A stretch of DNA of 64,000 bases from contig JAPDJI010000009.1 of the NCBI GenBank assembly GCA_029259155.1, forward strand, positions 1 through 64,000, in the 5' to 3' direction. Below, piece after piece: positions 1 to 64,000 of the stretch. The notes under the pieces were generated by a model. It was not told where the DNA came from, made no database searches, and was given only the letters and a program-made list of their open reading frames with translations. Each line of letters starts with the position of its first letter. Positions within the stretch are counted from its first letter, which is position 1. The translations under genes and the position numbers were made by a program. Origin of the DNA: Candidatus Methanomethylicia archaeon (GTDB lineage Archaea > Thermoproteota > Methanomethylicia > Nezhaarchaeales > B40-G2).

Positions 1-745
1 GTGCTATCCCTTCTCTATCAAACTCCTCCTTAATCCTTTTCCTAAGCTCTGAAGACACGTATAAGCTTCTCTTCGGATTAGTTATGTACACCGCCAGCTG
101 GACTTCGCTGTAGTCGCTCCTAATGTCATTAATTAGGACTTCAGGCTCAGGAGGCATGGTAAGCTCCTTGAAGCCTTTAGCGGCCTTTAACATGAGCTGC
201 TCCACTTTGCTTAAATTTTCAGTAGCTCTTACTTTGACCGGCACAACTATGCGAGTTAGGGAAGGAGCCTGTCTATTCAGTACAGCTTTCTTGAGGAACT
301 CGATGTTGGGTACGTAGAGCACACCTCTATCGCTCACAACTTGAGTATAGAGGGTCCCTATGTCCCTCACGGTCCCTGCAGTCTCCCCCAACATTATGGT
401 ATCCCCTCTCCTGAAAGGTTTGTGAATGTGGAGAGCATAGCCCGCTATGGTGTTAGCTACGACATCCTTAGACCCTAAGACTATGCTTAGTATGGCTAAT
501 CCAACTAGGATGTAAAGGAACTCTACCGTGACACCTATCTGAGAGAGGGACACGATCGCCGCGATGACTAGGGCTAAGATAAGTACTAGTGTCTTCCAGA
601 AGGAAGCCGTAGCTGTGCTAACGCCTGCTTTTCGAGCTAGGCTATTGATGATAGGGTCTATGAAGACCTTTACCACCAAATAGGCGACTACGATGGGGAG
701 AAGCGCCCAGGCGATCGATATTAGGGTTCCTAGGTATTCGTTAAT
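1..745 (-). CDS. mscS: Small-conductance mechanosensitive channel (MscS family), 3' end runs off the window
   Basis: Not in the ORF track; hand-translated: three hydrophobic segments, then KDVVANTIAGYALHIHKPFRRGDTIMLGETAGTVRDIGTLYTQV...LYVPN...ELRKRIKEEFDREGI. Start uncertain (ATT at 745, or frameshift after an ATG). Confidence 0.88.
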   Translation of the reverse strand, partial: MNEYLGTLISIAWALLPIVVAYLVVKVFIDPIINSLARKAGVSTATASFWKTLVLILALVIAAIVSLSQIGVTVEFLYILVGLAILSIVLGSKDVVANTIAGYALHIHKPFRRGDTIMLGETAGTVRDIGTLYTQVVSDRGVLYVPNIEFLKKAVLNRQAPSLTRIVVPVKVRATENLSKVEQLMLKAAKGFKELTMPPEPEVLINDIRSDYSEVQLAVYITNPKRSLYVSSELRKRIKEEFDREGIA

Positions 746-762
746 GGAGCATCACCAGCCCC

Positions 763-1431
763 CTAGCCGGTAAAGAGCTTCTTGACTTCCTCTACATCCT
801 CCTCCTTCGCGAGCAAGATGACCTTTTGCCCCTCTTTAAGCTCCTCGTCCTCATCGGGCTTAAATATCTTATCTCCCTCGCTCACGGCCAGTATCATGCA
901 TGTGGGAGGTTTAGGCACATCCTTAATGGCTCTTCCGACAACCGATGAGGTTGGTGAGACTGCTATTTCAAGTAACTTAAACCCACCTTCAGAGATTAGC
1001 AGCTCTGTTAAACCGTAACTCCCACTCACGATGGAGCTAAGCATCCTTGCGGTAACTAGTTCTGGACAGATGGCCTTCTCTATTCCCAGCTCTTCGACCA
1101 CCTCTATCAGCTTAGGGTCTCCGACCCTCGCTATTGTCCTGGTGGAACCCAATTGGCGAGCTATTAGGCAGCTGAGCACATTTACTTCATCCCTATCTGT
1201 GACTGCCACGAATATGTCTGCCTTATCCACCTCGGCGTCCTTCAGCGTGTCTATCTTCGTGGCGTCTCCTTTGATGATCAATGCATCTACCTCAGCGGAA
1301 AGCTTTGAACAACGTTCCTCGTCGTAGTCGATGACTATTACTTCGTTCCCTCTCTCCACCAACATCTTAGCCAAGTTGTTACCCATCTTTCCAGCGCCTA
1401 CTATCACAATCCTCAATTTGACAGTCCCCAC
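763..1431 (-). CDS. trkA: Trk potassium uptake NAD-binding subunit
   Basis: IVIVGAGKMG Rossmann motif, GDAT...DAEVDKADIFVAVTDRDEVN, TrkA-C domain; divergent from trkH. Confidence 0.95.
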   Translation of the reverse strand: MGTVKLRIVIVGAGKMGNNLAKMLVERGNEVIVIDYDEERCSKLSAEVDALIIKGDATKIDTLKDAEVDKADIFVAVTDRDEVNVLSCLIARQLGSTRTIARVGDPKLIEVVEELGIEKAICPELVTARMLSSIVSGSYGLTELLISEGGFKLLEIAVSPTSSVVGRAIKDVPKPPTCMILAVSEGDKIFKPDEDEELKEGQKVILLAKEEDVEEVKKLFTG

Positions 1432-1527
1432 ATGTAGAGAAGCAACGTATCAAGGTCTACCTCACACCCTTAAAAGGTTTAACGAAAAATTCTTAAACGC
1501 GTTTGCTAAGCGAGGCTCCCTTAACCG

Positions 1528-2949
1528 GTGCCCGTCTTGCGCGTCTTAATGACACTGCTATTACGAATCGTAGCAGCTGTAGGGTTTACGCTTATTGTTC
1601 CAGCTTTGGTTGCTTTAGGTTACGGAGAATGGTCGATGATGGGTATCTTCCTCTCCGTGGCGGCTCTCTCCATGGCAGTGTCTCTTCCCGGCTTTAGGTT
1701 TCCTATGCCAAGCGAAGTGAAGCTCCCTCAAGCTATGGCGGTGTCTTCTCTTGGCTGGCTCTTAGCCGCGCTTATAGGCTCTGCCCCCTACGTGTTGTCA
1801 GGCTACATGTCCCCTCTAGATGCGTACTTCGAATCCATGGCAGGCTTCACGACGACAGGTATGACGCTGCTAGCGGGGCTTGAATCGTTACCTAGAAGCT
1901 TACTCTTTTGGAGGGCTTTTACCCAATGGCTTGGAGGGGTAGGGATAGTTCTATTCCTCCTTCTCTTGGTAGCTCCTGGAGGAATAGGGGTCTGGAGGCT
2001 TTACTTAGCTGAAGCTAGAGAGGAAAGGTTAACGGTGAGGGCATGGGACACCGTTAAGAACATCTGGTTGATATACGTAGGTTACACGGTGGCTTGCACG
2101 GTTTTACTGGTTGCTGCTGGGATGGATGCTTACGAGGCCGTCTGCCACTCCTTCACCGTCATCTCTACAGGAGGCTTCTCTACGAGAACTGCTAGTATAC
2201 AGGCTTTTGCAAACCCAGTTATTGAAGCGGTGCTCACCTTATTTATGGTCATAGGGGGCACGAACTTTCTCGTCCACAACCTCCTCCTGAGAAGGGAGTT
2301 TAGGAAAGCCATCTCCAACACTGAGTTCAGAGCCATGCTTTTTATCTTAGCTTCCTCAAGCTTACTGATAGCCTTGGATCTTTATGTTCACGGCCTAGAC
2401 CCCACCTCGTCACTGAGGCTAGCTGCCTTTCAAGCCTCCTCAATAATGACTACTACGGGCTACACTACTACCGACGTCAACTTGCTTCCTTACCTATCAA
2501 AGTCAGTTCTACTCGTGCTCATGGCGATTGGTGGGAGCTTATGCTCCACGGCAGGAGCAGTGAAGGTAGCAAGGATAGTGGTGCTCGCAAAAATTGCCTA
2601 TAGAGAGGTTTTAAGAGCAGTGCTACCTCCTTCAGCTATTAAGCCGATAAAGGTAGGAGGTAGAGTTCTAGAGCTTAACGACGCATTGAGAGTGGCAGGC
2701 TTTTTCTTCGCCTACATGTTATTAGTCGCGATAGCTACCTTTATCGTGGCGGCTGATGGACACAGCTTAACGGCTGCTTTATCAGCAGCTTTATCTGCTC
2801 AGGGGAACGTTGGCCCAGCTTACATCTCTCTATTTTCGCTCGGCCCAGCCGCTAAGGCTACCTTGATAGTTTGCATGTGGGCAGGTAGACTTGAACTTAT
2901 GCCAGTCCTAACATTATTAACGCTTAAGATGTGGAGGGAAATTACTTAG
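1528..2949 (+). CDS. trkH: Trk potassium uptake membrane subunit
   Basis: Pore loops FESMAGFTTTG, STGGFS, TTTGY, GNVGP; QWLGGVG; C-terminal GRLE. Confidence 0.95.
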   Translation: MPVLRVLMTLLLRIVAAVGFTLIVPALVALGYGEWSMMGIFLSVAALSMAVSLPGFRFPMPSEVKLPQAMAVSSLGWLLAALIGSAPYVLSGYMSPLDAYFESMAGFTTTGMTLLAGLESLPRSLLFWRAFTQWLGGVGIVLFLLLLVAPGGIGVWRLYLAEAREERLTVRAWDTVKNIWLIYVGYTVACTVLLVAAGMDAYEAVCHSFTVISTGGFSTRTASIQAFANPVIEAVLTLFMVIGGTNFLVHNLLLRREFRKAISNTEFRAMLFILASSSLLIALDLYVHGLDPTSSLRLAAFQASSIMTTTGYTTTDVNLLPYLSKSVLLVLMAIGGSLCSTAGAVKVARIVVLAKIAYREVLRAVLPPSAIKPIKVGGRVLELNDALRVAGFFFAYMLLVAIATFIVAADGHSLTAALSAALSAQGNVGPAYISLFSLGPAAKATLIVCMWAGRLELMPVLTLLTLKMWREIT

Positions 2950-2970
2950 CCAGCTCTATGTCTATTCGTA

Positions 2971-3537
2971 ATGACTAGGAGGGGGTTATGCTTGCTTAGA
3001 CCCTTCAACGGTAAGCGTCCTGTTATACATCCTGAAGCCTACGTAGATCCTGAAGCCGTAGTGATAGGTGATGTAGAGGTAGGGGAAGGTTCAAGCATTT
3101 GGCCCTGCGTAGTGATACGAGGTGATCTAAGTAAGGTGGTTATAGGCCGCTTTACGGCCGTAGAGGACGGTGTGCTAATACATGGTGGAGGCGATCCTGC
3201 ACAAGAACCCATAAAACCAATACCTGTCATTATAGGAGACCACTGCACCATTGGTCACGGAGCTATATTACATAGCTGTAAACTTGAGAGCTTCGTACTA
3301 GTTGGAATGAACGCCGTCGTACATACCGAGTCAGTTATCGGTGAGGGCTCCATAGTCGCCATGGGCTCAGTAGTTACAAAAGGTTCAAGGATCCCTCCTA
3401 GAACTCTAGTAGCAGGAAACCCTGCTAAGCCAGTGAAGCAGCTTGGAGAAGAGGTTTATGAAAACCAGCGTAGAAGGACGTTGTTTTACAAGAGGTTGGC
3501 GGACCTACACAGGGAAGCTTTGAAGGTGATTGATTGA
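2971..3537 (+). CDS. Gamma carbonic anhydrase family (CaiE/PaaY-like) hexapeptide-repeat protein
   Basis: VIGDVEVGEGSSIWPCVVIRGD, IGHGAILH, GNPAK; real start probably the TTG at ~2992 after GGAGGGGG. Confidence 0.9.
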   Translation: MTRRGLCLLRPFNGKRPVIHPEAYVDPEAVVIGDVEVGEGSSIWPCVVIRGDLSKVVIGRFTAVEDGVLIHGGGDPAQEPIKPIPVIIGDHCTIGHGAILHSCKLESFVLVGMNAVVHTESVIGEGSIVAMGSVVTKGSRIPPRTLVAGNPAKPVKQLGEEVYENQRRRTLFYKRLADLHREALKVID

Positions 3538-4403
3538 AGCGGTTAAAGGCCTACGTTAACCTGGTTAAACCTAGAATTCTCCTAGCAGTATTAGGCCTCT
3601 TCATCACTTCTACGCTCGCTTCAGCTGCACCGGCTAGGCTCTGGATCGTAGCTGAAACTAGGTATCATATGGGTGTCATGGCAGCTCTCTGCCTCGTCGC
3701 TGGTTCTAATGCTCTTAACAACTACCTGGACCGTGACCTTGACTCCCGCATGGGTAGGACAGGGCGTCGAGCACTACCTTTAGGGCTCATCGGCAGCAAG
3801 GAGGCTTTGACTTTTAGCATTCTTCTCTTAGCTCTTTCCTTAACCCTCTTAGTTTTCGCGGCGGGAGACGTGGTTTGGCTTGCAGCGCTCGCCCTACTAA
3901 GTTATATAGTGTTATACACCGCCTTGTTTAAACGTAAAACAAGGTTTAATGTCGTTGTGGCCACTCCAGCTGTAGCTGCCCCTGTAATGGCTGGATGGCT
4001 TGTAGGACATGGAAGCCTCGATCCTGTAGGCCTCGTCTTCTCAGCCATCGCCATTACATGGGGGCTAGTCCACTTTTGGTCCTTAACTATCATCTTCAGA
4101 GAGGATTACAGGAGGGCTGGGGTACCCACGCTCCCCGGGAGTTTGGGTGTAAGGACTGCCTCAATGGTGGTGGCCTCACTGTCATCATTCATGGCTGCTC
4201 TAAGTTTTCTTCCAGCATGGCTTGAAGGATGGGGTTTGACGTACCTTGCCGGAGCTACGATCCTCAACGCCGCGCTTTTAATTCTCTCAGCCCACCTCTT
4301 ACGTCGCCCCACGGCGGGACGTAGGGCTTGGAGGTTGTATAAGTTCTCCTCACCTTACATCTTGTTGCTGTTGTTGCTAGTCTTCCTTGAAAAGATCGTA
4401 TAG
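3534..4403 (+). CDS. cyoE: Protoheme IX farnesyltransferase (heme o synthase, UbiA family)
   Basis: LVKPRI, NNYLDRDLDSRMGRTGRRALPLG, YTALFKRKT, HFWSL, EDYRRAGVPTLP. Confidence 0.9.
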   Translation: MKRLKAYVNLVKPRILLAVLGLFITSTLASAAPARLWIVAETRYHMGVMAALCLVAGSNALNNYLDRDLDSRMGRTGRRALPLGLIGSKEALTFSILLLALSLTLLVFAAGDVVWLAALALLSYIVLYTALFKRKTRFNVVVATPAVAAPVMAGWLVGHGSLDPVGLVFSAIAITWGLVHFWSLTIIFREDYRRAGVPTLPGSLGVRTASMVVASLSSFMAALSFLPAWLEGWGLTYLAGATILNAALLILSAHLLRRPTAGRRAWRLYKFSSPYILLLLLLVFLEKIV

Positions 4404-4695
4404 AACCTTGCATACAATTGAGCCTGTTGAGGGAGATGTGCTTTAGGCCCGGTCTGCCGCGAGTCTAAAAGACTAGCCTATAAGGCATACTAAAACTACC
4501 CTGACGTGTAGCGTCAAACTCAAGGGGATGGATAAACATGTCAACAAGCTTCTCTGAGCCCGGCTGCGCGGCTTCAACCGTGCTGATGTCCTCTACCTGT
4601 TAGCCAACTATAGGTCGACGCAGCAAGCCATGTAGTTGCTTCCTGAGCGTTAGTCTTAAATACACATTATGGACTATGAGCTACGGGGTTGAATC

Positions 4696-5691
4696 ATGGA
4701 AGAGAAGGTTCCTTATGGCTACAGCGTAGAGGATATGGCACGTATAGCAAGGATGGAGTTTAAGGAGATCATATATGACAAGAAGTGGTATGACCACACA
4801 GCTCTAATCATGATAAACAGGCCCCACCGCCTCAATGCCTACACCGTGAACACGCTGCGTGAGCTCTGCAGGGCTATGGAGGACGCCATGTGGGACGACG
4901 ATGTACAGGTCATCGTTATAACGGGAGCTGGTGACAAAGGGTTCTGCACTGGCGGCGACGTCATTGAGTACGCGGAGGTCTATACCAGGAAGCCAAGCGA
5001 CTTCTATAAGTGGTTCGACCCGTACTTCAGGTTCTTCGATTTAATAAGGAAGTGCGGGAAGCCTGTGATAGCGAGGCTTAACGGAGTCGTGGCTGGAGGA
5101 GGCAACGAGATCCACTTGGCGTGCGACCTCTCCGTAGCCGCGGAGCATGCGAGGTTCATCCAGCCTGGTCCTAGGGTGGGGATGACCTCGATAGGCGGCT
5201 CCACTCAGTGGCTACCGATAACCGTCGGGATTAGGAGGGCTGCGTGGATGTGCTTCATAAGCGACTTCATCGACGCCAAGACTGCTCTAGAATGGGGTCT
5301 GGTCAATCAAGTAGTTCCATACGATCAGCTCGACGACGCTGTTAAAAAGGTATGTAGAACCCTTCTGAGCTTATCGCCGTCAAGCTTGAGGAATGCCAAG
5401 ATACACCTCAACCTCTGGAAGGAGTGGATCTGGGCCATAACCACGGAGCACTGCCGTGAATGGTTCTCTGCTCACGCAGGCTCAGTAGAGCCAGCTGTGG
5501 GCATGTGGCACTACTTTAAGGAGAAGAGAGGGCCAGATTACCTGGATGTGGGAGTAAGGAAGTTCATAGCGGAGAAGGGAGATACTCACATACCCTACGG
5601 CCCGTTGATGAAGACCTGTCCTAAGTGCGGAGCGAAGTACATGCCTGAGCGCTTCAAGTACTGCGGCATGTGCGGAGCTCCTCTAGAGTAA
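4696..5691 (+). CDS. Crotonase-family ring-cleaving acyl-CoA hydrolase (Oah/BamA-like; BadI/MenB branch) with C-terminal zinc ribbon
   Basis: GAGDKGFCTGGDVIEYAEVYTRKP, GGGNEIHLACD, FIQPGPRVG...GGSTQWL; C-terminal CPKC-x11-CGMC. Confidence 0.75.
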   Translation: MEEKVPYGYSVEDMARIARMEFKEIIYDKKWYDHTALIMINRPHRLNAYTVNTLRELCRAMEDAMWDDDVQVIVITGAGDKGFCTGGDVIEYAEVYTRKPSDFYKWFDPYFRFFDLIRKCGKPVIARLNGVVAGGGNEIHLACDLSVAAEHARFIQPGPRVGMTSIGGSTQWLPITVGIRRAAWMCFISDFIDAKTALEWGLVNQVVPYDQLDDAVKKVCRTLLSLSPSSLRNAKIHLNLWKEWIWAITTEHCREWFSAHAGSVEPAVGMWHYFKEKRGPDYLDVGVRKFIAEKGDTHIPYGPLMKTCPKCGAKYMPERFKYCGMCGAPLE

Positions 5692-5858
5692 CATTATGAA
5701 TTTTTGGTGCTAACGCCCCGCCCCGTTTTTTTGTGGTTGACCGCTCTGTTTTATCTATTAGTACTTTACAAAACCCGTGGACCGCTACAGACCTCCTCAA
5801 CGTAGAGAGGCGAAAGCTAGAACTAACCCCTATCTTTGAGGGGTTATGGGGTTGAGCT

Positions 5859-7025
5859 TTGGAGAGAAAGGTAGCAGTGGTCGGTGTAGGACAAAGCGCT
5901 TTCTCAAGAAGATGCGGCATTTCCATCAGGGAGCTCTGCTTCGAAGCCTTTAAAGAAGCTATGGATGGACTAAACCTCTCTCCTAAGGAGATAGATGCAT
6001 CTATCGTCTGCTCTGCCCCAGAATACGACAAGCAACGTACACCTTCAGGGCTGATAGCTGAATACCTAGGCCTAACACCTAAGCCAACCTTCCTCGTCGA
6101 GACTATCTGCGCCTCCAGCACGACAGGTGTGGGCGTAGCCTTCAGCTTCATAAAGGCAGGGATAAAGGACGTCGTGGCTGTGATAGGCTTCCAGAAGATG
6201 TCTGAGCTGACCTCCGCTGAGGCTCAAGAGCGTATGGGTAGAGGCGGAGACATCATGTGGGAGTCTCCCTTCGGGATCATGATGCCAGCCCAGTACGCCA
6301 TGTATGCTAGAGCTCACATGAAGCAGTATGGCACCACGGAGGAGCAGTTAGCTAAGGTAAGGGAGAAGAACAGTAAGTACGGTGCTTTAAACCCTAAGGC
6401 GGTGTTCAGGAAGGAAGTAACCGTGGAGGATGTGTTGAAGTCTAGGGTTATCGCTAGCCCGCTTAAGCTGCTCGACTGCTGCGCTAATGCTGATGGTGCC
6501 TCCTGCATCATATTAGCTAGCGAGGAGAAGGCTAAGAAGATCACTGATACTCCGGTCTGGCTAGTGGGGTGGGGTTCAGCTTCAGACACCATGACCTTAG
6601 CCAATAGGACATTATTAACTGGCCTCACCTGCGCTATCGAGGCGGCTAAAGATGCTTATAAAATGGCTGGCATGGAACCTAAGGACATTGACGTCGCTGA
6701 GATCCACGACTGCTTCACCATAGCTGAGATAATGGGCTATGAGAACCTAGGTTTCTGTAAGCCGGGCGAAGGGGGCAAGTTGATAGAGGAGGGGCAGACC
6801 TACGTTGGAGGTAAGATTCCAGTGAACGCGGATGGAGGTCTTCTCTCAAAGGGCCATCCCATAGGGGCTACGGGAGGCTCTCAGGTTAGAACCATCGTCC
6901 ACCAGCTTAGAGGAGAGGCGCACAAGATACATCCTAGTATTCAGGTTCAAGGCGCTGAGACTGGCCTGGTGCACAATGTCGGAGGAGTAGGTCTCTACGC
7001 CAACGTCCTCATCTTCAGGAGGTGA
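5859..7025 (+). CDS. SCP2/archaeal-type thiolase (acetyl-CoA acyltransferase)
   Basis: VETICASS catalytic Cys, AEIHDCFT, GGLLSKGHPIGATG, HNVGG. Confidence 0.93.
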   Translation: MERKVAVVGVGQSAFSRRCGISIRELCFEAFKEAMDGLNLSPKEIDASIVCSAPEYDKQRTPSGLIAEYLGLTPKPTFLVETICASSTTGVGVAFSFIKAGIKDVVAVIGFQKMSELTSAEAQERMGRGGDIMWESPFGIMMPAQYAMYARAHMKQYGTTEEQLAKVREKNSKYGALNPKAVFRKEVTVEDVLKSRVIASPLKLLDCCANADGASCIILASEEKAKKITDTPVWLVGWGSASDTMTLANRTLLTGLTCAIEAAKDAYKMAGMEPKDIDVAEIHDCFTIAEIMGYENLGFCKPGEGGKLIEEGQTYVGGKIPVNADGGLLSKGHPIGATGGSQVRTIVHQLRGEAHKIHPSIQVQGAETGLVHNVGGVGLYANVLIFRR

Positions 7026-7450
7026 GGGAGTTGCCCAAAGGAATGGAAAGGTTTGGGAAGGTAACCTATACGAGCGAGGCTAAAGTCTCCGACTTTGTCA
7101 AATACCTAGAGGAAGGTAAGGTAATGGCTACTCGCTGCAAGAAATGCGGCCGCCTATACTTTCCTCCAAGAGCAGACTGTCCTGAATGTTTCTCTGAGGA
7201 GTATGAGTGGGTTCCGTTGAGCGGGAAGTGTAAGTTGATAACGTATACAGTAGCGCATTTCGCCCCGACAGGCTTTGAGTCCGATGTGCCCTACGTGCTG
7301 GCCGTAGCTGAGTGCGAGGATGGTGTTAAGGTCTTTACGAGGGTTAGCAAGGACATCAGCGTCGATGAGCTTAAGCTTGGCATGGAGCTTAAGCTAGCGC
7401 CCATAAAGGTAAACGAAGATAAATATAGCTTCGAGCTGCAAAAACCATAA
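7022..7450 (+). CDS. DUF35 zinc-ribbon/OB-fold thiolase partner protein
   Basis: CKKCGRLYFPPRADCPEC followed by an OB fold; overlaps the thiolase stop. Confidence 0.93.
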   Translation: MRELPKGMERFGKVTYTSEAKVSDFVKYLEEGKVMATRCKKCGRLYFPPRADCPECFSEEYEWVPLSGKCKLITYTVAHFAPTGFESDVPYVLAVAECEDGVKVFTRVSKDISVDELKLGMELKLAPIKVNEDKYSFELQKP

Positions 7451-7480
7451 CCTTTTTTATAGTTTAATTAGTACTTTTAA
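7451..7480 (+). terminator. Archaeal oligo-T terminator candidate after thiolase/DUF35
   Basis: CCTTTTTTAT directly after the TAA, followed by an AT-rich tract. Confidence 0.45.
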
Positions 7481-7605
7481 CCTAACAAGAAGATCCTGGT
7501 ATTGAGGCTTTAAATACTAATAAGGAAGAAGTTGCTCGGTCAAAGTGGAAATGTCATGCAGGAAACCTACGCCTCTTTTTATCATAAACTTAAGCTTATA
7601 CTTAG

Positions 7606-8721
7606 GTGGCCGGGAAAATGTTGGACTTAAGCTCGATGTATGCGAAGGCTTTAGAAGTCATCAAGAAGTGTTGCCACAGAGATGGTTTCTTTGCAAGTAC
7701 TGACAGCTACCGTGGGCAGCTTTGGCTGAGAGATCTATACTACAGCGTCCCTGGACTGTTAAGATTGGGCTATAAACGTACCGTGATCAGGCAGTATGTT
7801 CTCACCATGGAGAACGTGAAAGACGACGGGGAAGTACCCGATTTCATCTTTGCATATAGCCTTTTGAAGCATCTTAAGGTGAATCTTAAAACGCTTCATG
7901 GGAGGTTTCTTGATTTCCCGTATAGGCCATGGGTATGCGATACCCCTCTCCTTTTCATAATAGGTCTGAAGAACTTTATTGGTGAAGCGTCTTCTAGACC
8001 CTTAAGGGAGAAAATAGGTCTAGTTAGACGCTACATAGAAACCAAGAGAGATAGCTATACTGGATTGATAGTAGGTGCTGATTACCGGGATAGCCTTCTC
8101 TTCAATAGCTACCTGCTCTCCAACCAAGCCGACCTATACATGGCCTTAAAGTTATTAGGAGAGGGGAAAGAGGCGGAACGAGTGAAAGAATCTATAGAGG
8201 AAGTTTACTGGCACGAGAAGTTAGGGCATTATAGGGATACTTCGAATGGGGAAAGGTTTGATACTTTAGCCCACGTCAAGTTAATCAAGTACGGCTTAAT
8301 AGACGGTAAAAGAACGGAGCTTATAGTGGAGAAATTCAATAAAGTTTCCACAAGGTATGGCTTCGTGAACGTGTATCCACCGTACACTAGAAAGGAGCTT
8401 GAAGCCGATTGGAGGGAATGTGGGAGGCGGTATGATATAGGATTCGTGACGAGAAGTCTCTTTTCCTACGGTGTTAGAAGAAACATGAGAGGAGACTATC
8501 AAAACGGGACCATCTGGCCCTTCGTGCATAACATGGCAGTCGAGGTGCTATTAGACCTAGGCTATGAGAAGGAGGCGATGGAGCATTTCAAGAAGATTAA
8601 GGGCTTCTATGAGTACTATGACCCTGTGACGGGGAGAGGGATGGGGAGTGGTGGACAGTTATGGAGCGCTGCCACCTGGATCCATTTATACGAAAGATTC
8701 ATGGAGGAAGGTTTCCTATAG
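7606..8721 (+). CDS. Six-hairpin glycoside hydrolase (amylo-alpha-1,6-glucosidase/GH63/GH100-like)
   Basis: QLWLRD, DYQNGTIWPF, FYEYYDPVTGRGMG..QLWSAA. Confidence 0.75.
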   Translation: MAGKMLDLSSMYAKALEVIKKCCHRDGFFASTDSYRGQLWLRDLYYSVPGLLRLGYKRTVIRQYVLTMENVKDDGEVPDFIFAYSLLKHLKVNLKTLHGRFLDFPYRPWVCDTPLLFIIGLKNFIGEASSRPLREKIGLVRRYIETKRDSYTGLIVGADYRDSLLFNSYLLSNQADLYMALKLLGEGKEAERVKESIEEVYWHEKLGHYRDTSNGERFDTLAHVKLIKYGLIDGKRTELIVEKFNKVSTRYGFVNVYPPYTRKELEADWRECGRRYDIGFVTRSLFSYGVRRNMRGDYQNGTIWPFVHNMAVEVLLDLGYEKEAMEHFKKIKGFYEYYDPVTGRGMGSGGQLWSAATWIHLYERFMEEGFL

Positions 8722-8831
8722 AAGCCTTATCGGCGACCTTGCTCATCTTTGAGAACGTTTTTATAACGATGTTTCTCTAAGGCCGTTAGGTGAAGTTATA
8801 AAAATAATCAAAAACGAAAGGCTGTTTATCC

Positions 8832-9899
8832 TTAGGCTTTACGGAAGTAGGCTATTACTTTTTCAGCGAAGAGCTGCACGGTTTCCTTGAGTATCTTCGG
8901 CGATACCTGGAAGTTCATGACGAAGTGTCTGCAGCCCGCCTTGATGTACTTGTCGAACCTCTCTATGAAGTCGTCAGGCGTCCCGTAGACTATAGGTGAC
9001 TTCTCTACGACCTCGTCAGGGAGCTCCTTCGCTTTAGCCAGCCAGGCTTCAGCGTCGCGAGGAAACACTAGCTTGAAGGTCATCTCGAAGTCATAGGTTG
9101 GAGGAGTATAGCCTATGGCCTCAAGGATTCTAGGTCTAGTTAACAGTAGCAGCTTAGCTGGTAGCATAACGCTCTTTCTTGCTTCATCTCTGTCTTTGGC
9201 GACCACTCCATACATGAAGTGCGCCATATCTATCTTGTCAGGATCTCTGGCAGCCTTCCTCGCAGCTTCCTTCACAGCCTCCACTCCATCCTTATAGCGC
9301 CCAACAGTTAGGTTGGCGGGAAGCCAGCCATCTCCATACCTACCTACAAGCTCCATGGTTCTCGGCGAGCTAGCAGCTATGTAGATGGGTACGTGAGGCT
9401 GCTGGACCGGTTTAGGCTGTAGGAAGGCTTTATTGAGCTTGTAGTAGTTCCCTTGAAAATCTACGAAGTCCTCGGTCCATAGCTTCTTTATCACCATCAC
9501 GGCCTCCTCTGTCCTAGACACCGGTTTATCGTAAGGTATGCCGTAAGGTACTAGGTTCATGGCTTCTCCTATACCGATTCCAAGTATTGCTCTACCACCT
9601 GAGATGATATCGCAGGTGGTGGCTTTCTGAGCTAGCACAGCTGGATGGTATCGATAGGTGTCGCTCACTCCGCTCGCTAGCTTAATGTTTTTGGTCTTAA
9701 GGGCTAAGGCGCATAGCGTACCCCAGGCTTCAAGGGCATCCCATCTCCTAACCCCCGTCGCTACGGTATGGTCGGGCATCCAGTAGGAGTTAAAGCCTAG
9801 CTGCTCTGCCAGCACTGCTACTTCGCTTATGGTTTCCCAAGGATAGTTAGGTCCTTCAATCCCGAACTTTACTTCTTCAGCCATAGAGCCACCGTTCAC
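8832..9899 (-). CDS. LLM-class (luciferase-like), probably F420-dependent oxidoreductase
   Basis: AEQLGFNSYWMPDH, GRAILGIGIGEAMN, LQPKPVQQPHVPIYIAA, YGDGWL; real start likely the ATG of MAEEVKFG. Confidence 0.9.
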   Translation of the reverse strand: MNGGSMAEEVKFGIEGPNYPWETISEVAVLAEQLGFNSYWMPDHTVATGVRRWDALEAWGTLCALALKTKNIKLASGVSDTYRYHPAVLAQKATTCDIISGGRAILGIGIGEAMNLVPYGIPYDKPVSRTEEAVMVIKKLWTEDFVDFQGNYYKLNKAFLQPKPVQQPHVPIYIAASSPRTMELVGRYGDGWLPANLTVGRYKDGVEAVKEAARKAARDPDKIDMAHFMYGVVAKDRDEARKSVMLPAKLLLLTRPRILEAIGYTPPTYDFEMTFKLVFPRDAEAWLAKAKELPDEVVEKSPIVYGTPDDFIERFDKYIKAGCRHFVMNFQVSPKILKETVQLFAEKVIAYFRKA

Positions 9900-9947
9900 G
9901 TCTAAGCGTATAAGGTTATATAACGCTTCTTCGACCGCGAGGCTGTA

Positions 9948-10502
9948 TTATAAGCCAAGCTCAGAGGCCACCTCGCTTAGCCCTTCAAGAGCTATGTTGA
10001 AGAACTCTTGTCTCGAAAGCCCTAACTCTTCACATACCTGAATCCTAGCCCTATCCACGCCTCTGGCGAAGTCCTTTGACTTAAATTTCTTCTCCACGGT
10101 TTTAGCTGTGACTTCACTCAGCTTTTTATGAGGCATCACCAAGGCGCAGGCTATGAGGAGCCCTGAGACGGCGTCAGCGGCTATCAACGCTTTTTCAAGC
10201 GTGCTTTGAGGTTTAATCCCCGTATGTTCAAAGTTATGGGCCATGATAGCCCTTAAAACCTCCTCTGGGACCAGCCCTCTAAGCATCTCCGCTGCGACTA
10301 TCCCGTGTCTCGAGGGATCGTTACGTGTATCCTCAAAGTCCAAGTCGTGTAGAAGCCCTGAAAGGCTCCAAAGCTCAGGTTCTCCTCCAAGTTTTTCCGC
10401 CAGCTTCCGCATGATAGCTTCCACCGCTAACATATGTTTCACGTACCTCTCATCGTTAACCTTTGTCCTGACCAGCGATAGTGCTTCATCCCTTGTCAAC
10501 AA
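9948..10502 (-). CDS. HDIG/HD-domain hydrolase
   Basis: KHMLAVEAIM, GLLHDLD, HG, AH, KKFKSKDFARGVDR. Confidence 0.9.
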   Translation of the reverse strand: MLTRDEALSLVRTKVNDERYVKHMLAVEAIMRKLAEKLGGEPELWSLSGLLHDLDFEDTRNDPSRHGIVAAEMLRGLVPEEVLRAIMAHNFEHTGIKPQSTLEKALIAADAVSGLLIACALVMPHKKLSEVTAKTVEKKFKSKDFARGVDRARIQVCEELGLSRQEFFNIALEGLSEVASELGL

Positions 10503-10559
10503 GCTTTAAACCCCCTCCTCCTCACTGACCCCTCAGTTTAGCGTATAGGTGCTTAAAGC

Positions 10560-11777
10560 TTGTACTTAACCAAAGATGAGGAAGCCCTCCTACGAGGAGA
10601 GGGAGGCGAGGCTAAGAGGCTGGCGATGGAGATCTTGGTGGCGCTTGGCGACATTTATGGAGCAGAACGCATGGTTAAAGTAGACAGCGTCCACATCTCA
10701 GGTACGTCCTACACTTCATGTGGAGACGCTGGAATACACTTCCTTTCAAGGCTGGTCAGGAGTGGAGCTAAGCTCGCTGTGCCTTCAACGCTTAACCCTG
10801 TCTCTATACCCCTGAACAGATGGAGGGAACTTGGTTTTCCGGAAAGGTTAGCGGCAAAGCAACTTGAAATTCTGTCGCTCTATAAGTTGATGGGGGCTGC
10901 AGGAGGATATACCTGCCATCCCTACCTTGTCGGAAACGTCCCTAGGTATGGCTCCCATATCTCCTGGGCTGAGTCTTCAGCCATAGTGTACGCTAACTCT
11001 ATGCTTGGAGCTAGGACGAACCGTGAAGGGGGGATAGGCGCCCTCGCCTCAGCCCTTGTTGGCTTGACCCCGCTGTATGGTTATCACTTAGCTGAGAATA
11101 GGAGGGCTACGGTAAAGGTTGAAGTGGAGGCTGAGCTTATAGACACTCTGGATTACTCGCTGCTGGGCTATATTATCGGCGAGCTAATTATTGACGGTGT
11201 TCCTCTCATAGCTGGTCTGCCCTCACAGGCAGGCTTAGACGAGTTGAAGGCGATGGGGGCCTCTATGGCCACTTCAGGCTCTATAGCCCTCTTCCATGCC
11301 CTTAACCTTACACCTGAGGCAGGGTTGATGAAGGATGAAGGGCTACCTAAACTAACCATCGACTCTTCCATGCTTAGACAGGTGCGCGAGAAGCTTTCAT
11401 CCAATGGAGGGTTAACGGTAGACTGCGTAGCGTTGGGGTGTCCTCACCTAAGCCTTAGCGAATTAAAGCGCATAGCAAGTTTCCTCGAGGGTAGGAAGGT
11501 TAAGGAAGGGGTGAGGCTTTGGCTCTTTACCTCGGAGGGTATTAAGAGGCTAGGTGAAGAAGCAGGATATGTAGATATCATAGAGGCTGCGGGTGGACGG
11601 ATATTGACGGGAGGCTGTGTGGTTCATACCCCCTTGGAGGAGATAGGTGTAGAGGTTCTAGCTACAAACTCAGCTAAGGCGGCTCATTATTGCCTTTCCC
11701 TGCATGAAGTAAAGGTGTGTATAGGAAGCTTGAAGGAATGTCTTGAAGCAGCGCTGACGGGGAGGTGGGTTTACTGA
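10560..11777 (+). CDS. Aconitase X large subunit (phosphomevalonate dehydratase-like)
   Basis: HISGTSY, TCHPY, WAESSAIVYANSMLGARTNREGG, GCPH, TNSAKAAHY. Confidence 0.9.
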   Translation: MYLTKDEEALLRGEGGEAKRLAMEILVALGDIYGAERMVKVDSVHISGTSYTSCGDAGIHFLSRLVRSGAKLAVPSTLNPVSIPLNRWRELGFPERLAAKQLEILSLYKLMGAAGGYTCHPYLVGNVPRYGSHISWAESSAIVYANSMLGARTNREGGIGALASALVGLTPLYGYHLAENRRATVKVEVEAELIDTLDYSLLGYIIGELIIDGVPLIAGLPSQAGLDELKAMGASMATSGSIALFHALNLTPEAGLMKDEGLPKLTIDSSMLRQVREKLSSNGGLTVDCVALGCPHLSLSELKRIASFLEGRKVKEGVRLWLFTSEGIKRLGEEAGYVDIIEAAGGRILTGGCVVHTPLEEIGVEVLATNSAKAAHYCLSLHEVKVCIGSLKECLEAALTGRWVY

Positions 11778-12193
11778 GCTTAGAACTTAGAGGAAGGGTG
11801 GTTTCTAAAGGAAGAGGAGTAGGGGAAGCTTTAGTGTCTAAGAAGCCTCTCTCCTTTTTCGGAGGAGTAAACCCTAAGACCGGGCTTGTTATAGAGGAAG
11901 GCCATTCATTAAAGGGTTACTCTGTGAAGGGTAAGGTACTCGTCCTCCCAAGAGGTAAGGGCTCCACGGTGGGTTCGTGGGTACTCTACGAGCTTTCTAT
12001 CAACGGCTTAGCGCCTAGCGCCATAATTAACCTAGAGGCTGACCCTATCGTTGCCGTTGGAGCTATTATAGCCGGTATACCTTTGGTGGACAAGCTTAAC
12101 GTGGATCCTTTCGAGGTGATCGAGAACGGGGATATGATTGAAGTTATGGCTGAGGGCAGGGTAGGGGTTGTGAGAGTGCATAAAGGGGGTTAG
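11765..12193 (+). CDS. Aconitase X small (swivel) subunit, DUF126
   Basis: SFFGGVNPKTG, GKVLVLPRGKGSTVGS, IVAVGAIIAGIP. Confidence 0.92.
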   Translation: MGLLSLELRGRVVSKGRGVGEALVSKKPLSFFGGVNPKTGLVIEEGHSLKGYSVKGKVLVLPRGKGSTVGSWVLYELSINGLAPSAIINLEADPIVAVGAIIAGIPLVDKLNVDPFEVIENGDMIEVMAEGRVGVVRVHKGG

Positions 12194-12903
12194 TGTTTAT
12201 GGCTAGGCTCTTAACCCTCGTGGATAACTTTTCTCTTAAGCCTGAGCTTAAGGCGGTTTGGGGTCTTTCTATTCTGGTGGAACTTCCTAGCCTTAAACTG
12301 CTCTTTGACGTAGGTCCCTCCTTCGACATCTTACAGAGGAATGCTGAAGCTCTTTCCGTCGATCTTTCGAAAGTAGATATGGTTTTCATAAGCCACCTTC
12401 ACGCAGATCATGTGGGGGCTCTCAACGGTCTCCTAGCCTTCAACCCTGACTTAGAGATCTACCTACCTGACCCTAAACTGAGTTTGGCTTTTGTGAGGTC
12501 GGGGTTTAAGGCGAAGTACATGGAAGACGCGGGTGTACTGGCTGAGGGGGTTTACACCATAGGGGTGCTTCGAGGAGTTGTGGATGAACAGGCTTTACTG
12601 GTCGTAGTTAATGATCGATCAGTGTTACTCACGGGGTGTGCTCATCCTGGTATTAAGAGGATCCTCGAATCGGCGATCAAGATCTCACCAACAGGTAGAG
12701 TCCAATGTGTAGTTGGAGGTCTACACATAAGCAGTGCTTCAGAGGCTTTGGATGCGTGGTCTTACCTAAAGGAATCCGGAGTATCGTTGATATCCCCATG
12801 TCACTGTACAGGCCCGCTGGCTAGATCTGTGCTGGCTGATCTTTTCAGGGATGGTTTTATAACGAACGGCGTAGGCTGTGAAATAAGGCTTAACAGCTTA
12901 TAG
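12193..12903 (+). CDS. Metallo-beta-lactamase fold hydrolase (COG1237/MptH-like)
   Basis: WGLSILVE, LFDVG, SHLHADH, TGCAHPGI, GGLH, PCHCTG. Confidence 0.88.
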   Translation: MFMARLLTLVDNFSLKPELKAVWGLSILVELPSLKLLFDVGPSFDILQRNAEALSVDLSKVDMVFISHLHADHVGALNGLLAFNPDLEIYLPDPKLSLAFVRSGFKAKYMEDAGVLAEGVYTIGVLRGVVDEQALLVVVNDRSVLLTGCAHPGIKRILESAIKISPTGRVQCVVGGLHISSASEALDAWSYLKESGVSLISPCHCTGPLARSVLADLFRDGFITNGVGCEIRLNSL

Positions 12904-12927
12904 TCCCTGTAATGGTGAGGGATAGGC

Positions 12928-13737
12928 TTGAAGCTTAGATGGCTAGGTGTTTCTTGTTTTGAAGCCGAGGTCTCTGGAGTTAAGGTGTTAATGGATCCTT
13001 ACCTGAATGCTAGGTCTTCATTCAACCCTCCTCCAGTAACCATCAATGATTTCAGAGAACTGGATTTAATAGCTGTGACTCATGGCCACTTCGACCACTT
13101 TTCTGACGCTCCTAGTCTTCTCAGCTTAACCGATGCTGTTCTCTTGGCTTCACGTGAGGTCTGCGAGTATGCTACAGCTAAATTAGGTATATCTGCCAAT
13201 AAGGTTCTCCCATTAAACATAGGTGAAACCACGTTGTTCAAAGGAGTGAAGATAACTGCTACTAAAGGGGAACACCTTTCACCGTTAATGGTGATGCGGT
13301 GGTTCATAGGGGACTTCTCCTACCAGCCTTCCAGCCGCGATGAGCTTAGGAAGCTGTATATTGAGCTATTTCCGAGCGAAGTATTGAAGTTCTCCTCTGA
13401 AGTACCGGTAGGTCCCCTACAGGGCTATGTGTTTGAGGAAGCTAAAGGCCTCAAGCTCTGGAACCTAAGCGAGACTATGCCTATCGAGGAGATCAAAAAA
13501 TACGCGGCTGAGCTGTCTCCTCAGATCGTTTTGGTAAGCGTAGCTGGTGGCTTTGAAAGAGAAGCAGCGAAAATGGTGGAGTGGATCAAACCTAAGGTGG
13601 CAGTAGCCCACTCCTTCGATAGAATTTTTGAGAAGCAGGCCCTCCTAGGGGATGTAGAGCTCTTCAAGGAGCTCGTCTCTACGACGTCTGGCGTAGAAGT
13701 CTTGGTACCTAGGCTTGGAGAATGGTACGTCTTCTAA
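12928..13737 (+). CDS. Metallo-beta-lactamase fold hydrolase (UPF0173/UlaG-like, divergent)
   Basis: LRWLGVSCF, MDPYL, THGHFDHFSD. Confidence 0.85.
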   Translation: MKLRWLGVSCFEAEVSGVKVLMDPYLNARSSFNPPPVTINDFRELDLIAVTHGHFDHFSDAPSLLSLTDAVLLASREVCEYATAKLGISANKVLPLNIGETTLFKGVKITATKGEHLSPLMVMRWFIGDFSYQPSSRDELRKLYIELFPSEVLKFSSEVPVGPLQGYVFEEAKGLKLWNLSETMPIEEIKKYAAELSPQIVLVSVAGGFEREAAKMVEWIKPKVAVAHSFDRIFEKQALLGDVELFKELVSTTSGVEVLVPRLGEWYVF

Positions 13738-13784
13738 TCCAACGTGAACGCTACGTGGCCTAGTCCTCTAGAGGAAGGACGGTT

Positions 13785-14270
13785 TCAAACATGGAGCTGT
13801 CTGCCTACAGACTTGCTTTTCGTCCTCCTCGATAGTAAGACTAACATTGCGCTGATGCCAGCCATTAAGGATGCGAGCATGAAGAGCCAGAAAAAGGTCT
13901 GTGTAACATCACGTATGCACCCAGTTATTGCTGAACTTAACGTGGCGCCTAGCCTGTAATTAATGGTCCAAAGCTCTACTACCATTCCAGCGGCTTGGCG
14001 TAAAAAAGATCTGCTGCATACGCGGCGTAAATAGGCCATATGGCGCTGTAAAAGGCTCCGTAGATCGCCGCTATGGCGATTAAAGCATAAATGTTGGCAC
14101 CCACGCTTATGAAGCCTGTCAACATAACCATCACCGCAAGGTTACATATAACTATGCTGATCTTCCTTCCCGAGCAGTCAGATAACGTAGGGATGGCTAG
14201 GCCTCCAGGTATTCCACTGAACGCTATTATACTTGCAAGCATCGCTGCAACAACATATTCTACGCTCAGC
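13785..14270 (-). pseudogene. Frameshifted C-terminal half of an MFS transporter
   Basis: ORF 13979-14242 (PTLSDCSGRK, MFS motif-A-like; YAAYAADLF) continues in another frame (QAAGMVVELWT...GCIRDVTQTFFWLF) across a T6 run near 14002-14007; N-terminal half absent. Confidence 0.8.
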
Positions 14271-14395
14271 TGTTACTAGACGAGGCTTAGGAGGCAACTT
14301 AGCAAAATGTTAATTTAGCTTTAGATCGACGTGGCCCCTCCTTTTGCTAGAAGGATCAAAAAACCTAAAACTTTACCTGCTTAACCAGGCATAGA

Positions 14396-15715
14396 ATGGC
14401 TACCGCTCTTTTAGATGAGGCGCTTAAGAATGGAGCAAGCTACGCTGAGTTTTTCGTCTATGACCTTCAAGTAGCGGAGGCAGCTCTAAGAGGGTACTCA
14501 GCCGAGTTAAACCAGAGTAAATCGAAGATATATGCTATCAGAACCTTATGTGAAGGCTGCTGGGGGGTAGCTTCTGGTCAGAGGTTATCTAAATGGCTAG
14601 TTAAGGAGGCTTTAAGCAGGGCGTTAAAAGCTAGAGCCTACTCCGATAGGAGGTTGAGGTTAGCTTCAAGGAAACCTGCTCAAGGCTCGTTTGCCTTTAT
14701 AGGTGAAGAGCCTATTTGCTTAGCTGAAGCTATCTCTAAGGAGCTTATCGAAGTCTTCAAGGAGCTTAGAGCTAGCCACATAGACTTCTCTGAAATAGTG
14801 GTCATAGCTAGCAGGCTTGGCAAGGCCATGACTTCGAGCGACGGAGTCAATGCTTATGAGCTGCGCGACCTCATAGACCTCTCTATCAGCGTGGCTGGGA
14901 GGAATCTTGTATCTTCAGCCTGCATAGGTTGGTCAGGAGGATTGATGGTTGGCTGGAGGGATTTGGTGGAACGCACCGTGAAGAGCCTCGTAGAGAGGCT
15001 AAAAGCTAAGCAGAAGGCTAAGCTTCTTAACCCTCTACTAAAAGGCTCTAAGTTCAAGGTAATACTCGCAGATGAAGCTGCCTGCGCTTTCATTCATGAG
15101 GCCGTGGGGCATGTTCTCGAGGCCGATGTCCTAATGGAGCATGGATATGGTTTTAAGCCCACTAAGCTACGTGGATGCGAAGAGCTCACAGTGTGTGATG
15201 ATCCCTCCATGCCTAGAGGGTACGGTAGCTATAGGTTTGACGATGAGGGGGTTGAGGCTAAACCTAAACTTCTCGTAGATCGTGGTAGGGTTGTGGGCTT
15301 GCTTCATACACGGTGGACCGCAGCTGAGATGGGCGTAGAACCTATGGGTAATGGTAGAGGAGTGTTCTTTGCGCCTAAGTCTATGCCAAGTAACTTAGTG
15401 GTGTCGAGAGGGAGCTGGTCAGTAGATGAGATGGTGGAAGAGACGCGTGAAGGCTTCTATGTAGAAGGCTTAAACAAAGCGGAGGTTTATGGTGGAGCAG
15501 TGATACTTTACCCGGATATAGCTTGGTATGTGAAGAAGGGCGAAGTGTTAGAGCCGGTGTTGTTGGAGGAGATCAGGATACCGTTACGTACGGCTCTAAG
15601 CGTGGTCGATGCTGTGGGTAAGTCAGGCTTTACGTTTAGGCCTAGCGTAGAGAAGGGTCTTCCGATATCTGAATGCTCTCCACCTCTGAGGCTCTCTATG
15701 GCGTACGTGAGGTGA
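14396..15715 (+). CDS. tldD: TldD/PmbA family metalloprotease (TldD-type)
   Basis: FIHEAVGHVLEAD (HExxxH), GSYRFDDEGV, MGNGRG, PSNL. Confidence 0.88.
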   Translation: MATALLDEALKNGASYAEFFVYDLQVAEAALRGYSAELNQSKSKIYAIRTLCEGCWGVASGQRLSKWLVKEALSRALKARAYSDRRLRLASRKPAQGSFAFIGEEPICLAEAISKELIEVFKELRASHIDFSEIVVIASRLGKAMTSSDGVNAYELRDLIDLSISVAGRNLVSSACIGWSGGLMVGWRDLVERTVKSLVERLKAKQKAKLLNPLLKGSKFKVILADEAACAFIHEAVGHVLEADVLMEHGYGFKPTKLRGCEELTVCDDPSMPRGYGSYRFDDEGVEAKPKLLVDRGRVVGLLHTRWTAAEMGVEPMGNGRGVFFAPKSMPSNLVVSRGSWSVDEMVEETREGFYVEGLNKAEVYGGAVILYPDIAWYVKKGEVLEPVLLEEIRIPLRTALSVVDAVGKSGFTFRPSVEKGLPISECSPPLRLSMAYVR

Positions 15716-15755
15716 CCATAACCTCTATAAAGAGGTATTCTTCTAGACCTTCCAG

Positions 15756-16244
15756 GTGGTTATGTTGAGGCTTAGTAGCGATGAAATACTGAAGTGGCTT
15801 CGTGAAGCCTATTTTGCTTTAGATGGCCTATGGTTTCTCGTCGTGGAGGAGGATAAAGGGCTTGAGGAAGCGATACGCCTCGACTTTAAGGTATGGGAGC
15901 GCCTCGCCTGGATAATGGCTAAGAGAGTTAAGCGCAGGTTCAATCTGCCCGGAGACATTAAATCCATTATGAACTCTCTGGACGTCTTCTTCAGCGTCGA
16001 GGGATGGACTGTAGATATTAAGGCTGAAGAGGGTTTCTTTAAGGTGGAGAGATGTCCATGGTGGGACTACCTCACCAAGGTAGGGAGACGGTATATCACG
16101 GAGAAGATATGTCCTATGGTATGTGAGCTGATATTTTCCTCGTGGGCTAAGGCCTTTAACCCTGATGTAGACATAGAGTTCCACTTCGCTCCTCCAAACT
16201 GTCAAGTTTTGTTCAAGGTAAGAGGTGACGAGGGTGGAGAATGA
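15756..16244 (+). CDS. DUF6125/V4R-like putative small-ligand-binding protein
   Basis: LDGLWFLVVEEDKGLEEAIRLDFKVW, CPWW, IC, terminal Cys. Confidence 0.65.
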   Translation: MVMLRLSSDEILKWLREAYFALDGLWFLVVEEDKGLEEAIRLDFKVWERLAWIMAKRVKRRFNLPGDIKSIMNSLDVFFSVEGWTVDIKAEEGFFKVERCPWWDYLTKVGRRYITEKICPMVCELIFSSWAKAFNPDVDIEFHFAPPNCQVLFKVRGDEGGE

Positions 16245-16653
16245 ACTAAAAAGGCTGTTTGATAGGTTCAACGAGGATCCATACTGCCGCCTCTTGGGGA
16301 TAAGGCTCTTAGAGCTTAAACGCGGTTATAGCAAGGTGGCCATAAAGGTCACGAAGGACATGTTGAACTTTCATGGAGTGGCGCATGGAGGCTTAATATT
16401 ATCGTTGGCTGATGCAGCCTTCGCCGCTGCTAGCAATTCTCATAACAGAGTGGCCATGGCCTTAAACATCAACATAAATTACAGGAAGCCTGTAAAAGCC
16501 GGTGAAGAGTTAGTGGCTGAAGCCTTCGAGGAGAGCCTCGGTAGAACCACGGCTCTCTACAAGATGGTTGTGAGGAATAAGGCTCAACAGATCGTGGCGA
16601 TCTGCGAAGGACTAGTATATAGGAGGGAGGAAGAAAAAATAGTTGAGAATTGA
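16225..16653 (+). CDS. paaI: PaaI-type hotdog aryl-acyl-CoA thioesterase
   Basis: DPYCRLLGI, LNFHGVAHGGLILSLADAAFAAASNS. Confidence 0.88.
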   Translation: MTRVENELKRLFDRFNEDPYCRLLGIRLLELKRGYSKVAIKVTKDMLNFHGVAHGGLILSLADAAFAAASNSHNRVAMALNININYRKPVKAGEELVAEAFEESLGRTTALYKMVVRNKAQQIVAICEGLVYRREEEKIVEN

Positions 16654-16698
16654 GCTTGCACTCCTTCACATACGCTTTGATAACCCTTAAAAATCCCC

Positions 16699-17151
16699 CT
16701 ACTCTACGTTGAAAGGAATTTCTAGTAGCTTCTTTGAAGCCCTGAACCTTGGCTTTTCTAGGCTTATTTTACCTATTTGACCCGTAGTTTCAACATGTTG
16801 CTTGTTACATGCGTTTATGTTCCATCCTTCAATTACAACAACGTTAAGTTCCTTAACATGCTCTGGAATAGGGAAGAGATCGTACATTTCATCGCCAAAT
16901 TTTCTCTCGGCCTCTTCCCTAGGCAATGTATAAAGCAACACGGGCACGTTTTCTTTGACTTTCTTGTTGGCTTCCTCCTCAATTTTCTTCAACTCTTCAT
17001 CTGTTGGTTTGCGGTCAAACTGCACCGTTAATCTGCCGTGCTTACCGTTCACGTAAACGCTTGCGGTCCACTTGGCACCTAGCACCTTAACCACTGCTCC
17101 TTTAAGTACGTGGAGGGCGGTGTGAGCCCTAACTTCATCAGGTAAGGCCAT
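16699..17151 (-). CDS. Free-standing alanyl-tRNA editing protein AlaX-S
   Basis: [10 protein letters not shown] and NACNKQH zinc ligands; ATG at 17151 preferred over the track start at 17190. Confidence 0.92.
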
Positions 17152-17306
17152 ACTTGCGAAACTTAGACGGTTAAAGTTATAAGGCTTCAACCCTGTAGCC
17201 TTTAGGGATGATGAGTTCCGGCCTTGTAGGCTGTTGATAGATGATAAACGCTGGAACTACTGACCTCGACCTTAGTTTCTTATATTTGGTCTAGCAGAGG
17301 GTACAT

Positions 17307-18035
17307 TTGGCCTTGGACCTCTATGTTGGTACCTCGGGTTGGATATATGACTGGAATCCTGACGGCTTCGAGTGGTATATCCGTAACGCAGGACTCAATG
17401 CCGTAGAGCTTAACGCTAGCTTCTACAGGTACCCGTTCAGGTCGCAGGTAGAGGGTTGGAGACGTAGGTCTCCTAGCTTCCTGAGGTGGTCGCTGAAGGT
17501 ACATAGGCTTATAACCCACGTTTACAGGTTCTCCGGGAAGGCCTATGATCGTTGGGCTAGCTTCATCGACCTCTTCAAGCCTTTAGACAGCTTCACTGAC
17601 TTCTACCTGTTTCAGCTTCCTCCTTCAGCTAGGCCTACAGTCAGCTTCCTCGATCGCCTTGATGACTTCATCAAAGCAGCTGGATTGGGGCCCAAGATGG
17701 CTTTAGAGTGGCGTCACGCCGAGTGGTTTAATGAGAGATGGGTGGAATGGTGTAGTAAACGTGAAGTCACCGTGGTGTCAGTGGACTCACCGGAACTACC
17801 CAACGAGGTATTTAATACTACGGGGCTCGTCTACGTTAGGATGCACGGTAGAACTTCCTGGTATACCCATGAGTATAGCTTTGAGGAGCTCTCTGAAGTC
17901 CTAGGAAAGATCATTGAGCTGGAGCCGTCTAAAGCCTACGTATTCTTCAACAACGATCACGACATGCTACATAACGCACGCGAGTTCCTTGGCTTAGCCA
18001 GGCGCATGAAGATACATGCTCCTGGCTTAGACTAA
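17307..18035 (+). CDS. DUF72 (UPF0759) TIM-barrel protein
   Basis: VGTSGW, VELNASFYR, LFQLPPS, ALEWRH, YVRMHGR, YVFFNN. Confidence 0.93.
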   Translation: MALDLYVGTSGWIYDWNPDGFEWYIRNAGLNAVELNASFYRYPFRSQVEGWRRRSPSFLRWSLKVHRLITHVYRFSGKAYDRWASFIDLFKPLDSFTDFYLFQLPPSARPTVSFLDRLDDFIKAAGLGPKMALEWRHAEWFNERWVEWCSKREVTVVSVDSPELPNEVFNTTGLVYVRMHGRTSWYTHEYSFEELSEVLGKIIELEPSKAYVFFNNDHDMLHNAREFLGLARRMKIHAPGLD

Positions 18036-18424
18036 TAGGATTCAACGACTATCTCGTCTCCTTCCTTCAACGCCTTAAAGACGGTAGGGTCTCCAAAGAC
18101 CCTGGCAAATACGTTGACGGGGCTATAAGCCCTTACCTCATCTTCTGAAGGGCTTACAGGCGTTTTACCAAAGAACACGCAGATACATTGTCCCTCAGGC
18201 CAGTAGGCTACTTCACCTTTCTTAACTTCAACCCTTGCGTTTTCAGGTGGAAGTCTTAGAGGCACCTTAAAGTATACCTCACCTCCCCATCGCTTAACCT
18301 TGCTTCTCACCGGTAGAATCCTCAAGACTTCATTAGCTGTCCGCGGACACTCGGAGCTATCTACTTCAGCTCTAACCTCTCCTAGTCCAGCCGACTTGAA
18401 CACGATAACTGCTTTAGCCTTCAC
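18032..18424 (-). CDS. Cyclophilin-like fold protein (DUF369-like)
   Basis: WGGEVYFKVP, GEVAYWPEGQCICVFFGKTP, SPVNVF. Confidence 0.85.
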   Translation of the reverse strand: MKAKAVIVFKSAGLGEVRAEVDSSECPRTANEVLRILPVRSKVKRWGGEVYFKVPLRLPPENARVEVKKGEVAYWPEGQCICVFFGKTPVSPSEDEVRAYSPVNVFARVFGDPTVFKALKEGDEIVVESY

Positions 18425-18960
18425 CTAGCCTTCACCACCCCCGACATCGATGTAAACATGCTTCCTCCTAGGTGGAGGATGAGCTGAGCCTTCTCCACGT
18501 CCCACACCCCTCCATGAAACAGCGAAGCATCACCATAAGCATCCACGACCTCTCCTATGACAGCTGTACATTCGCCTACCTCTAACGATTGGTTAAGCTT
18601 ACATTCTAGGTGAGCAGCGCATCCCTCGATGATAGGGGCATTAACTTTCCTAGCAGGTTTAACTGTGACCTCCATGAGCTTTATCTTGTCACCCCTCCAA
18701 CCACTACGCGTCCCAGCTATCCATACGGCCTTCAACATCTGCTGGGTTGGCACGTTAACTGTAAAGCAGCTGTTTTTTAAGATAAGCTGCCTCGTATAGC
18801 TTGTCCTCGATAAAAACGCGGCTATCAATGGCGGCTCTTCGCTAGCAGGTGTTATCCAAGAGCAAGCCATGGCGTTGGCTTTCCCATCCCTCGCATAAGT
18901 CGCTATCAACACTGCCAGCTTAGGATGAAGTATCTTATAGAAATCCTCCATGAAGCTCAA
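18421..18960 (-). CDS. Flavin reductase family protein (DIM6/NTAB)
   Basis: NAMACSW, FTVNVP, GTRSG, APIIEGCAAHLECK, LHLGG. Confidence 0.9.
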   Translation of the reverse strand: MSFMEDFYKILHPKLAVLIATYARDGKANAMACSWITPASEEPPLIAAFLSRTSYTRQLILKNSCFTVNVPTQQMLKAVWIAGTRSGWRGDKIKLMEVTVKPARKVNAPIIEGCAAHLECKLNQSLEVGECTAVIGEVVDAYGDASLFHGGVWDVEKAQLILHLGGSMFTSMSGVVKAR

Positions 18961-19058
18961 AGGCTAACCCCCCCTAAAAATTATAATATGACCTCCCTAA
19001 GCCTTATATTGCTGATTTCTTAAGCCTACCTCCGTCTTTACCGGAGGAGAGAGAAGCC

Positions 19059-19721
19059 TTGAAACTGCTCAATAAGCTGTACTGTTATTTCTGGAGGGGA
19101 TGGGAAAACAACTGTAATGTTTACCTAATCGATGATGGACTTCGCGTCCTCATCGACCCTGGCCACAGAAAGTTCCTGAGCTGGCTACTTAGGTCTATGG
19201 AAGCTGACGGCTTTGAACCACGCGACATAGACTTAGTGATCAATACCCATAGCCATCCCGACCACTGTGAGGCCGACATAGATTTCGTGGATATGGCTCG
19301 AGCTAAAGTAACCATGCATAGGATCGAGGAAGAATACCTGAGAGGAGAGGGATCGCTGCTCTTCAAGATGATGGGCCTAGATCCAAGTCAGCTAACCGTC
19401 CACTTCCACTTAGCTGAGGAGCTTAAGCTTAACGATGTAAGGCTCCTAGTAATCCATACTCCTGGACACACGCCTGGAAGCGTGTGCTTTTATTGGCCTG
19501 AAGAGGAGGTCTTGATTAGTGGGGACTTAATCTTTGAAGGAGGAGTGGGAAGAGTAGATCTGCCCGGTGGTAACGGTGAACTGTTGAAGAAGAGTATTAG
19601 GAAGGTGTCTAAGCTTAAGATAAGGTACCTTCTTCCTGGTCATGGAGAGATGGTAGCTGGCAGAGAAGACGTGGAAGAGAATTTTAGGTTCGTGGAGAAG
19701 GTATACTTCGACTGGCTTTAA
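19059..19721 (+). CDS. Metallo-beta-lactamase fold hydrolase (glyoxalase II-like)
   Basis: THSHPDH, HTPGHTPGS, SGDLIF, PGHG. Confidence 0.92.
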   Translation: MKLLNKLYCYFWRGWENNCNVYLIDDGLRVLIDPGHRKFLSWLLRSMEADGFEPRDIDLVINTHSHPDHCEADIDFVDMARAKVTMHRIEEEYLRGEGSLLFKMMGLDPSQLTVHFHLAEELKLNDVRLLVIHTPGHTPGSVCFYWPEEEVLISGDLIFEGGVGRVDLPGGNGELLKKSIRKVSKLKIRYLLPGHGEMVAGREDVEENFRFVEKVYFDWL

Positions 19722-19736
19722 AAATATAGGTAAGGT

Positions 19737-19949
19737 TTAGAAAGTAAGGTCCTTTATCTTAATTGCTTTGTCGGGGCAGCGGAACCCGCATTCGTTGCAG
19801 TCTTCGCAGAGGAACTCGGTGACCACTATTTTCTTAGTATCACCTTCCTCCCTTAGCTGGATGGCGCTGCTGGGACAAGAATCTATGCAGATGGGCTTAT
19901 CGTAACCTCCGCAGAGCCTACATTTGGTTAGGTCTACTTCAGCTACCAC
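19737..19949 (-). CDS. 2x[4Fe-4S] ferredoxin
   Basis: CRLCG..PICIDSCP and CEDCNECGFRCP. Confidence 0.9.
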   Translation of the reverse strand: MVAEVDLTKCRLCGGYDKPICIDSCPSSAIQLREEGDTKKIVVTEFLCEDCNECGFRCPDKAIKIKDLTF

Positions 19950-19962
19950 AGCCCTTCACCCC

Positions 19963-20496
19963 TCACTCCTCGATGTAGAGTTTTCTTAGACATATGCCGT
20001 CGCCTTTCGGTATGGCCTTTAGGGTCACTAGCTTCACCTTGGTGTTGAAAAGCGCGTTTATGTCCTCTATCACCGTCTGGAACCATTTATCGCAGCCTAG
20101 AAGGTCCTCTTCCATGGGAGCCCCGTAGCGTCTAGCGAATTCAGGCCAAGGACAGCTGTCCCAGCGTACGTATACTTCGTTAGGCTTCTCTCCCTTTATT
20201 ACTTTGGCGTCCTCTCCCATGGCCTGGGAGCTCATTACTATTAGCTTAGCTATGTCCTCCACGAAGGTAGGCTTTGACTTGTCGAGCGCTGGGAAGTAGC
20301 TCTTAGCGGTGTCGTGGCCTACTATTTCCCATGCTTTCAACACTAGGTCTAGGGGCTTGACGCCTTCGCGTGCAAAGGCCATGGCTGCTTCACGCCACTC
20401 ATACCACGTGGCCCGAACGATGGAACATAAGGTCTCAAACCTTGCTAGCAGCTTCCTAAATTCGGCCTCAACATCTACCTTGGCCATTTCACCCAC
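19963..20496 (-). CDS. Conserved small protein, ATC-hydrolase/V4R-like fold, co-transcribed with the flavoenzyme
   Basis: SSQAMGEDA, CPW, GCDKWF, GDGICLR Cys pattern. Confidence 0.6.
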   Translation of the reverse strand: MGEMAKVDVEAEFRKLLARFETLCSIVRATWYEWREAAMAFAREGVKPLDLVLKAWEIVGHDTAKSYFPALDKSKPTFVEDIAKLIVMSSQAMGEDAKVIKGEKPNEVYVRWDSCPWPEFARRYGAPMEEDLLGCDKWFQTVIEDINALFNTKVKLVTLKAIPKGDGICLRKLYIEE

Positions 20497-20499
20497 CTC

Positions 20500-22488
20500 C
20501 TACAACCTCATTCCTACTCGATAACCGTCATGAATTGCGTTGTGCATTCTGCGAGGCACTAGTGCATCGCCGATCACGTAGACCTCGGAGCACACAGCCT
20601 TAGCGGCCTCAGCGAGCTCGCTGACGGATTCACGCTCAGCGTAGACCACCGTGTCTGCAGCTATGGGTAGCCGTAGGTTGTAAGGTATGATCTTGATTAT
20701 TACCTCGTTCTCACCGATCTCTTCGATTGTGCTGTTCCTGTAGACCTTCACTCCTAGCTGGCCTAGCTTCATTATGTATCTCCACACGTAGGATGGGTTT
20801 ACGTCCCTACCGACCCTTCTATCTCGTGATACTAATGTGACTTTCTTGCCCTTATTGGCTAGATACAGCGCTGTGACGACGCCAGGGCCTCTACCGCCCC
20901 ATACAACCACTTTCTCACCGGTCTCTACCTTGCCCTCTAGGACGTCAGGAGCAGCTACTACGTTTGGCCTATCGACACCGGGAACCTTCTCAACTGTGAA
21001 GCGTGCACCCGTAGCTATTACTACGGCATCAGGCATCTCCTCCTCTATTAGCTGAGGTGTCACCTCGACGCCTAGATGGAAGATTACGCCTGCCTTCTTA
21101 CACTGAGTGACTTGGAACTCTATCATGCCGTAGAGCTCGTCTTCACCGAAGGGACCTTTCGAAGCATACCATACCTGGCCGCCTAGTATGTCGCGTTTAT
21201 CGTAGAGGTGTACTTCATGTCCCTTCTGAGCGGCGGCTGCTGCACACTCAAGCCCGGCTGGCCCTCCGCCTATCACCATTACCTTCTTCTTGGTCTCTGC
21301 TGGCTTGATCTGCCATTCAGGGTCCCATTCATGTCCGCAGAGCGGGTTGGTGGCGCAGGTCATAGGAGCGTCTCTGAAGAGCCTAGCTAGACATAGGTTG
21401 CAGGCTATGCAAGGCCTGATATCTTCAAGCCTGCCCTCCAGCGCCTTCTTGGGTAGGAGTGGGTCAGCTATCATTGGCCTGCACATCTCCCAGATGTCTA
21501 TGATGCCTTCGGCGATCGCCTTATCAGCCATTGCTGGCTTAAAGAGCCTGTAAGCCATGGATATAGGTACCTTGATGCCCGCCTCCTTAGCTCTCTTGGC
21601 GTTGTAGAGCCAGTACCCTTGAGGCACGTCTCTTGTTATGACCGGTACGGTTGACTCCTGCCAGCCCTGCGTGACGCTTATGCAATCGATCCCCGCCTTC
21701 TCGGCCATCTTATAGGTGACCATGCACTCCTCAGGCGTATTTCCTCCAACGTCGTCTAGGAGCTCCTCGGCGCATAGCCTTATTATGAGTGGTATATCTG
21801 GGCCTACAGCGTCGCGCACTGCTTCTATGACCTCGACCATGAACCTGCACCTGCCCTCGATGTCGCCTCCGTACTCGTCCTTGCGCCTGTTGGTGTACTT
21901 TGAGAGGAAGTTGGAGATCAGGTACCCTACTATGCCTGAGATCTCTACTATGTCGAAGCCTGCTTCAACTCCTCTCCTAGCTGCCTCGGCGTGTTGTTTT
22001 ATACATAGCTTAATGTCGTCCTTGGTCATCTCCACGACAGGCCTGAAGATTCTTAGCCTCTGTGGAATGGCTGAGGGACCGACACAGTAGGGTATCTCTA
22101 CGCCACCTACTCTGCCGCAGTGCATGAGCTGGATGTTAGCAATGGCTCCCTCTTCATGGATGGCGTCGGCTATCCTCTTGAGGCCAGGTATGAACTTATC
22201 GTCCCAGGCAGCGGCTTGGCCAACGTAGCCTTGCCCCTCCTTCTTGGGGTCCATGTAGACGCCCTGCATCGTGCATATTCCGCCTACTACGCCCTTCGCC
22301 CTCTCCCTCATGTAGGCTACGTCCCTGTCGGTTATGAAGCCGTCGTGGGTGTTGAAGTTGTCCTCGGTGGCAGCGTACTTTATCCTGTTGGGTACTGTTA
22401 GCTTACCGACTTTTATGGGCTTGAAGAGGTTTGGGAACATCTTGTAGCCAGGGTATTGCGTGTAGTCCCACTTCCCCACTTCCGGCAT
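20500..22488 (-). CDS. Old Yellow Enzyme/2,4-dienoyl-CoA reductase family FMN/FeS/FAD enzyme (cyclohexa-1,5-dienecarbonyl-CoA oxidase-like)
   Basis: QLMHCGR, EISGIVGYLISNFLS, NRRKDEYGG, CIACNLC-x11-C FeS motif, IGGGPAG, IGDA. Confidence 0.85.
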   Translation of the reverse strand: MPEVGKWDYTQYPGYKMFPNLFKPIKVGKLTVPNRIKYAATEDNFNTHDGFITDRDVAYMRERAKGVVGGICTMQGVYMDPKKEGQGYVGQAAAWDDKFIPGLKRIADAIHEEGAIANIQLMHCGRVGGVEIPYCVGPSAIPQRLRIFRPVVEMTKDDIKLCIKQHAEAARRGVEAGFDIVEISGIVGYLISNFLSKYTNRRKDEYGGDIEGRCRFMVEVIEAVRDAVGPDIPLIIRLCAEELLDDVGGNTPEECMVTYKMAEKAGIDCISVTQGWQESTVPVITRDVPQGYWLYNAKRAKEAGIKVPISMAYRLFKPAMADKAIAEGIIDIWEMCRPMIADPLLPKKALEGRLEDIRPCIACNLCLARLFRDAPMTCATNPLCGHEWDPEWQIKPAETKKKVMVIGGGPAGLECAAAAAQKGHEVHLYDKRDILGGQVWYASKGPFGEDELYGMIEFQVTQCKKAGVIFHLGVEVTPQLIEEEMPDAVVIATGARFTVEKVPGVDRPNVVAAPDVLEGKVETGEKVVVWGGRGPGVVTALYLANKGKKVTLVSRDRRVGRDVNPSYVWRYIMKLGQLGVKVYRNSTIEEIGENEVIIKIIPYNLRLPIAADTVVYAERESVSELAEAAKAVCSEVYVIGDALVPRRMHNAIHDGYRVGMRL

Positions 22489-22646
22489 TAACCTCCCTCC
22501 GAGTGGAAACCCTTTGCCGTATAAGTTTTAAATAGTTTATCCTCCCTCCTATGAACGCGTATTTTAAACTCCCCCCGCAATCCATAAATATGGGGGGTTC
22601 CTTCCTACAAGCTCCAAGCTTTATTAGTTTCCGCGAGGTCCTAGAT

Positions 22647-24017
22647 ATGCCTGGCTCCGTACTTGTGATAGGTGGCGGGATAGCTGGAATTGAAGCCTCC
22701 CTAAACTTAGCTAATTACGGCTTGGAGGTATACCTTGTGGACGACACCCCCAGCATAGGGGGGTTAATGGCGAGGCTGGATAAAACCTTCCCCACCAACG
22801 ACTGCTCCATCTGCATTGAAGCTCCAAAGATGTACGAGGTACAGCGCCACCCCAACATTAAGCTCCTCACCTACACGGAGGTTAGGAGGGTGGATAAGGT
22901 CGATGGACGTTTCAGGGTGAGGCTTGTTAAGAAGCCTAGATTTATAGATGAAGAGAAATGTAAAGGATGCGGTAAATGCGTTGAAGTTTGTCCTGTAAGC
23001 GTACCTGATGAACTGGACTGGAAGGTTGGAGGCAAGAGGAAGCTAATCTACATACCTTTCCCGCAGGCCGTGCCTAACGTCTACGTCATAGACCCTAGGT
23101 GTAGGTACGGTAAGATGAGGGATAAAGGAGCTTGCGTAGGCGGTTGTATTGTTGATTGTAGTCAGTGCCGTGAATGCCCTATAGCGCTTTGCGTCAAGGC
23201 CTGTAAAGAGGAGGGGGCTGACGCTGTTATGTTGTGGCAGAGGGAGAAGTTGATGGACGTGGTTGTAGATAGCATCGTGGTTGCTACAGGGCTAGAACCC
23301 ATGGAGCCTCCTGTAGGCACCTTTGGATATGGCGTATACCCGAACGTTCTGACACACATTCAGTATGAGAGGATGATGAACGCTGGTGGACCGACCATGG
23401 GGGAGATCCTTAGACCTTCTGACGGCAAACACCCCTCAAGGATTGCTTGGATTCAATGCGTATGTAGCCGCGTAGACCCGAAGGTTAAGCCTGGTGTACC
23501 GTACTGTAGCAAAGTCTGTTGCATGGTGGCCACCAAGCAAGCCATCATAACTAAGGAGCACGACCCCTCAATTGATGCCTACATCCTTTACATGGACCTT
23601 AGGACTTACGGCAAAGGTTTCCACGAGTTCTACATGAAGGCTAAGTCCATGGGGGTTAACTACGTGAAGGCGAGGCCTGCAGAGATCTACGAAGACCCAG
23701 CCACTGGAATGTTAAAGCTAACCTACGAGAATGTAGATAAGGGTTCAGTTGAGGAGCTCGACGTAGACATAGTAGTTTTATGCACTGCACTTGTACCTAG
23801 TAGCCGCAACGCAAGGTTGGCTAAGGTTCTTAGGCTTGAACTCGACGAGTTTGGCTTCATTAAAGAGAGGGATCCAGTGAAGGCTCCTCTCGAAACTACG
23901 GTCGATGGAATATACGTGTGCGGCGGGGCCACCGGCCCCATTGATATTTCTGAGTCGGTGGCTCAAGCCGCCGCTGCTAGCATGAAGGCTGCTTTGAGGG
24001 CGGTGAAGGCAAAATGA
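22647..24017 (+). CDS. hdrA: HdrA-like flavoprotein lacking the N-terminal FeS domain (QmoA-like) with a Cys-rich inserted ferredoxin
   Basis: VIGGGIAG, LDKTFPTNDCSIC, CKGCGKCVEVCP, YCSKVCC, GPIDISES; ATG at 22647 after GAGGT preferred over track start 22551. Confidence 0.9.
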   Translation: MPGSVLVIGGGIAGIEASLNLANYGLEVYLVDDTPSIGGLMARLDKTFPTNDCSICIEAPKMYEVQRHPNIKLLTYTEVRRVDKVDGRFRVRLVKKPRFIDEEKCKGCGKCVEVCPVSVPDELDWKVGGKRKLIYIPFPQAVPNVYVIDPRCRYGKMRDKGACVGGCIVDCSQCRECPIALCVKACKEEGADAVMLWQREKLMDVVVDSIVVATGLEPMEPPVGTFGYGVYPNVLTHIQYERMMNAGGPTMGEILRPSDGKHPSRIAWIQCVCSRVDPKVKPGVPYCSKVCCMVATKQAIITKEHDPSIDAYILYMDLRTYGKGFHEFYMKAKSMGVNYVKARPAEIYEDPATGMLKLTYENVDKGSVEELDVDIVVLCTALVPSSRNARLAKVLRLELDEFGFIKERDPVKAPLETTVDGIYVCGGATGPIDISESVAQAAAASMKAALRAVKAK

Positions 24018-26086
24018 GCGAGGAAATTAGGATAGGAGTATTCGTCTGCGACTGCGGCACCAACATAGGGGGCGTGATCAACGTCCCGGAGGTAGTGGAG
24101 TACGCTAAGACACTTGATGGAGTGGTCTTTGCTGATGAAGGTAAATGGATATGCTCAGTAGACTACCTGAACAAGATCAAGGAGAGCATCGCTCAACATA
24201 AACTTAACCGCGTAGTAGTAGCTTGCTGTACGCCTAGGACTCATGAGCCCATCTTCAAGTCAACGCTAAAAGAAGCTGGCCTAAACCCCTACCTCCTCGA
24301 GTTCGTCAGTATAAGGGAGCAGAGCTCATGGGTTCACCGTAGCGATCCTGCAGCGGCGACGGAGAAGGCTAAGGAACTCGTCAGAATGGGAGTGGCTAAA
24401 GCGAGGCTGCTGGAGCCAGCTGAAGAGATACGCCTACCTGTGGGCAAGGAGGCGTTGGTGATAGGCGGCGGCGTCACAGGTATGTCAGCGGCGTTAGCGC
24501 TGGCAGGCCAGGGCTTCAAGGTATGGATCGTGGAGCGCAGCGATAAGGTAGGAGGATTACTTAATAAATTAACAAGGATTGCTCCACTCGACATAGACGC
24601 TGAAAGCTTCCTCCAAGGCATCATCGAGCGCGTAAAGGCTGAGCCAAACATAGAGGTGTTGTTAAACGCTGAAGTTGAGTCTATTGAGGGTTACGTGGGC
24701 TTCTTCAAGGTTAAAGTAAAGCAGGGCGAGAACGCTCGTGAGCTATCGGTATCAACTATCATAGCTGCCACCGGGATGAATGAGATCGACCCCACAGGGC
24801 TATGTGGCTACGGTAAAAGCCCTAAGGTGATCACGCAGCTACAACTCGAAGAAAAACTGAAGCGCGGTGACCTAGGCGGCGCTAAGAAGGTCGTGATGAT
24901 CAACTGCGTGGGTTCAAGAAACGAGCAGAGAGGATGTTGCAATATAGGCTGCCTGACGTCCATAAAGAACGCCAAGCATATCAAGGAGCTAGATCCTCAA
25001 GCCGAGGTCTTTATTCTCCATCGAGGCCTCAACTTGAAGGGGATGGACGAGGTCTATCTGAAGGACGCCATGGAGAAGTACAGAATAAAATTCATTAAGT
25101 ACCCTGACGACAGGCTACCCGAGGTCAGCGAGGAGAAGGGCGGCTTAACGGTCAAAGTGTTCGATTTATTGCTAGGCGAGGAGGTTAAGCTATCCGCCGA
25201 CCTGGTAGTGCTCACGGTAGCTCTTCAAGGAGATGAAAGCGTAGAGCGCCTGAAGGGGTTACTGAAGGTCTCGGTCAACCCTGAAGGCTTCTACCAGGAA
25301 GCCCACATCAAGCTTAGGCCCTTGGACTTCAGCACCGACGGCGTCTACCTATGCGGCGCTGCTAGGTCACCTAAGGGGGTTAGGGAGTCTATGGAGGAGG
25401 CCATGGGAGCAGCGATGAGGGCCTCCATACCCATGGCTAGGGGCTACGTGGAGAGCGAGGGCATAGTGGCCGTGGTCGACGAGGAGCAATGTGTAGGCTG
25501 CGGCCTCTGCACCAAGGTTTGCGCCTACAGCGCTATAAGATTGAAGGAGGTTGAAGGAGGGAAACGTAAGGCTGAAGTGATCAAGGCCATATGCAAGGGG
25601 TGCGGCACGTGTGCAGCTGAATGCCCAAAGGACGCCATTAACATCATACACTACACCGACCAACAGATCTTGGCTCAGGTAGAGGCGGCTCTAGCTGATA
25701 AGCCAAGCGAGAAGATAATAGCCTTCTGTTGCCATTGGTGCGCGCTCGGCGCCGTAGACGTGGCTGGTGTTAGCAGGTTCGAGTATCCTCCTAATATTAG
25801 AATTATAAGGGTCATGTGTTCGGGTAGAATAGATACGAGGTTTGTTGAAAGAGCCTTTGAGCTAGGAGCGGCCGGTGTATTGGTTGCTGGATGCGAGTTC
25901 CCTACATGCCACTATATATCAGGCAACTACAAGTGCAAGGAAAGAATAGAGAAGCTGAGGCCTAAGCTGGCTCAGAAAGGCTACGATCCAGAGAAGCTCT
26001 GGACGGTGTGGCTGTCGGCGGCTGATGGACCCAAGTTCGTGGCCACGGTGAAGAACATGGTGGAGAAGTTGGGCTTAAGGAGGTGA
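24014..26086 (+). CDS. hdrA: HdrA-MvhD fusion (QmoB/BamE-like)
   Basis: IGVFVCDCGTNI, ACCTPRTHE, GGGVTG, EAHIKLRP, two CxxCxxC ferredoxin motifs, then MvhD AFCCHWC...RVMCSGR...GC..CHY. Confidence 0.92.
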   Translation: MSEEIRIGVFVCDCGTNIGGVINVPEVVEYAKTLDGVVFADEGKWICSVDYLNKIKESIAQHKLNRVVVACCTPRTHEPIFKSTLKEAGLNPYLLEFVSIREQSSWVHRSDPAAATEKAKELVRMGVAKARLLEPAEEIRLPVGKEALVIGGGVTGMSAALALAGQGFKVWIVERSDKVGGLLNKLTRIAPLDIDAESFLQGIIERVKAEPNIEVLLNAEVESIEGYVGFFKVKVKQGENARELSVSTIIAATGMNEIDPTGLCGYGKSPKVITQLQLEEKLKRGDLGGAKKVVMINCVGSRNEQRGCCNIGCLTSIKNAKHIKELDPQAEVFILHRGLNLKGMDEVYLKDAMEKYRIKFIKYPDDRLPEVSEEKGGLTVKVFDLLLGEEVKLSADLVVLTVALQGDESVERLKGLLKVSVNPEGFYQEAHIKLRPLDFSTDGVYLCGAARSPKGVRESMEEAMGAAMRASIPMARGYVESEGIVAVVDEEQCVGCGLCTKVCAYSAIRLKEVEGGKRKAEVIKAICKGCGTCAAECPKDAINIIHYTDQQILAQVEAALADKPSEKIIAFCCHWCALGAVDVAGVSRFEYPPNIRIIRVMCSGRIDTRFVERAFELGAAGVLVAGCEFPTCHYISGNYKCKERIEKLRPKLAQKGYDPEKLWTVWLSAADGPKFVATVKNMVEKLGLRR

Positions 26087-26092
26087 GGCTAC

Positions 26093-27319
26093 ATGGATGA
26101 CGTGATTAGTAGCTTATCGGTATGTATGCAATGTGGAGCCTGTGTAGGTAGTTGCCCTGTAACAGGGCTCAACAACTTTAATGTTAGGAGACTAGCTAGG
26201 AGAGCATACTTTGGTTGGACAGGGCAGGATGTGTTAAAGAACGATGTGTGGCTATGCCTACTCTGCGCCCGATGCCACGAGAACTGTCCGCAGGGCATTA
26301 ACCTACCCGAGGTTATGGTTACGTTGAGGCAGCAGGCGGTGAAGGTTGGAGCGACTCCTAGAATGATCACTTTAATGAAGAGTAACCTCTCCAAGTACGG
26401 CAACCCTGTGGGCGTAGAGGCCAAGGAGCTCATAAGCCTGGTTAACGAAGTTAACTTACCCAAGAGCGGAGAGAGGTTATTCTACGCTGGCTTCTACCTG
26501 TTGGCGGACCATATAGAGTCTATGGTGAAATCGATGCTACGTGCAGGAGTAAAAGTCGATAAAGTGGCTACAGCCGCAGCCATACTTCAGCGTGTAGGCT
26601 TGGGAGGCTTACTTAAGGCAGCCATGAGAGGGGTGGGCCAGAGCTACCGTGAAACCCTAAAGAAGTACCTGTTGCTGCTACCCAAGTTAGGTGTGGAGGT
26701 CTCTTACTTATACGAGGAGGAGCCATGGGTAGGTGCAGAGCTACACACCTACGGTCTCCTCGACGAGTTCGCTGAGCACGCTAAGAGGGTCTCCTCTTTC
26801 CTAAAGGAGAGAGGTGTCAAGGAAATAATCACGCCTGATCCTATCTCAGCGATGGCCTTCAAGAAGCTCTACCCTGAGTTCGTCGATGGCTTTTCCGTGG
26901 AGGTTAAGACTTTCATAGAGGTGGTCGCTGAGAAGGCTTCCAAGGCCTCCTTGGAGCTAAAGAACCCCGTCGGAGCCAAGGCCGTCTTCCACGATCCCTG
27001 CATGCTGTCCCGCTACCTTAAGGTGATCGATGAACCAAGGGTCGCGCTGTCCTCCGTGCCCAGCTTAAACCTGGTGGAGCCCATAAGGAATAAGCAGTAC
27101 ACCGTGTGTTGCGGGGCAGGCGGCTTAGAGGTGATCAACCCCTCCTTGGCGAGGGAGGTATCTGTCAAATCCGTCCAGAACCTCCTATCAGCCAGCCCTG
27201 ACCTGGTAGTGTCAGCCTGTCCAATGTGCACCATGATGCTGAAGCTGGGCGTGGAGAAGCTGGGTGCCAAGGTGGAGGTCATAGACGTGGGCGACCTACT
27301 CTGGAACTCCATTGCTTAG
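26093..27319 (+). CDS. HdrD-like FeS oxidoreductase (2x[4Fe-4S], one degenerate and one intact CCG domain)
   Basis: CMQCGACVGSCP, CLLCARCHENCP; first CCG lacks Cys (YAGFY, EPWVG, TPDP); second intact (HDPC, CCGAGG, ACPMC). Confidence 0.85.
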   Translation: MDDVISSLSVCMQCGACVGSCPVTGLNNFNVRRLARRAYFGWTGQDVLKNDVWLCLLCARCHENCPQGINLPEVMVTLRQQAVKVGATPRMITLMKSNLSKYGNPVGVEAKELISLVNEVNLPKSGERLFYAGFYLLADHIESMVKSMLRAGVKVDKVATAAAILQRVGLGGLLKAAMRGVGQSYRETLKKYLLLLPKLGVEVSYLYEEEPWVGAELHTYGLLDEFAEHAKRVSSFLKERGVKEIITPDPISAMAFKKLYPEFVDGFSVEVKTFIEVVAEKASKASLELKNPVGAKAVFHDPCMLSRYLKVIDEPRVALSSVPSLNLVEPIRNKQYTVCCGAGGLEVINPSLAREVSVKSVQNLLSASPDLVVSACPMCTMMLKLGVEKLGAKVEVIDVGDLLWNSIA

Positions 27320-27337
27320 GTGTAGAGGGACTGAGCG

Positions 27338-28078
27338 TTGCAATGGATGACCGTTTTAACCGCGGTAGCCCACACAGCTCTTCTAATCTTTGTAATCGGT
27401 GTTATCTATAGGCTGGCTCGATGGTTCAGGGCGTCCTCGTCAACTAACTTCAGGGCTCAAGGCCTTAGCTTTGGTGAATGGGTTAAGGTAATCTCCAACG
27501 TAATCTTGGACCTAGTATTTATGAGGAAGGTTTTCAGGTCCGACGAGGTTTTCGGGACAGTGGTGTGGTTAATGCACATGGTGGTCCTGGTACTGCTAGT
27601 GGGTCATTTAAGAGCCTTCGGGGTATGGTCGGCTGAAGCGATAGGCGAGGGGCCTCGCTGGCTATTTCTAGGGCTGATTCCTACAGCCCTAGGCTGGCTT
27701 CTCTTCTTCCTCCTCCTCTTCCTCTTCGTTAGGAGAGTGAGGCTAACCCCAGCTAGAAGCATGCTAACCCTCGGTGACGTGGTGCTCTATGCGCTGCTGT
27801 TGTCAGGGGTGCTGTGCGGCAACTTAATGAGGCTACTACCTACTTCCCACGAGGCTTTTCAATGGCGGATCTTTCCATGGTTAACCCTTTCACTGGAACA
27901 CGCACCCAACCTGGCTGCTTTCTCGCTCCACGTAGTGCTACTTTCAGCCCTCCTCGCCTACCTACCCTTCAGCCCTCTAGTACACATCTTCTCAGGCATA
28001 GTATCCTCCATTCTCCACTACAAGTGGAGGCTTCAAGTGGCTAAGTACTCTCTTGGAGGCGTTAGCCTTGAAGAGTGA
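27338..28078 (+). CDS. Diheme cytochrome b membrane anchor (NarI/HdrE/DsrM family)
   Basis: About five TM helices; His pairs MH-x9-GH and LH-x17-VH (YLPFSPLVH). Confidence 0.85.
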   Translation: MQWMTVLTAVAHTALLIFVIGVIYRLARWFRASSSTNFRAQGLSFGEWVKVISNVILDLVFMRKVFRSDEVFGTVVWLMHMVVLVLLVGHLRAFGVWSAEAIGEGPRWLFLGLIPTALGWLLFFLLLFLFVRRVRLTPARSMLTLGDVVLYALLLSGVLCGNLMRLLPTSHEAFQWRIFPWLTLSLEHAPNLAAFSLHVVLLSALLAYLPFSPLVHIFSGIVSSILHYKWRLQVAKYSLGGVSLEE

Positions 28079-29240
28079 AGCTTTACCTAAACGCTACCAC
28101 GTCCTTAACCTCGACACCTGCATGAGGTGTACTCTATGCGCTAACATCTGCCCCACCTACATAGCTTCAGGGGACCTCAAAGTAGCTCCAGCCTCCAGAA
28201 TTAAGCTCATCAAGAGCTTTATGGAGGGTAAAGGAGAGAACCTAACGCGTGAGCTATGTACCGAGGCGTTTAGGTGTACTTTATGTGGAAGGTGCATGGA
28301 GTCTTGCCCCTTCTCCATTAGGACCGTCGACCTATGGTACCTGCTACGATACTATACGTGTAAGGCTGGCAAACGCCCTGAAACCTTGGACAGCTTCGAG
28401 GAAAGATTGTTGTCTAATAGAAACCCCTACGGAGCAGACTCGTCTCTAAGGACCTACTGGGCAGAGATGTTGGGCATCAGCGACCCGTCAGGGTTAACGC
28501 CCAGGAAGGCTAAGGTGGTCCTCTTCATGGGTTGCACTCCAGCCTATAGATCAGTGGCTCAGGATACCCTAGGAGCAGCGGTAGCCCTGCTTAATAAGCT
28601 GAAGGAGAGTTGGACCACGCTGGGCAATGATGAGTGGTGCTGCGGCTGCCCGCTGTTAATGCTTGGAAACCGTGAGGCAGCCGCTGAGTTTGCCAGGCAT
28701 AACGTCGAAGCGGTGAAGGCTGTCGATGCTTCAGTGTTAGTGACCATATGTGCCACGTGCTATAAGATGTTCAAGCTCGAGTATGAGGAATTACTTGGTG
28801 GACCCCTACCCTTCAAGGTATTACACCTAACCGAGCTGTTAAGCAAGTACGTGACCGAGCTAAAATTAGAGTTACCCAATAAGCTTGACGCTAGGGTAGC
28901 CTATCACGACCCATGCGATTTAGCTAGAATGTCATGGGTCATAGAGGCACCCCGCATATTGATTAGGGAAGCAGCAAGGGAGCTTGTTGAGTTGCCGGGT
29001 AACAGGCTAGACACGTCCTGTTGCGGAGGAGGAGGGCTTCTTCAAGCTGTAGACAACGAGTTGAGGTTAAAAATAGCCAGGAAAAGAGTTCGTGAGGCTG
29101 TGGAGGCCAAAGCAGACATCTTGGCTTCAGCTTGTCCAGCCTGTAAATCCTCTTTCGTGGAGGCTGTCAGGGAAGAAGGTGTAGATATAGAGGTGATGGA
29201 CGTGGTTGAGCTGGTTGCTAAGGCGGCTGGGCTGTACTGA
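28053..29240 (+). CDS. HdrD-like FeS oxidoreductase (2x[4Fe-4S] + two CCG domains)
   Basis: CMRCTLCANICP, CTLCGRCMESCP, FMGC, CCGCP, CATC, YHDPC, CCGGGG, ACPAC. Confidence 0.9.
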   Translation: MEALALKSEALPKRYHVLNLDTCMRCTLCANICPTYIASGDLKVAPASRIKLIKSFMEGKGENLTRELCTEAFRCTLCGRCMESCPFSIRTVDLWYLLRYYTCKAGKRPETLDSFEERLLSNRNPYGADSSLRTYWAEMLGISDPSGLTPRKAKVVLFMGCTPAYRSVAQDTLGAAVALLNKLKESWTTLGNDEWCCGCPLLMLGNREAAAEFARHNVEAVKAVDASVLVTICATCYKMFKLEYEELLGGPLPFKVLHLTELLSKYVTELKLELPNKLDARVAYHDPCDLARMSWVIEAPRILIREAARELVELPGNRLDTSCCGGGGLLQAVDNELRLKIARKRVREAVEAKADILASACPACKSSFVEAVREEGVDIEVMDVVELVAKAAGLY

Positions 29241-29910
29241 TTGTTACCTGGTAGGCTTCACCAGGCCTCAACACCACTACTTTAACCTCCGGCGCCACTT
29301 TCTCCATTTCTTTAAGGAACTCGTCTGGCTTCTGTACGAGGACGGGGAAGGTAGCATAGTGCATTGGTATCACCACCTTAGGTTTAATTAAACTAGCAGC
29401 CACCGCGGCTTCCCTAGGACCCATGGTGTAGTACCCTCCAATGGGGAGAAGGGCTACGTCAGGCCTATAGAGCTCACCTATAAGCTTCATGTCTCCGAAT
29501 AGCGAGGTGTCGCCAGCGTGGTAGACTGTGACATTGTCAACGCTTACTAGGCAGCCAGCTGGGAATCCACGGCTACATGTATGAAAAGCCTGAACCAGCG
29601 CTACCTTAATCCCGTCGATGTCGACGTAGGAGCCCATGTTTATGGCTACGGTCTCCACGCCCTCTAAGCTGAGGGCTAGCTCAGGTAATGCCACTATTTT
29701 TGCTCCTGTGCGCTTGGCTATGTCCACCGCGTCTCCTAGGTGGTCAAAATGGTCGTGGGTGACGATCACTAGCTTAGCCTCCCTAACCTCCTCTGGCTTA
29801 ATGGGAGCTAGGGGGTTGTTGTTCAGGAAGGGGTCTATCAACACAACTCCTTTTGAAGTATGGAGTTCAAAGGCAGCGTGGCTCAGCCACTTAATCCTCA
29901 AGCCAATCAC
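29218..29910 (-). CDS. UPF0173 metal-dependent hydrolase (MBL fold)
   Basis: IDPFL, THDHFDHLGD, YHAGDT, LPIGG, IPMHY. Confidence 0.92.
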   Translation of the reverse strand: MIGLRIKWLSHAAFELHTSKGVVLIDPFLNNNPLAPIKPEEVREAKLVIVTHDHFDHLGDAVDIAKRTGAKIVALPELALSLEGVETVAINMGSYVDIDGIKVALVQAFHTCSRGFPAGCLVSVDNVTVYHAGDTSLFGDMKLIGELYRPDVALLPIGGYYTMGPREAAVAASLIKPKVVIPMHYATFPVLVQKPDEFLKEMEKVAPEVKVVVLRPGEAYQVTISTAQPP

Positions 29911-29978
29911 CTCGCTAGTACATTCTCAGCCACTTTTTTAAGCATCCTTCAATTTAATTAAAATAAGGTGCTAATTTA

Positions 29979-31907
29979 TTGAGCATTGAGCCTGACGTTG
30001 TAGAGGACCTTAAACGCTTTCTTTGCACTCAGTCCCTCTTCGGTTTTCTAAGCGACGAGGATCTTGAACGTGCTGTACGTAGTTCTTCGCTCAGATACTA
30101 CGCCAAGGGCTTCAAGATAGTGGATAGAGGGTCTCCTAAGGGCCTCTACGTAGTTTACCGCGGAGCGGTGAGGATCGAGGCAGAGGAGGGAGGGATCCAT
30201 GATTTTTTAGAGGAGGGAGACATCTTCGGCATCGACCTATTGCTTAAAGGGGTTCCTTTAACCACGGTTGAGGCTGTTGAGGATACTATCTGCTTAATCA
30301 TAGAAGAGAAAGTTTTCTGGGACCTTTACCGTAAATACCCTTCCTTCGCCAAGATCATGGATCTACTCCTAAAAGGTGAAACTCTATGGGCTTATGAACA
30401 TTCTGTCCCTCTACCCATGATGCAGTATTCCCCCCTCCTATACGAACGGAGGGTAATAGAGGTTATCAAGAAAGAGCCTGTTACGTGCTACCTGGGCACG
30501 ACCGTTAAGGAAGCAGCAAAGTTGATGAGTGAAAACCATGTAAGTTCCATCATAGTGGTTGATGAAAAGGGTAGGCCTTTAGGCATAGTAACCGACGCGG
30601 ATCTAAGGAGAGGGTTAGTTTCTGCTGAACCCATTATAGACAAGCCTGTAGACCTCTTCATGAGCAGGCCTGTGTTTAAGGTGAGCGGAGACGCTTTATG
30701 CTGGGAAGCCTTAGCCTTGATGGCTGAGAAAGGGGTCAAGTACCTTCCGGTCGTAGTTGAGGAGAAGGTAGTCGGCGTAGTAACGCTATGGGACCTCACC
30801 TCAGCCCAGCTTCAAACCCCTGTTATACTCGTTAGGGAGGTTGAAGATGCACAGACGCTGGAGGAACTTAGGGGTGTGATGTGGAGGGTGGTGGATGCTG
30901 TCAAGGCCATGTACAGGGAAGGGATTAATGTAGTTCATGTGGCTAAAATGCTCTCCAGCATTTACGATAGACTTGTGATGAAGGCGCTGCACATCGCGGA
31001 GGATGAACTTTCAAGAGAACTATCGATGTCTCCGCCCGTTAAATACGCTTGGATTGCCTTAGGCAGTGAAGGAAGGCGGGAACAGCTGCTGAAGACCGAT
31101 CAGGACAGCGCCCTCATCTTTGAGGACCCTCCTTCAGGGTCTGAGGAGGAAGTTTCCGAGTACTTTAAACAATTAGCGGTTAGAGCCGCCACTAAGCTAG
31201 CCCAATTAGGTTTTCCTAAGTGTCCTCATGGCTTCACAGCTGATAACCCCTTATGGAACAAGTCTCTGAGAGACTGGACTAGTACGTTCGAGGACTGGGT
31301 ACTCAAGCTTAACGCTAAGCCGGAGAACGTGATGTTCACCTACATGTTCTCGGATGCTCGACTAGTCTATGGCTCACACAAGCTGGTGGAGGAGTTTAAG
31401 AAGAGGCTGATAGCTTTGATTAACAAGGATAAAAGACGTTTGGCTCCCTTAGCCAGGAACGTACTGGTTGAATCCCCTCCCATAGACTTCCTGAAGCGTT
31501 TCGTGATTGAAAGGGATGGCACCAAAGAGCGTAGAGTCGACATAAAGGTGAGGGGCCTCACCATAATCATGACCGCGGTCAAGATTTTAGCTATCGACCG
31601 CGGCATAGATGTCACCAACACTATCGATAGGCTTAGAGCCCTAGCCAACCTTGGAGCAATATCTCAAGACCTAGAGAAGGAGGCTGCCTATGCCTTTAAC
31701 TTTCTCTTAGGGCTAAGATTGAGAGAGCAGCTTAGAGGTTTAGAGATGGATAAAAAACTTTCACTTGAAGAGATTCCTTCGGGGCGCTACGTATCGTTAA
31801 CTGAGCTATCAAAGCATGAGAGAACCTTCCTAAAGGAGGCTTTCAAGGTGGTCAGGAAGCTTCAAGACCTTGTAGCCTATAGGTTCTTGGGATCTCCCTT
31901 CCTATGA
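29979..31907 (+). CDS. cNMP-binding + CBS pair + DUF294 GlnD/GlnE-like nucleotidyltransferase
   Basis: N-terminal LYVVYRGAV..LEEGDIFG (cNMP); CBS GIVTDADL; NTase ALGSEGRREQLLKTDQDSAL; C-terminal DIKVRGL..NTIDRL. Confidence 0.92.
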   Translation: MSIEPDVVEDLKRFLCTQSLFGFLSDEDLERAVRSSSLRYYAKGFKIVDRGSPKGLYVVYRGAVRIEAEEGGIHDFLEEGDIFGIDLLLKGVPLTTVEAVEDTICLIIEEKVFWDLYRKYPSFAKIMDLLLKGETLWAYEHSVPLPMMQYSPLLYERRVIEVIKKEPVTCYLGTTVKEAAKLMSENHVSSIIVVDEKGRPLGIVTDADLRRGLVSAEPIIDKPVDLFMSRPVFKVSGDALCWEALALMAEKGVKYLPVVVEEKVVGVVTLWDLTSAQLQTPVILVREVEDAQTLEELRGVMWRVVDAVKAMYREGINVVHVAKMLSSIYDRLVMKALHIAEDELSRELSMSPPVKYAWIALGSEGRREQLLKTDQDSALIFEDPPSGSEEEVSEYFKQLAVRAATKLAQLGFPKCPHGFTADNPLWNKSLRDWTSTFEDWVLKLNAKPENVMFTYMFSDARLVYGSHKLVEEFKKRLIALINKDKRRLAPLARNVLVESPPIDFLKRFVIERDGTKERRVDIKVRGLTIIMTAVKILAIDRGIDVTNTIDRLRALANLGAISQDLEKEAAYAFNFLLGLRLREQLRGLEMDKKLSLEEIPSGRYVSLTELSKHERTFLKEAFKVVRKLQDLVAYRFLGSPFL

Positions 31908-31917
31908 GGTAGGGAGG

Positions 31918-32631
31918 ATGCCGTTCAGGCTCTTCAAGAAACATGGCGATAATTTAAACCGGCCTTTCGACGAGGTTCGCTTCGTCTCTATAGACCTTGA
32001 GACTTCAGGCCTGGACCCTAAAAGGAACGGGATACTTGCCATAGGTGCGGTGGTGGTGAAGGAGAGGGAAATTAAGCTTTCAGAGGTATTTCACGTACTC
32101 GTGAAGCCTGAAGGTATCTTCGACGAGAAAAGCTCGTTCGTGCATGGGATAACCCCAGCCGATGTTGAGGATAAGCCTAGCTTCAAGGAGGTGGCGCCAA
32201 GCCTCTTATCCTTCATCGATGGGGGCGTGCTCGTAGGCTACAATATCGGCTTCGACCTAAGCTTCCTCAACGAGTTTCTTAAAAGACATGGAATGCCAAC
32301 CTTGAGGGGGGGAGCCTTGGACTTACTTCCCCTCACATACGGAGTTATGATTAAGCTGGGCATGGACCCCGTTGTGTTGAAGATGGACTACCAGGCTTTG
32401 ATGGGTAAAATGGGGCTTGATACCTTAGCCGACATACTATCCATGCCCATCTTGCGTAGGCATAGTTCGATCGGTGACGCCTTTACGGCTGCTTTCATAC
32501 TTCTTAAGCTCCTCTTTCTTGCTAAGTTAGCTGGGTGTAAGAGCTTAGGAGACCTCTTCGAGCTGGTCCGTGAAGGGGAGCGCCACGCTAAAAGGATTGA
32601 TGTGCTTAGCGCAATAGCCTGCGGCTTTTGA
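31918..32631 (+). CDS. DEDDh 3'-5' exonuclease (DnaQ/PolC-epsilon-like)
   Basis: SIDLETSGLD, HGIT, GYNIGFD, RHSSIGDA. Confidence 0.92.
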   Translation: MPFRLFKKHGDNLNRPFDEVRFVSIDLETSGLDPKRNGILAIGAVVVKEREIKLSEVFHVLVKPEGIFDEKSSFVHGITPADVEDKPSFKEVAPSLLSFIDGGVLVGYNIGFDLSFLNEFLKRHGMPTLRGGALDLLPLTYGVMIKLGMDPVVLKMDYQALMGKMGLDTLADILSMPILRRHSSIGDAFTAAFILLKLLFLAKLAGCKSLGDLFELVREGERHAKRIDVLSAIACGF

Positions 32632-34024
32632 CGCTGCTTAACCCTACGAAAAGCACTGTTGACACTATCAGCCCCCAAACCCCTGGCCACTGTCCTAAAG
32701 GCCTCATCCCTAATAAGTGGAGGCAGATAGCTGTTCCAGAGCCTATAACTATGCTTAGACCTGCACTTAGAGAATTACCTCTCTTAATGGTTAAGGCGTC
32801 TATCAACGCTGGAGCTGCACTAACTAGGCAAGCTGAGGAGGCTACTGAGAGCTCAACGATAAGCCCAGGCCTGAACAGTGAGAAGATGAAAGAGGCGCAT
32901 GCCACGATCACGATCGTCGTCTTCCCGACGAGGAGCTCAAGTTCTTCTCGCCTCTTCTTAAAGGTCTTGCCGTAGAGGTCTCGCGCTGTCATGGAGCTTA
33001 ACGTAAGCAGGATGGAGTCCACCGTGGTTATGGCGGCTGAAACAATACCTACGAACACTAGTAAAGCGAGTGGAACTGGAACCAGCGCTAAAAGCGAGGG
33101 CATTGCTTGATCAGGCTTCATCAACCCTGGAACTATGAGCCTGACAGCTAGGCCTATCAATGTAACTATCACGGTATATATTAAGCCGAAGACGGCGTGG
33201 CCAAGCACCATCGATTTAAACTCCGACCTACCTCTAGGCACGAACATTCTTTGCGACACTTGAGGGTTGGTTAAGGCGAAGAAAAACCATGGCAGGGTTA
33301 AGCCAAGAAACTTTTCAAAAGGCCACCCTGACCCTGGCACCCTAAGGAGTTCAGGATGCTCAGAGGCCAGCATCTCCGTAAACCGGGTGAAGTCACCGAA
33401 CCAGACGTAGAAAACGAAGAAGAGAAGGATCAGGGAGGTAACTATCATGATTAACGCTTGGAGAGCATCGGTCCAAGCCACAGACCTTAACCCAGCCCAC
33501 AGCGACCATGCTATAGCCACGGAGGCTGCTATGAGAGCGCCAACCTCGAAAGGCACCTCTCCTCCTGACATGCCTTCCACTAGGTAGCCAACCCCCATCA
33601 TCTGCACCGACATGTAGGGGACCAGCACAGCTAGACAGACCACCGTGAACAATGCTCCTATCAAACTATTTCCGTAAACATCGCTAAGCAACTCCGCTGG
33701 CGTCACGTATCCTCGATTCCTTCCTACCTCCCACATTCTTGGACCAAGTAGAACTAAGATCATCAAGGCCCCTACAAGGTATACAAGCTCGAAACCTACA
33801 GTGCCTACACCGAAAGCGTAAGTGAAGCCTACCAGCCCCACCATCATGAAGGCGCTGTAGGTGGTAGCTGCATAGGTTAATGCTGATATTATCCCTCCAA
33901 GAGCCCTATTAGCTAAGAAATAATCTACGAAGCCATGTCCCATGGACCTTCTAGCGTACTGAGAAAGCAGGCAACCAATAACTATGTAGGCTACCAGAGC
34001 TAAGACTACGTAAAAGCTTTCCAC
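32606..34024 (-). CDS. Sodium:solute symporter (SSS family) #1
   Basis: DYFLANRALG, ATTYSAF, GLRSVAWTDALQ, SAAITTVDS. Confidence 0.93.
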   Translation of the reverse strand: MESFYVVLALVAYIVIGCLLSQYARRSMGHGFVDYFLANRALGGIISALTYAATTYSAFMMVGLVGFTYAFGVGTVGFELVYLVGALMILVLLGPRMWEVGRNRGYVTPAELLSDVYGNSLIGALFTVVCLAVLVPYMSVQMMGVGYLVEGMSGGEVPFEVGALIAASVAIAWSLWAGLRSVAWTDALQALIMIVTSLILLFFVFYVWFGDFTRFTEMLASEHPELLRVPGSGWPFEKFLGLTLPWFFFALTNPQVSQRMFVPRGRSEFKSMVLGHAVFGLIYTVIVTLIGLAVRLIVPGLMKPDQAMPSLLALVPVPLALLVFVGIVSAAITTVDSILLTLSSMTARDLYGKTFKKRREELELLVGKTTIVIVACASFIFSLFRPGLIVELSVASSACLVSAAPALIDALTIKRGNSLSAGLSIVIGSGTAICLHLLGMRPLGQWPGVWGLIVSTVLFVGLSSVKSRRLLR

Positions 34025-34025
34025 A

Positions 34026-34202
34026 TCAGTCCACCCCTTTCAGGTAGAGGGCTGCCGTAGCTATGTAGAGAACCGTGAGCAAAACCCAGAACAGGTATGA
34101 CGCTTCCAGCCTGCTCAGGCCTCCAAGGAATAGGTAAGGAACGGTGAACATTAACAGCACTACGATGATTGACCATGTAAGGAAGACCCTCTCCCTATTC
34201 AT
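34026..34202 (-). CDS. Small two-TM symporter accessory protein (58 aa, not in ORF track)
   Basis: MNRERVFLTWSIIVVLLMFTVPYLFLGGLSRLEASYLFWVLLTVLYIATAALYL...; GGTGA ribosome site; stop abuts the SSS #1 start. Confidence 0.82.
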   Translation of the reverse strand: MNRERVFLTWSIIVVLLMFTVPYLFLGGLSRLEASYLFWVLLTVLYIATAALYLKGVD

Positions 34203-34269
34203 TCAGTTCACCTAGAACAGTTATATGTTCGAAGAAATAGGATTTATATAATTTTTCTGCTTTTCTTTT

Positions 34270-35361
34270 TTGAGAGACTTGCAGGATAGGACAGCTAAAG
34301 ATGTGATTTTACATCTGCTTTCAGAAGCAGGTGAAGATGGGATCGTCCAAGCAGACCTAGCTAGGTCCTCTGGTTTTTCACGGTCTACGGTCTCCTTCAC
34401 TCTCAGCATCCTCGAAAGATCTGGATTGGTAAGGAGGATGAAGGTGGATGGTGACGTAAGAGTATGGCTCACACGCTATGCTCCTAGGATTAGAACCAAG
34501 AGAGTTAGACTAGGCTTAATAAGAGCTTTGGAGTACCCCTTCGTAATACCTTTACGCTCAGCCTTACGAGATAGAGGATTTACCCTTGACCTTAAAGTGT
34601 ATGACTCAGGCTTAGACGTAATGAAGGATCTCCTAAGAGGAAAGCTGGAAGCAGCTTTAGCCCCCTTCATAATGCAGCTTATCTTCCACGCCTTATCAGG
34701 AGGGGCTACGAGGCTGTTGATGACGGCAGCTAAGGGAGGAGCGAGCTTAATAGCATCCATGAACGTCAAGGCACCCAACGAGCTAAAGGACAACAAAGTA
34801 GCTTCTACAGCCCTCTCATCTATGGAAGCGTACGTTATGGCAGCTCTTAGGCAACATGGAATAGAAGAACACGAAATTAACATAAACTACAAGTCTTCAG
34901 CAAAAGACCTTTGCAACGCCCTATTGGAGAAGGAGGTCGAAGCCGTTAGCTTATGGGAGCCCTACGCGACTTTCATGGAGCTCCAAGGACATTGCAGGAT
35001 AGCAGACTACCTAGAACTGCTTGAAGAACCGCTATGCTGCGTGTTATCGATAGGTCCTAGCTTTAGAGGCACAGAAAATTTGCTTAAAGAAGCCTATAGT
35101 AAGGCCTACACAGAGTTTAGGTCTATGATGCATCATTATGTTGAGGCCTATCTTTCTATCATGGCCTTCCCCGCACAGCCTTCCAAGAAAGCGCTGTGCA
35201 GGTTCATCTTCGACGACCATTTTTCGTTTAGCGAAGCCTATAGGACCTTGTCGAAACTAGGCTTGCGCCATTTAACTCCTTCCCTTAAGTCAGCCCTCTC
35301 CCACAGTGAAGACAAGGCTTCATGGAGCCATTTTGGCCATAGGGGAGGCGTAGCTGAATGA
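34270..35361 (+). CDS. Transcription regulator: winged HTH fused to a NitT/TauT-type (PBP2) ligand-binding domain
   Basis: GIVQADLARSSGFSRSTVSFTLSILERSGLV; then RLGLIRALEY, VASTALSSME, LWEPY, CCVL. Confidence 0.8.
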   Translation: MRDLQDRTAKDVILHLLSEAGEDGIVQADLARSSGFSRSTVSFTLSILERSGLVRRMKVDGDVRVWLTRYAPRIRTKRVRLGLIRALEYPFVIPLRSALRDRGFTLDLKVYDSGLDVMKDLLRGKLEAALAPFIMQLIFHALSGGATRLLMTAAKGGASLIASMNVKAPNELKDNKVASTALSSMEAYVMAALRQHGIEEHEININYKSSAKDLCNALLEKEVEAVSLWEPYATFMELQGHCRIADYLELLEEPLCCVLSIGPSFRGTENLLKEAYSKAYTEFRSMMHHYVEAYLSIMAFPAQPSKKALCRFIFDDHFSFSEAYRTLSKLGLRHLTPSLKSALSHSEDKASWSHFGHRGGVAE

Positions 35362-35538
35362 GGATTTAACGATATTTAACATACTCATTAAAAAAACCTG
35401 AGAACCTCCAACACTAGATGCAAACTATATACTTTTACATTAATTACCATTTAGAACTAATGATTATAGAGCTCTACTGTAGCTTAAAGCTTATAAATAC
35501 ACTTATGCAAACGTATATAACAGCACGAGTCATGAAAG

Positions 35539-35736
35539 GTGGAGAGAATGAGTAGCGCACAGAAAGGCTCTGGATGGATAGGCCCCTTAATACTAGCCGT
35601 CATCTTCATAATCTTGCTGTGGCCAGTAGCCTACTTCGGCTCAGACTGGACAGTATACTGGGGGCATTGGCTCTTAAGCGTGTTATTCGCTTTAACAATA
35701 ACGTACTTAAGGACAAAGTTTTTCTGGGAGGAGTAG
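35539..35736 (+). CDS. Small two-TM symporter accessory protein
   Basis: Two hydrophobic helices; stop 3 nt before SSS #2. Confidence 0.8.
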   Translation: MERMSSAQKGSGWIGPLILAVIFIILLWPVAYFGSDWTVYWGHWLLSVLFALTITYLRTKFFWEE

Positions 35737-35739
35737 AGC

Positions 35740-37320
35740 ATGGACTTCCTCCTTCTTAGCCAAGAAGCCCCACCAGTACCCAGGCCTACTCCTGAGAGCT
35801 TCACAGCCGCAGTAGTAGGTATAGCAATCTTCTTGATAATAAGCACGGGCATAGGCTTCTACATGATGCGGAAGGCTAGAACCTACGAAGAGTGGCTAGT
35901 AGGGCATAGAGACATAGGTCCTGTCGTGACGGGCTTCGCCTTAGTAGCAACATGGCTTAGCGGCTGGGCTATCTTCGGCAACGCTGGACTAAGCTATACT
36001 TTTGGTTGGTCAGGGGGCTGGCTAATAGGGATGATGAACATCATGGGCATTGCCATATGCGCGGTCCTAGGTTATAGGATGAGAAGGTACGCAGAGCTAG
36101 GCGCGAGGACAGTACCAGAGGTCTTAAGAGTTAGGTTCGATTCACGGGTTGCGCAATCCCTAGCAGCCATCGCGATGATCATACTTTTAATAGTTTATGC
36201 CGTCGGCCAATTTAAGGCTATGGCTACAGTGTGGATGGCGACAACTGGATCCCCCTGGCTTTGGAGCGTATTAGCCGCAGCTATTCTCGTCTTCGTTTAC
36301 ATGGCGGTGGGGGGATACGCGGGCACCCAGTACGCTTTGTTCTTCCAAGGAGTAGTGCTTACTATAGTGTCGTGGAGCATCGGAATAGCCGCGCTGGCTT
36401 GGGCTGGGCCAGCTAACATCGTATCGAGAATGGCGACAGATACTTTCGTCGCCCCTGGAGGTAGAGTTACACCTATCCCCCTCGGCCATTACACGCTACC
36501 GATCTCACCTAAGTACCCTGGCCATGACTGGATAGGTGCAAGCGCCGTAATATTCATGTTCCTATTCATGGCCACCGGCTTCCCCCACAACATATCGAGG
36601 TTCATCGGCGTAAGGAAAGTTGAGAGGAGGGAGTTTTGGATCTTAATGCTGTGCGTAATCATAGGGTCCACCTCTCCTCTATGGGTAGGAGTACAGGGCT
36701 TTGCAGCTAGAGCTTTCTGGGGTGGAGCTTTGATGAGTAGCGAGTTCGCTCCGATGTTCGGTGATGCAGCCGCCATCGAGATTGCCTTGGCGATGGGTCC
36801 AGGCGTAGCTGGCCTCTTAGCTGCAGGCGTCTTCGCTGCGGCTGTCTCTACGCTAGCTGGTATGGTCATGATTATGGCCGCTAACGTTACTAGGGACTTA
36901 ATATACATATATAAGCCTGATATTTCGCCTAGGACAATGCTCTGGGCTACGAGGATCCTCCTCATACCATTCATATTCCTACCATTCTACTGGACCGTAA
37001 CCGCGCCTCCCCCGGTCCTAGCAGAGTTCATGGCTGGTGCAGCTGTTGGTCAGGCTGGTATCTTCTTCACGATAGTCGCCATATCAATGTACTGGAAGAG
37101 AGCGACTAAGTGGGGCGCCATAGCGGCTACTATTTACGGCATCATCCTAGTGCTACTACATCCAAAGGCTTTGGGCTCTATGGTCGGCCTCGGTCATTGG
37201 GGTATTTGGGCCATGTTAACGATCTTCGGATGTATGCTAGTCTACTTCGTCTTCAGCCTAGCCACAAAGCCACTACCTCCAGAGAAGCTAGAGCGTTTAT
37301 TTGCACCTAAAACCACCTAA
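35740..37320 (+). CDS. Sodium:solute symporter #2 (PutP/PanF-like)
   Basis: ATWLSGW, TVPEVLRVRF, GFPHNISRF, AAAVST, YWKRATKWGA. Confidence 0.93.
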   Translation: MDFLLLSQEAPPVPRPTPESFTAAVVGIAIFLIISTGIGFYMMRKARTYEEWLVGHRDIGPVVTGFALVATWLSGWAIFGNAGLSYTFGWSGGWLIGMMNIMGIAICAVLGYRMRRYAELGARTVPEVLRVRFDSRVAQSLAAIAMIILLIVYAVGQFKAMATVWMATTGSPWLWSVLAAAILVFVYMAVGGYAGTQYALFFQGVVLTIVSWSIGIAALAWAGPANIVSRMATDTFVAPGGRVTPIPLGHYTLPISPKYPGHDWIGASAVIFMFLFMATGFPHNISRFIGVRKVERREFWILMLCVIIGSTSPLWVGVQGFAARAFWGGALMSSEFAPMFGDAAAIEIALAMGPGVAGLLAAGVFAAAVSTLAGMVMIMAANVTRDLIYIYKPDISPRTMLWATRILLIPFIFLPFYWTVTAPPPVLAEFMAGAAVGQAGIFFTIVAISMYWKRATKWGAIAATIYGIILVLLHPKALGSMVGLGHWGIWAMLTIFGCMLVYFVFSLATKPLPPEKLERLFAPKTT

Positions 37321-37330
37321 ATCACCATAC

Positions 37331-37792
37331 TTATTTTTCGTCGTCATTTAACGTAGGTATTCTCAGTATGTATGTATTGATCAGCGCTATAGCCTCCCTT
37401 CCATCCTCAGCCCTAGGTGGTTTAATGTTCTTTAACCAAAGCTGTATGGTGTACCCTCTAAAGGAACATGCAAAAATATCGTTTAACCTTAACGTGAACG
37501 TCTTGTTTTGGCATAAACCTGCTTGTTCCATATATACGTAACCCGATACTAAGCTTTCTTCAACGTTTATATTGGTTACTTTCACTATAAAGCTAAAGTT
37601 ACCGAAGGAGCCATTTATCCCTGGAGGCACTCTAACGCCTAAACCGTACCATAAATCCGCGTCCATTATAATAGGAGTCTTTACCGGTTGTTGAATGTTA
37701 GAGACTGCGACATAGAGTGAAATGTTAGAGGTCACTATTGAGACGATCGCTAAAATCAAGGAGGCCTTAATCATCAAGTTGCTCAAGTGCAC
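37331..37792 (-). CDS. Hypothetical protein with N-terminal signal/TM segment
   Basis: 153-aa ORF, hydrophobic N-terminus, AT-richer than its neighbours; no recognised domain. Confidence 0.55.
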   Translation of the reverse strand: MHLSNLMIKASLILAIVSIVTSNISLYVAVSNIQQPVKTPIIMDADLWYGLGVRVPPGINGSFGNFSFIVKVTNINVEESLVSGYVYMEQAGLCQNKTFTLRLNDIFACSFRGYTIQLWLKNIKPPRAEDGREAIALINTYILRIPTLNDDEK

Positions 37793-37998
37793 CGCCGTAA
37801 AGGTGTATCTTTCAGATGTCTATTTAAATGCTGGTTGCTCATGGTTAGGCACATTTAAACTGAGCTTAAACCACCTCTTCAACTCTAGACCTTTGTAATA
37901 GAAATGAATGAGGTAATATTATACCATGTTAAGACGTCTTCTTCTAAAAAACTTTAAAAACCTTGCCTAATTGAAAAGAATTTACTAGGGAGGTTTAA

Positions 37999-38109
37999 AT
38001 GCCAGGGTTGGATATTTTGATAACGACTGGGTACGTACTGTCCGTAGTCGTACTAGTGCTTGGAGTGATCTACGGCGTCTACAAAGTTAAGCAATCGAGA
38101 GGTAGTTAA
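37999..38109 (+). CDS. Symporter small accessory peptide (36 aa, single TM; not in ORF track)
   Basis: GGGAGGT site, MPGLDILITTGYVLSVVVLVLGVIYGVYKVKQSRGS*; stop 2 nt before SSS #3. Confidence 0.82.
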   Translation: MPGLDILITTGYVLSVVVLVLGVIYGVYKVKQSRGS

Positions 38110-38111
38110 CA

Positions 38112-39638
38112 ATGATAGACGTCGCAATCATAGTCGCCTTATTGATAGTAGTCATAGCTATAGGCGTTAAAGGCTATGGTGTCAGCAGGTCGATGGAGGG
38201 TTACTTCCTAGCTAGCCGTGGCCTAGGAGCGTGGGTACTGGCCTTCTCCTTCATGGCCACCTACTTTAGCGCAGCCTCTTTCCTGGGCGGTGGAGGAACC
38301 ACCTACCTCTTCAACCTAGGCTTTGGCGCCTGGCTAACAGCATGGCATGTGGTAGGAGTAGTCCTAGCTTGGGCCTTAGTGGCTGAGAGGCTCTTCAAGT
38401 ACGCTAGCAAAACAGGGATCATAAGCATACCTGACTTCATAGAGCATAGATACCAGAGCAGGGCAGCTAAGGCGATAGCCGCTATCGTAATAATATTCCT
38501 CTTCACCCTCTACTTAACCAGCGTTTACAAGGGAGGGGCTATAATAATAGCCACGCTCTTCAACGTCTCATATGAGATGGGTCTACTCATACTGGCAGTA
38601 CCAGTGCTGATCTACATTGGTCTCGGAGGACTAAGGGCTGCGGCTCTAAATAACCTAATCCTAGGTATTCTAATGCTGGTCGCTGCTATCCTAACGTTCG
38701 GCTATGTGATGTCGGCGGTTGGAGGCTGGGGTGCTGGTATTGCAGCGTTGGAGCAGATGAGTATCCGAGCTCAGTTTGGACCTACAGCCCCTGTCATGGA
38801 GTTTCCAGGCTCTCTATGGCTCAAGTTTGACGGTTTCGGCCCACCGCCAGCCATGAGAATGGGTATGGTGCCAGCCCTGATAATGGGCATAACGTTCTCC
38901 ATAAGCGTAGCCCAAATAGCGCTACCAAACCTCTTAATGCAGTTCTACGCTGCTAGAGATATGAGGGTCATTAACTACGGTAGGATCATAGGGCCACTAG
39001 CTGTAGGTATATATGCGATGCTGATGTTCTCTCTGGGAGCCTTCTGCCACCTAATACTTGACCAAAACCTGACCCCTCTTGAAGTGGCAAGTTTGCTCAA
39101 GGATACCGACTGGGTGATACCCAAGACTGTGATGACGCTAGCGCCTGTAGGTCTAAGAGGACTTATCTTAGCAGCGGTCGTAGCCGCCTCCATGTCCACA
39201 CTCGCTGTAACCTTCATAGTGTTATCGGCAGCCCTCGTAAGGGACATTATTCAGACAACTCATCCAGAAACGAGCGAAGCGAAGCTAGTAAAGCTAGCTA
39301 GACTGACACCTATACTGTTCGCCATCATAGCTCTGGTACTAGCGATACAGCCCACTGGTATAATTGTTGAAATAGTTGGTGCAGCTTTCGGAACCATTTT
39401 CGTGTGCTTTGTGGGCCCTGTGACCATTGGGCTCTACTGGAAAGGTGCTACCAAGGCTGGAACCATAGTGTCTATGATCGCTGGGCTCATAGTTGGTCTA
39501 GGCTGGTACCTATTCCTCTACCGCGTAACCTGGATCTACCCAGTTATACCGGCGCTCGCAGTGGCTTTGCCGCTGTTCTTCATTGTCAGTTTGGTTACCA
39601 AGAAGCCTCCAAAGGAAGTGCTAGATGTCTTGGAGTGA
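38112..39638 (+). CDS. Sodium:solute symporter #3 (PanF/PutP-like)
   Basis: YFLASRGLG, MATYFSAASFLGGGG, AASMST, YWKGATKAG. Confidence 0.93.
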   Translation: MIDVAIIVALLIVVIAIGVKGYGVSRSMEGYFLASRGLGAWVLAFSFMATYFSAASFLGGGGTTYLFNLGFGAWLTAWHVVGVVLAWALVAERLFKYASKTGIISIPDFIEHRYQSRAAKAIAAIVIIFLFTLYLTSVYKGGAIIIATLFNVSYEMGLLILAVPVLIYIGLGGLRAAALNNLILGILMLVAAILTFGYVMSAVGGWGAGIAALEQMSIRAQFGPTAPVMEFPGSLWLKFDGFGPPPAMRMGMVPALIMGITFSISVAQIALPNLLMQFYAARDMRVINYGRIIGPLAVGIYAMLMFSLGAFCHLILDQNLTPLEVASLLKDTDWVIPKTVMTLAPVGLRGLILAAVVAASMSTLAVTFIVLSAALVRDIIQTTHPETSEAKLVKLARLTPILFAIIALVLAIQPTGIIVEIVGAAFGTIFVCFVGPVTIGLYWKGATKAGTIVSMIAGLIVGLGWYLFLYRVTWIYPVIPALAVALPLFFIVSLVTKKPPKEVLDVLE

Positions 39639-39671
39639 CGACGTAAGCGCTCCTCTAAATTCTTTTTTATT

Positions 39672-40223
39672 TCATGGTGTTTTTTGGCTACTGTTTTTCT
39701 TAAGCGTGAAGACAACATAGTTGTCAGCTACCTCTTCGAAGAATGGATTTGTATGAAGTATGTTGAGCGACAGGGATTCTACATATGCTTGAAGCCACTT
39801 AGACCATTTCTCCCCCCACTGATGTCTCAAGATTATCCTCAGCGAGTTCTCTTCGTCGAATACATACATTATAAACCAGTGGCAGTGGTCTTGGAGCACG
39901 GTCTTCATGAAAAACAGTACACCTTCAAGGTCAAGCTTCTTGCCACATAGAGGGATTAATTCTCTCGGTGTTTCAACCCCTCTTTTTCTTGCTATATTTC
40001 TTAGGTCTTCGCCGCTTAGCTTATCTAGAAGGCTGAGAAACGTGAGCCTATTTAACGCAATGGTGTCAAAATGCTCTCTATACCGTCCATATACAACATA
40101 GCCCTCTATTAAGCGGTTAACGAGGCTGTTAACGCTAATTCTCTGCCTTTCTGCCTCTTTCTCAAGTTCGTCTAATAGATGTTTATCTAGCCTAAAGGTT
40201 CGAGGTGTGGACATTTTTAACAC
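39672..40223 (-). CDS. Ribbon-helix-helix DNA-binding protein with a putative C-terminal ligand-binding domain
   Basis: RTFRLDKHLLDELEKEAERQRISVNSLVNRLI; C-terminal HQWGEKWSKW. Confidence 0.75.
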   Translation of the reverse strand: MLKMSTPRTFRLDKHLLDELEKEAERQRISVNSLVNRLIEGYVVYGRYREHFDTIALNRLTFLSLLDKLSGEDLRNIARKRGVETPRELIPLCGKKLDLEGVLFFMKTVLQDHCHWFIMYVFDEENSLRIILRHQWGEKWSKWLQAYVESLSLNILHTNPFFEEVADNYVVFTLKKNSSQKTP

Positions 40224-40314
40224 CTGTAATTCAAAGTACTACATTTAGTATACTTAAAGTTTAACTAAAAGGTTAGCTATCTTTTAGTGGTTAGCAGTGT
40301 AAGCTTTACATGAG

Positions 40315-41553
40315 GTGTTGATTATGCGTGGTAAGGCCATTCACTATGGATGGATCATTGTAGCGTTGGGCTTCTTATCTGTACTGGGTGCTCATGGCTT
40401 CGGTAGGTTTGCTTATTCATTGGTATTGAGGGACATGAAGCTTTCCTTAGACCTTACTTATGCTCAAATGGGTGATATAGCTTCAGCCAATTTCATCGGC
40501 TATTTAGCGTTAGCCACGATAGGGGGTGCGTTGGCCAGTAAGTATGGTTCTAGGAGGGTGATATCGATATCTGCCATGGTTATGGGGGTGACCATGATTC
40601 TAACGGGTCTTTCTCGCAGCTACTTTGAGGTTCTTGTGCTACGTTTTCTAACTGGGCTGGGGAATGGTAGCACGTACCTCCCCTCTATGGCCTTGCCCTC
40701 CATTTGGTTCGCCTTGAAGTATCGAGGTAGAGCTACTGGTTATGTGTCAGCTGGTATAGGCGTGGGTTTTGCCTTGGCTGGTGTCTTAGTGCCTCCTATT
40801 CTGGCTCTATATGCTCCTGAAGGATGGAGATATGTATGGTTCTACCTCGGCTCAGCTTTAATAGCCATCTCTATCGTAGATTTGATTTTCCTTAGGAATA
40901 GACCTGAAGATTTGGGGCTTAAACCTGTAGGTTTTGAGGAGTCAACACTTAGCCCTTCGCCTTCCAGTAGTTCTTCGCTTAGGTGGGGACTTGTGTATAA
41001 ATCAAAGGAGGTATGGTTTGTGGGACTAGTTTATTTCATGTATGGTTTCTCCTATATCATTTACGTCACGTTCTTCGCAGCTTACCTTGAAGATGTCTTT
41101 GGATGGAGTAAGGCGCTTGCTAGCAGTTTATGGTTTATGGTTGGTATGCTTAGTATCTTTAGCGGAGTGATCTGGGGATGGGTGTCGGATGTTTTGGGTA
41201 GGAAGTATGGTATGTGCCTGGCCTACTTGGTCTTAGCCTCCTCCTACCTGCTCTTTGCTATAGCTCTACCTCCATATGGCCTCTACGTGTCTGCTTTAGT
41301 TTTTGGATTGACGGCTTGGAGTATACCTACGGTGGCGGTGGTGGCTGCAGCTGACTATGTGAGCTCTGAACTTAGATCGGCGGCTGCAGGGTTTGTTACG
41401 TTTTTCTTCGGTGTGGGGCAAGTGTTGGGTCCTAAGGTGGCTGGACACGTAATTGATGTGATCGGTTTTCCTCCAGCTTTCATCATAGCTACGCTAGCTT
41501 CCCTTGTAGGCGCGTTTGGCTCTCTCTTGTTAAAGAAGCCTCGTAAAGGGTAG
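40315..41553 (+). CDS. MFS transporter (YbfB/YjiJ-like)
   Basis: GFGRFAYS, SANFIGYL, GWVSDVLGRK, GVGQVLGP; about 12 TMs. Confidence 0.92.
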   Translation: MLIMRGKAIHYGWIIVALGFLSVLGAHGFGRFAYSLVLRDMKLSLDLTYAQMGDIASANFIGYLALATIGGALASKYGSRRVISISAMVMGVTMILTGLSRSYFEVLVLRFLTGLGNGSTYLPSMALPSIWFALKYRGRATGYVSAGIGVGFALAGVLVPPILALYAPEGWRYVWFYLGSALIAISIVDLIFLRNRPEDLGLKPVGFEESTLSPSPSSSSSLRWGLVYKSKEVWFVGLVYFMYGFSYIIYVTFFAAYLEDVFGWSKALASSLWFMVGMLSIFSGVIWGWVSDVLGRKYGMCLAYLVLASSYLLFAIALPPYGLYVSALVFGLTAWSIPTVAVVAAADYVSSELRSAAAGFVTFFFGVGQVLGPKVAGHVIDVIGFPPAFIIATLASLVGAFGSLLLKKPRKG

Positions 41554-41599
41554 GTGGACATGGTGGTTTTATGGGAATCGTGAGCTGAGATGGGGAGTG

Positions 41600-42077
41600 T
41601 TGGTTTTTTCTTCGAGGTAGGCTTAATGATAAGGCTTTAGTGAGCGGTATGCCTATGACGAGGCAAGCAAGGGCTTCACCTATGCCTACGCCTGCATAGG
41701 CTAGAATCCATGGTACACCGAAGAGCAACGGTAGGTATGAACTACAATTAAGGTCACTATGATCACTGGGTATGATGCAGCAAGGCATATGTTTCCTCGA
41801 CTTAGCTTCGCGCTCATGTAGGCGGATGTGAAGTTGGCGAGCGATCCAAACAGCATATCTATGACACTACCTGTAGTATAGGCGTGGGCCACGATGCATC
41901 CTAAAGCCAGTCCTATGGCGGCAGGTACCCCTGTGATCATAGCTGTTGGTAATAATGCATCGGAGACTCTAACCTGCATGGGGCCGTAGGCTAATGGTCA
42001 ACCAAGAAGTGCTTCAACTAGAGTTATGGAGGCGTAGATGGCGGTTAAACTTATTTTTTTGAGCTTGTTTTTACCAC
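41600..42077 (-). pseudogene. queT: QueT (7-deazaguanine precursor transporter) pseudogene
   Basis: PLAYGPMQVRVSDALLP..GLALGCIVAH..DMLFGSLA..GIGEAL; frameshift in the A7 run (42054-42060), in-frame TGA at 41998-42000, second frameshift near 41741; 3' end approximate. Confidence 0.85.
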
Positions 42078-42082
42078 TCCTG

Positions 42083-42156
42083 CTTCCTCCCAACACCGGG
42101 GTTTGTGTCATCGCGGAACGGGTGGGAGGGCCCACTCATCCGCTCGTGGTGAGGCT
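42083..42156 (-). ncRNA. Structured 5' leader of queT, SscA-like RNA (candidate riboswitch)
   Basis: GCCUCACC ACG AGCGG AUGA GUGGG CCCU CCCAC CCGUU CCGCG AUGA CAC AAACCCCG GUG UU GGGAGG: nested stems, two AUGA bulges, closing stem covering GGGAGG; TTTTATAT box at 42173-42180. Confidence 0.7.
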
Positions 42157-42263
42157 TCTTACCGCTCTAGTGATATAAAAGCTCAGGTTCAGGTCAAATA
42201 TGTATGGATCGAGGCTCATGGGGTCATCTGCTTCATGTTTTCGAGAGGTTTATAAAAAGAGGT

Positions 42264-43352
42264 TTATGGTGTGAGGAGTTTCTTGGTTAGTGCACCGCCG
42301 AGTGCTAGTGAAGCTAAAACTATGAACGGCCCTGTAATGTATAATGCAGCGGTCAAGGCGTATAGAGATGTCAAGTGTATAATTACTGCCGCTACAAGAG
42401 TCTCTATAAGCCATTTTATTTTGATAGGTAGTTTCAACCTTCTTCTTTTAGTTAGGGCGGCAGCGGCTATTAATGGCCAGCTGTAAGTTAAGCCTATGAG
42501 TACGCCAGCAGTTATGCCCGCCATGATTACGGCCAGCTCGCTATTGAAGGATAATATGCCGTAAACCTGTCTAGCTACTATGAGGTCTCCTATCAATGGG
42601 TAGAGCATTGCCTTAACGGTGTTCCTTAAAAGTTCATTTCCTCTTTCAGCGCTAGCTACATAGGGGCTCCAAGAGTAGTACCAAACGTTAAATACCTCCA
42701 TAAATCTTTGTCCACCAACGGTCTTCAGGACGTCCTCGTCCCTAAAGCTTCTCAGGAACTGTACTGGGCCTGCTAGCTCGCTTCCAAAGGCAGCTGTAGC
42801 TATGAGGCAGCCTCCTCCTTCACCGCCTGATGGAGCTGGGGTAGATACCTCTACGGTAAGAGAGCTGGTGGCCACGTTAGCAATGCTTTGGAAGTTTTCG
42901 TCGACGAGGGCTACGCTAACAACTTCAATATTCTTCGAGCCGCTTTGTGCCTCGCTATTTACTTGGAAGGTAAGGGTCAACAGCGTTCCTGTCGGTGTAG
43001 GAGGTGTGGTACTTCCACGCCTAGCTATGGCGTAAAGGATAGTTCCTGGGCTTTCAATGTCCTCTAAACCCACTACTGGGTCGTCTCCTAAGAGGTCACC
43101 TATTTGAGCATTGATTAACGTAAAGGCATCTTGATCGTAAGAGATGTTAATTTCACATGCACTTATACCATATCCATGAGGGTTAACCATTATGTTGACC
43201 TCAAATTGTTGACCTGGCTCAACTTGGATCGTTGAAGGCTCAAAGTACACTTCTACTGCCTGTGCTATTACTGAGCCAGCTAGGATTGTGGGTATTAGCA
43301 GTAGAGCTATGAACATTGAAAGCCTGATGGTTTTTGCCTTTAGCTTCTCCAA
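42264..43352 (-). CDS. Secreted/surface protein: signal peptide + cohesin domain + CFI-box-CTERM membrane anchor
   Basis: VEPGQQFEVNIMV..ISYDQ..GTLLTLTFQV (cohesin); GGGCLIATAAFGSELAGPVQFLRSFRD..FNVWYYSWSP. Confidence 0.82.
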   Translation of the reverse strand: MEKLKAKTIRLSMFIALLLIPTILAGSVIAQAVEVYFEPSTIQVEPGQQFEVNIMVNPHGYGISACEINISYDQDAFTLINAQIGDLLGDDPVVGLEDIESPGTILYAIARRGSTTPPTPTGTLLTLTFQVNSEAQSGSKNIEVVSVALVDENFQSIANVATSSLTVEVSTPAPSGGEGGGCLIATAAFGSELAGPVQFLRSFRDEDVLKTVGGQRFMEVFNVWYYSWSPYVASAERGNELLRNTVKAMLYPLIGDLIVARQVYGILSFNSELAVIMAGITAGVLIGLTYSWPLIAAAALTKRRRLKLPIKIKWLIETLVAAVIIHLTSLYALTAALYITGPFIVLASLALGGALTKKLLTP

Positions 43353-43933
43353 GTTTCATCCCTAAGCCCTACTTAATCATCGAAGACCCTTTAAGCCTTC
43401 TTAATATTTTAGTGGCTTATAGCAGCGCTTATACTACACGTGCCAGGCACACTGCCAACATAGTCAGCCAAGCTCATACTATCATTAGACTCAACCTCCT
43501 GAGTGGTGACTACGCTTCCAACCGCCATCGCGAAAAACGTTAAGAGTGCTATTGCTATATTCATTATCGACCTATCTTTTTTCTATGTTTTTATTTCCTC
43601 ATACTTGAATGGGAGGTTAGACGATAGGGTTTATTTCATTTTCTCACAGGCTTAGAGAGCGATGCTTTCTATATGTTTAAAGGTACATGGATGAACAAGT
43701 GTGGTTGATTCCTTCACTAATTTATGGTAGTATAGTTATTTTTCATAGGCCCTTCCAGTTTTATGAACCTGCTCTGCCAATCTACCTATGGAGCTGGTTT
43801 GGGATCTATAGGGTCATCGCTAGATTGATTCATGGAATTTAGGCCCTAATTCGTTACGTAAGCATGCTTGCATTATTGGCGTTTAGACTTAGGATAAGGT
43901 TAAATAAAGATTAAGTTGGGATGCATTGTTGAT

Positions 43934-45688
43934 TTATGTTCTTGAAGCCTTTAGCTTCTTTCTGAGCTCGTCGGTGGCTTTGAGATCTAAAGACATGGTT
44001 TTTGGATCTATTACTACTCCATAGAATTCTTTCGCCTTCTCAAGGGAAACGAATCCGTTGCGTACGTCTTCTAGGACTAGTTGTGGGTCTCTTTCTAATG
44101 GGTCTCCGTAACCGCCTCCTCCCGGTACTAGGCATCTAACTAAGCTGCCTGGAGGAACTACGGCTATCTTTCTTGGGTCTAAGCGCTGCTCGTTTGGTGT
44201 ACCCGGGTTTAATATGAACTCTGACTTGGAGCCAGGTAAGCCTCCGAAGAGCCCTGGTGGACCGAACTCTATCCAGTCGACGACATTAACTATGGTGCAT
44301 GGCTTATCGGTAAGTATTCTGAAGTCTACTATGAGGCCGCAGCCTCCACGATACTTCCCTGCTCCTCCTGAGTCCTGTAGGATCTCTAAGCGCTCGATTC
44401 TTAGCGGGTTAGCGGTCTCTGTAACCTCCACGGGGGTGTTCTCGGCTCTGGGTGGGAAGGCGAAAGCGTGGATTCCATCCTTATTAGGCCTAGCGCCCAA
44501 GCCGCCTGAATGCATAGCCACATGTATGAAAGGCCTTCCTGTCCTTGGGTTGATGCCTGAGAACTGAGGCATGTTACTTTCTCCTCCGCTGGCGGCTAAG
44601 ACACGGTCAGGTATGGCTAAGGATAATGCACCGCAGACGGTGGCGTTTACATGCCATGATAACACGTGCCTAGCTCCTACGGCAGCTGGGAAGTTGGCGT
44701 TTACGATGGTTCCTTCAGGCGCGTAGACCTCGATGGGTCTGAGAGCCCCTTCGTTGAAGGGCAGCTCCGGTGTGAGAGCTCCTTTTATCGCATGGATGGT
44801 ATAGGCGTAGGTGTAGTTGAAGGGACTATTGAGGCCGCTATCAGTCTGGGGTGAAGTCCCGGTCCAGTCTACCTTCATCTGGGGGCCTTTGGCCTCTATG
44901 GTCACCTTCATCTTTAACGTGGTGCCTGGCTGAGGTCCATCGAAAACGTGCTCCCACGTGTAGGTTCCTTTAGGTACGCTCTCCAGCGCTTTCCTTGTGG
45001 CCTCCTCCGTGATGGTTATGATAGCCTTGGCTAAGTCAGTGAGGTCCTCTAGCTTAGCGTCTTTCATGAACTCCTTGAGCCTGCGCTCGGCTACGAAGTT
45101 AGCTGCCAGCTGGGCCTTAATGTCGTTAAGTAGAGTCTTAGACATCCTTACGTTGGCGGTTATCATCTTTAAGGTGTCTTCGTTGGGCTTGCCGGCCTTG
45201 TAGAGCTTATGCATAGGTATGAGGATGCCTTCCTCGAAGATTATCCTCGAGTCAGCTATGTGGCCTCCTGGTGCTCGGCCACCTATGTCTGAGTGGTGGG
45301 CGATGTTTAGGGCGAACGCTACGAGTTTCCCTTCGTGGAAGATGGGTGAGATCATTACTAGGTCTGGTAGGTGGCCTGAGCCTAGCCAGGGATTGTTGGT
45401 GGCGATTACGTCGCCTGGCTCTAAGGTCTCAGGTGGGTACTCCTCGAAGAGGCTTTTCATGATTTTAGGCACAGAGCCTAAGTGTCCTGGGCTTCCTACC
45501 CAGTCGGTTTGTGCGAGCATGTTTCCTTCAGCGTCGAACACAGCGCAGGAGAAATCGTTGGCTTCTCTTATCAGCTCAGAGTAAGCGGTGCGTTTCAAGG
45601 TTATGGACATCTCTTCGACTACGGAGAGCAGCCCTCCCCATAGGATCTCAAGCCTTACAGGGTCAAAACCATAAGCCACCTCTACCAC
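43934..45688 (-). CDS. Hydantoinase B/5-oxoprolinase family subunit
   Basis: RTAYS..REANDFSCAVFD, GHLPD, HHSDIGG, SGGAGKYRGG, PGGGGYGDPLERD. Confidence 0.93.
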   Translation of the reverse strand: MVEVAYGFDPVRLEILWGGLLSVVEEMSITLKRTAYSELIREANDFSCAVFDAEGNMLAQTDWVGSPGHLGSVPKIMKSLFEEYPPETLEPGDVIATNNPWLGSGHLPDLVMISPIFHEGKLVAFALNIAHHSDIGGRAPGGHIADSRIIFEEGILIPMHKLYKAGKPNEDTLKMITANVRMSKTLLNDIKAQLAANFVAERRLKEFMKDAKLEDLTDLAKAIITITEEATRKALESVPKGTYTWEHVFDGPQPGTTLKMKVTIEAKGPQMKVDWTGTSPQTDSGLNSPFNYTYAYTIHAIKGALTPELPFNEGALRPIEVYAPEGTIVNANFPAAVGARHVLSWHVNATVCGALSLAIPDRVLAASGGESNMPQFSGINPRTGRPFIHVAMHSGGLGARPNKDGIHAFAFPPRAENTPVEVTETANPLRIERLEILQDSGGAGKYRGGCGLIVDFRILTDKPCTIVNVVDWIEFGPPGLFGGLPGSKSEFILNPGTPNEQRLDPRKIAVVPPGSLVRCLVPGGGGYGDPLERDPQLVLEDVRNGFVSLEKAKEFYGVVIDPKTMSLDLKATDELRKKLKASRT

Positions 45689-45691
45689 CTC

Positions 45692-47758
45692 CTATAAGGT
45701 TATGAGCACGTTTCCGTAATCATCCATGGTTACCTTCGCTCCTGGGACTACCACGGTCGTGGACTCCCTCTCCTCTATGATAGCTGGCCCTTCTACTTCT
45801 ACGCCTGGATACATCTTGTAGCGGTCGTAGACCTTGCAGTCTACGTATTCGTTGTACTCAGAGAAGTATACTTTCCTGGTTCCCTTAAGTGGGTCTCGAC
45901 GCTCTGCGGATAGCTTCTTGAACTTTACCCTAGGTACCTTTCCTACGGCGAGTAGCCTCCAGTTAACAGCCTCGATAGGGTCGCCGGTGACGTATCCGTA
46001 GGCTTCCTCATACACCTTCGTGAACCTCGCCTCTAGCTCCTTCACAACTCCTTCGTTAAGCTCTCCTTCAGGCAGCCTAACGTTCAGCTCGTAGGCTTGT
46101 CCTACATACCTTAGGTCGACGGTCCTGATCATCTCGTAATCGGTCACGCCAGCTATCTTGAGTAGCCTTAGCCCTTCCTCCTCCATCTCGCTGTATAAGC
46201 GCTTAACGTAGCTCCAGTCTATTTTATCAATTCTTGAGACGTACGTCTTGACGAAGTCGAACTTGACGTCAGCGGCCAGCAAACCTACAGCTGAAGCGAC
46301 GCCTGCGAGCGTGGGGATAACTACTTTCTTAATCTTCAACTGCTGGGCCATCCTGACAGCGTGGAGTGGGCCTGCGCCTCCGAAGGCTATGAGGGCGAGG
46401 GTTCCAGGGTCTCTTCCTCTCTCCACGGACACTGCTCTCATGGCTCTAGCCATGTTCGCGACGACGACGTCGTAGATTCCTCGAGCAGCCTCCACCAAGC
46501 TCATGCCTAACGGCTTGGCTACTTTTTCCTCTATTGCCTTCGCAGCTTTTTCAGGGTATAGCTTCATCTCTCCTCCTAAGAAGTACTCAGGGTTTAAGTA
46601 TCCGAGCACGAGGTTAGCGTCGGTTACGGTGGGTTCCTGCCCTCCCAGACCATAGCAAGCTGGGCCTGGGTCGGCTCCAGCGCTTTGAGGGCCTACTTTT
46701 AATAGGCCCATCTCTACGTGGGCTATGCTTCCTCCTCCAGCGCCTATCTCTATGAGGTCCACGGTCGGTACTTTCACAGGGTAGCCGCTCCCCTTCTTGA
46801 ACCTGTAACCTCCTACTTCGAAGATTGTGGTTATCCTTGGTTCGCCGTGCTCGATAAGGCAGCACTTAGCTGTGGTTCCTCCCATGTCGAAGGATAGCAG
46901 GTTCTCCTCGCCCATCAACCTCCCTATGAACGCTCCTGCTAACGCTCCTGCTGCGGGACCTGACTCGAGTAGTCTGACGGGGAATCGCGCTGCGGTCTCT
47001 ACGGCCATGGTTCCTCCGCCAGCGGACATGATGAAGAGCCTTCCGGCACACTCCTCTTTCTTTAAGCCCTCCTCCATGGTTCTGAGGTAACTCTCTGTCT
47101 TAGGCTGGGTGTAGGCGTTTACTACCGTTGTGGAGAGCCGCTCGTATTCTCTCCATTCAGGCAATACTGAGGAGGAGATGGATACGAAAACGTTGGGGAA
47201 CTCCTTCTTTATCAGCTCCTCTACTTCTTGTTCATGCTTGGGGTTGGCGTACGAGTGTATGAAACAGACGGCTATGGCCTCTACTCCCATGTCTACTAAT
47301 TCCTTCACCACTGCCTTCACGTTGTCTATGTTGAGTGGTTTAACGACGCTGCCGTCGAAGTCTACCCTCTCGTCCACTTCCTTCCTTAGGTATCTGGGAA
47401 TTAAGGGAGGTAGGCGTTCCTCAAAGAAGTCGTATTGCGTAACTCGCCGTTCACGGTCTATTTCCAATATGTCCTTAAACCCTTTAGTGGTTATGAGCCC
47501 TGTCACTGCTCCTTTATGTTCGATGACCGTGTTTGTCACTACGGTGGTGGCGTGGATTACTGCGGTTAGCTGAGAAGGATGAACATTATTTTCTCGAAGG
47601 ATCCTACGGAATCCTTCGAAGGCTCCTATAGAAGGGTCTTGTGGTGTGGAGAGGACCTTACCAACACTTACCTCACCGGTTTCTTCGTTTATCAGTACTA
47701 AGTCTGTGAAGGTCCCGCCGATATCTATGCTCAATCTAAAACGTTTAGTTGGGCTCAA
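45692..47758 (-). CDS. Hydantoinase A/5-oxoprolinase ATP-binding subunit
   Basis: IDIGGTFTD, HATT, ESGPAAG, DMGGTT, GAGGGS, SAGADPGPACYG, FGGAGPLH. Confidence 0.94.
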   Translation of the reverse strand: MSPTKRFRLSIDIGGTFTDLVLINEETGEVSVGKVLSTPQDPSIGAFEGFRRILRENNVHPSQLTAVIHATTVVTNTVIEHKGAVTGLITTKGFKDILEIDRERRVTQYDFFEERLPPLIPRYLRKEVDERVDFDGSVVKPLNIDNVKAVVKELVDMGVEAIAVCFIHSYANPKHEQEVEELIKKEFPNVFVSISSSVLPEWREYERLSTTVVNAYTQPKTESYLRTMEEGLKKEECAGRLFIMSAGGGTMAVETAARFPVRLLESGPAAGALAGAFIGRLMGEENLLSFDMGGTTAKCCLIEHGEPRITTIFEVGGYRFKKGSGYPVKVPTVDLIEIGAGGGSIAHVEMGLLKVGPQSAGADPGPACYGLGGQEPTVTDANLVLGYLNPEYFLGGEMKLYPEKAAKAIEEKVAKPLGMSLVEAARGIYDVVVANMARAMRAVSVERGRDPGTLALIAFGGAGPLHAVRMAQQLKIKKVVIPTLAGVASAVGLLAADVKFDFVKTYVSRIDKIDWSYVKRLYSEMEEEGLRLLKIAGVTDYEMIRTVDLRYVGQAYELNVRLPEGELNEGVVKELEARFTKVYEEAYGYVTGDPIEAVNWRLLAVGKVPRVKFKKLSAERRDPLKGTRKVYFSEYNEYVDCKVYDRYKMYPGVEVEGPAIIEERESTTVVVPGAKVTMDDYGNVLITL

Positions 47759-47830
47759 GCGTTCTCCTCTCCTCTACTTATGAGGGAGGACTAGGGTTCA
47801 AGAGTTTATAAATTTTATAGTAGGTGATGG

Positions 47831-49006
47831 TCACCCGTATAGTCCCAGCTCCCTGGCTATTATGTCGTTATTTATCTCCGTCGTTCCTCCTCCTAGATAT
47901 AGGCCTCCCGCGTCCCTAAAGAACCTATTGACAGGTACTTCACTCGAGAAGCCTAGAGCTCCGTGTATCTTCCAGCCTATGTCGACTGCTCTGAAAGCCA
48001 TCTCGCAGGCAGCGTTCTTAGCCATGGCGGCGGGCATTATAGCTTCACGAGACTCTCTGCCTTTCTGGTCTAAGATCCATGCAGCCCAGTAGACCATGAG
48101 CCTTGCAGCCTCCAGATCTGTTCGGAGAAACGCGAGCTTATGGGCTATGGACTGGAATCTGCCTATAGGCCTACCGAAAGCTATGCGTTGTTTTGCGTAG
48201 TTTAACGCTTCTTCGAAGGCTGCTTCAGCTATTCCTAACGCCAGTGCCCCCGTCACTACTCTTATCTCGGCTAGGATGCCTTGAAGGTACTTTCCTCCTA
48301 CACCGGTGCCTGCTAATGCCATCTTTGCTGGCACCCTAACGTTGTCTAAGGAAAGCTCAGCTTCTTTGAGGCCTCTCATCCCATACTTTGGAATGTGTCT
48401 TCCTACCTGGAAGCCTGGAGTGTCTCTATCGACGACGAAGAAGTCTATGCCCCAGAATTTCTTGCTCTTGTCCGTCATTGCCCCTATTATGAAGAAGTCG
48501 GCGTAAGGAGCTCCAGTACACCAAGTTTTACTGCCGTTTAGAATGAAGTAGTCTCCGTCCCTTACAGCAGTAGTCTTCATGGATCCTAAGTCAGAGCCGG
48601 CTTCAGGCTCAGTGACTGAGAAAGCTCCGTGCTTCGTCCCTTTGATGGCAGGTACTAGGTAGTTTTCCTTGACCTCGTCGTCACCGTACTTCGCTATGAA
48701 GTCGGTGGACTGAAATGCTTGCATGGTGACCTGGAAGGCTACAGGTAATGACCCCCGCGCTATCTCTTCACAGAAGAGGCAGAAGGTCAATACATCGCAG
48801 TTAGAGCCACCGTACTCCTCTGGGTACCTGAGGCCGAAGAACCCCATTTCAGCGAACTTCTTCCATAGCTCCTCGGGGAACTCGTCGGTCTCGTCTATGT
48901 GAGCGGCTAGGGGTTTGACCTCGTTTTCCACGAACCTCCTGACTGTTTCTTTGAAGAGTTCTTGTTCTTCGGTTAACTTAAAGTCCAAGCCCTCCACCTC
49001 TGGCAA
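47831..49006 (-). CDS. Acyl-CoA dehydrogenase
   Basis: FSVTEPEAGSD, LNGSKTW, RIAFGRPIGRFQ, HGALGF, GGGTTEI. Confidence 0.94.
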   Translation of the reverse strand: MPEVEGLDFKLTEEQELFKETVRRFVENEVKPLAAHIDETDEFPEELWKKFAEMGFFGLRYPEEYGGSNCDVLTFCLFCEEIARGSLPVAFQVTMQAFQSTDFIAKYGDDEVKENYLVPAIKGTKHGAFSVTEPEAGSDLGSMKTTAVRDGDYFILNGSKTWCTGAPYADFFIIGAMTDKSKKFWGIDFFVVDRDTPGFQVGRHIPKYGMRGLKEAELSLDNVRVPAKMALAGTGVGGKYLQGILAEIRVVTGALALGIAEAAFEEALNYAKQRIAFGRPIGRFQSIAHKLAFLRTDLEAARLMVYWAAWILDQKGRESREAIMPAAMAKNAACEMAFRAVDIGWKIHGALGFSSEVPVNRFFRDAGGLYLGGGTTEINNDIIARELGLYG

Positions 49007-49531
49007 GGCTAATAGTAGGATTTGAAGGTTTATAGGGTTTATTGAAACTTTTCCATGGGCTGCGCCAAGCTATAACCATGCCCGATTCGATAGCTGGAGT
49101 TTTTCTTTACCGTCGGATGGTTCGTACATCTTCAACAAAAATATAATCGTGTGAGTATCTCTCCCTTATTCTCTTAAGAGATGCATCCACCATGAGTTTT
49201 ATTCAATATTGTTATATGTTATTCTCCATGCCTTATATGATTGTATGTAACTGTATTATTCTTATAAAAATATGGATTTTGGCGGCTTCCTATGCTGACT
49301 TTACTAGCAAGTATAGGCCTTGTAACCTCGAGTTTTTCCTCCAAAGGAGGATAGGCCTGGAACGAAGGCTCCATGAATAATCCCTGAAAAACCCTGATGT
49401 CTGTCCATTAAGAAAAACATCACGCAACGTTGATGGTCAAAAGCTAGGATATAAAATGGTCAAGCTCCGCAGGTAATCGTTAGGTTCAAATACTTTATCC
49501 TTATCTCCTACTTCATAGTTGGTGGGGGTCC

Positions 49532-51214
49532 TTGTTTAAGGAAGAGGAACTTGCACGGATAAAGGAAGAACAAGAGAAATGGCTTCAGGGCCCCGTGAAG
49601 AGGACCTTAGAGAAAACTCCTGAGCGTCGCAAGGAATTCAAGACCTACTCAGGGATACCTCTAAAGGCCATATACACCCCTGAGGACATTAAAGACCTGG
49701 ACTACTTGAGGGACCTAAACTTTCCAGGCCAATTCCCCTACACTCGTGGCATCTACCCCCTCATGTATAGGACTAGGCTATACACCATGCGTCAGTACTC
49801 GGGCTTCGGTACGGCAGAGGAGACTAATGCTAGGTTCAAGTACTTGCTTAAGCACGGCGAGACAGGGCTCAGCATAGCCTTCGACCTACCTACTCAGATG
49901 GGCTACGACCCTGACCATCCCTTAGCGAGAGGGGAGGTAGGTAAGGTAGGTGTCTCGATAAGCACGCTTCATGACTACCAGGTGCTTTACAGAGACATAC
50001 CTATGGATAAGATTAGTGTGCATATCCAGGCTAACGCCAATGCTATCTTCATGCTCGCCATGCATATAGCTGAAGGATTAAACCGAGGCCACCAACCTAA
50101 GGATCTCTGGGGTGCTTGCCAGAACGATATCTTGAAGGAGCTTATTGCTCGAGGTGCTTACATCTACCCGCTCGGCCCCTCTATGAGGCTGTGGGGCGAC
50201 GTCGTAGAGTACTGCGTCAAGAACATGCCTAGGTGGCAGCCCGTTACGGTGTGTCAATTCCATATCCAAGAGGCTGGAGCAAACCACGTTACTGCTTGGG
50301 GTTTAAGTTTAGCCAATGCCATCGCTTACGTTGAGGAAATGTTGAAGAGAGGTTTACCGATCGACGACTTTGCTTTTAACATCTCGGTATGGAACATAGT
50401 ATGTGGACCAGAGCTCTTCGAGGCGGTATGTGGGATTAGGGCAGCTAGGAGGCTATGGGCTAAGATATTGAAGGAGAGGTTCCATGCTAAGCGACCAGCA
50501 TCCATGATGATGAGGATCTTCATGGGCTCCGGAGGCTTTCAGATGACAAGGGCTGAGCCGCTTAACAATGTCGTTAGAGGCACTATCTCAGCCATAGCTG
50601 GAGCCCTAGGGGGAGTCCAAGCCATGAACATCCAGTGTTACGACGAGGCTTACGCTATACCTACCGATGAAGCCATTAAGCTAGCTCTACGCACAGAACA
50701 GATCATTGCTTACGAATCTGGCGTGACCGATGTAATAGACCCATTAGCTGGCTCCTACTTCGTAGAATGGCTTACTAACCAGATAGAGAAGGAGCTTGAA
50801 AGCATCATAGAGGAAATAGACTCGATGGGAGGAGCTGTTGAGGCGATAAGAAAGGGCTACATGCAAAGGATAATCCTACAACAGGCCTATGAATACCAGA
50901 GACGCATAGACAAAGGTGAGCTCATAAGGGTCGGGGAGAACATCTTCGCGGCTGAGGAACATACGCCCATAAAGACCTTTGAGGTTAGACCTGAAGTGGA
51001 GAAGGAACGCGTGGAGTGGATTAGAAAGTTCAGGGAGTCGCGTGATAACAAGAAGGTGAAGGAATCTTTAGAGAAGCTACGTAAAGCAGCGGAGACCAAC
51101 GAGAACCTGGTGCCATATGTGATAGAGGCTGTAAGGGCTAACGCTACGGTAGGTGAGATGGCAGATACCTTAAGGGAGGTCTTCGGCACAGCTGAGGACC
51201 TTGCTGCTCTATGA
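49532..51214 (+). CDS. B12-dependent acyl-CoA mutase, substrate-binding subunit (MCM-like, divergent active site)
   Basis: PGQFPYTRG, MRQYSGF, AFDLPTQMG, QNDILKELIARG, FHIQEAGA, DPLAGSY. Confidence 0.93.
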   Translation: MFKEEELARIKEEQEKWLQGPVKRTLEKTPERRKEFKTYSGIPLKAIYTPEDIKDLDYLRDLNFPGQFPYTRGIYPLMYRTRLYTMRQYSGFGTAEETNARFKYLLKHGETGLSIAFDLPTQMGYDPDHPLARGEVGKVGVSISTLHDYQVLYRDIPMDKISVHIQANANAIFMLAMHIAEGLNRGHQPKDLWGACQNDILKELIARGAYIYPLGPSMRLWGDVVEYCVKNMPRWQPVTVCQFHIQEAGANHVTAWGLSLANAIAYVEEMLKRGLPIDDFAFNISVWNIVCGPELFEAVCGIRAARRLWAKILKERFHAKRPASMMMRIFMGSGGFQMTRAEPLNNVVRGTISAIAGALGGVQAMNIQCYDEAYAIPTDEAIKLALRTEQIIAYESGVTDVIDPLAGSYFVEWLTNQIEKELESIIEEIDSMGGAVEAIRKGYMQRIILQQAYEYQRRIDKGELIRVGENIFAAEEHTPIKTFEVRPEVEKERVEWIRKFRESRDNKKVKESLEKLRKAAETNENLVPYVIEAVRANATVGEMADTLREVFGTAEDLAAL

Positions 51215-51635
51215 GGAGGTGTTTGAGCTGGGTAAGCTCAAGGTGTTGATGGCTAAGCCTGGCCTTGACGGCCACGATAGAGGGGCCAAGGTAGTGTCCA
51301 CGGCGCTTAAGGAAGCTGGCTTTGACGTGATCTATACGGGGAGACATAAGTCAGTGGATGAAATAGTGTCCATGGCTCTTAATGAGAACGTTGACGTAAT
51401 AGGGTTAAGCATACTTTCAGGCGTACACCTTGAAGTCTCACAGGAAGTCCTTAAACAGCTTAAAGAGAAAGGACGCGACATTCCAGTGGTGGTAGGTGGA
51501 GTAATACCTGATAAAGATATACCGAAGCTCAAAGAGATGGGTGTGATCGAAGTCTTTCCAGTGGGTTCAAGGCTCGAAGACATAGTAAAGTTCTTCGATA
51601 AGCTGGCTGAGGAGAAAGCAAAGAAAACTAAATGA
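51201..51635 (+). CDS. Acyl-CoA mutase cobalamin-binding small subunit
   Basis: KPGLDGHDRG (DxHxxG), SILSGVH, VGGVIP; real start probably a few codons downstream. Confidence 0.95.
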   Translation: MLLYEEVFELGKLKVLMAKPGLDGHDRGAKVVSTALKEAGFDVIYTGRHKSVDEIVSMALNENVDVIGLSILSGVHLEVSQEVLKQLKEKGRDIPVVVGGVIPDKDIPKLKEMGVIEVFPVGSRLEDIVKFFDKLAEEKAKKTK

Positions 51636-52842
51636 TCTTTTTCTCCTTCAACCTCTTCAGCTCCTCTTTACTTAGACCCAGCTTCTCACAGTATATCTCT
51701 TCATTATGTTCGCCTAGCCTAGGCGGAAAGCCTAGCGGTAGCTTGGTTAGTTCTTTCTGTGCTTCCATCGTAGATGGCGGTGGTAGGTAGATCTCTACGC
51801 CTGTCTTGAGGTCTTTAGACTTTAGCATTCTATCTGAGACTAAGGGGTCGTTGCATACGTCTTCGAGCGTGTTTATCTTGGTCGAGGGTATTCTGGCTTC
51901 ACTAAGCATGTTTAGGAGTTCTTGGCTTCCGAGGTTAACGGTTATCTGAGAGATCCTACGGATTAGATTATCGGCATCTGCTCTACGTCCTTCATTGGTG
52001 GCATACCTGTCTTCGCGCAGCTCCTTGAATGGAGGCAGCTGAGTAAAGTCTTCCCACTGTCTATCGTTGCCTATAGCTATGTATACGTAGCCATCTTTTG
52101 TGGGAAACACGTCGACCGGCGTGAAGAACGGATGGCGATTGCCCGTCCTGACTATCTTTTGCCCGAACGACTTATGGTGAGGCAGCTTGGTTATGAGCCA
52201 GCTCACAGTGCTATGAAACATGGAGACATCAATCCTACTGCCCTTCCCCGTCACTGCCCTCTTGTAGAGAGCTTTCAGGATCTCAGAATAGGTGTGCTCA
52301 CCGGCCGCCAGGTCGGCTATTGGAATGCCCGGTATCATAGGTGGGCCGTCAGGCTCGCCTGTTAGATCCATGACTCCTGCCCTTGCTTGAAGGATGGGGT
52401 CATAGGCAGCCTCCACGATGTCTGGACCGAAGCCTGTTACGCCTACCCATATTATGTCTTCCTTCACCTCCTTTAAGGTCTCATAGTCAATTCCTAGCTT
52501 CTTGTAGCGGTGTGGTAGCTGATTGGTTGCGAAGACATCGACGTTAAGCTTGACAATTATCTTCTTTAACAGCTCCCTCCCTTCCCCTTCGGCTAGGTTT
52601 AAGGTTATGGACTTCTTGCCCACGTTGTAGGGGAGGAAGTAGGTGTTCATGCCCTCCTCCCCCAGCACGTTCTTTCCCACGAACCTGTTAGGGTCGGGCA
52701 TCAATGGGTTTTCAAGCCTTATTACCGTAGCTCCTTCCAAGGCGAGCTTGTAGGTGGTGTATGGTAATGTTAAGGCTTGCTCCAAGGTTAAGACGGTTAC
52801 TCCCTTTAGTGCTCTTTCAGCCAAAGCTATACACCTTACCAA
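51628..52842 (-). CDS. Family III CoA transferase (CaiB/BaiF)
   Basis: GKKSITLNL, KLGIDYETLK, TGFG, YDPILQARAG, IADLAAG (catalytic Asp), PRLGEHN. Confidence 0.93.
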   Translation of the reverse strand: MVRCIALAERALKGVTVLTLEQALTLPYTTYKLALEGATVIRLENPLMPDPNRFVGKNVLGEEGMNTYFLPYNVGKKSITLNLAEGEGRELLKKIIVKLNVDVFATNQLPHRYKKLGIDYETLKEVKEDIIWVGVTGFGPDIVEAAYDPILQARAGVMDLTGEPDGPPMIPGIPIADLAAGEHTYSEILKALYKRAVTGKGSRIDVSMFHSTVSWLITKLPHHKSFGQKIVRTGNRHPFFTPVDVFPTKDGYVYIAIGNDRQWEDFTQLPPFKELREDRYATNEGRRADADNLIRRISQITVNLGSQELLNMLSEARIPSTKINTLEDVCNDPLVSDRMLKSKDLKTGVEIYLPPPSTMEAQKELTKLPLGFPPRLGEHNEEIYCEKLGLSKEELKRLKEKKII

Positions 52843-52894
52843 GGAGGTATTCTCGTCAAGCTTAACTTTTTCTTAAATAAAAAGATGGTTTACA

Positions 52895-54499
52895 TTAACT
52901 TTTCCTTCCTTCCTTCGGGAACCCTCCATACTGTTCTCTAAGCACTCTGTGGAGTATCTTCCAGCCGCCCATCTTAGGTAAGCTATCGACGAATATCACC
53001 GCTCTAGGTACCTTATATCCCGCGAGCCTCTCCTTGCAGAACTCTATGATCTCTTCTTCAGTAGCTGTCTCGCCCGCCTTGAGAACGATGGCAGCTGCTG
53101 GCAGCTCTCCTCGTTTCTCGTCGTACTTTGCAAACACTGCTGCCTCAGAGACCTTGGGGTGCTTGAGCAACACGTTCTCTACTTCAGCTGGGTAGATCTT
53201 CCACCCAGACATTATAATCATATCCTTCTTCCTACCGGTCACGTAGAGCACCCCTTCTTCATCCAGATACCCTGTGTCTCCTGTCAGGAACCAGCCATCG
53301 GGTAGGAAGGCTTCCTGCGTCTCTTTGGGCCTCTTCCAGTAGCCTTTAGCTACTGATGGGCCTCTAAGAGCTATTTCGCCTACTTCACCAGGAGGAAGTT
53401 CTTTTGAAGGATCTGCCTCATCGACTATCTTGACCTCGCAGTACCCTACAGGTGCTCCTACGCTTCGGTAACCCTTAGACATATGGGAAAACCCTACTGG
53501 GACGGCAGGAGCAGTTCCCACAACTATGGTTTCTGAGAGGCCGTAGGCGTTGACAACCTCTATGTTCGGGTACCGTCTAACAAACTTCTCCCATATCTCC
53601 TGTGGTGTGGGAGCTCCACCTGTTATGATGCGCCTAACGGTCTTCAAGTACTCTTCAGTGCCGGGGGGAGCGTTGACGAGAGCGTGGAGTACAGGCGGCA
53701 TTCCAGACAGTATGGTAGCCCTATACTCACGCGCGAACCGTAGGTAGTCGTTGAACTCGTAGCGATCCATGATTACGAAGGTGGCTCCATACCTAAGCGC
53801 CGTTATCCCCCAGCTGACTCCTACGTGGAAGTGCGGGTAGAAGCCTAGGTATACATCGTCCTCCGTCAACCTCAAAACCCAGCGCTCCGTCTCAACGGCT
53901 GACATCCAATTTCCGTGGGTTAACATAGCTCCCTTGGGGAAGCCCGTCGTACCGGCTGTGTACTGTATTTGGCAGAGATCATCGGCAGAGCAATTTTCAG
54001 GCCTCATCTTAGGTTCTCCCTTCTCGATTAACTCCCTCCATGATATCGTCCCTTCAACAGCCTTATCTAGCAACACGATGTTCTTTAGGTTCGGTGTGTC
54101 TGACTTGACCTGTGAAATCACCTCCTTGTAGGCCTGCTCCAACGTTATTATGGTGTTAGCCTCTGAGTCGTTGAGTATGTGGCGCATTTCTTCGCTTCTA
54201 AAGGTTGGATTAGCTGGCACGGCTATGGCTCCTATCCTCCATATAGCGAAGTAGCTAATTATGGTCTCAGGTCTACTACCAGTATAGACACAGACTCGGT
54301 CTCCTTTGCTTATACCTAGGCTCTTTAACCCGTTGGCGAGTCTATTTACTTTCTCTAATAGGTCCCTGTAGGTATACAGCTCGTGGCGCTTCGGCTCGAC
54401 CATGGCTACCTTGGCTGAGTAGTAATGTACGTTGACGTCTAGGAACGAGGTGAAGTTGGGCATCCTCTTTCCCCCTCTTTTACCACAGTTAACATGCAC
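52895..54499 (-). CDS. AMP-forming acyl/aryl-CoA ligase
   Basis: YTAGTTGFPKG, AYGLSE, TGD, GRKKDMII, YKVPR; start likely the ATG of MPNF. Confidence 0.93.
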   Translation of the reverse strand: MHVNCGKRGGKRMPNFTSFLDVNVHYYSAKVAMVEPKRHELYTYRDLLEKVNRLANGLKSLGISKGDRVCVYTGSRPETIISYFAIWRIGAIAVPANPTFRSEEMRHILNDSEANTIITLEQAYKEVISQVKSDTPNLKNIVLLDKAVEGTISWRELIEKGEPKMRPENCSADDLCQIQYTAGTTGFPKGAMLTHGNWMSAVETERWVLRLTEDDVYLGFYPHFHVGVSWGITALRYGATFVIMDRYEFNDYLRFAREYRATILSGMPPVLHALVNAPPGTEEYLKTVRRIITGGAPTPQEIWEKFVRRYPNIEVVNAYGLSETIVVGTAPAVPVGFSHMSKGYRSVGAPVGYCEVKIVDEADPSKELPPGEVGEIALRGPSVAKGYWKRPKETQEAFLPDGWFLTGDTGYLDEEGVLYVTGRKKDMIIMSGWKIYPAEVENVLLKHPKVSEAAVFAKYDEKRGELPAAAIVLKAGETATEEEIIEFCKERLAGYKVPRAVIFVDSLPKMGGWKILHRVLREQYGGFPKEGRKS

Positions 54500-54551
54500 G
54501 GCTAGTTTTTTCTTTTTAAGGCTTGCCGTCCCGCGTCATGGAAAGTATACT

Positions 54552-55091
54552 TCAATACTCTATGCCCTTCCTTCCCACTATGCCCTTCCTCCATGGATGC
54601 TTAATCTCATTGAACTCAGTGACGTAGTCAGCTTCTTCATATAGCTGAGGAGGAGCTCCTCGTCCGGTGAGGACTAGTTCAACATGTTCAGGCTTCCTCC
54701 TAATAAGCTTCAGTACTTCATCGAGCTTTACTAAGCCGTAATCCAGCGCTACGTTGACTTCATCTAGTATGACTAGGTCGTAGCGCCCACTCACAACAGC
54801 TTCCTCAGCTTTCCTCAACGCTTCCTCTGCTAGCTTAACATCTATATCCTCAGGTCCCTCCTTATCCACGAACTCTTCCCTCCCGAACTGTAAGACTTCG
54901 ATTCCTGGTACGTACCTTACAGCCTTAAGCTCGCCGTATTCTCCCTTTTTCATGAATTGAACTATCAAGACCTTTAGCCCTCTCCCTGCGGCTCTAAGGG
55001 CTAAGCCGAAGGCTGAAGTGGTCTTGCCTGGGCCATTGCCTGTCTTGACGTGGATCAATCCTGTTTTTAACCTAGCTTGCTCCTCGGACAT
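54552..55091 (-). CDS. cobO: Cob(I)alamin adenosyltransferase (CobO/BtuR type)
   Basis: TGNGPGKTTSAFGLALRAAG, QFMK, ILDEV, LTGR, KHP..GIEY. Confidence 0.94.
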   Translation of the reverse strand: MSEEQARLKTGLIHVKTGNGPGKTTSAFGLALRAAGRGLKVLIVQFMKKGEYGELKAVRYVPGIEVLQFGREEFVDKEGPEDIDVKLAEEALRKAEEAVVSGRYDLVILDEVNVALDYGLVKLDEVLKLIRRKPEHVELVLTGRGAPPQLYEEADYVTEFNEIKHPWRKGIVGRKGIEY

Positions 55092-55195
55092 TTCGGCTCA
55101 CATCGGCCTAACTTAAACCGTGAAGCCATATAAATTTTCAGTAAAGAACAGTCGACTGAAATGAGGAGAAGGTCTGTAAAAAGGAAGGGGGATGT

Positions 55196-56098
55196 TTACT
55201 CCTTGGGTATCCCAAAGTAGTCGTAGAAGCCTCCCTTGCTCTTGGGGTTGTACTTTTTGTCTCCTAGGTATCCTGCTTTAACTAGCTTCTTTAGTATTAA
55301 GGGTGGTGCGTAGCGTGGGTCTCCTGTCTCTTGGAATAGGTATTCCATGACGTGGAGCTGTACATCTATACCTGCCATGTCGTGGAGCTCGAAGGGACCC
55401 ATGGGCATGTTGAAGCAGAGCTTAGCCATTTGATCTATTTCCTTTATGCCTGCTATGCCAGCTTCGAAGAGCCTAAACGCTTCACCTGCCCAGGCAGCGA
55501 ACCATCTTGAAGTGAAGAAGCCTGGACCATCGTTGACCACTATGGGTACCTTGCCTATCTTTTTACAGAACTCCACGGCTAGGTCGATGGTCTCCTGTGA
55601 GGTCAAGGCTCCCTTAACTACCTCAACACCTCTCATGATGGGTACGGGGTTGAAGAAGTGGAGCCCTACAAACCTATCGGGCCGGTTAGTGGCAGCGGCC
55701 ATGTCGGTTATCATTAACGACGAGGTGTTGGAAGCGAACACTGTTCGTTCAGGGCATATTTCATCTAGATCTTTGAAGAGTTTCTTTTTCAGGTCCATGA
55801 CTTCAGGGACTGCTTCTATCACCAGGTCAGCGTTGCTGCTAGCTTCTTGGAGGCTGGTGGTGGTTTTGATTCTGGCTAAGGCTTCCTCCACTTCTTTCTC
55901 TGTGAACTTCCCTTTGGCAACTAGCCTACTCATGCTTCCCTTTATGAAGTTGATGGAGAATTTCAGCGCGTCCTCGCTGATGTCCATTAATACCACTTGG
56001 AAACCGGACCTAGCTACGACCTCCGCTATGCCGCTGCCCATTCTTCCTGCTCCAATTTGCGCTACTACTTTTACTTCGTCTATTTTCACTTGGCTCAC
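55196..56098 (-). CDS. 3-hydroxyacyl-CoA dehydrogenase
   Basis: IGAGRMGSGIA, IEAVPE, ASNTSS, GLHFFNP, MPMGPFEL. Confidence 0.94.
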   Translation of the reverse strand: MSQVKIDEVKVVAQIGAGRMGSGIAEVVARSGFQVVLMDISEDALKFSINFIKGSMSRLVAKGKFTEKEVEEALARIKTTTSLQEASSNADLVIEAVPEVMDLKKKLFKDLDEICPERTVFASNTSSLMITDMAAATNRPDRFVGLHFFNPVPIMRGVEVVKGALTSQETIDLAVEFCKKIGKVPIVVNDGPGFFTSRWFAAWAGEAFRLFEAGIAGIKEIDQMAKLCFNMPMGPFELHDMAGIDVQLHVMEYLFQETGDPRYAPPLILKKLVKAGYLGDKKYNPKSKGGFYDYFGIPKE

Positions 56099-56132
56099 CG
56101 AAGCTACCTGCGTTCTTTTCCTGACTTAAGCT

Positions 56133-57005
56133 TTAATGAAGCTTCTCCGCCAACCTGCCGCTCTTCAGTGTATGATACTTCATTCCTACCTCGTCTAAGC
56201 TCATCTCCATGGCTAACCCTATGAGCTGTGTCAAGTACAATACAGGCGTATCCAATGTTTCATTGAATTTCCTGGAAGCCATGACCTGCCCTACATCCAG
56301 TTGGATCAGGCAAGTGGGACATAGCACCGCTATACAGTCGGCTTCAGCTTTTCTAATCTCCAAGGTTTTCTCTCTCACCATTGATAAGGAGAGCTCTTCA
56401 TCAACAGGCCTTATGAAGGCACCGCAGCATAACCCCTCGGAGGGGTAATCTACGACCTCGCAGCCCAAGGCTCTTAAGAGGCTCTTAAACACCTTAGGGT
56501 TCTTAACGTCGTCGTAGTGGCTGAGCTCATCGTAGATATGGCAACCATGGTGTACTGCCACCTTCAACTTTTTCAGCGGCCTGGTTATGCTCTTCGATAA
56601 AGCCTCTAGCCCGACTTCCTCGTAGAGCACCCTGAGTATGCTCTTCACTTTCACCTTTCCTTCATAGCTCTTTTCTACGCTTTCCAAAACCTTGTTTACG
56701 CTCTCCCTAAGCCTTCGATTCGACTTAAGGTCCTCCGCTACCCTAAAAAGCGTAGCATTGCAGCCGTTACAGAGCGTCAATATGTCTATGCCTTCCATCT
56801 CTGCTACCGCTAAGTTCCTGGCGGCTAAGGCATACCAAACCATTTTATTTAGCATCTTCATGGTGGTAGGCTCGGGGCAGCACGTAAAGCCATTTAACCT
56901 TCTGATCTTAATTCCAAGCCTAGCTAGAACCTCGACTGAAACTGCCTCTAAGTGAGGGAGCCTCTGATATATAAGGCACCCTGTGAAGAGAGCATACTTC
57001 TTCAT
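56133..57005 (-). CDS. hdrB: Heterodisulfide reductase subunit B-like
   Basis: FTGC, TCCP, AARNLAVAE, CNGC, HHGCH, CCG, CPTCLIQLDVGQ. Confidence 0.92.
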   Translation of the reverse strand: MKKYALFTGCLIYQRLPHLEAVSVEVLARLGIKIRRLNGFTCCPEPTTMKMLNKMVWYALAARNLAVAEMEGIDILTLCNGCNATLFRVAEDLKSNRRLRESVNKVLESVEKSYEGKVKVKSILRVLYEEVGLEALSKSITRPLKKLKVAVHHGCHIYDELSHYDDVKNPKVFKSLLRALGCEVVDYPSEGLCCGAFIRPVDEELSLSMVREKTLEIRKAEADCIAVLCPTCLIQLDVGQVMASRKFNETLDTPVLYLTQLIGLAMEMSLDEVGMKYHTLKSGRLAEKLH

Positions 57006-57386
57006 TTGGACTCCTCTATGAGCTTTAAGAACCCAAGCTTCTGGTAGATCTTGACGGCCTCCTCGGAGCTGAACTTAAGCTCTGGGAGGTTAAGGTCACG
57101 CCGCCTCTTCAAGGCCATAGAGGTTACGGGGGCGGAGAGTCCTCCTTTAGCTATGGAGGCGGCTACTGCCTTAAACCCATCTATTAGTGGGGCGAGCTTC
57201 TTGAACCTTAATACAGCCACCATGGGAAAGGATAGCCCTATACCTGTCAGCTCCCATGGTCTTCTAGCGTAACTCATGAAGGTTGAACGGTGGATCCTCA
57301 TTTCACATCACATTTATTACTCCGGATACGCGGCAGGACTTATTTATCCTTTGGTGCAGGGAGACTGCTCCTTCCAATTCCTCTAT
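57002..57386 (-). pseudogene. hdrC: Decayed hdrC (C-terminal helical tail kept, FeS motifs lost)
   Basis: Tail KRRRDLNLPEL..EEAVKIYQKLGFLKLIE resembles the HdrC C-terminus and overlaps the hdrB start; upstream remnant IEELEGA..SCRVS..*..FNLHEL with stops. Confidence 0.62.
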
Positions 57387-57450
57387 TTAGAGTGTAGGAA
57401 GCCTAAAGAAGCTATAAATAAGCTTGCTCCTAACCCCTTAAGGCTTAAGG

Positions 57451-57963
57451 GTGGTAAGTTTGAAGAAGCTGGTCTTCCGCCCAGAACGCTGCACAGGGTG
57501 TAGAGCATGTGAGCTAGCGTGCAGCTTCTTCTGCGACGGCGTGTTTTCACCGACGAGGTCTAGGATCAGGGTGGTTAGGATTGACGAGGAGGGCATTGAT
57601 GTACCTATAGGCTGCGCACACTGCGATAACGCCCCTTGCATGTTGGTATGTCCATCCCCACTAGCCATGTATAGGGATAAAGACACGGGCGCCGTTGTCA
57701 TAAATGTGGATGCTTGCATAGGCTGTAGGTCTTGTATGTTAATATGCCCCTTCGGCGCTATAAATCATGACGCGGAAAAAGGCTTCTGCTACAAGTGCGA
57801 CCTCTGTCACGGTGACCCAGAGTGCGTTAAGTGGTGTTTCACTAAGGCCATAGAGTACGTGGAGGACGAGGAGATACGTAGAAGTAAGCGTTCACGCGTA
57901 GCTGAGGAGGTAGCTAAGGTATCGTTAGAGGCAGCTAGGTTCATTAAGCCTGGTAAGGGGTGA
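57451..57963 (+). CDS. 4x[4Fe-4S] electron-transfer subunit (AorA/DmsB-like)
   Basis: CTGCRACELAC, CAHCDNAPCMLVCP, CIGCRSCMLICP, KCDLC..PECVKWC. Confidence 0.92.
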   Translation: MVSLKKLVFRPERCTGCRACELACSFFCDGVFSPTRSRIRVVRIDEEGIDVPIGCAHCDNAPCMLVCPSPLAMYRDKDTGAVVINVDACIGCRSCMLICPFGAINHDAEKGFCYKCDLCHGDPECVKWCFTKAIEYVEDEEIRRSKRSRVAEEVAKVSLEAARFIKPGKG

Positions 57964-59975
57964 GATTGGTGGCAGGTAAGCTTGGAGGATATGCTGGGCA
58001 ACTTCTTAGAATAGACCTGACCAATGGTGTAATTAAGAAAGTACCACTTTCCAAGGAAGTATGCATTAAGTTTATAGGTGGAAGGGGCAGGGATGCCAAG
58101 GTACTCTTCGATGAGCTACCGCCTGAGGTAGACCCTTTAAGCCCAGACAACATACTATGCATCTCTACGGGCCCCATAACCGGTCTCTTGGGGCCTACTA
58201 CAGGCAGAGTAAATGTGGCAACTAAGTCGCCTCTCACGGGTATCTACGGAAACTCCAACGCAGGCGCCCACTGGGGTGCAGAGCTAAAATATGCAGGATA
58301 CGATGGCATTATAATCACAGGCAAGGCTTCTAAGCCTGTCTACATATACATAGAGGACGACCTAGTGGAGATAAAGGACGCCAGCCACCTTTGGGGTAAA
58401 GGTACCTACGAAACTACTAGCATTCTTCAAAAAGATCATAGAGGCTACGACACCAAGGTAGCTGCCATAGGCCCTGCCGCTGAGAACGGCGTGCTATATG
58501 GGTCAGTGATCTTCGACTACTGGGATGCTGCGGGCAGAACAGGCACAGGCACTGTGATGGCTTCTAAGAACCTTAAAGCCATAGCGGTCACGGGCACCGG
58601 CTCCCTAACTGTAGCCAACCCTAGGAGATACGCGGAGGTAGCCAAAGAGGCTTGGCAGGCCCTCATGGAAGACCCAGGCTTCCAGACGCAGGAACATGCA
58701 GCTTTAGGCACGCTGGTGGTGCTAGGGTTAGGTAATGCGCAGGGCTGGCTTCCAACGAGAAACTTTCGAGAAACGGTCTTCGAGCTGGCTGATGAAGTTA
58801 GCGGTGAGGCTTTCAGAGACCGCTTCTCGACGAGACCTGCACCCATACCAGCCGGTCGGGCCTGCCTATCATGTCCTAACAGGTGTAAGAGATTTGGAAG
58901 GATAACCTCAGGTAAGTACGCCGGGACTAAAGGCAACATAGAGTTCGAGGGCGTAGCCGCCTTTGGCCCTAAGTGTGGTGTAGGGGACCTTGAAGCGGTC
59001 TACCACGCCTACATGCTGGCCAACGACTATGGCATGGACTGCATCAGCTGCGGCAACACCATAGCGTTATTCATGGAGCTTCACGAAGAAGGGATCCTGA
59101 CCCATGACGAGCTCGAAGGCTTAGACCTACACTTCGGGGATGCTGACGCCATGGTGGAGATGGTCCACCGCATCGCTAAGCGTGAAGGCAAGCTAGGCGA
59201 GCTGGGAGGCTTAGGAGAAGAACTAGCAGCCAAGAGGATAGGTAGAGGCGCCGAAAACTACACCACCACCATCAAGGGCATGGGTACCATAGGCACTGAC
59301 CCAAGGGTAGCTAAGGGCTTCGGCTTCGGCTTCGCTGTAGCGAGTAGAGGCTCTGATCACTTAAGGGCTCACCCAGTCTTCGAGATGATCAAGTACCCGC
59401 CAGGCGTAGCTGAAGAGCTCTTCGGAGCAAAGGAGGCCGGAGAGCTGAGCAAGTATGAAGGTAAGGTCAGGCTAGTGTTCTTCCACGAAAATATGGCCGC
59501 GATCACCGATTCCATGGGCACATGTAGGTTCATGCACGCCTCGTTCTACGCCGAGTATCCTATACCTGAGATCCTCGCCAAGTACCTTAAGAAGAAGGGC
59601 CCGGTCTACTCGATCAAGTACCATGAATGGCTATCAGCAGCCACCGGATTAAACTTCACCTACGAGGACTTAATGAAAACTGGGGAGAGAATCATAAACC
59701 TTGAGAGAGCGCTCAACGTAAGGTTCGGCATAAGGAGAGAACACGACACGCTACCTAAGCGCTTCTTAACGCAACCCGTACCGACAGGCCCCTACAAGGG
59801 AACAGTGTTCAGCCAGGAGAAGCTTGATGAAATGTTAGATGAGTACTACGACCTGAGGGGCTGGGAGCGCGAAACAGGTTTACCCTACAGAGAGAGCCTC
59901 GTAGAACTAGGGCTAGAAGACGTGGCAGAAGACCTTGAACGTAGAGGGCTAGTAGCGACAAGGATAAAGGAGTGA
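57960..59975 (+). CDS. Tungsten aldehyde:ferredoxin oxidoreductase (AOR/WOR family)
   Basis: KSPLTG, ELKYAGYDG, GTVMASKNLKAI, CLSCPNRC, IEFEG, NDYGMD, RGSDHL, DSMGTC, YYDLRGW. Confidence 0.93.
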   Translation: MRLVAGKLGGYAGQLLRIDLTNGVIKKVPLSKEVCIKFIGGRGRDAKVLFDELPPEVDPLSPDNILCISTGPITGLLGPTTGRVNVATKSPLTGIYGNSNAGAHWGAELKYAGYDGIIITGKASKPVYIYIEDDLVEIKDASHLWGKGTYETTSILQKDHRGYDTKVAAIGPAAENGVLYGSVIFDYWDAAGRTGTGTVMASKNLKAIAVTGTGSLTVANPRRYAEVAKEAWQALMEDPGFQTQEHAALGTLVVLGLGNAQGWLPTRNFRETVFELADEVSGEAFRDRFSTRPAPIPAGRACLSCPNRCKRFGRITSGKYAGTKGNIEFEGVAAFGPKCGVGDLEAVYHAYMLANDYGMDCISCGNTIALFMELHEEGILTHDELEGLDLHFGDADAMVEMVHRIAKREGKLGELGGLGEELAAKRIGRGAENYTTTIKGMGTIGTDPRVAKGFGFGFAVASRGSDHLRAHPVFEMIKYPPGVAEELFGAKEAGELSKYEGKVRLVFFHENMAAITDSMGTCRFMHASFYAEYPIPEILAKYLKKKGPVYSIKYHEWLSAATGLNFTYEDLMKTGERIINLERALNVRFGIRREHDTLPKRFLTQPVPTGPYKGTVFSQEKLDEMLDEYYDLRGWERETGLPYRESLVELGLEDVAEDLERRGLVATRIKE

Positions 59976-60001
59976 ACAGCCTTAAATTGGAGGGATGAAG
60001 C

Positions 60002-60181
60002 GTGCCTTACTGTAGGATTTGCGGTAGAAGGATAGAGCTCTCCACTACAGGAGTGAAGGTATACAAGTGTAGATGGTGTGGTAAGATAGTCTGTCGCGAC
60101 GACTATGACCTTGTAAGGAACCTATGCGTTGAGTGCTCGGGAGCGAAGGCTAGGAGAGGCGTGGCGGCGAGGGCACGGTGA
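60002..60181 (+). CDS. Small zinc-finger protein (59 aa, not in ORF track)
   Basis: GGAGGGA site, GTG start: MPYCRICG..YKCRWCGKIVCRDD..LCVEC..; its TGA overlaps the next GTGATG. Confidence 0.75.
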   Translation: MPYCRICGRRIELSTTGVKVYKCRWCGKIVCRDDYDLVRNLCVECSGAKARRGVAARAR

Positions 60182-60435
60182 TGCCCCTCGTCACCGTAAA
60201 ATACCTTACTGTTTTCTCCAATATTACCGGGAAACGAGAGGAAAAAGTTAAGTTAAATGAAGGTTCTAAGCTACGTGACTTGGCATTTCAGCTCTACAAG
60301 AAATATGGACGAGAATTTGAGGATCATGCAAAGCATGCCTTATTTTTAGTTAATGGTCGTCAAGTGGACATGGATGAACCATTAGGCCACGGTGACACCG
60401 TCGCGATATCATACCCAGTAGGGGGAGGGGCTTAG
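60178..60435 (+). CDS. MoaD/ThiS/SAMP ubiquitin-like protein
   Basis: VTVKYL..ITGKREE..LVNGR..LGHGDTVAISYPVGGGA. Confidence 0.88.
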   Translation: MMPLVTVKYLTVFSNITGKREEKVKLNEGSKLRDLAFQLYKKYGREFEDHAKHALFLVNGRQVDMDEPLGHGDTVAISYPVGGGA

Positions 60436-60527
60436 ACGATGTCAACCGACTATATAGGAAGCTCAAAAGCGTAAGGTCTAGGCTCAGGCTGAGGGCTAGA
60501 GAACCTAAGAGAACTGCATCTCAGGGA

Positions 60528-60707
60528 GACCCTGAAGGCACCGTCCTATGGGAGGTTGGACTTCCAAGGCTGCCTAGATGCGCCGATTTGGCGATAACCC
60601 TCGATGGCGAGTACGCCGCCCAAGGCTCCGAGTACCCGGGGTTCTGCTTCGTTGGGGATAGGGGCTACGTGGAAGGGCCCATCCGCCTACACCGAAGCCG
60701 CCAATAG
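60528..60707 (+). pseudogene. Fragment of a PQQ/WD40-like beta-propeller gene
   Basis: Start-less open frame DPEGTVLWEVGLP..ADLAITLDGEYAAQGS..* in a GC-rich patch. Confidence 0.45.
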
Positions 60708-61106
60708 TTGTCGAGGTGGTCGAGGGGCCGCCTCTGAAGTGGCGCGCTAGGCGAGTCAACGAGGCGAGGTCCTTTAAGATGCTTGAGGATGGAAGCTTGC
60801 CCCCTTAGTCTCCACGGCGCCATGGCCACTACCGTAGTAATGGCGCTGATCGCTACGGCTACCTACTAGCTTCAATCTTAGGAGAAGATCATAAACGAGC
60901 AGGGCACTTGCTTCATACATTCCTATTGCTAGCCCGTTCTCAGGCGATGATGTGATACGTGCAGACCACTCGTCAGCTCCTGTAAACACCTCGCAATCAT
61001 CGTCTCAGTATCTTATGTATTGAACTATATAGCATCATTAGAATATTTATGATATCTCTAGAATACTGCCATAACTCTTATTAAGGTTACCATCAAGAAT
61101 AAATAT

Positions 61107-62144
61107 TTGATGACAACCAGTCGTGAAGGCTGGGGGAAGAGCGTCGCTATCCTAGCAGCGCTGGTAGTTGCCGTATCATTGATCTTCGTCATCAACGCGC
61201 TTCAGCCCAAGGCGGTGGAGATCCGTCTCTCCGGGTCTACTACTCTCTACCCTCTTGCCACAAAGTGGGCGGAGGAATACATGCAGAAGAATCCTAATTA
61301 TAGGATTGACGTGTCTGGGGGTGGGTCCGGCAAGGGGATTAGCGACGTAGCGCAGAACCTCGTGGACATAGGCATGTCCTCGCGGCCTTTGAAGAGCGAA
61401 GAACTCGAGGAGTATCCTTCGCTAATCCCCATCCCCGTTGCCCACGACGCAGTAATGATCATCGTAAATTCTAGGAACCCCTTGCTCCACACATTGCTGG
61501 AAAAGGGGGTTTCAAGGCATACTCTCTTCAAAATTTACGTCGAGGGCTCTCTTAAGAGCTGGGAATACGTTGCTGGCGTTGACCTAGATGGAGATAAATA
61601 CATAGGGTACAACGAGACCCACGCATTTAACCCTGAAACCGGTCTCCTTGAGTATATGCCCAGCGATTACGCGTTTCCTGCAAGCTATGAGATTCATCCC
61701 GTCACGAGAAGCGATGCATCTGGAACCGCGGAAACTTTCGCTGAATTTCTTGGAGTAAGCCAGGAAGACCTTGAGGGTGTGGGTGTCCTCGGCAATCCAG
61801 GTGTCCTTCAAACGGTAGCAGGCGACCCGCTTGCAATAGGATACGTGGGCCTTGCCTTTGCCTTTAAGGAGGGGATATGCGCTTTGCCGGTTGACGCTAA
61901 CGATAACGGACTTATTGAGGTGCACGAACGTGCAGATAGCGAGGCTCACGTTGCTAGCCACATAGCTGACTATCCAATCTCGAGAGCCTTGTTCTTCGTA
62001 GTTAATGGTAAGCCTCCAAAGGAGGTTGCCGACTTCATTCAGTCGTGCCTAACAGAAGGACAGGAGTATGTAAGCGAGGTCGGCTACGTCCCACTCACAT
62101 CAGAGGAAGTTGAAGAATCTCTAGAACTAATCCGCGGGGAGTGA
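61107..62144 (+). CDS. pstS: Phosphate ABC transporter substrate-binding protein
   Basis: SGSTTLYP, GGGSGKGI, DIGMSSR, RSDASGTAETF, AIGYV, YPISRAL. Confidence 0.95.
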   Translation: MMTTSREGWGKSVAILAALVVAVSLIFVINALQPKAVEIRLSGSTTLYPLATKWAEEYMQKNPNYRIDVSGGGSGKGISDVAQNLVDIGMSSRPLKSEELEEYPSLIPIPVAHDAVMIIVNSRNPLLHTLLEKGVSRHTLFKIYVEGSLKSWEYVAGVDLDGDKYIGYNETHAFNPETGLLEYMPSDYAFPASYEIHPVTRSDASGTAETFAEFLGVSQEDLEGVGVLGNPGVLQTVAGDPLAIGYVGLAFAFKEGICALPVDANDNGLIEVHERADSEAHVASHIADYPISRALFFVVNGKPPKEVADFIQSCLTEGQEYVSEVGYVPLTSEEVEESLELIRGE

Positions 62145-63127
62145 TGGCAACGTCCATCAAAAACCCCCACACATTTTTTAACTTTCAAGAAAAGGGTGAT
62201 TCCCGCAGTCTACGCAGTAAAATTGACAAGCTGTCGACATGCTTTTTAGCGATAGCCTCAGTTTCATCAATCTTCGCGGCCTCATCTATCGCAGCCCTCC
62301 TCCTATACAACTTCGTGAAATTCTGTGAACAAGGTTTTCTTCCGAACATTCTCTCCGATGCGTGGCTTCCCAGTAAGGAAAAATATGGTTTCCTTCCATT
62401 CATAGCCGGAACCCTATGGATTACCGTTGTCGCAATGACCATTTCCTTACCATTAGGCTTCCTCACCGCGATCTTCATGGCAGAATACATTCCACGGAAA
62501 CTGTACTCACCTGTTAAATCGCTTATTGAACTTCTAGCAGGAATTCCATCCGTAGTTTATGGTATGTGGGGGTTAATGATCTTAATACCTCTTGTGAGAG
62601 ATCACCTCGCTCCTCTTATAGGAGGTAGCCTCGGCGAGGCTCTCCCTATATTTAGGGTTAACGTTAACGCTGGCTTCAGCGTTCTCGCAGCGGGGATCGT
62701 TCTATCGATAATGGTGCTTCCAATAATGATCTCCATATCGGAGGAGGTCATGCGTGCGGTTCCCATGGAATATCGTGAAGCAGCCTTGGCTCTAGGCGCC
62801 ACTAGATGGCAAACAGTTAAGACAGTAACTTTACGACAGGCGTCTTCCGGCATCTTCGCCGGCATCATCCTCTCCTTCTGCCGTGCATTTGGGGAAACCA
62901 TGGCTGTGTTGATGGTTGCTGGAAACGTGGCTACGACCCCTTCTTCACTATTTGACCCAGCTTATCCGCTTACAGCTCTCATTGCAAACCACCTTCTAGA
63001 AATGCTGTCTACTCCATCCTATGCTTATGCACTACTAACTGCTGGCTTCACACTGTTTACGATCACCTTTTCTTTCAATGTTGTTGCTAGGTTGACCATC
63101 CGCCAGCTAAGGAGAGCGAGGCGATAG
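62141..63127 (+). CDS. pstC: Phosphate ABC transporter permease PstC
   Basis: ELLAGIPSVVYGMWG, REAALALGATRWQT, RAFGETMAV. Confidence 0.95.
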   Translation: MMATSIKNPHTFFNFQEKGDSRSLRSKIDKLSTCFLAIASVSSIFAASSIAALLLYNFVKFCEQGFLPNILSDAWLPSKEKYGFLPFIAGTLWITVVAMTISLPLGFLTAIFMAEYIPRKLYSPVKSLIELLAGIPSVVYGMWGLMILIPLVRDHLAPLIGGSLGEALPIFRVNVNAGFSVLAAGIVLSIMVLPIMISISEEVMRAVPMEYREAALALGATRWQTVKTVTLRQASSGIFAGIILSFCRAFGETMAVLMVAGNVATTPSSLFDPAYPLTALIANHLLEMLSTPSYAYALLTAGFTLFTITFSFNVVARLTIRQLRRARR

Positions 63128-63129
63128 CT

Positions 63130-63972
63130 ATGCGCAAAGCGATGTTGGAGGAGAAGCTATTAAGGCTCATCATGGTGCTGGCGACTGCCGTTGTACTCGG
63201 CTCTCTTCTAGTGATCTTAGTGGATGTTGTAAGAAGAGGGGTTACCGCTCTCTCGCCGTCAATGCTCATTGAACTACCCAGAGATGGTGGGCGAGGGGGA
63301 GGGCTCCTCAATGCTATAGTGGGCTCCCTTTATATATCAACTCTAGCTACGCTATTTTCAGCTTCAGTCGGTGTTCCCGCTGGGCTCTACATCGCAGAGT
63401 TTGAGGGTAAGTCTAGAATTGCACGGACGGCCAGCTTCGTAGCTGAAGTACTATCGGGGGTACCTTCCATAATCTTCGGGGTTTACGGCTTTGTTTTCTT
63501 CGTAATAATGCTGAACATGGGGGTCTCCTTGCTTGCTGGAGCCCTCACACTGGCCTATTTGGAACTACCCATAATAATCAAGGCTACGGAGGAAACTGTG
63601 AAGCTAGTGCCCTCACACGTTAAAGAAGCTGCATTATCCCTTGGGGCTACTCGATGGGAGGTCCTATCTAAAGTCACTCTTCGCCAAGCCTCCCCGGGCA
63701 TAGCGACTGCGGTGCTCTTAGCGTTCGCCCGCGGAGCTGGAGAAGCGGCCCCCCTCATGTTTACCTCTGGCTACAGCAACTTCGTACCAAGCTCTCTCCT
63801 GAGCCCAGCAGCAAACCTGCCTCTAGCCGTCTACTACTTGATCATGATGCCATTTCCTGAAGCCCACAAGAGAGCCTTCGCAGCTGCCTTCATCTTGACG
63901 ATGATGGTTCTCTCCGTGAACTGGAGCTCTAGGATTGTCTTTAAGAGGTGGGGCCGATATGTCGTTAAGTAA
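63130..63972 (+). CDS. pstA: Phosphate ABC transporter permease PstA
   Basis: GGLLNAIVGS, GVPSIIFG, EAALSLGATRW, ARGAGEAAPL. Confidence 0.95.
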   Translation: MRKAMLEEKLLRLIMVLATAVVLGSLLVILVDVVRRGVTALSPSMLIELPRDGGRGGGLLNAIVGSLYISTLATLFSASVGVPAGLYIAEFEGKSRIARTASFVAEVLSGVPSIIFGVYGFVFFVIMLNMGVSLLAGALTLAYLELPIIIKATEETVKLVPSHVKEAALSLGATRWEVLSKVTLRQASPGIATAVLLAFARGAGEAAPLMFTSGYSNFVPSSLLSPAANLPLAVYYLIMMPFPEAHKRAFAAAFILTMMVLSVNWSSRIVFKRWGRYVVK

Positions 63973-64000
63973 GGGCCTCATCACCTTACGGCCCTCTCGA

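Follow-up and report, generated by a model that had tools for sequence, protein, structure and literature searches.

A rare five-gene archaeal operon for a two-part HdrA, a connecting iron-sulfur protein and a predicted quinone module with cytochrome b

Five tightly packed genes (g1 to g5) are found on the + strand at positions 22647–29240 of the window, the 64-kb stretch of DNA that was analysed as a whole. They encode an HdrA core flavoprotein, an HdrA-MvhD fusion, an HdrD-like protein with one dead CCG domain, a membrane cytochrome b and a complete HdrD-type protein, in agreement with the extent and domain make-up proposed in an initial annotation. Genes g1 and g2 overlap by 4 nt, g2 and g3 are separated by about 5 nt (26087–26092) and g3 and g4 by 18 nt, while the ORFs of g4 and g5 share 26 nt; because of this tight spacing, the genes are regarded as operon-like. 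A two-part HdrA, a connecting iron-sulfur protein and a quinone module with cytochrome b make a rare and unusual combination, and a literature search, with subscription journals and supplements outside its scope, found no paper on the five-gene set or on a link between HdrA and an old yellow enzyme (OYE).

A divergent gene for such an OYE, which the initial annotation does not mention, occupies positions 20500–22488 on the − strand. It shares with g1 an intergenic region (22489–22646) of 158 nt, which would grow to 206 nt with an OYE start at 22440; the region is A/T-rich, contains TTTAAATA-like boxes (letters read directly) and is a putative promoter region. Among the ORFs of 110 aa or more in the window, 69 in all, 55 were scanned; the other 14 are shadow ORFs overlapping larger genes, together with an open-ended ORF at 2–679. 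Members of the apr, dsr, mcr, mvhAG, flx, ETF, GltD-like and NuoF-like families are absent among the 55 scanned ORFs, as had been noted for aprAB, dsr, mcr, mvhAG and flx in the vicinity of the operon, and the window carries no tRNA gene.

The g1 ORF opens at 22551, and the ATG at 22647 is preceded by GAGGT. From this ATG, g1 (22647–24017, + strand) encodes 456 aa, close to its homologues (445–495 aa), and it belongs to the 'HdrA6' class of core flavoproteins. It aligns to residues 146–567 of the solved HdrA 5odc_A, and is therefore without the N-terminal domain and the C-terminal ferredoxin but with the inserted ferredoxin. Its parts are a thioredoxin-reductase fold with FAD, an HA4-type cluster and the inserted ferredoxin, which includes a Cys-rich stretch of 8 extra-pattern Cys (C152–C186). 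About 17 cluster Cys are conserved (4 + 8 in the ferredoxin insert, 4 of HA4 type and the NDCSIC pair), and every one of them is invariant in 120/120 best family members, the window protein included. The NDCSIC motif, at 5odc_A 192–197, retains Cys194/Cys197, the latter corresponding to Cys56 of g1. The initial annotation was right about the absent N-domain and the Cys-rich inserted ferredoxin. Judged from the alignments, the 8-Cys stretch is not peculiar to the window and instead typifies a family of very large size (7872 of 7999 scored candidates at E ≤ 1e-60).

Gene g2 (24014–26086, + strand) encodes, in order, an N-terminal cluster domain, an FAD core, a C-terminal 2×[4Fe-4S] ferredoxin and MvhD. 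Residues 3–236 match HdrA 2–235 and residues 242–562 match HdrA 317–652, so the inserted ferredoxin is missing; the match of residues 566–686 to MvhD bears out the proposed HdrA-MvhD fusion. The best NCBIfam model is HdrA2, at 678 bits against a cut-off of 1100. Cys194/Cys197 are not present in g2, which has LDIDAESF at the place of the g1 NDCSIC, and the N-domain and Cys197 are complementary between the adjacent g1 and g2. The same split is seen in the HdrA pair of a related locus (L002), and the g2 pattern recurs in the orthologues of L002 and of a second locus, L001. A complementary N-domain/Cys197 pattern is described for tandem HdrA5/6 and 12/13 in PMC9012536, and g1 and g2 are, on these sequence patterns, the putative complementary halves of an asymmetric HdrA dimer of this published HdrA5/6 type. 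Since g1 holds the only inserted ferredoxin of the pair, a single low-potential exit path is predicted; g2 is the sole carrier of the C-terminal ferredoxin and MvhD, the putative mid-potential port. With regard to the HdrA bifurcation residues, which the initial annotation had singled out for checking, the functionally relevant Lys at HdrA index 409 and the Glu at 356 are both kept in g1 and in g2. With the Lys kept at both FADs, the sequence is silent on which of them bifurcates. A bioRxiv preprint (10.64898/2026.04.10.717634) describes Lys280 of BamE as the equivalent residue.

The product of g3 (26093–27319, + strand) is a fusion of HdrC and HdrB with the fold of HdrD, BamD and the soluble part of EtfD. 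Two cubane motifs and a single CCG domain (298–384) are recognisable in it, and the stretch between residues 66 and 302 is free of Cys. The first CCG domain is considered dead, as originally proposed, because it is Cys-free and has PWVG in place of the CCG that relatives P0008, P0010 and P0011 retain. The AF2 model (pLDDT 85.8) has its best fold match in EtfD 9ojn (TMq 0.74) and indicates that this first domain is folded though Cys-free, the second CCG cluster (cubane-proximal in EtfD) being kept. Methanogen HdrABC has two cluster-binding CCG domains, whereas the g3 Cys serve one. HdrB uses a pair of CCG clusters jointly; having lost one of the pair, g3 looks like an electron wire of the FadF/DgcB/BamD type rather than a disulfide reductase. 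The EtfD homologues FadF and DgcB are described in PMC13083937 as being without the cysteines of the first CCG domain (D1) and yet accepting electrons. The qmoC model NF038018 reaches 47.7 bits on g3 against a cut-off of 300, and only over residues 7–104, the HdrC-like N-terminus. An ESM Atlas search with g3 returned only generic 'Fe-S oxidoreductase' clusters, and a complex prediction for g3 with g5 gave no answer (score 0.00, mark 0.32), speaking neither for nor against contact.

The fourth gene, g4 (27338–28078, + strand), encodes a membrane cytochrome b of the NarI/HdrE/DsrM type, as judged by Pfam (Nitrate_red_gam, 35.5 bits), hydrophobic segments and the His pattern. H80, H90, H198 and H216 are invariant in 18/18 aligned relatives, and these two pairs suggest two haems, consistent with the diheme cytochrome b of the initial annotation. 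The top nine Foldseek matches are NarI and EtfD, none at E ≤ 0.001, and the probable fold is assigned mainly by Pfam and the arrangement of the His; the qmoC model has no match on g4. Gene g5 (28053–29240, + strand) encodes, as first described, a complete HdrD-type protein, which is the likely soluble partner of g4. Besides two cubane motifs it contains a pair of complete CCG domains, each showing the full five-Cys pattern. Its best solved relative is EtfD 9ojn (123 bits). Three of the 92 g4 relatives (P0277, P0279 and P0346) are NarI+Fer4+CCG fusions; the fused P0277 and P0279 are 34% identical to g5 versus 24.5% to g3, and in the tree g5 groups with the cytochrome-b-fused relatives (SH-aLRT 91). 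The pair has the composition of HdrED and DsrMK, in which an HdrD-type subunit accompanies a NarI-type cytochrome b bearing two His pairs, but not an equivalog-level likeness to DsrM (22.6 vs 300 bits) or DsrK (85 vs 400 bits), and all Hdr and Dsr equivalog models, HdrA, HdrB and HdrC included, fall far below cut-off. On these grounds, g4 and g5 are a predicted split quinone module of the EtfD/'HdrF'/HdrED type, the fused form of which is carried by relatives. No genes for the synthesis of quinones turned up in the window.

The divergent OYE consists of an FMN barrel, a 4-Cys linker, an FAD domain and a degenerate second nucleotide domain, and its true start is probably Met17, at 22440. Its best solved relative is the 2-naphthoyl-CoA reductase (NCR) 6qkg_A, matched over the full length at 530 bits compared with 287 for FadH. 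The NCR residues Y82, Y197, Y320, T280 and G282 are conserved, and the three domains, 4-Cys linker and catalytic Tyr place the protein in the NCR family. Linker residues C360, C363 and C366 are kept in at least 119 of the 120 family members examined, and 117 of these 120 have R or K in place of the second Gly of the nucleotide-binding motif. Differences from NCR include W459, an NCR-specific residue that blocks the NADPH site and is E here, with an invariant L adjoining, as well as H284 to Q, N247 to C and R155/Y156 to I/F; H123 is in a deleted loop. Together with the beta-oxidation, CoA-ligase and CoA-transferase genes present in the window, the OYE supports the CoA-thioester context that had been suggested for the operon. 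As a low-potential acceptor of the operon it is only a lead. The OYE family is large (2985 of 7999 scored candidates at E ≤ 1e-80), whereas the g3 and g4 families are tiny, far smaller than those of g1 and the OYE, and for this reason the OYE cannot depend on the five-gene form in general.

Related loci were sought among genome contigs with a 9-row alignment of g3. The gene order, for which a synteny search had been recommended, recurs in only one other genome of the searched collection; in L001, the order g2-g3-g4-g5 is conserved at 61–85% identity. L002, from a member of the Dehalococcoidia, has orthologues of g1, g2 and g3 without g4 and g5, suggesting that the soluble part is able to function on its own. 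NCR-family OYE genes occur no more than about 6 kb from the g1-g3 module of L002, but with identities of just 36% and 32% to the OYE of the window they are not its orthologues. In L003, a g2-like C-terminal ferredoxin and MvhD are fused to a GltD/NfnB-like module, which points to a mid-potential port at the NAD(P)H level in relatives. Small ORFs adjoining the g3-like genes of L002 and L003 were considered as cytochromes and rejected, being soluble, with Cys-x2-Cys pairs and no hydrophobic segments.

To our knowledge, HdrA-type bifurcation is known in detail only for the methanogen Hdr complexes. These (HdrABC-MvhAGD and HdrA2B2C2) share with the present set the FAD core, the cluster ligands and MvhD, but differ in having a homodimeric four-domain HdrA, separate HdrB and HdrC, two live CCG clusters and hydrogenase or F420H2 input. 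For class II benzoyl-CoA reductase, a 2026 preprint (10.64898/2026.04.10.717634) reports bifurcation in which high-potential electrons reach menaquinone via a soluble ETF. The closest working analogue, as far as the preprint text describes it, is BamDEF of G. metallireducens with ETF and ETF:menaquinone oxidoreductase: electrons pass from BamF (MvhD) through BamE (the fused HdrA dimer) and BamD to ETF and then to the membrane oxidoreductase. The features that the predicted machine has in common with it, according to that text, are a pair of HdrA-like units holding only one complete bifurcation path, input through an MvhD adaptor, high-potential electrons that end on menaquinone, an HdrD-like subunit with altered distal CCG cluster as the high-potential exit, and an inserted ferredoxin through which low-potential electrons pass to a CoA-thioester reductase. 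However, BamE is one fused double-HdrA chain, where g1 and g2 are separate genes; the MvhD of BamF contains Sec, where that of g2 is fused and has Cys; and BamD has an altered distal cluster, where g3 has none at all. In comparison with BCRII (same preprint), the membrane quinone module lies inside the operon, no ETF is nearby, and there is no BamGHI-like input. The adjoining reductase is an OYE and not the tungsten enzyme BamBC; neither BamBC-like nor BamGHI-like genes adjoin the operon.

The ANME tandem HdrA5/HdrA6 (and 12/13) pairs have the same reciprocal arrangement, one HdrA with the N-domain and no Cys197 and the other the reverse. Their clusters sometimes include HdrD-like genes, and a heterodimer has been proposed (PMC9012536; class names also in PMC12054007). 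Those clusters are described in PMC9012536 as soluble and linked to FdhAB/FrhB-like genes, in contrast to the cytochrome b/HdrD pair and OYE found here. For the membrane module, the counterpart is EtfD/EMO/'HdrF' (M. smegmatis EtfD, 9OJN, PMC13083937; HdrF, PMC2702500), which has a NarI-like membrane domain, two cubanes and two CCG domains and passes electrons to menaquinone. EtfD is a single polypeptide encoded next to etfAB, whereas the module here is split over two genes, and the window has no etfAB and hence no ETF to bridge g3 and g5. The EtfD structure has one haem (His78/His241), according to PMC13083937, compared with the four conserved His of g4, and g5 differs from EtfD in keeping the CC doublet in both CCG domains.

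The chances appear about evenly balanced that the five genes form one membrane-wired, HdrA-type machine for flavin-based electron bifurcation (reversibly, confurcation). Electron pairs would probably be divided, one electron going to the quinone pool of the membrane and the other to an acceptor of very low potential. A two-electron donor at the level of NAD(P)H or F420H2, encoded outside the operon, would dock at MvhD and reduce the bifurcating FAD; the 64 kb hold no gene of the hydrogenase, formate dehydrogenase, NuoF/HydB-like, GltD-like or FrhB-like kinds that could serve the MvhD port as donor module. By analogy with BamE, this FAD may be that of the Cys-x-x-Cys unit g1, and the N-domain cluster of g2 would take its missing ligand, Cys197, from g1. 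The high-potential electron would start at the HA4-type cluster, pass by way of g3 and g5 to the haems of g4 and end on quinone, and the low-potential electron would leave by the g1 ferredoxin insert, with three putative clusters, to ferredoxin or directly to a partner enzyme, for which the divergently transcribed OYE is the best candidate. In reverse, quinol and reduced ferredoxin would together reduce the mid-potential carrier. Of the electron bifurcation or confurcation between quinone, a disulfide and ferredoxin that had been proposed initially, the quinone and ferredoxin legs are plausible, but the disulfide leg is doubtful with one CCG cluster of g3 lost.

A somewhat unlikely alternative is that two enzymes share one transcript, a soluble g1-g2-g3 bifurcase and a membrane g4-g5 disulfide reductase of the HdrED/DsrMK type, joined by a carrier that diffuses between them, be it a thiol/disulfide pair, a DsrC/TusE-like protein or an ETF whose genes lie elsewhere. 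The L002 module without g4 and g5 would fit this arrangement, as would the full five-Cys pattern in both CCG domains of g5, which resembles the disulfide-reducing HdrB and HdrD; in BCRII, moreover, the complex is cytoplasmic and soluble ETF mediates the step from BamD to the membrane (10.64898/2026.04.10.717634). Yet no gene for a DsrC/TusE-like protein, an ETF or another such carrier occurs in the operon or among the 55 scanned ORFs, the single CCG cluster of g3 suits electron transfer to a protein better than disulfide chemistry, and the genes are tightly spaced, with the g2-g5 order kept in L001. That the operon serves a methane or alkane archaeon as a CoM-S-S-CoB-type reductase, with g4/g5 as a true HdrED and g1-g3 as a soluble Hdr regenerating reduced ferredoxin, is very unlikely. 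The nearest named relatives of g1 and the OYE do come from Nezhaarchaeota/Nezhaarchaeales, Methanomassiliicoccales or Thermoplasmata MAGs, the HdrA6 class is common in mcr-bearing archaea (171 sequences; PMC12054007), and the window encodes an F420-type Mer-like enzyme (166 bits, below cut-off). Against these stand the absence of mcr, mtr and other methanogenesis markers from the 55 scanned ORFs of the 64 kb, the Deltaproteobacteria label also carried by g1-class proteins at 66–68% identity, the g1-g3 orthologues in Dehalococcoidia, the low scores of the Hdr/Dsr equivalog models and the loss from g3 of one of the two clusters used by HdrB.

QmoA is a flavoprotein that is not known to carry Fe-S clusters. 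QmoABC resembles the present set in pairing an HdrA-like flavoprotein that has no N-domain with another that has MvhD, in its coupling to a cytochrome b and in a proposed confurcation. The QmoB-like order of g2 (N-domain, FAD, ferredoxin, MvhD) and the DsrMK-like composition of g4/g5 would suit a Qmo/DsrMK-like module for dissimilatory sulfur metabolism, passing menaquinol electrons to APS reductase or DsrC, a reading that we consider extremely improbable. Unlike QmoA, g1 bears Fe-S clusters and an inserted ferredoxin; QmoC is an HdrC-like domain fused to cytochrome b, whereas the HdrC-like domain here is fused to an HdrB-like domain in g3; and g5 is an additional HdrD. The scores for qmoC, DsrM and DsrK are all far below their cut-offs, and sat, aprAB, dsrABC and dsrJOP are absent from the 55 scanned ORFs of the window. 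The 'Qmo' label of the initial annotation was consequently dropped, given the conserved cluster Cys of g1, the lack of a QmoC-type fusion and the lack of aprAB in the window. From sequence and model comparisons, a better frame would be an HdrA5/6-type heterodimer with a BamD-like connector and a split EtfD/HdrF-like quinone module.

If the single-machine reading is right, the presence of an HdrA pair, a BamD-like connector and a quinone module in one operon would offer a compact, testable case of quinone-coupled Hdr bifurcation, and the operon would be the Hdr counterpart of FixABCX in an uncultured archaeal lineage. Should the OYE be its low-potential acceptor, this would bear on the question in the NCR literature of the in vivo reductant. 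A more specific and decidedly speculative extension, which we regard as improbable, is that the operon is the missing physiological electron donor of NCR-family (type III, OYE) CoA-thioester reductases, a quinone-coupled bifurcase whose three-cluster insert would directly supply the FAD domain of the adjoining OYE with electrons of about −500 mV. If true, it would mean ATP-independent reduction of resonance-stabilised or aromatic acyl-CoAs in archaea and Dehalococcoidia.

Two minor observations were also made. A tblastn search of g1 against plasmids gave one distant match, in Ilyobacter (41%), and a pair of AOR and Fer4_11 genes lies about 28 kb downstream of the operon.

The five genes assigned by the initial annotation to 22647-29240 (g1 to g5, plus strand) are present and are real, conserved genes, with operon-like spacing and strong Pfam and NCBIfam domain matches for each. 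Genes g1 and g2 overlap by 4 nt, g2 and g3 are separated by 5 nt (26087-26092) and g3 and g4 by 18 nt, and the g4 and g5 ORFs overlap by 26 nt. A locus from a MAG labelled Nitrososphaerota (L001) carries g2-g3-g4-g5 in the same order (85, 75, 61 and 81% identity, respectively); the L001 contig begins within g2, and the position of g1 lies beyond its start. Downstream of g5, both genomes have the same four-gene run (window 29218-34024; L001 5250-10152) specifying a metallo-beta-lactamase-fold hydrolase, a cNMP/CBS/DUF294 nucleotidyltransferase (regulator), a DEDD exonuclease and a sodium:solute symporter. In the window, two further symporters and one MFS transporter follow this block.

Genes g1 and g2 encode HdrA-type proteins with complementary domains. 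Aligned to the solved HdrA (5odc_A), g1 (ATG start at 22647; 456 aa) matches residues 146-567 and consists of the FAD core and inserted ferredoxin, without the N-terminal domain or the C-terminal ferredoxin. Two segments of the g2 protein align to HdrA (3-236 to 2-235, and 242-562 to 317-652) and a third, residues 566-686, to MvhD; the protein thus comprises an N-domain, a core, a C-terminal ferredoxin and an MvhD domain, while the inserted ferredoxin is missing. HdrA Cys194 and Cys197, counted along the printed alignment, fall in the motif NDCSIC, which is kept in g1; the same site in g2 reads LDIDAESF. Both proteins keep a Lys at the position of HdrA index 409, a residue that contacts the flavin N5, and a Glu at position 356. 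A preprint on class II benzoyl-CoA reductase (BCRII; bioRxiv 10.64898/2026.04.10.717634) describes the equivalent residue of BamE as Lys280, with Gln at the non-bifurcating FAD. Cys197 of one HdrA is described as ligating the N-domain cluster of the other (Chadwick et al., PMC9012536), and the complementary loss in g1 and g2 is exactly the pattern that source reports for the tandem ANME proteins HdrA5/6 and 12/13, for which heterodimers are proposed. HdrA truncated at both the N and C termini has been named 'HdrA6', with 171 sequences reported in mcr-bearing archaea (PMC12054007). At another locus (L002), the Dehalococcoidia orthologues (g1 47%, g2 50% identity) are complementary in the same way. 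The g1/g2 pair has one predicted low-potential exit: electrons would pass through the N-domain cluster of g2, to which g1 supplies the missing Cys ligand, and on to the g1 insert.

The additional Cys-rich stretch noted earlier in g1 exists (eight Cys from C152 to C186, beyond the first ferredoxin motif), but it is not special to the window. Among the best 120 family members, which are 445-495 aa long and 66-83% identical and include the g1 of the window itself, every Cys of the stretch is invariant (120/120), as are both Cys of NDCSIC and those of the HA4 type. The family is large, 7872 of the 7999 scored candidates matching at E <= 1e-60, and its named members are from MAGs of Nezhaarchaeota, Methanomassiliicoccales and Deltaproteobacteria. 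HdrA has four Cys at the place of these eight, and the insert may accordingly hold a third cluster. The L002 orthologue of g1 is without the eight-Cys pattern.

The description of g3 as an HdrD-like protein with one dead CCG domain is confirmed. It has PWVG for CCG, at a site where three relatives (P0008, P0010 and P0011) still keep CCG, and a full set of five Cys for one CCG domain only (C303, C339, C340, C376, C379), with no Cys between the second of its cubane motifs (C11-C21, C55-C65) and C303. The AF2 model is folded throughout (pLDDT 85.8, pTM 0.88), and its best fold match is EtfD of M. smegmatis (9ojn, TMq 0.74), followed by LutA, HdrB and HdrC. The clusters of EtfD are described as running from D1 (first CCG) through D2 (second CCG) and the cubanes to haem, while FadF and DgcB, which have no D1 cysteines, would presumably accept electrons at D2 (PMC13083937). 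On that description g3 is of the same kind as FadF and DgcB, its remaining second CCG cluster being the one beside the cubanes in EtfD. Since only this cubane-adjacent cluster is kept, HdrB-like disulfide cleavage by g3 is unlikely.

The g3 family is small (29 clusters at E <= 1e-3, 16 of them close), and four loci were confirmed from 51 pattern matches in a collection of 185,579 species. One of the four, the Dehalococcoidia locus L003, has a fusion gene (5806-7956, minus strand), its ORF running off the contig end, beside genes for a g3-like protein and an aldehyde:ferredoxin oxidoreductase. The first ~186 residues of the fusion are 52% identical to the ferredoxin-MvhD region of g2 and are followed by Fer4_20 and Pyr_redox_2 domains (GltD/NfnB-like), which suggests that the MvhD port of relatives works at the NAD(P)H level. 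At L004, another of the four (1866-4531, plus strand), the g3-like protein is without the N-terminal ferredoxin domain, and next to its gene come those for a FAD-linked oxidase of the GlcD kind and for a small ferredoxin with two clusters as a separate protein; this layout is similar to that of glycolate or lactate dehydrogenase. Between the g3-like and HdrA/MvhD genes of both L002 (10206-10670, minus strand) and L003 (5141-5779, minus strand) is a gene for a small soluble protein with Cys-x2-Cys pairs, 93% identical between the loci and without a Pfam match.

The cytochrome b, g4, has NarI-like hydrophobic segments with a weak Pfam match, and H80, H90, H198 and H216 are invariant in all 18 aligned relatives. 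The top nine fold matches of its model (pLDDT 89.3) are NarI and EtfD, none at E <= 0.001. Relatives are rare: only 92 of 1.84 billion representatives reach E <= 1e-3, of which 24 reach 1e-10 and 2 reach 1e-30, and three of the six scanned for domains are cytochrome+ferredoxin+CCG fusions. Two fusions are 34% identical to g5 versus 24.5% to g3, and in a quick IQ-TREE reconstruction (38 rows) g5 groups with the fusions (SH-aLRT 91, not starred) while g3 lies in a separate 15-row clade (SH-aLRT 96). Both CCG domains of g5 are complete, and its best solved relative is EtfD (123 bits). The fusions, the tree grouping and these features of g5 therefore identify g4 and g5 as a predicted split quinone module of the EtfD/'HdrF'/HdrED type.

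Divergent from g1, across 158-206 nt, is a gene for a three-domain old yellow enzyme (OYE; 20500-22488, minus strand) of the 2-naphthoyl-CoA reductase (NCR) family. Its best solved relative is NCR (6qkg_A, 530 bits, full length), versus 287 bits for E. coli dienoyl-CoA reductase. Residues Y82, Y197, Y320, T280 and G282 of NCR are kept, but W459, H284, N247, H123 and R155/Y156 are missing, and for this reason naphthoyl-CoA is probably not the substrate. The family is large and very conserved (64-93% identity; labels Thermoprotei, Nezhaarchaeales, Thermoplasmata and Dehalococcoidia), with Q277, C239, E451 and L452 invariant where NCR has H284, N247 and W459. In 117 of 120 members the nucleotide motif of the second domain has R or K in place of its middle Gly, which would argue against use of NAD(P)H; for NCR itself, NAD(P)H is described as not being a donor (PMC6502838). 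L002 has two NCR-family OYEs within about 6 kb of its g1-g3 module (340 and 234 bits to NCR versus 200 and 156 to FadH), which share only 36% and 32% identity with the OYE of the window. A small ATC_hydrolase/DUF6125-like gene (19963-20496, minus strand; 27.8 bits, just under cut-off) follows the OYE gene after 3 nt, and has a paralogue at 15756-16244 adjoining a 4HBT thioesterase.

The closest working analogue is BamFED of BCRII, which on the preprint's description is built from parts of the same sorts. Its double-HdrA unit, with a single bifurcating FAD, takes electrons from an MvhD adaptor; the low-potential electron passes via the inserted ferredoxin to the ring-reducing enzyme, and the high-potential electron via HdrD-like BamD and ETF to menaquinone through a membrane oxidoreductase. 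The window operon differs in having the membrane oxidoreductase built in, without ETF. From these likenesses and differences, the chances seem about even that the operon encodes a bifurcase or confurcase of the HdrA type that is coupled to quinone and has three ports. The mid-potential port would be MvhD of g2, and the low-potential port the g1 insert, leading to ferredoxin or perhaps the OYE; the high-potential port would run from g3 through g5 to g4 and on to quinone. In this picture the make-up of domains and ligands, the fused relatives and the conserved gene order are observed; the direction of electron flow, the donor, a contact between g3 and g5, the quinone and the link to the OYE are presumed. 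The main rival, that g1-g3 and g4-g5 are separate enzymes joined by a diffusible carrier, draws on the absence of g4 and g5 from L002 and on the ETF mediation described for BCRII, and we consider it rather improbable. There is little support for a heterodisulfide role of the methanogen type or for a role in sulfur metabolism of the Qmo/DsrMK type; in keeping with the initial annotation, no apr, dsr, mcr or hydrogenase genes are among the 55 scanned window ORFs, and none for ETF, GltD-like or NuoF-like proteins. The HdrA5/6 idea, BamDEF and EtfD are already published, and the architecture is a variant, apparently new, of these kinds; no description of the five-gene combination was found in the main texts of the literature searched.

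The window is archaeal by gene content. It has the large and small subunits of aconitase X (10560-12193, plus strand) and a thiolase with a zinc-ribbon/OB-fold (DUF35-type) partner (5859-7450, plus strand), features that we take to be typical of the mevalonate pathway of archaea. Upstream of g1 there is a TATA-like box, and the nearest named homologues are MAG proteins of Thermoprotei and Nezhaarchaeota/Nezhaarchaeales. Other genes specify beta-oxidation enzymes, a CoA ligase, a CoA transferase and a B12 mutase. About 27-28 kb downstream of the operon are a stand-alone HdrB-like protein (56133-57005, minus strand; two CCG domains, 273 bits versus a cut-off of 345) and a Fer4_11 protein (57451-57963, plus strand) paired with an aldehyde:ferredoxin-oxidoreductase-family enzyme (57960-59975, plus strand; 274 bits versus 868), a pair that recalls BamC/BamB in its gene types. 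A UbiA-family gene (3534-4403, plus strand; closest to haem o synthase, 187 bits versus 210) and an F420-type luciferase-like oxidoreductase (8832-9899, minus strand; closest to Mer, 166 bits versus 349) are hints that the source organism modifies haem and uses F420. The closest matches to a hydantoinase A/B pair (43934-47758, minus strand) are subunits of caprolactamase and acetophenone carboxylase, with every score under the cut-off, and a cohesin-domain protein is encoded nearby (42264-43352, minus strand).

Follow-up and report, generated by a model that had tools for sequence, protein, structure and literature searches.

PreQ1-II (the COG4708 RNA motif) is a riboswitch class of the Streptococcaceae and Lactobacillales in which the leader of queT (COG4708) folds into an H-type pseudoknot whose 3′ strand holds the SD. 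PreQ1-I is an H-type pseudoknot of about 34 nt with an A-rich tail, and SAM-II, SAM-V, guanidine-III and preQ1-III are likewise H-type pseudoknot riboswitches that sequester the SD. The riboswitch classes known from Archaea are very few, those for TPP and fluoride among them, and to our knowledge no published archaeal class senses a 7-deazaguanine. In PMC5372724, bacterial queT/qrtT and yhhQ genes are described downstream of preQ1 riboswitches, YhhQ is given a part in preQ0 transport, and preQ0 is the substrate of archaeal arcTGT in an established pathway. We found no description of an archaeal queT or yhhQ leader in the full-text literature outside subscription journals. Here we describe a leader family, motif A, that precedes archaeal queT genes and of which one copy stands in the window, by which we mean the whole 64,000-nt stretch analyzed (JAPDJI010000009.1:1-64000) from the genome of a Candidatus Methanomethylicia archaeon (GCA_029259155.1; 1.55 Mb in 47 contigs, 94% complete). 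Judging from sequence comparison, the window locus is probably a decaying copy or relic of an archaeal translational OFF riboswitch for a 7-deazaguanine, with preQ0 as the probable ligand.

All features of this locus lie on the minus strand. Upstream of the leader is a 362-aa cohesin-domain ORF (42264-43352; N-terminal cohesin E 1.7e-12), the C-terminal part of which is hydrophobic and has a weak DUF1761 match. The 188-nt spacer 3′ of the end of this ORF at 42264 contains TTTTATAT, a TATA box read from the sequence at 42180-42173, as had been noted in the sequence-only reading that preceded this analysis. The same reading had proposed a structured leader upstream of queT, and this was borne out by the motif A covariance model, which matches 42147-42080 (R1, 70.0 bits, E 2.5e-17; R2, 64.8 bits) and finds no second match in the genome; the queT downstream is broken. 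From 5′ to 3′, the match comprises the P1 5′ strand, AGCGG in the window and GGCGG in the family consensus (42140-42144); L1, AUGAGUGGG (42131-42139); the pseudoknot 5′ strand, CCUCCCACCC, which is also the anti-SD tract (42120-42129); L2 with its invariant GUU (42117-42119); the P1 3′ strand, CCGC followed by a G at the place of the family's partner of the first P1 base (42112-42116); L3, in which a linker that varies in sequence and length across the family, here AUGACAC, is followed by conserved AAA and CCCC (42098-42111); and the pseudoknot 3′ strand, GGUGUUGGGAGG (42086-42097), which includes the SD, GGGAGG (42086-42091). L2 was taken from the consensus line and the two pseudoknot strands from covariation. 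An alternative hairpin, P2, was recognized by pairing analysis and joins GUGG (42132-42135) to the CCAC of CCUCCCACCC.

Compared with the systems above, motif A is most readily set beside preQ1-II: both are queT 5′ leaders, both form an H-type pseudoknot with the SD in the 3′ strand, and translational repression by a 7-deazaguanine would be expected of both. However, their conserved nucleotides differ, no similarity to preQ1-II was found with Rfam at E<=10, motif A has no embedded hairpin in its 3′ tail, and among the matches listed it occurs just in archaeal records. Because archaea make archaeosine from preQ0, the ligand of motif A would likely be preQ0. With preQ1-I, motif A shares a 5-bp P1 and the order of its parts (P1 5′ strand, loop with a pseudoknot strand, P1 3′ strand, A-rich tail and SD-overlapping strand), but it is about twice as long, its bulged pseudoknot has 10-12 bp, it carries CCCC segments and a long invariant L1, GUGAGUGG, and it has no Rfam match. 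The ligand-stabilized pseudoknot or triplex that occludes the ribosome site in SAM-II, SAM-V, guanidine-III and preQ1-III is similar to the arrangement proposed here, while gene context and sequence are different and no Rfam 15 model of these classes matches. Motif A therefore looks like a new class that resembles preQ1-II and preQ1-I in its proposed working and stands outside their Rfam models. If ligand sensing is confirmed, this preQ0-type element of about 65 nt would give a family of well-studied ligands a new aptamer fold, and archaeal genetics would gain a small and possibly thermostable part for gene regulation.

The search of known RNA families was made at several thresholds. At the gathering score, Rfam 15 gave nothing in the whole 64-kb window. 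At E<=10, the region 41950-42350 gave just Yfr1 (E 2.2) and the C/D-box RNA sR32 (12.6 bits, where the gathering score is 40; E 0.57). SscA and preQ1-I/II/III were absent from that region, from eight related loci at E<=1 and from an intact motif A copy at E<=10, and the resemblance to SscA that had been suggested found no counterpart at either the gathering score or E<=10. SscA, which belongs to the Thermococcales/Methanococcales, and motif A are alike in being small structured archaeal RNAs, but motif A acts as a leader in cis and stands before a defined set of genes. Matches to sR32, Yfr1, microRNAs, eiav_FSE and msiK among the window, the related loci and clean copies of motif A and of the second leader described below were at chance level and were dismissed.

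These searches also bear on the idea that the element is a trans-acting small RNA, whether SscA-like, of C/D-box type or bound by L7Ae; a trans-acting or L7Ae-bound role had been offered as an alternative in the sequence-only reading. What speaks for such an RNA is the sub-threshold sR32 match together with the two AUGA motifs in the window, which had been described as bulges. Among 130 distinct copies, however, two AUGA motifs occur in the window alone, where the first is made by a window-specific G-to-A change at 42139; RUGAUGA is found in none of the 130 and CUGA in six, and on these grounds a C/D-box sRNA and a K-turn or L7Ae-binding RNA were both rejected. Every copy, moreover, is fused to an SD and abuts a start codon, with one copy per genome. 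We consider a trans-acting role very improbable.

For a cis-acting fold the evidence comes from covariation. P1 is a G/C-rich helix, NGCGG:CCGCN′. Covariation is seen at its outermost pair, for which the 53 copies of the genome set have GC (41), AU (6), CG (3), GU (1) or UA (1), the A.G of the window being the sole non-pair. The AGCGG/CCGUU stem drawn earlier for the window gives way to this helix, since the family instead pairs GCGG with CCGC. In the pseudoknot, CCUCCCACCC pairs with GG.GU.GGGAGG, with two single-nucleotide bulges, and the SD is the distal part of the helix. The proposed pairing of the internal CCUCCC (42129-42124) with GGGAGG (42091-42086) was confirmed and covaries across the family; the other suggested SD partner, CCUCACC (42154-42148), lies at or before the putative transcript start and is not conserved. 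An ACAC/GUGU hairpin, also proposed, can form in 10 of 130 copies, and the GU of GUGU pairs instead with the AC of CCCACCC. In short, the suggestion of a 7-deazaguanine riboswitch candidate that masks the SD of queT stands in its comparative core, while several of the helices proposed for it do not.

In the structure-fitted alignment of the genome set (A3), 97.3% of cells at paired positions are paired and 7 of 15 pairs have changed on both sides, a result equaled in 0 of 500 shuffles, whereas controls in which the structure was slid gave 43-65% paired; the covariation score was 0.231 against 0.04-0.06 for the slid controls. The metagenome copies (A4), likewise structure-fitted but kept out of model building, gave 97.6% paired cells, 6 of 15 pairs changed on both sides and again 0 of 500 shuffles as high, with slid controls at 43-61% and a score of 0.201 against 0.035-0.054. 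A structure-blind MAFFT alignment of the 130 distinct copies still had 95% of cells paired, and the column pairs with the highest mutual information (MI) and at least 96% canonical cells all fall within the P1 and pseudoknot model. A pair between linker column 45 and tail column 60 (MI 0.53) was rejected, as it is canonical in just 59%. Tails that do not hold an SD still pair with their partners (UUCCGAC:GUCGGAA, GCCUCC:GGGGGC and CCACC:GGUGG, and, by eye, CAUCUCC:GGAGAUG and CCCAUCC:GGGUGGG). A conserved and covarying secondary structure, as expected of a riboswitch, is thus found in A3, in A4, in the MAFFT alignment and in the MI scan, and covarying homologs do exist upstream of other archaeal queT genes, a check that the sequence-only reading had named. 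Some of this signal needs to be read with care. Part of the pseudoknot covariation is a change of register (CCUCCC:GGGAGG versus CCUCC:GGAGG), about 10 of the 77 metagenome copies lack the AC:GU pairs, and many pairs are uninformative because most positions are invariant. Little or no variation is seen in the segments GCGGGU, CCGUUCCGC and A.AAA.CCCG.G, but both pattern scans preset parts of the blocks GCGGGU, CCGUUCCGC and AAA.CCCG, so that invariance is overstated in the sets obtained by those scans.

Folding energies add little to this comparison. Single sequences folded no better than their shuffles (for the window, z -0.89 over 116 nt and +0.26 over 76 nt; over all copies folded, z +0.26 to -2.0), and with z-scores this weak the support for motif A is comparative, not thermodynamic. 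The pseudoknot is calculated at -9 to -20 kcal/mol at 37 °C and might form without ligand. When pseudoknots were disallowed, P1 and P2 formed in four of five copies and the pseudoknot helix in one of five, and the competition between the pseudoknot and the fold without it is close. The GUGGG/CCCAC stem of the sequence-only reading survives here in part: GUGG:CCAC can form in 96% of cells, but with one compensatory change, and its whole CCAC strand, four columns, is shared with the pseudoknot, so that the two compete. Motif A hence joins an expression platform to its fold, with the SD inside the covarying 3′ strand of the pseudoknot and P2 as the competing helix.

SD masking of this kind could also be the work of a ligand-independent attenuator or an RNA thermometer, in which the pseudoknot would simply lower queT translation or would open when hot. 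Masking of the SD is the sole function-like feature shown, the window's DNA is found in hydrothermal or sediment metagenomes, and the close competition between the two folds would suit such a device. On the other hand, about 30 invariant unpaired nucleotides would be needless for a thermometer, and thermometers are not confined to one pathway over two phyla, here queT, queC and queE. We regard this explanation as improbable.

Motif A is widespread in the class to which the window belongs. Of 62 genomes of this class searched with the covariance model, 22 have it; so do 27 of 151 in a phylum sample and 10 of 121 in a second phylum, to which a record titled Promethearchaeota had led. Genomes carry a single copy each, apart from one with two copies at contig ends. 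A pattern scan of genome_contigs yielded at least 20 true loci (46-83 bits) among 80 fetched from the matches listed, with 58 giving no model match and 2 a weak one; these true loci are all archaeal among the matches listed (16 from Bathyarchaeia/-ota, the others from Methanomethylicota, Nitrososphaerota, Promethearchaeota and records named 'archaeon'), but the matches of the scan were mostly chance ones in bacteria, and it is therefore silent on absence from bacteria or from other archaeal phyla. With a stricter pattern on metagenome contigs, 79 of 80 fetched loci were true motif A. Altogether, at least 130 distinct sequences come from two archaeal phyla and from metagenomes. Motif A spans Bathyarchaeia, Methanomethylicia and Asgard-labelled genomes; if ligand sensing is confirmed, translational control by riboswitches that mask the SD would be shown to operate in these uncultured lineages.

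The genes behind the leader are highly uniform. QueT scores above the Pfam cut-off in 53 of 54 downstream ORFs at genome loci, and a local QueT HMM matches 75 of 79 downstream ORFs at metagenome loci. In 13 metagenome loci (L191, L204, L206, L216, L230, L234, L243, L252, L253, L258, L260, L262 and L266), the queT gene behind motif A is succeeded by queC, which starts after its end or overlaps it; by eye, queC also lies 3′ of queT in one complete genome, and at L250:1248-2411 a single 388-aa ORF has both QueT and QueC domains, either by fusion or by read-through. At two loci (L117 and L192), the ORF directly 3′ of motif A encodes a radical-SAM, QueE-like protein; the two proteins are 61% identical, and their NCBIfam matches (the best five for L117 and all five at E<=1e-10 for L192) are QueE models, all under the equivalog cut-offs. 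Motif A is thus linked to several non-homologous genes of one pathway (queT, queE-like and queT-queC) and, like preQ1 riboswitches, takes the 5′ leader position at genes for the transport or synthesis of queuosine precursors. If its role is confirmed, motif A would be a genomic marker of archaeosine-precursor salvage. The ORF behind motif A at L212:246-980 encodes a multi-pass membrane protein of 245 aa that matches no Pfam family and not the QueT HMM, and this may be another 7-deazaguanine transporter family. QueT ORFs at L053 (about 30 nt after the match) and at L221 and L259 have no in-frame ATG, GTG or TTG between the SD and the QueT body, which could reflect unusual start codons or assembly errors.

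TATA-like hexamers begin 18-45 nt 5′ of P1 in 82 of 134 copies, with a peak at -29 to -36, compared with 10 of 133 in a control placed 100 nt further upstream. The start codon mostly lies 6-7 nt past the last paired base of the SD. Among the sequencing runs listed for the window's region, none was of RNA. We infer a transcript start a few nucleotides 5′ of P1, and a mechanism can be proposed in which P1 would close a loop with the invariant GGGUGAG, the C-rich tract and GUU, followed by a 3′ tail with the A-rich and CCCC segments and then GG.GU.GGGAGG. The C-rich tract and the tail would form the H-type pseudoknot, of which the distal 5-6 bp would be the SD. The proposed ligand would sit at the junction of P1 and the pseudoknot, among the conserved unpaired nucleotides of L1, L2 and L3, and once bound it would lock the pseudoknot and bar the ribosome, giving the OFF state. 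With the ligand absent, P2 would occupy part of the tract and leave the SD free, P1 and P2 together being the likely ON state. Conservation, the covariation of P1 and the pseudoknot, the gene context and the spacing of promoter and SD are observed, and we infer that a ligand binds, what it is and which way the switch works. The regulon, with transport (queT), synthesis of 7-carboxy-7-deazaguanine (CDG; queE) and preQ0 synthesis (queC), points to a 7-deazaguanine, and preQ0 is the best guess because the pathway ends with it and archaeal arcTGT takes it as substrate; queT-queC operons in genomes without queD and queE would suit CDG, preQ0 or another base alike.

The anti-SD:SD helix could also serve a mechanism that depends on a protein or on temperature, and 9 of 26 QueT places in relatives, which have neither motif A nor the second leader described below, count against the riboswitch interpretation. 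In the protein-dependent version, the leader would be bound not by a small molecule but by a protein, either one that works in the archaeosine pathway or a regulator dedicated to this task; arcTGT, for instance, might act on a tRNA-like feature, possibly inserting preQ0 in the RNA, and so stabilize or open the pseudoknot that masks the SD. The very conserved unpaired segments would suit a protein site as much as a ligand pocket, an arcTGT gene is present in the window's genome, and so strong a pseudoknot may require a factor for its opening. Yet no regulator gene travels with the leader, the neighbors after queT being QueC or unrelated genes, with an AsnC-type HTH gene in two loci; AUGA or k-turn features are not conserved; and the same pathway genes carry two structurally different leaders, which is typical of riboswitch classes. 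We judge control by a protein unlikely. The two AsnC-type HTH genes (L190:77-580 and L203:2-223, both metagenome loci) are on the same strand as queT, 3′ of it.

The second leader, motif B, is about 105 nt long. It has a P1 hairpin and a CUCC:GGAG helix that encloses a hairpin of variable form, as well as the segment AAGGGAGAAAUCAACC and a hairpin in which an anti-SD strand pairs with the SD. In an alignment of 14 rows, of which two are weak matches, 91% of cells are paired and 19 of 28 pairs have changed on both sides, a result equaled in 0 of 500 shuffles, and no Rfam 15 model matches. Of the 62 genomes of the class, 11 have motif B, largely in families without motif A; in the phylum sample it was found in 3 of 151. 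The genes behind motif B are those for YhhQ (Vut_1) and QueC (4 genomes), Vut_1 (1), QueT-QueC (2) or QueT (5). Among 41 genomes, 24 have QueT genes, the window's genome included; the 260 nt upstream of 26 QueT places hold motif A in 11 cases (window included), motif B in 6 and neither in 9. The two leaders are alike in standing before genes of the same pathway, in masking the SD with an anti-SD strand and in several short elements; they differ in that motif B is longer, has a multi-stem fold and keeps its anti-SD:SD hairpin separate, and their distribution among families is nearly complementary. By eye, both contain GGCGGG(C)UGAG, GUU(A), CUCC:GGAG and an A-rich stretch with CC after it. As the order of these elements differs, the two may build a related binding core from permuted strands.

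In the window's own genome, motif B lies on contig C22 (L313:1501-1604, the same as L308:735-850; see also L315 and L316-L324), ahead of an intact yhhQ-queC operon (L308:837-2241; Vut_1, 171 bits). This genome has arcTGT (L310, contig C6) and QueC, and no PTPS/QueD or QueE-like gene was found in the 94% of it that is estimated to be present. Possession of arcTGT and yhhQ-queC without QueD or QueE suggests salvage of a 7-deazaguanine precursor, either CDG or preQ0, and with the yhhQ-queC operon intact queT could decay. Two unrelated-looking leaders at two non-homologous transporters of one pathway form the pattern expected of riboswitch classes, and on balance we lean towards the view that archaea have at least two undescribed classes for a 7-deazaguanine, most likely preQ0, one a pseudoknot (motif A) and one multi-stemmed (motif B). 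If this is true, the two motifs would be the first 7-deazaguanine riboswitches described in Archaea, as classes so far archaeal-only among the records listed, and their regulons, queT-queC and yhhQ-queC in genomes where queD and queE were not found, would point to CDG or preQ0 salvage as a common archaeal lifestyle.

Whatever the family does, the window copy itself appears to be a relic. A GTG at 42077-42075, 8 nt after the SD, aligns with the TTG or ATG starts of the four closest queT orthologues, but its reading frame is not that of the QueT body and runs into a TAA after 8 codons. The queT remnant (PF06177, 41489-42075) also has an in-frame TGA at 41998-42000, where the closest orthologues have Gly, and a further frameshift near 41741, seen from two Pfam pieces in different frames (41701-41979, E 7e-14, profile positions 26-103; 41489-41788, E 4e-4, profile positions 108-140); in the whole-genome QueT profile search, positions 8-105 were read through one in-frame TGA. 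With the out-of-frame start, the TGA and the frameshift, this queT has at least three lesions, and no intact regulated gene stands behind the window's motif A. The leader had been called apparently intact in spite of the decayed ORF, and this holds for the TATA box, for 4 bp of P1, for both pseudoknot strands and for the SD. The copy belongs to the family by its model match and its pseudoknot; it deviates in two places, the outer P1 pair, which is broken, and position 42139, where the window has A (G9-to-A) and all 52 other distinct copies have G.

With fairly high confidence, we take the window element to be non-functional, which is compatible with a riboswitch function for the family. The lesions of queT, the unique G9-to-A change, the existence of the yhhQ-queC operon elsewhere in the genome and deviations in related strains all support this; the strains are represented by contigs from four other metagenome runs (X1-X4, aligned at >=90% likeness; X1 and X4 have a depth below 5). 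All four have the consensus G back at 42139 but deviate at other invariant positions: 42143 (G5 to A in X1, X2 and X4), 42100 (invariant C to U in X2, X3 and X4), 42114 (G36 to A in X3) and 42097 (G57 to U in X1). Within queT, X3 and X4 have GGA in place of the TGA at 42000, which X2 retains; X2 and X3 have one base more at 41741/41742; and X2, X3 and X4 have one base less in the A-run 42050-42056 (near 42054). The locus thus looks like a polymorphic, decaying relic in its lineage. Against this, the pseudoknot strands, SD and TATA box are intact in the window, its 70 bits lie within the 34-87 bits of 56 family matches to the same model, and the homopolymer and low-depth differences may stem from assembly errors. 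As a relic, the window copy would illustrate the fate of such an element after the death of its gene, in which the leader outlives the ORF and begins to lose its invariant positions. Run X3 also contains a 31-nt contig with a depth of about 360 that spans just the invariant core of the leader (window 42115-42143) and presumably derives from other, more abundant archaea with motif A in that sample.

Follow-up and report, generated by a model that had tools for sequence, protein, structure and literature searches.

Gene content and genomic setting

The window analysed here is a 64,000-nucleotide stretch of a Nezhaarchaeales genome (contig JAPDJI010000009.1, assembly GCA_029259155.1). It contains nine contiguous genes between positions 43934 and 56098, with content, contiguity, and coordinates confirmed by an ORF check and by Pfam and NCBIfam profile searches, as a preliminary description of this DNA had listed them. 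In order, they encode subunits HydB and HydA of a putative ATP-dependent lactam hydrolase, an acyl-CoA dehydrogenase, the large and small subunits of a B12-dependent acyl-CoA mutase, a family III CoA transferase, an acyl-CoA ligase, a cobalamin adenosyltransferase, and a 3-hydroxyacyl-CoA dehydrogenase. The closest proteins come from Candidatus Nezhaarchaeales or Nezhaarchaeota metagenome-assembled genomes (84-89% identity), and these source names fit an archaeal origin.

The arrangement is not due to chance, because the block is syntenic in sister genomes (entire in G001 and G002, partial in G003 and G004) and a rearranged version of the gene set recurs in metagenome contigs of more distant relatives and other lineages. 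Co-occurrence in other genomes, the absence of which the preliminary description had named as evidence against its reading, is therefore present. Eleven metagenome loci with HydB were found: seven include a dehydrogenase with the GGG motif described below, two are too short, and two end just past the HydB-FeS genes. Conversely, among 80 loci found through the dehydrogenase alignment, HydA and HydB are present in two of the five GGG loci and in none of the 75 others. Across the phylum, only 5 of the 401 sampled genomes carry the dehydrogenase. The stretch is also present in hydrothermal vent and sediment metagenomes.

The limits first assigned to the cluster (43934-56098) proved too narrow. A tungsten oxidoreductase with its FeS partner (57451-59975) and a flavoenzyme with heterodisulfide reductase (Hdr)-like genes (20500-29240) both accompany the cluster in Nezhaarchaeales. 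The oxidoreductase pair also does so in Bathyarchaeia-type contigs and in another archaeal lineage, and both segments belong to the system.

The gene set resembles the indoleacetate (iaa) operon of Aromatoleum aromaticum and Azoarcus evansii. For that pathway, a hydantoinase-like IaaCE is described in PMC8453981; PMC8360864 describes IaaL as a transferase, IaaGH as a mutase, IaaF as a dehydrogenase, and IaaB as a ligase. The enzyme families of the central steps are common to both systems, as is the GGG motif of the dehydrogenase. The window's lactamase and mutase, by contrast, differ in lineage from their counterparts in loci with canonical gene order, its ligase is of the 4-coumarate/FadD type, and its cluster has no molybdenum hydroxylase; it adds the tungsten oxidoreductase pair, an HdrB-like protein, and the adenosyltransferase. 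The original assignment to the iaa pathway was thus largely right for the central gene set and did not hold for the lineage or type of lactamase, mutase, and ligase. Judged from protein relationships, the cluster appears to be a variant of the known pathway and not a copy, with several parts drawn from different enzyme lineages. Loci called canonical iaa-type here, a label defined only by gene order (HydA-HydB-ACAD-MutS-MutL-Mo trio in L011) and by the Ferroglobus IaaF, are 50-77% alike among themselves in their lactamase and mutase proteins.

Predicted decarboxylating dehydrogenase

[quoted passage not shown] Its true start is probably at 48988, giving 385 aa. As described in PMC8360864, IaaF and benzylmalonyl-CoA dehydrogenase carry GGG near the C-terminus instead of the active-site YEG. 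The window's enzyme shows this published signature (LGGGTTE; sequence end ...LYLGGGTTEINN) and lacks the catalytic Glu, in agreement with its earlier assignment to the pathway. Among 121 sequences, comprising the query and its best 120 homologs, 115 read xGGG, five xGAG, none YEG, and one was not parsed. The window's enzyme shares 53% identity with IaaF_Fp (WP_012966786), an ortholog from the archaeal strict anaerobe Ferroglobus placidus that is named in PMC8360864 and also has GGG. In a tree with only two outgroup sequences, the YEG/TEG paralogs of the same genome, it falls in a GGG group of 28 sequences with a support of 99. The gene is flanked by hydA and the mutase genes, and it likewise lies beside iaa-type genes in 7 of the 11 metagenome loci.

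Mutase and lactam hydrolase

The mutase comprises a large subunit of the RIFxGSGG type (49532-51214, plus strand; MM_CoA_mutase, 610 bits) and a B12-binding small subunit (51201-51635, plus strand; PF02310; TIGR00640 at 143 bits, above cut-off) with DGHDRG as its DxHxxG motif. The CobA/CobO adenosyltransferase (54552-55091, minus strand; TIGR00708 at 175 bits, above cut-off) supplies its adenosylcobalamin. The two-subunit design is common to methylmalonyl-CoA mutase (MCM) and to the 2-hydroxyisobutyryl-CoA mutase HcmAB, and HcmA is the best match of known structure (496 bits). In an alignment to 1REQ (P. shermanii numbering), the large subunit keeps Tyr89, Gln197, Arg207, and His244 of MCM and should therefore bind a free carboxylate, whereas HcmA has Ile and Gln in place of carboxylate-binding residues that are kept here. 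The pocket is otherwise remodeled around the retained Arg: Phe replaces Tyr243, RIFMGSGG stands for RFHTQTxG (RTHSQTSG), and NIQC for HTNS. All seven canonical iaa-type mutases have lost the same two motifs, with (K/R)MIA(G/A)GGGGG and ALC(S/C) in their place, and they too retain Arg207 and Tyr89.

The large subunit is 42-48% identical to canonical iaa-type MutL, which are 62-77% alike among themselves. It belongs to a clade of 13 sequences (support of 100) from Nezhaarchaeales and Bathyarchaeia, with one sequence from Nitrososphaerota. This clade is separate from the iaa-type clade, in a tree that does not fix their relative branching, so orthology with IaaGH is not supported. Grouping with canonical MCM, named beforehand as grounds for abandoning the iaa reading, was not seen either: the canonical clade, which holds Bathyarchaeia homologs at 53-54%, excludes the window's mutase. 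Its Phe for Tyr243, FMGSGG for HSQTSG, and NIQC for HTNS, together with clade membership, speak against a canonical methylmalonyl-CoA mutase.

Similar divergence is seen in the lactam hydrolase. HydB (43934-45688, minus strand; hydantoinase B family, PF02538, 543 bits), the beta subunit, has no second copy in the genome. HydA (45692-47758, minus strand), the alpha subunit, has three Hydantoinase_A domains, including the N and C domains. Caprolactamase CapAB (6YRA) and N-methylhydantoinase share this two-subunit architecture and match best, both by family and by structure. HydA scores 471 bits against N-methylhydantoinase, 388 against 6YRA, and at most 303 against ketone carboxylases, which places it with the ATP-dependent lactamases. 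On the caprolactamase models (cut-off 1000), the window's proteins reach 570 bits for CapA and 276 for CapB, the latter being the top NCBIfam match of HydB; canonical iaa-type enzymes score higher (668-698 and 396-397). HydB is 29-32% identical to canonical iaa-type HydB (67-70% among themselves) and HydA 38-40% to canonical HydA (50-58% among themselves). By identity to loci of canonical order they form a separate lineage, and orthology with IaaCE is not supported.

Transferase, ligase, and beta-oxidation genes

The family III CoA transferase (51628-52842, minus strand; PF02515, 273 bits) is a candidate (aryl)succinyl-CoA transferase resembling IaaL. Its identity to transferases of other GGG loci is 42-53%, including 53% to one in the ETF-containing locus L009, and it is 49% identical to one adjoining the tungsten oxidoreductase in G832. 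Profile matches identify the ligase (52895-54499, minus strand) as AMP-forming and of the 4-coumarate/FadD type; it is kept in the cluster only in Nezhaarchaeales, and the other iaa-type loci examined lack a counterpart.

The 3-hydroxyacyl-CoA dehydrogenase (55196-56098, minus strand; PF02737 and PF00725) would serve beta-oxidation of a cinnamoyl-type product. Candidates for the remaining steps lie on the plus strand near the start of the window: an enoyl-CoA hydratase (4696-5691), a thiolase (5859-7025), and its DUF35/OB-fold partner (7022-7450). In the metagenome contig L163, orthologs of these three (88%, 73%, and 54% identity) stand directly upstream of HydA.

Tungsten oxidoreductase pair and flavoenzyme module

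Beyond the nine genes, a 4Fe-4S dicluster subunit (57451-57963, plus strand; Fer4_11) precedes a tungstopterin oxidoreductase of the aldehyde oxidoreductase (AOR) family (57960-59975, plus strand; AFOR_N and AFOR_C). The FeS subunit adjoins the AOR in eight genomes and loci (G001, G002, L157, L160, L162, G832, G815, and G195). The same domains and an FeS partner are found in P. furiosus AOR, A. aromaticum AorAB, and BamB. Glu313, His448, and the four cluster cysteines, which have functional roles in the P. furiosus enzyme, are conserved in the window's AOR-family protein. By domains and residues it would count as an AOR in the strict sense, yet it falls in a distinct subfamily of long proteins (about 660-690 aa), some 45-65 residues longer than the compared AOR. 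Identity within this subfamily is 56-88% and then drops to at most 44% for any AOR in 36 relatives (at most 41% for other AORs of the same genome); its stem in the tree is long. By score it is an AOR and not a BamB of class II benzoyl-CoA reductase: 402-414 bits against AORs and 238 bits, in two stretches, against BamB (4Z3W). In G832, the AOR neighbors (FeS subunit, two HdrA-like proteins, an MvhD domain, and a CCG protein) resemble the BamBCDEF composition.

The second segment opens with an Fe-S flavoenzyme of the OYE/FadH family (20500-22488, minus strand; OYE and Pyr_redox domains). Its match to 2-naphthoyl-CoA reductase (NCR, a type III aryl-CoA reductase; 6QKG) spans the full length and scores 530 bits, against 287 for FadH. 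Here the flavoenzyme co-occurs with the iaa-type cluster, and genes of a polycyclic aromatic hydrocarbon pathway were not observed. Orthologs of at least 82% identity occur only in 5 cluster-bearing genomes of 41, and one of 69% lies inside the iaa-type cluster of G832 and G815. The adjoining Hdr-like electron-transfer module (22551-29240, plus strand) encodes an HdrA-like protein (22551-24017), an HdrA-like protein with an MvhD domain (24014-26086), an FeS/CCG protein (26093-27319), a NarI-like membrane protein (27338-28078), and a second FeS/CCG protein (28053-29240). Both HdrA-like proteins match cluster genes of G832 and G815, at 67-68% and 60-63%, respectively.

Hydroxylase and related genes in the genome

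The preliminary description reported the xanthine-oxidase-type hydroxylase as missing from the window. This is correct and holds genome-wide in the four sister genomes, with none in the 15 variant loci either; IaaIJK is the member of this family that serves the iaa pathway. The genome encodes a single molybdenum hydroxylase trio, located on contig C20, where its neighbors are XdhC, MoeA, and adenine deaminase. Where both were checked, presence of the AOR is largely complementary to that of the molybdenum hydroxylase.

The search for indolepyruvate oxidoreductase proposed at the outset found IorAB above the NCBIfam cut-off on contig C12, outside the window, and beside the same cluster type in the Bathyarchaeia-type contigs L160 and L162. 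There IorA is 62-63% identical to the genome's own, and L160 also has an aminotransferase. The AOR/FeS pair adjoins IorAB in both contigs and in G195, and three canonical-type loci (L004, L148, and L151) carry IorAB as well.

Benzoyl-CoA genes had been placed in the window. The benzoyl-CoA reductase BzdNOPQ does accompany the cluster, but it lies on contig C17 (BzdO and BzdQ above cut-off). BzdO occurs in five of five cluster-bearing genomes and in none of 36 other relatives, in a set whose co-occurring genomes are close kin and stand for one or two evolutionary events. No ring hydrolase of the Oah/BamA type reaches the cut-off in the genome (best 144 bits, cut-off 464).

Proposed pathway and alternative readings

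Taken together, we consider it probable (about 0.6) that this uncultured, non-methanogenic member of Nezhaarchaeales, an inhabitant of hydrothermal or marine sediment, carries a catabolic cluster working like the central part of the anaerobic iaa pathway. Every reaction is inferred from family membership, sequence signatures, and co-occurrence. An indole-3-acetyl unit would arise from tryptophan through IorAB, or from free indoleacetate through the cluster ligase. Oxygenation at C2 would then give the lactam 2-oxindole-3-acetyl-CoA; the usual molybdenum hydroxylase would not perform this step, and the conserved candidates for it are the AOR/FeS pair and the flavoenzyme resembling NCR together with the Hdr-like module. 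HydAB and ATP would open the lactam to (2-aminophenyl)succinyl-CoA, and the transferase would shift CoA onto the other carboxyl. The mutase, served by CobO, would form (2-aminobenzyl)malonyl-CoA, which the GGG-type dehydrogenase may oxidize and decarboxylate to 2-aminocinnamoyl-CoA. Hydratase, 3-hydroxyacyl-CoA dehydrogenase, and thiolase would yield 2-aminobenzoyl-CoA and acetyl-CoA, and BzdNOPQ would continue from 2-aminobenzoyl-CoA. Against a catabolic role, PMC6737245 indicates that indolepyruvate oxidoreductase and ligase can also act anabolically in archaea.

A bolder and rather doubtful extension of this scheme has the AOR-subfamily enzyme and its FeS subunit replace IaaIJK, perhaps wired to the flavoenzyme and Hdr-like module, and oxygenate C2 of indoleacetyl-CoA, the mutase clade and lactamase lineage having been recruited independently for arylsuccinyl-CoA chemistry. 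Oxidation of a hydrated imine, or of a ring-open aldehyde tautomer, might lead to the lactam or the arylsuccinate. Such an enzyme would be the first of the AOR family to act as an N-heterocycle "hydroxylase", and the mutase clade would be one previously unrecognized.

The pair may instead be an ordinary arylacetaldehyde:ferredoxin oxidoreductase, a serious possibility although of less than even probability. It would convert indole-3-acetaldehyde, from indolepyruvate decarboxylation, to indoleacetate for the ligase, with the ring oxygenated otherwise or 2-oxindole-3-acetate imported. The best scores with aldehyde oxidoreductases, the conserved P. furiosus residues, the adjacency to IorAB, and the ligase in the cluster all fit this role. 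It accords less well with the sharp separation and long stem of the subfamily or the complementarity to the molybdenum hydroxylase. Moreover, the pair is retained where IorAB is present and a ligase is not (L160, L162, and G832), in clusters that need not make any free acid.

Because HydA, HydB, and MutL diverge from the canonical iaa type, the substrate could also differ. The same module chemistry, from lactam through substituted succinyl-CoA, mutase, and decarboxylating dehydrogenase to an aroyl-CoA, might act on another N-heterocycle or lactam of hydrothermal, hydrocarbon-rich sediment. Derivatives of oxindole or quinolinone would be examples; another would be the CoA ester of a carboxylated bicyclic N-heteroaromatic compound, on which the NCR-like enzyme would first act as a reductase. 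We regard this as unlikely. It gains from the presence of the stretch in vent and sediment metagenomes and from the flavoenzyme, whose closest relative reduces bicyclic aryl-CoA esters (PMC6502838). The loci L151-L153 have GGG dehydrogenase and mutase without any lactamase, and the module is therefore in wider use. On the other side, two further lineages have IorAB, once with an aminotransferase, next to this type of cluster, and a carboxylase of the UbiD or any other type was not seen among the cluster genes. Nor is another natural lactam known whose opening gives a substituted succinate.

A chance neighborhood of housekeeping genes (5-oxoprolinase, methylmalonyl-CoA mutase for propionate, and fatty-acid beta-oxidation) is very improbable: the mutase is the genome's only MCM-family gene, so that such a role is formally possible, and NCBIfam gives generic names only, without equivalog cut-off matches for the Hyd proteins, dehydrogenase, transferase, and ligase, but the dehydrogenase lacks the catalytic Glu and is narrower in distribution than housekeeping genes would be, the mutase pocket is remodeled in a clade apart, and the gene set recurs with rearranged order in other lineages.

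Implications and electron transfer

If the cluster does work as an iaa-type pathway, the anaerobic auxin/tryptophan-to-benzoyl-CoA route would extend to Thermoproteota, namely to non-methanogenic Nezhaarchaeales and, by source names, Bathyarchaeia. Interest in both groups has usually centered on methane or fermentative metabolism, and the literature searched yielded no link between them and an indoleacetate pathway. The pocket-remodeled acyl-CoA mutase clade, the divergent ATP-dependent lactamase, and the sharply delimited AOR subfamily, tied by its neighborhoods to indolepyruvate oxidoreductase and iaa-type genes, are enzyme groups that deserve characterization. They offer natural material for two questions: how the indole ring gains its oxygen when no molybdenum hydroxylase takes part, and what acceptor re-oxidizes IaaF in strict anaerobes.

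For Aromatoleum IaaF, that acceptor is stated as not known in PMC8360864, where the operons of Ferroglobus and sulfate reducers are described as including a dedicated non-bifurcating ETF. The window's cluster, unlike the Ferroglobus operon, has no ETF, and the two ETF pairs of the genome lie outside it on contigs C7 and C10. The HdrB-like CCG-domain protein identified by profile matches (56133-57005, minus strand) and an ORF of 99 aa (57002-57301, minus strand), which lacks Cys and matched no family in profile searches, are possibly an electron outlet. G001 keeps both, and G002 the HdrB-like gene only. An MFS transporter (40315-41553, plus strand; PF07690) is the likely substrate importer, and a 73%-identical copy adjoins HydB in G001 and L155.

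Composition and setting of the cluster

The genes at 43934-56098 probably form an archaeal variant of the central module of the anaerobic indoleacetate (iaa) pathway, which would take in tryptophan or indoleacetate and deliver its product to benzoyl-CoA metabolism. We put the probability of this reading at roughly 0.6, with all chemical steps deduced from the genes. In the accessible portions of the literature searched, no link between Nezhaarchaeota or Bathyarchaeota and the iaa pathway was found.

ORF listing and family scans recover all nine genes named in the preliminary description at the coordinates it gave. HydB (43934-45688), HydA (45692-47758), and an acyl-CoA dehydrogenase (47831-49006) lie on the minus strand, followed on the plus strand by the large (49532-51214) and small (51201-51635) mutase subunits. 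A family III CoA transferase (51628-52842), an AMP-forming ligase (52895-54499), CobA/CobO (54552-55091), and a 3-hydroxyacyl-CoA dehydrogenase (55196-56098) complete the block on the minus strand. The block is flanked on the right by an HdrB-like gene and a 99-aa ORF (56133-57301), beyond which the genes of a 4Fe-4S protein and a 671-aa AFOR-family enzyme (57451-59975) run divergently. The genes first assigned to the cluster therefore stand, but its extent does not, because this AOR/FeS pair and the genes at 20500-26086 are conserved with it. An HdrC reading of the 99-aa ORF is ruled out by the lack of cysteines and of family matches.

The host genome comprises 1.55 Mb in 47 contigs (94% complete), the window being positions 1-64000 of contig C9. 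No break in base composition was detected in the window, and an Rfam scan of it returned no family at or above threshold. The nearest database proteins (84-89% identity) are named as Candidatus Nezhaarchaeales or Nezhaarchaeota MAGs. Six metagenome runs labelled as hydrothermal vent or sediment contain a 10-kb part of the cluster near-identically (0.74-0.98 of sampled words), and this DNA may itself derive from one of the six.

Between the Hdr/OYE module (20500-29240) and the core cluster lie three sodium:solute symporter genes and an MFS transporter (32606-41553), a MarR/NMT1-like protein (34270-35361), and a cNMP/CBS/DUF294 protein (29979-31907); these may serve uptake and regulation of the cluster system. 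A cohesin-domain protein (42264-43352) separates the MFS transporter from HydB; no full-length counterpart was seen at the same place in sister genome G001, and locus L154 gave a weak partial match. Further left, an aconitase X large subunit and swivel-domain pair at 10560-12193, followed by two metallo-beta-lactamase-fold genes, appears unrelated to the cluster as far as seen.

Conservation across genomes and metagenomes

Co-occurrence of the cluster genes beyond this genome, raised earlier as a check, is borne out. Of the four sister genomes, G001 and G002 preserve synteny across the entire HydB-to-AOR block; in G003 and G004, contig ends interrupt it. A metagenome search with HydB yielded 11 loci, seven of which carry an acyl-CoA dehydrogenase with GGG in place of YEG; five of these seven also carry a mutase with the RIFxGSGG motif. 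The remaining four either stop just after HydB-FeS (two) or are too short (two). The contrast set consisted of 80 loci among the matches listed for a dehydrogenase alignment, mostly with generic YEG/GEG enzymes. Among these listed matches, HydA/B accompany two of five GGG loci vs none of 75 others, eight of the 75 having an unparsed motif.

L160 and L162, on Bathyarchaeia-type contigs, are the most distant of these loci and are rearranged. They begin with thioesterase, DUF35, thiolase, fused dehydrogenase/hydratase, CoA transferase, a URO-D-family gene, HydA, and HydB, and continue with dehydrogenase, MutL, MutS, FeS, AOR, IorB, and IorA, to which L160 adds an aminotransferase. In contig L163, HydA is immediately preceded by orthologues of the window's hydratase, thiolase, and DUF35 genes at 4696-7450 (88%, 73%, and 54% identity). 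The URO-D-family gene (L160:6517-7605; 270 bits), of the family of uroporphyrinogen decarboxylases or methyltransferases, lies between CoA transferase and HydA; the window's cluster lacks such a gene. Acetate side chains of pyrroles are what URO-D enzymes decarboxylate, and the position of such a gene beside an indoleacetate-type pathway is suggestive.

The IaaF-type dehydrogenase

[quoted passage not shown] The C-terminus of the window enzyme reads ...LYLGGGTTEINN. Across 121 sequences (the best 120 homologues plus the query translation), the motif is xGGG in 115, xGAG in five, unparsed in one, and YEG in none. One match with 53% identity to the window dehydrogenase is the F. placidus IaaF itself (WP_012966786.1/ADC66449.1). 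In a quick tree, 28 GGG sequences stand apart from the genome's two ordinary paralogues with a support of 99, and the Nezhaarchaeales and Bathyarchaeia enzymes form one of several GGG sub-clades. By these sequence criteria, the window dehydrogenase is of IaaF type. Genes of this type with at least 70% identity occur only in G000 (the window's own genome) and its four sisters among 41 relatives; a phylum-wide sample of 401 genomes contains the gene in five.

A distinct B12 mutase lineage

The mutase is the sole MCM-family gene of the genome, and its best solved-structure match is HcmA (496 bits), ahead of MCMs (366-386). In alignments it retains the residues corresponding to Tyr89, Gln197, Arg207, and His244 of P. 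shermanii MCM, unlike HcmA, which has Ile at the position of Tyr89 and Gln at that of Arg207. The substrate is therefore expected to carry a free carboxylate. Other positions have changed: Phe replaces Tyr243, RIFMGSGG stands for R(T/A/F)H(S/C/T)QTxG of MCMs, and NIQC replaces HTNS. The same motifs are missing from all seven mutases encoded next to GGG dehydrogenases in other lineages, where the replacements differ ((K/R)MIA(G/A)GGGGG and ALC(S/C)). These positions presumably line the substrate pocket in MCM structures.

A tree of 38 sequences resolves three clades, comprising iaa-type (seven rows, support 100), window-type (13 rows, 100), and canonical (17 rows, 96) mutases; branching among the clades is not settled by the tree. 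The window enzyme thus falls outside the canonical MCM clade; membership in that clade would have spoken against the preliminary description. By source names, its clade includes Nezhaarchaeales, Bathyarchaeia, and one Nitrososphaerota sequence. A different recurring cluster (L005, L033, and L041) combines YEG/GEG dehydrogenases with a mutase, CobO, and 3-hydroxyacyl-CoA dehydrogenase, so that association of the last three alone is not iaa-specific. Its mutases show Phe for Tyr89 and Gln for Arg207, the isobutyryl/hydroxyisobutyryl-CoA mutase pattern.

Comparison with canonical iaa-type loci

GGG-dehydrogenase loci were gathered from the matches listed in a genome scan and from two archaeal groups (a 400-genome sample of one phylum and a 118-genome order); neither group contained a protein fully identical to the F. 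placidus IaaF. In L011, from a Sphingomonadales MAG, HydA-HydB-ACAD-MutS-MutL precede a three-subunit Mo hydroxylase. This order agrees with the Aromatoleum-type lettering iaaC(D)E-F-GH-IJK, in which we take IaaIJK to be the Mo hydroxylase. The lactam hydrolase IaaCE is assigned in PMC8453981, and the dehydrogenase IaaF and mutase IaaGH in PMC8360864.

Canonical-type proteins from bacteria and archaea share 50-58% (HydA), 67-70% (HydB), and 62-77% (MutL) identity with one another, vs 38-40%, 29-32%, and 42-48% with their window counterparts. Caprolactamase models score 668-698 and 396-397 bits for the canonical type vs 530-570 and 276-291 for the window's type, all below cut-off. Among solved structures, HydA matches N-methylhydantoinase (471 bits) and caprolactamase 6YRA (388) above ketone carboxylases (at most 303), which, at the level of sequence, places it with the ATP-dependent lactamases. 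The iaa reading thus holds for the gene set and the IaaF-type dehydrogenase, but the lactamase and mutase do not belong to the canonical lineages. Their separate lineages would be compatible with a different lactam as substrate, an alternative that we consider unlikely.

The cluster ligase is of the 4-coumarate/FadD type and has no counterpart in the other GGG/HydB loci compared. Loci L151-L153 and L009 combine a GGG dehydrogenase with a mutase, sometimes with a transferase or ETF, and have no lactamase within 10 kb; the succinyl-to-malonyl-to-enoyl module therefore probably serves other substituted succinates too.

The entry step and the AOR/FeS pair

The xanthine-oxidase-type hydroxylase, noted earlier as missing from the window, is absent from all 15 loci of the window's variant type. 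Among canonical-type loci, such genes occur in L011, in L151, and at the end of L004. A genome-wide search found one trio of FAD, 2Fe-2S, and Mo subunits on contig C20 (15094-22741), beside XdhC, MoeA, and adenine deaminase. Its Mo subunit best fits 4-hydroxybenzoyl-CoA reductase alpha at 640 bits, below the cut-off of 995. Given these neighbors and the absence of PF02738 from all four sister genomes (92-98% complete), the trio is unlikely to be the general hydroxylase of the pathway, and its restricted occurrence indicates a recent gain or a binning artefact. PF02738 was likewise not found in G832, G815, G195, or G855, and matched twice in G073.

The window AFOR gene belongs to a sharply bounded tungsten AOR subfamily. 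Of the best 120 database clusters, about 85 show 56-88% identity at lengths of about 660-690 aa, and the remainder reach at most 44%; by source names, the subfamily includes Nezhaarchaeales, Hecatellaceae, Thermoplasmata, Methanomassiliicoccales, and Planctomycetota. Glu313 and His448 of P. furiosus AOR, as well as its cluster cysteines, are conserved at the aligned positions of the window protein. A BamB reading is ruled out (238 bits vs 402-414 for AOR). Orthologues of at least 83% identity occur only in G000-G004 among 41 relatives (next best 44%). The best standard AOR of the genome lies within an 841-aa open frame (C16:8855-11359), which suggests a fusion or additional sequence ahead of it; many relatives have comparable frames of 830-860 aa.

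The FeS-AOR pair adjoins cluster genes in three arrangements (Nezhaarchaeales, L157, and L160/L162), and in L158 and L159 FeS directly follows HydB. The subfamily was found in G000-G004, G832, G815, G195, and G061, and not in G073, G855, G042, G043, G191, G122, or G235. Among genomes tested for both enzymes, seven have the AOR only, three the Mo enzyme only, one both, and one neither, the Mo call for G042 being a partial FeS-subunit match at the end of L004. The two enzymes are largely complementary, with about three independent lineages on each side.

The association extends to G832 and G815, archaea of an unrelated lineage whose Hyd and Mut are of the canonical type. Their clusters start with FeS-AOR-CoA transferase-HdrA-like-HdrA/MvhD-like-CCG protein-small hydrolase-like protein-OYE and continue with HydB-HydA-dehydrogenase-MaoC-SDR-MutS-MutL-IorA-IorB. 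Window genes at 20500-26086 match theirs at 69% (OYE), 67-68% (HdrA-like), and 60-63% (HdrA/MvhD-like) identity. The best solved-structure match of the window OYE (20500-22488) is 2-naphthoyl-CoA reductase (530 bits, vs 287 for FadH), and orthologues of at least 82% identity occur only in G000-G004 (next best 43%). In G195, the order is IorA-IorB-FeS-AOR.

Tentatively, the AOR/FeS pair may act as an arylacetaldehyde oxidoreductase supplying the ligase. That it functionally replaces the Mo hydroxylase is slightly more doubtful. The pair could also belong to a larger Hdr-linked redox complex that includes the NCR-like OYE. A chemically plausible route has the latter dehydrogenate indoleacetyl-CoA to a conjugated 3-ylidene-indolenine, after which water would add at C2. 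A role of the AOR/Hdr set as sole ring reductase is not needed, with BzdNOPQ in this genome and HGD-D/BCR-type genes in all six other archaeal genomes tested.

Upstream and downstream functions in the genome

Under the iaa reading, ring reduction would fall to a Bzd-type class I benzoyl-CoA reductase on contig C17, accompanied by Had-like, dehydrogenase, and hydratase genes. BzdO (599 bits) and BzdQ (386) exceed their cut-offs, and BzdN (383) lies below. No Oah/BamA at or above cut-off was found in the genome, which encodes two ETF pairs, one on C7 and one on C10. BzdO is present in all five cluster-bearing genomes and in none of 36 other relatives; these five are kin, so the co-occurrence reflects few independent events. 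McrA (PF02249) was not found in the two cluster-bearing families (G000-G004) and occurs in 4 of 10 genomes of a third family of the order, so that aromatic-degradation genes mark the order's lineages without detected mcr.

The search for indolepyruvate oxidoreductase, suggested by the preliminary description, located IorAB above NCBIfam cut-offs on contig C12. The surrounding region (C12:34000-49007) also contains a second AMP-forming ligase (548 aa, about 31% identical to the cluster ligase), a double-cubane/2-hydroxyacyl-CoA-dehydratase-like pair, an aromatic-acid-type MFS transporter, and a branched-chain-type ABC transporter. It has the appearance of another locus for aromatic amino acids.
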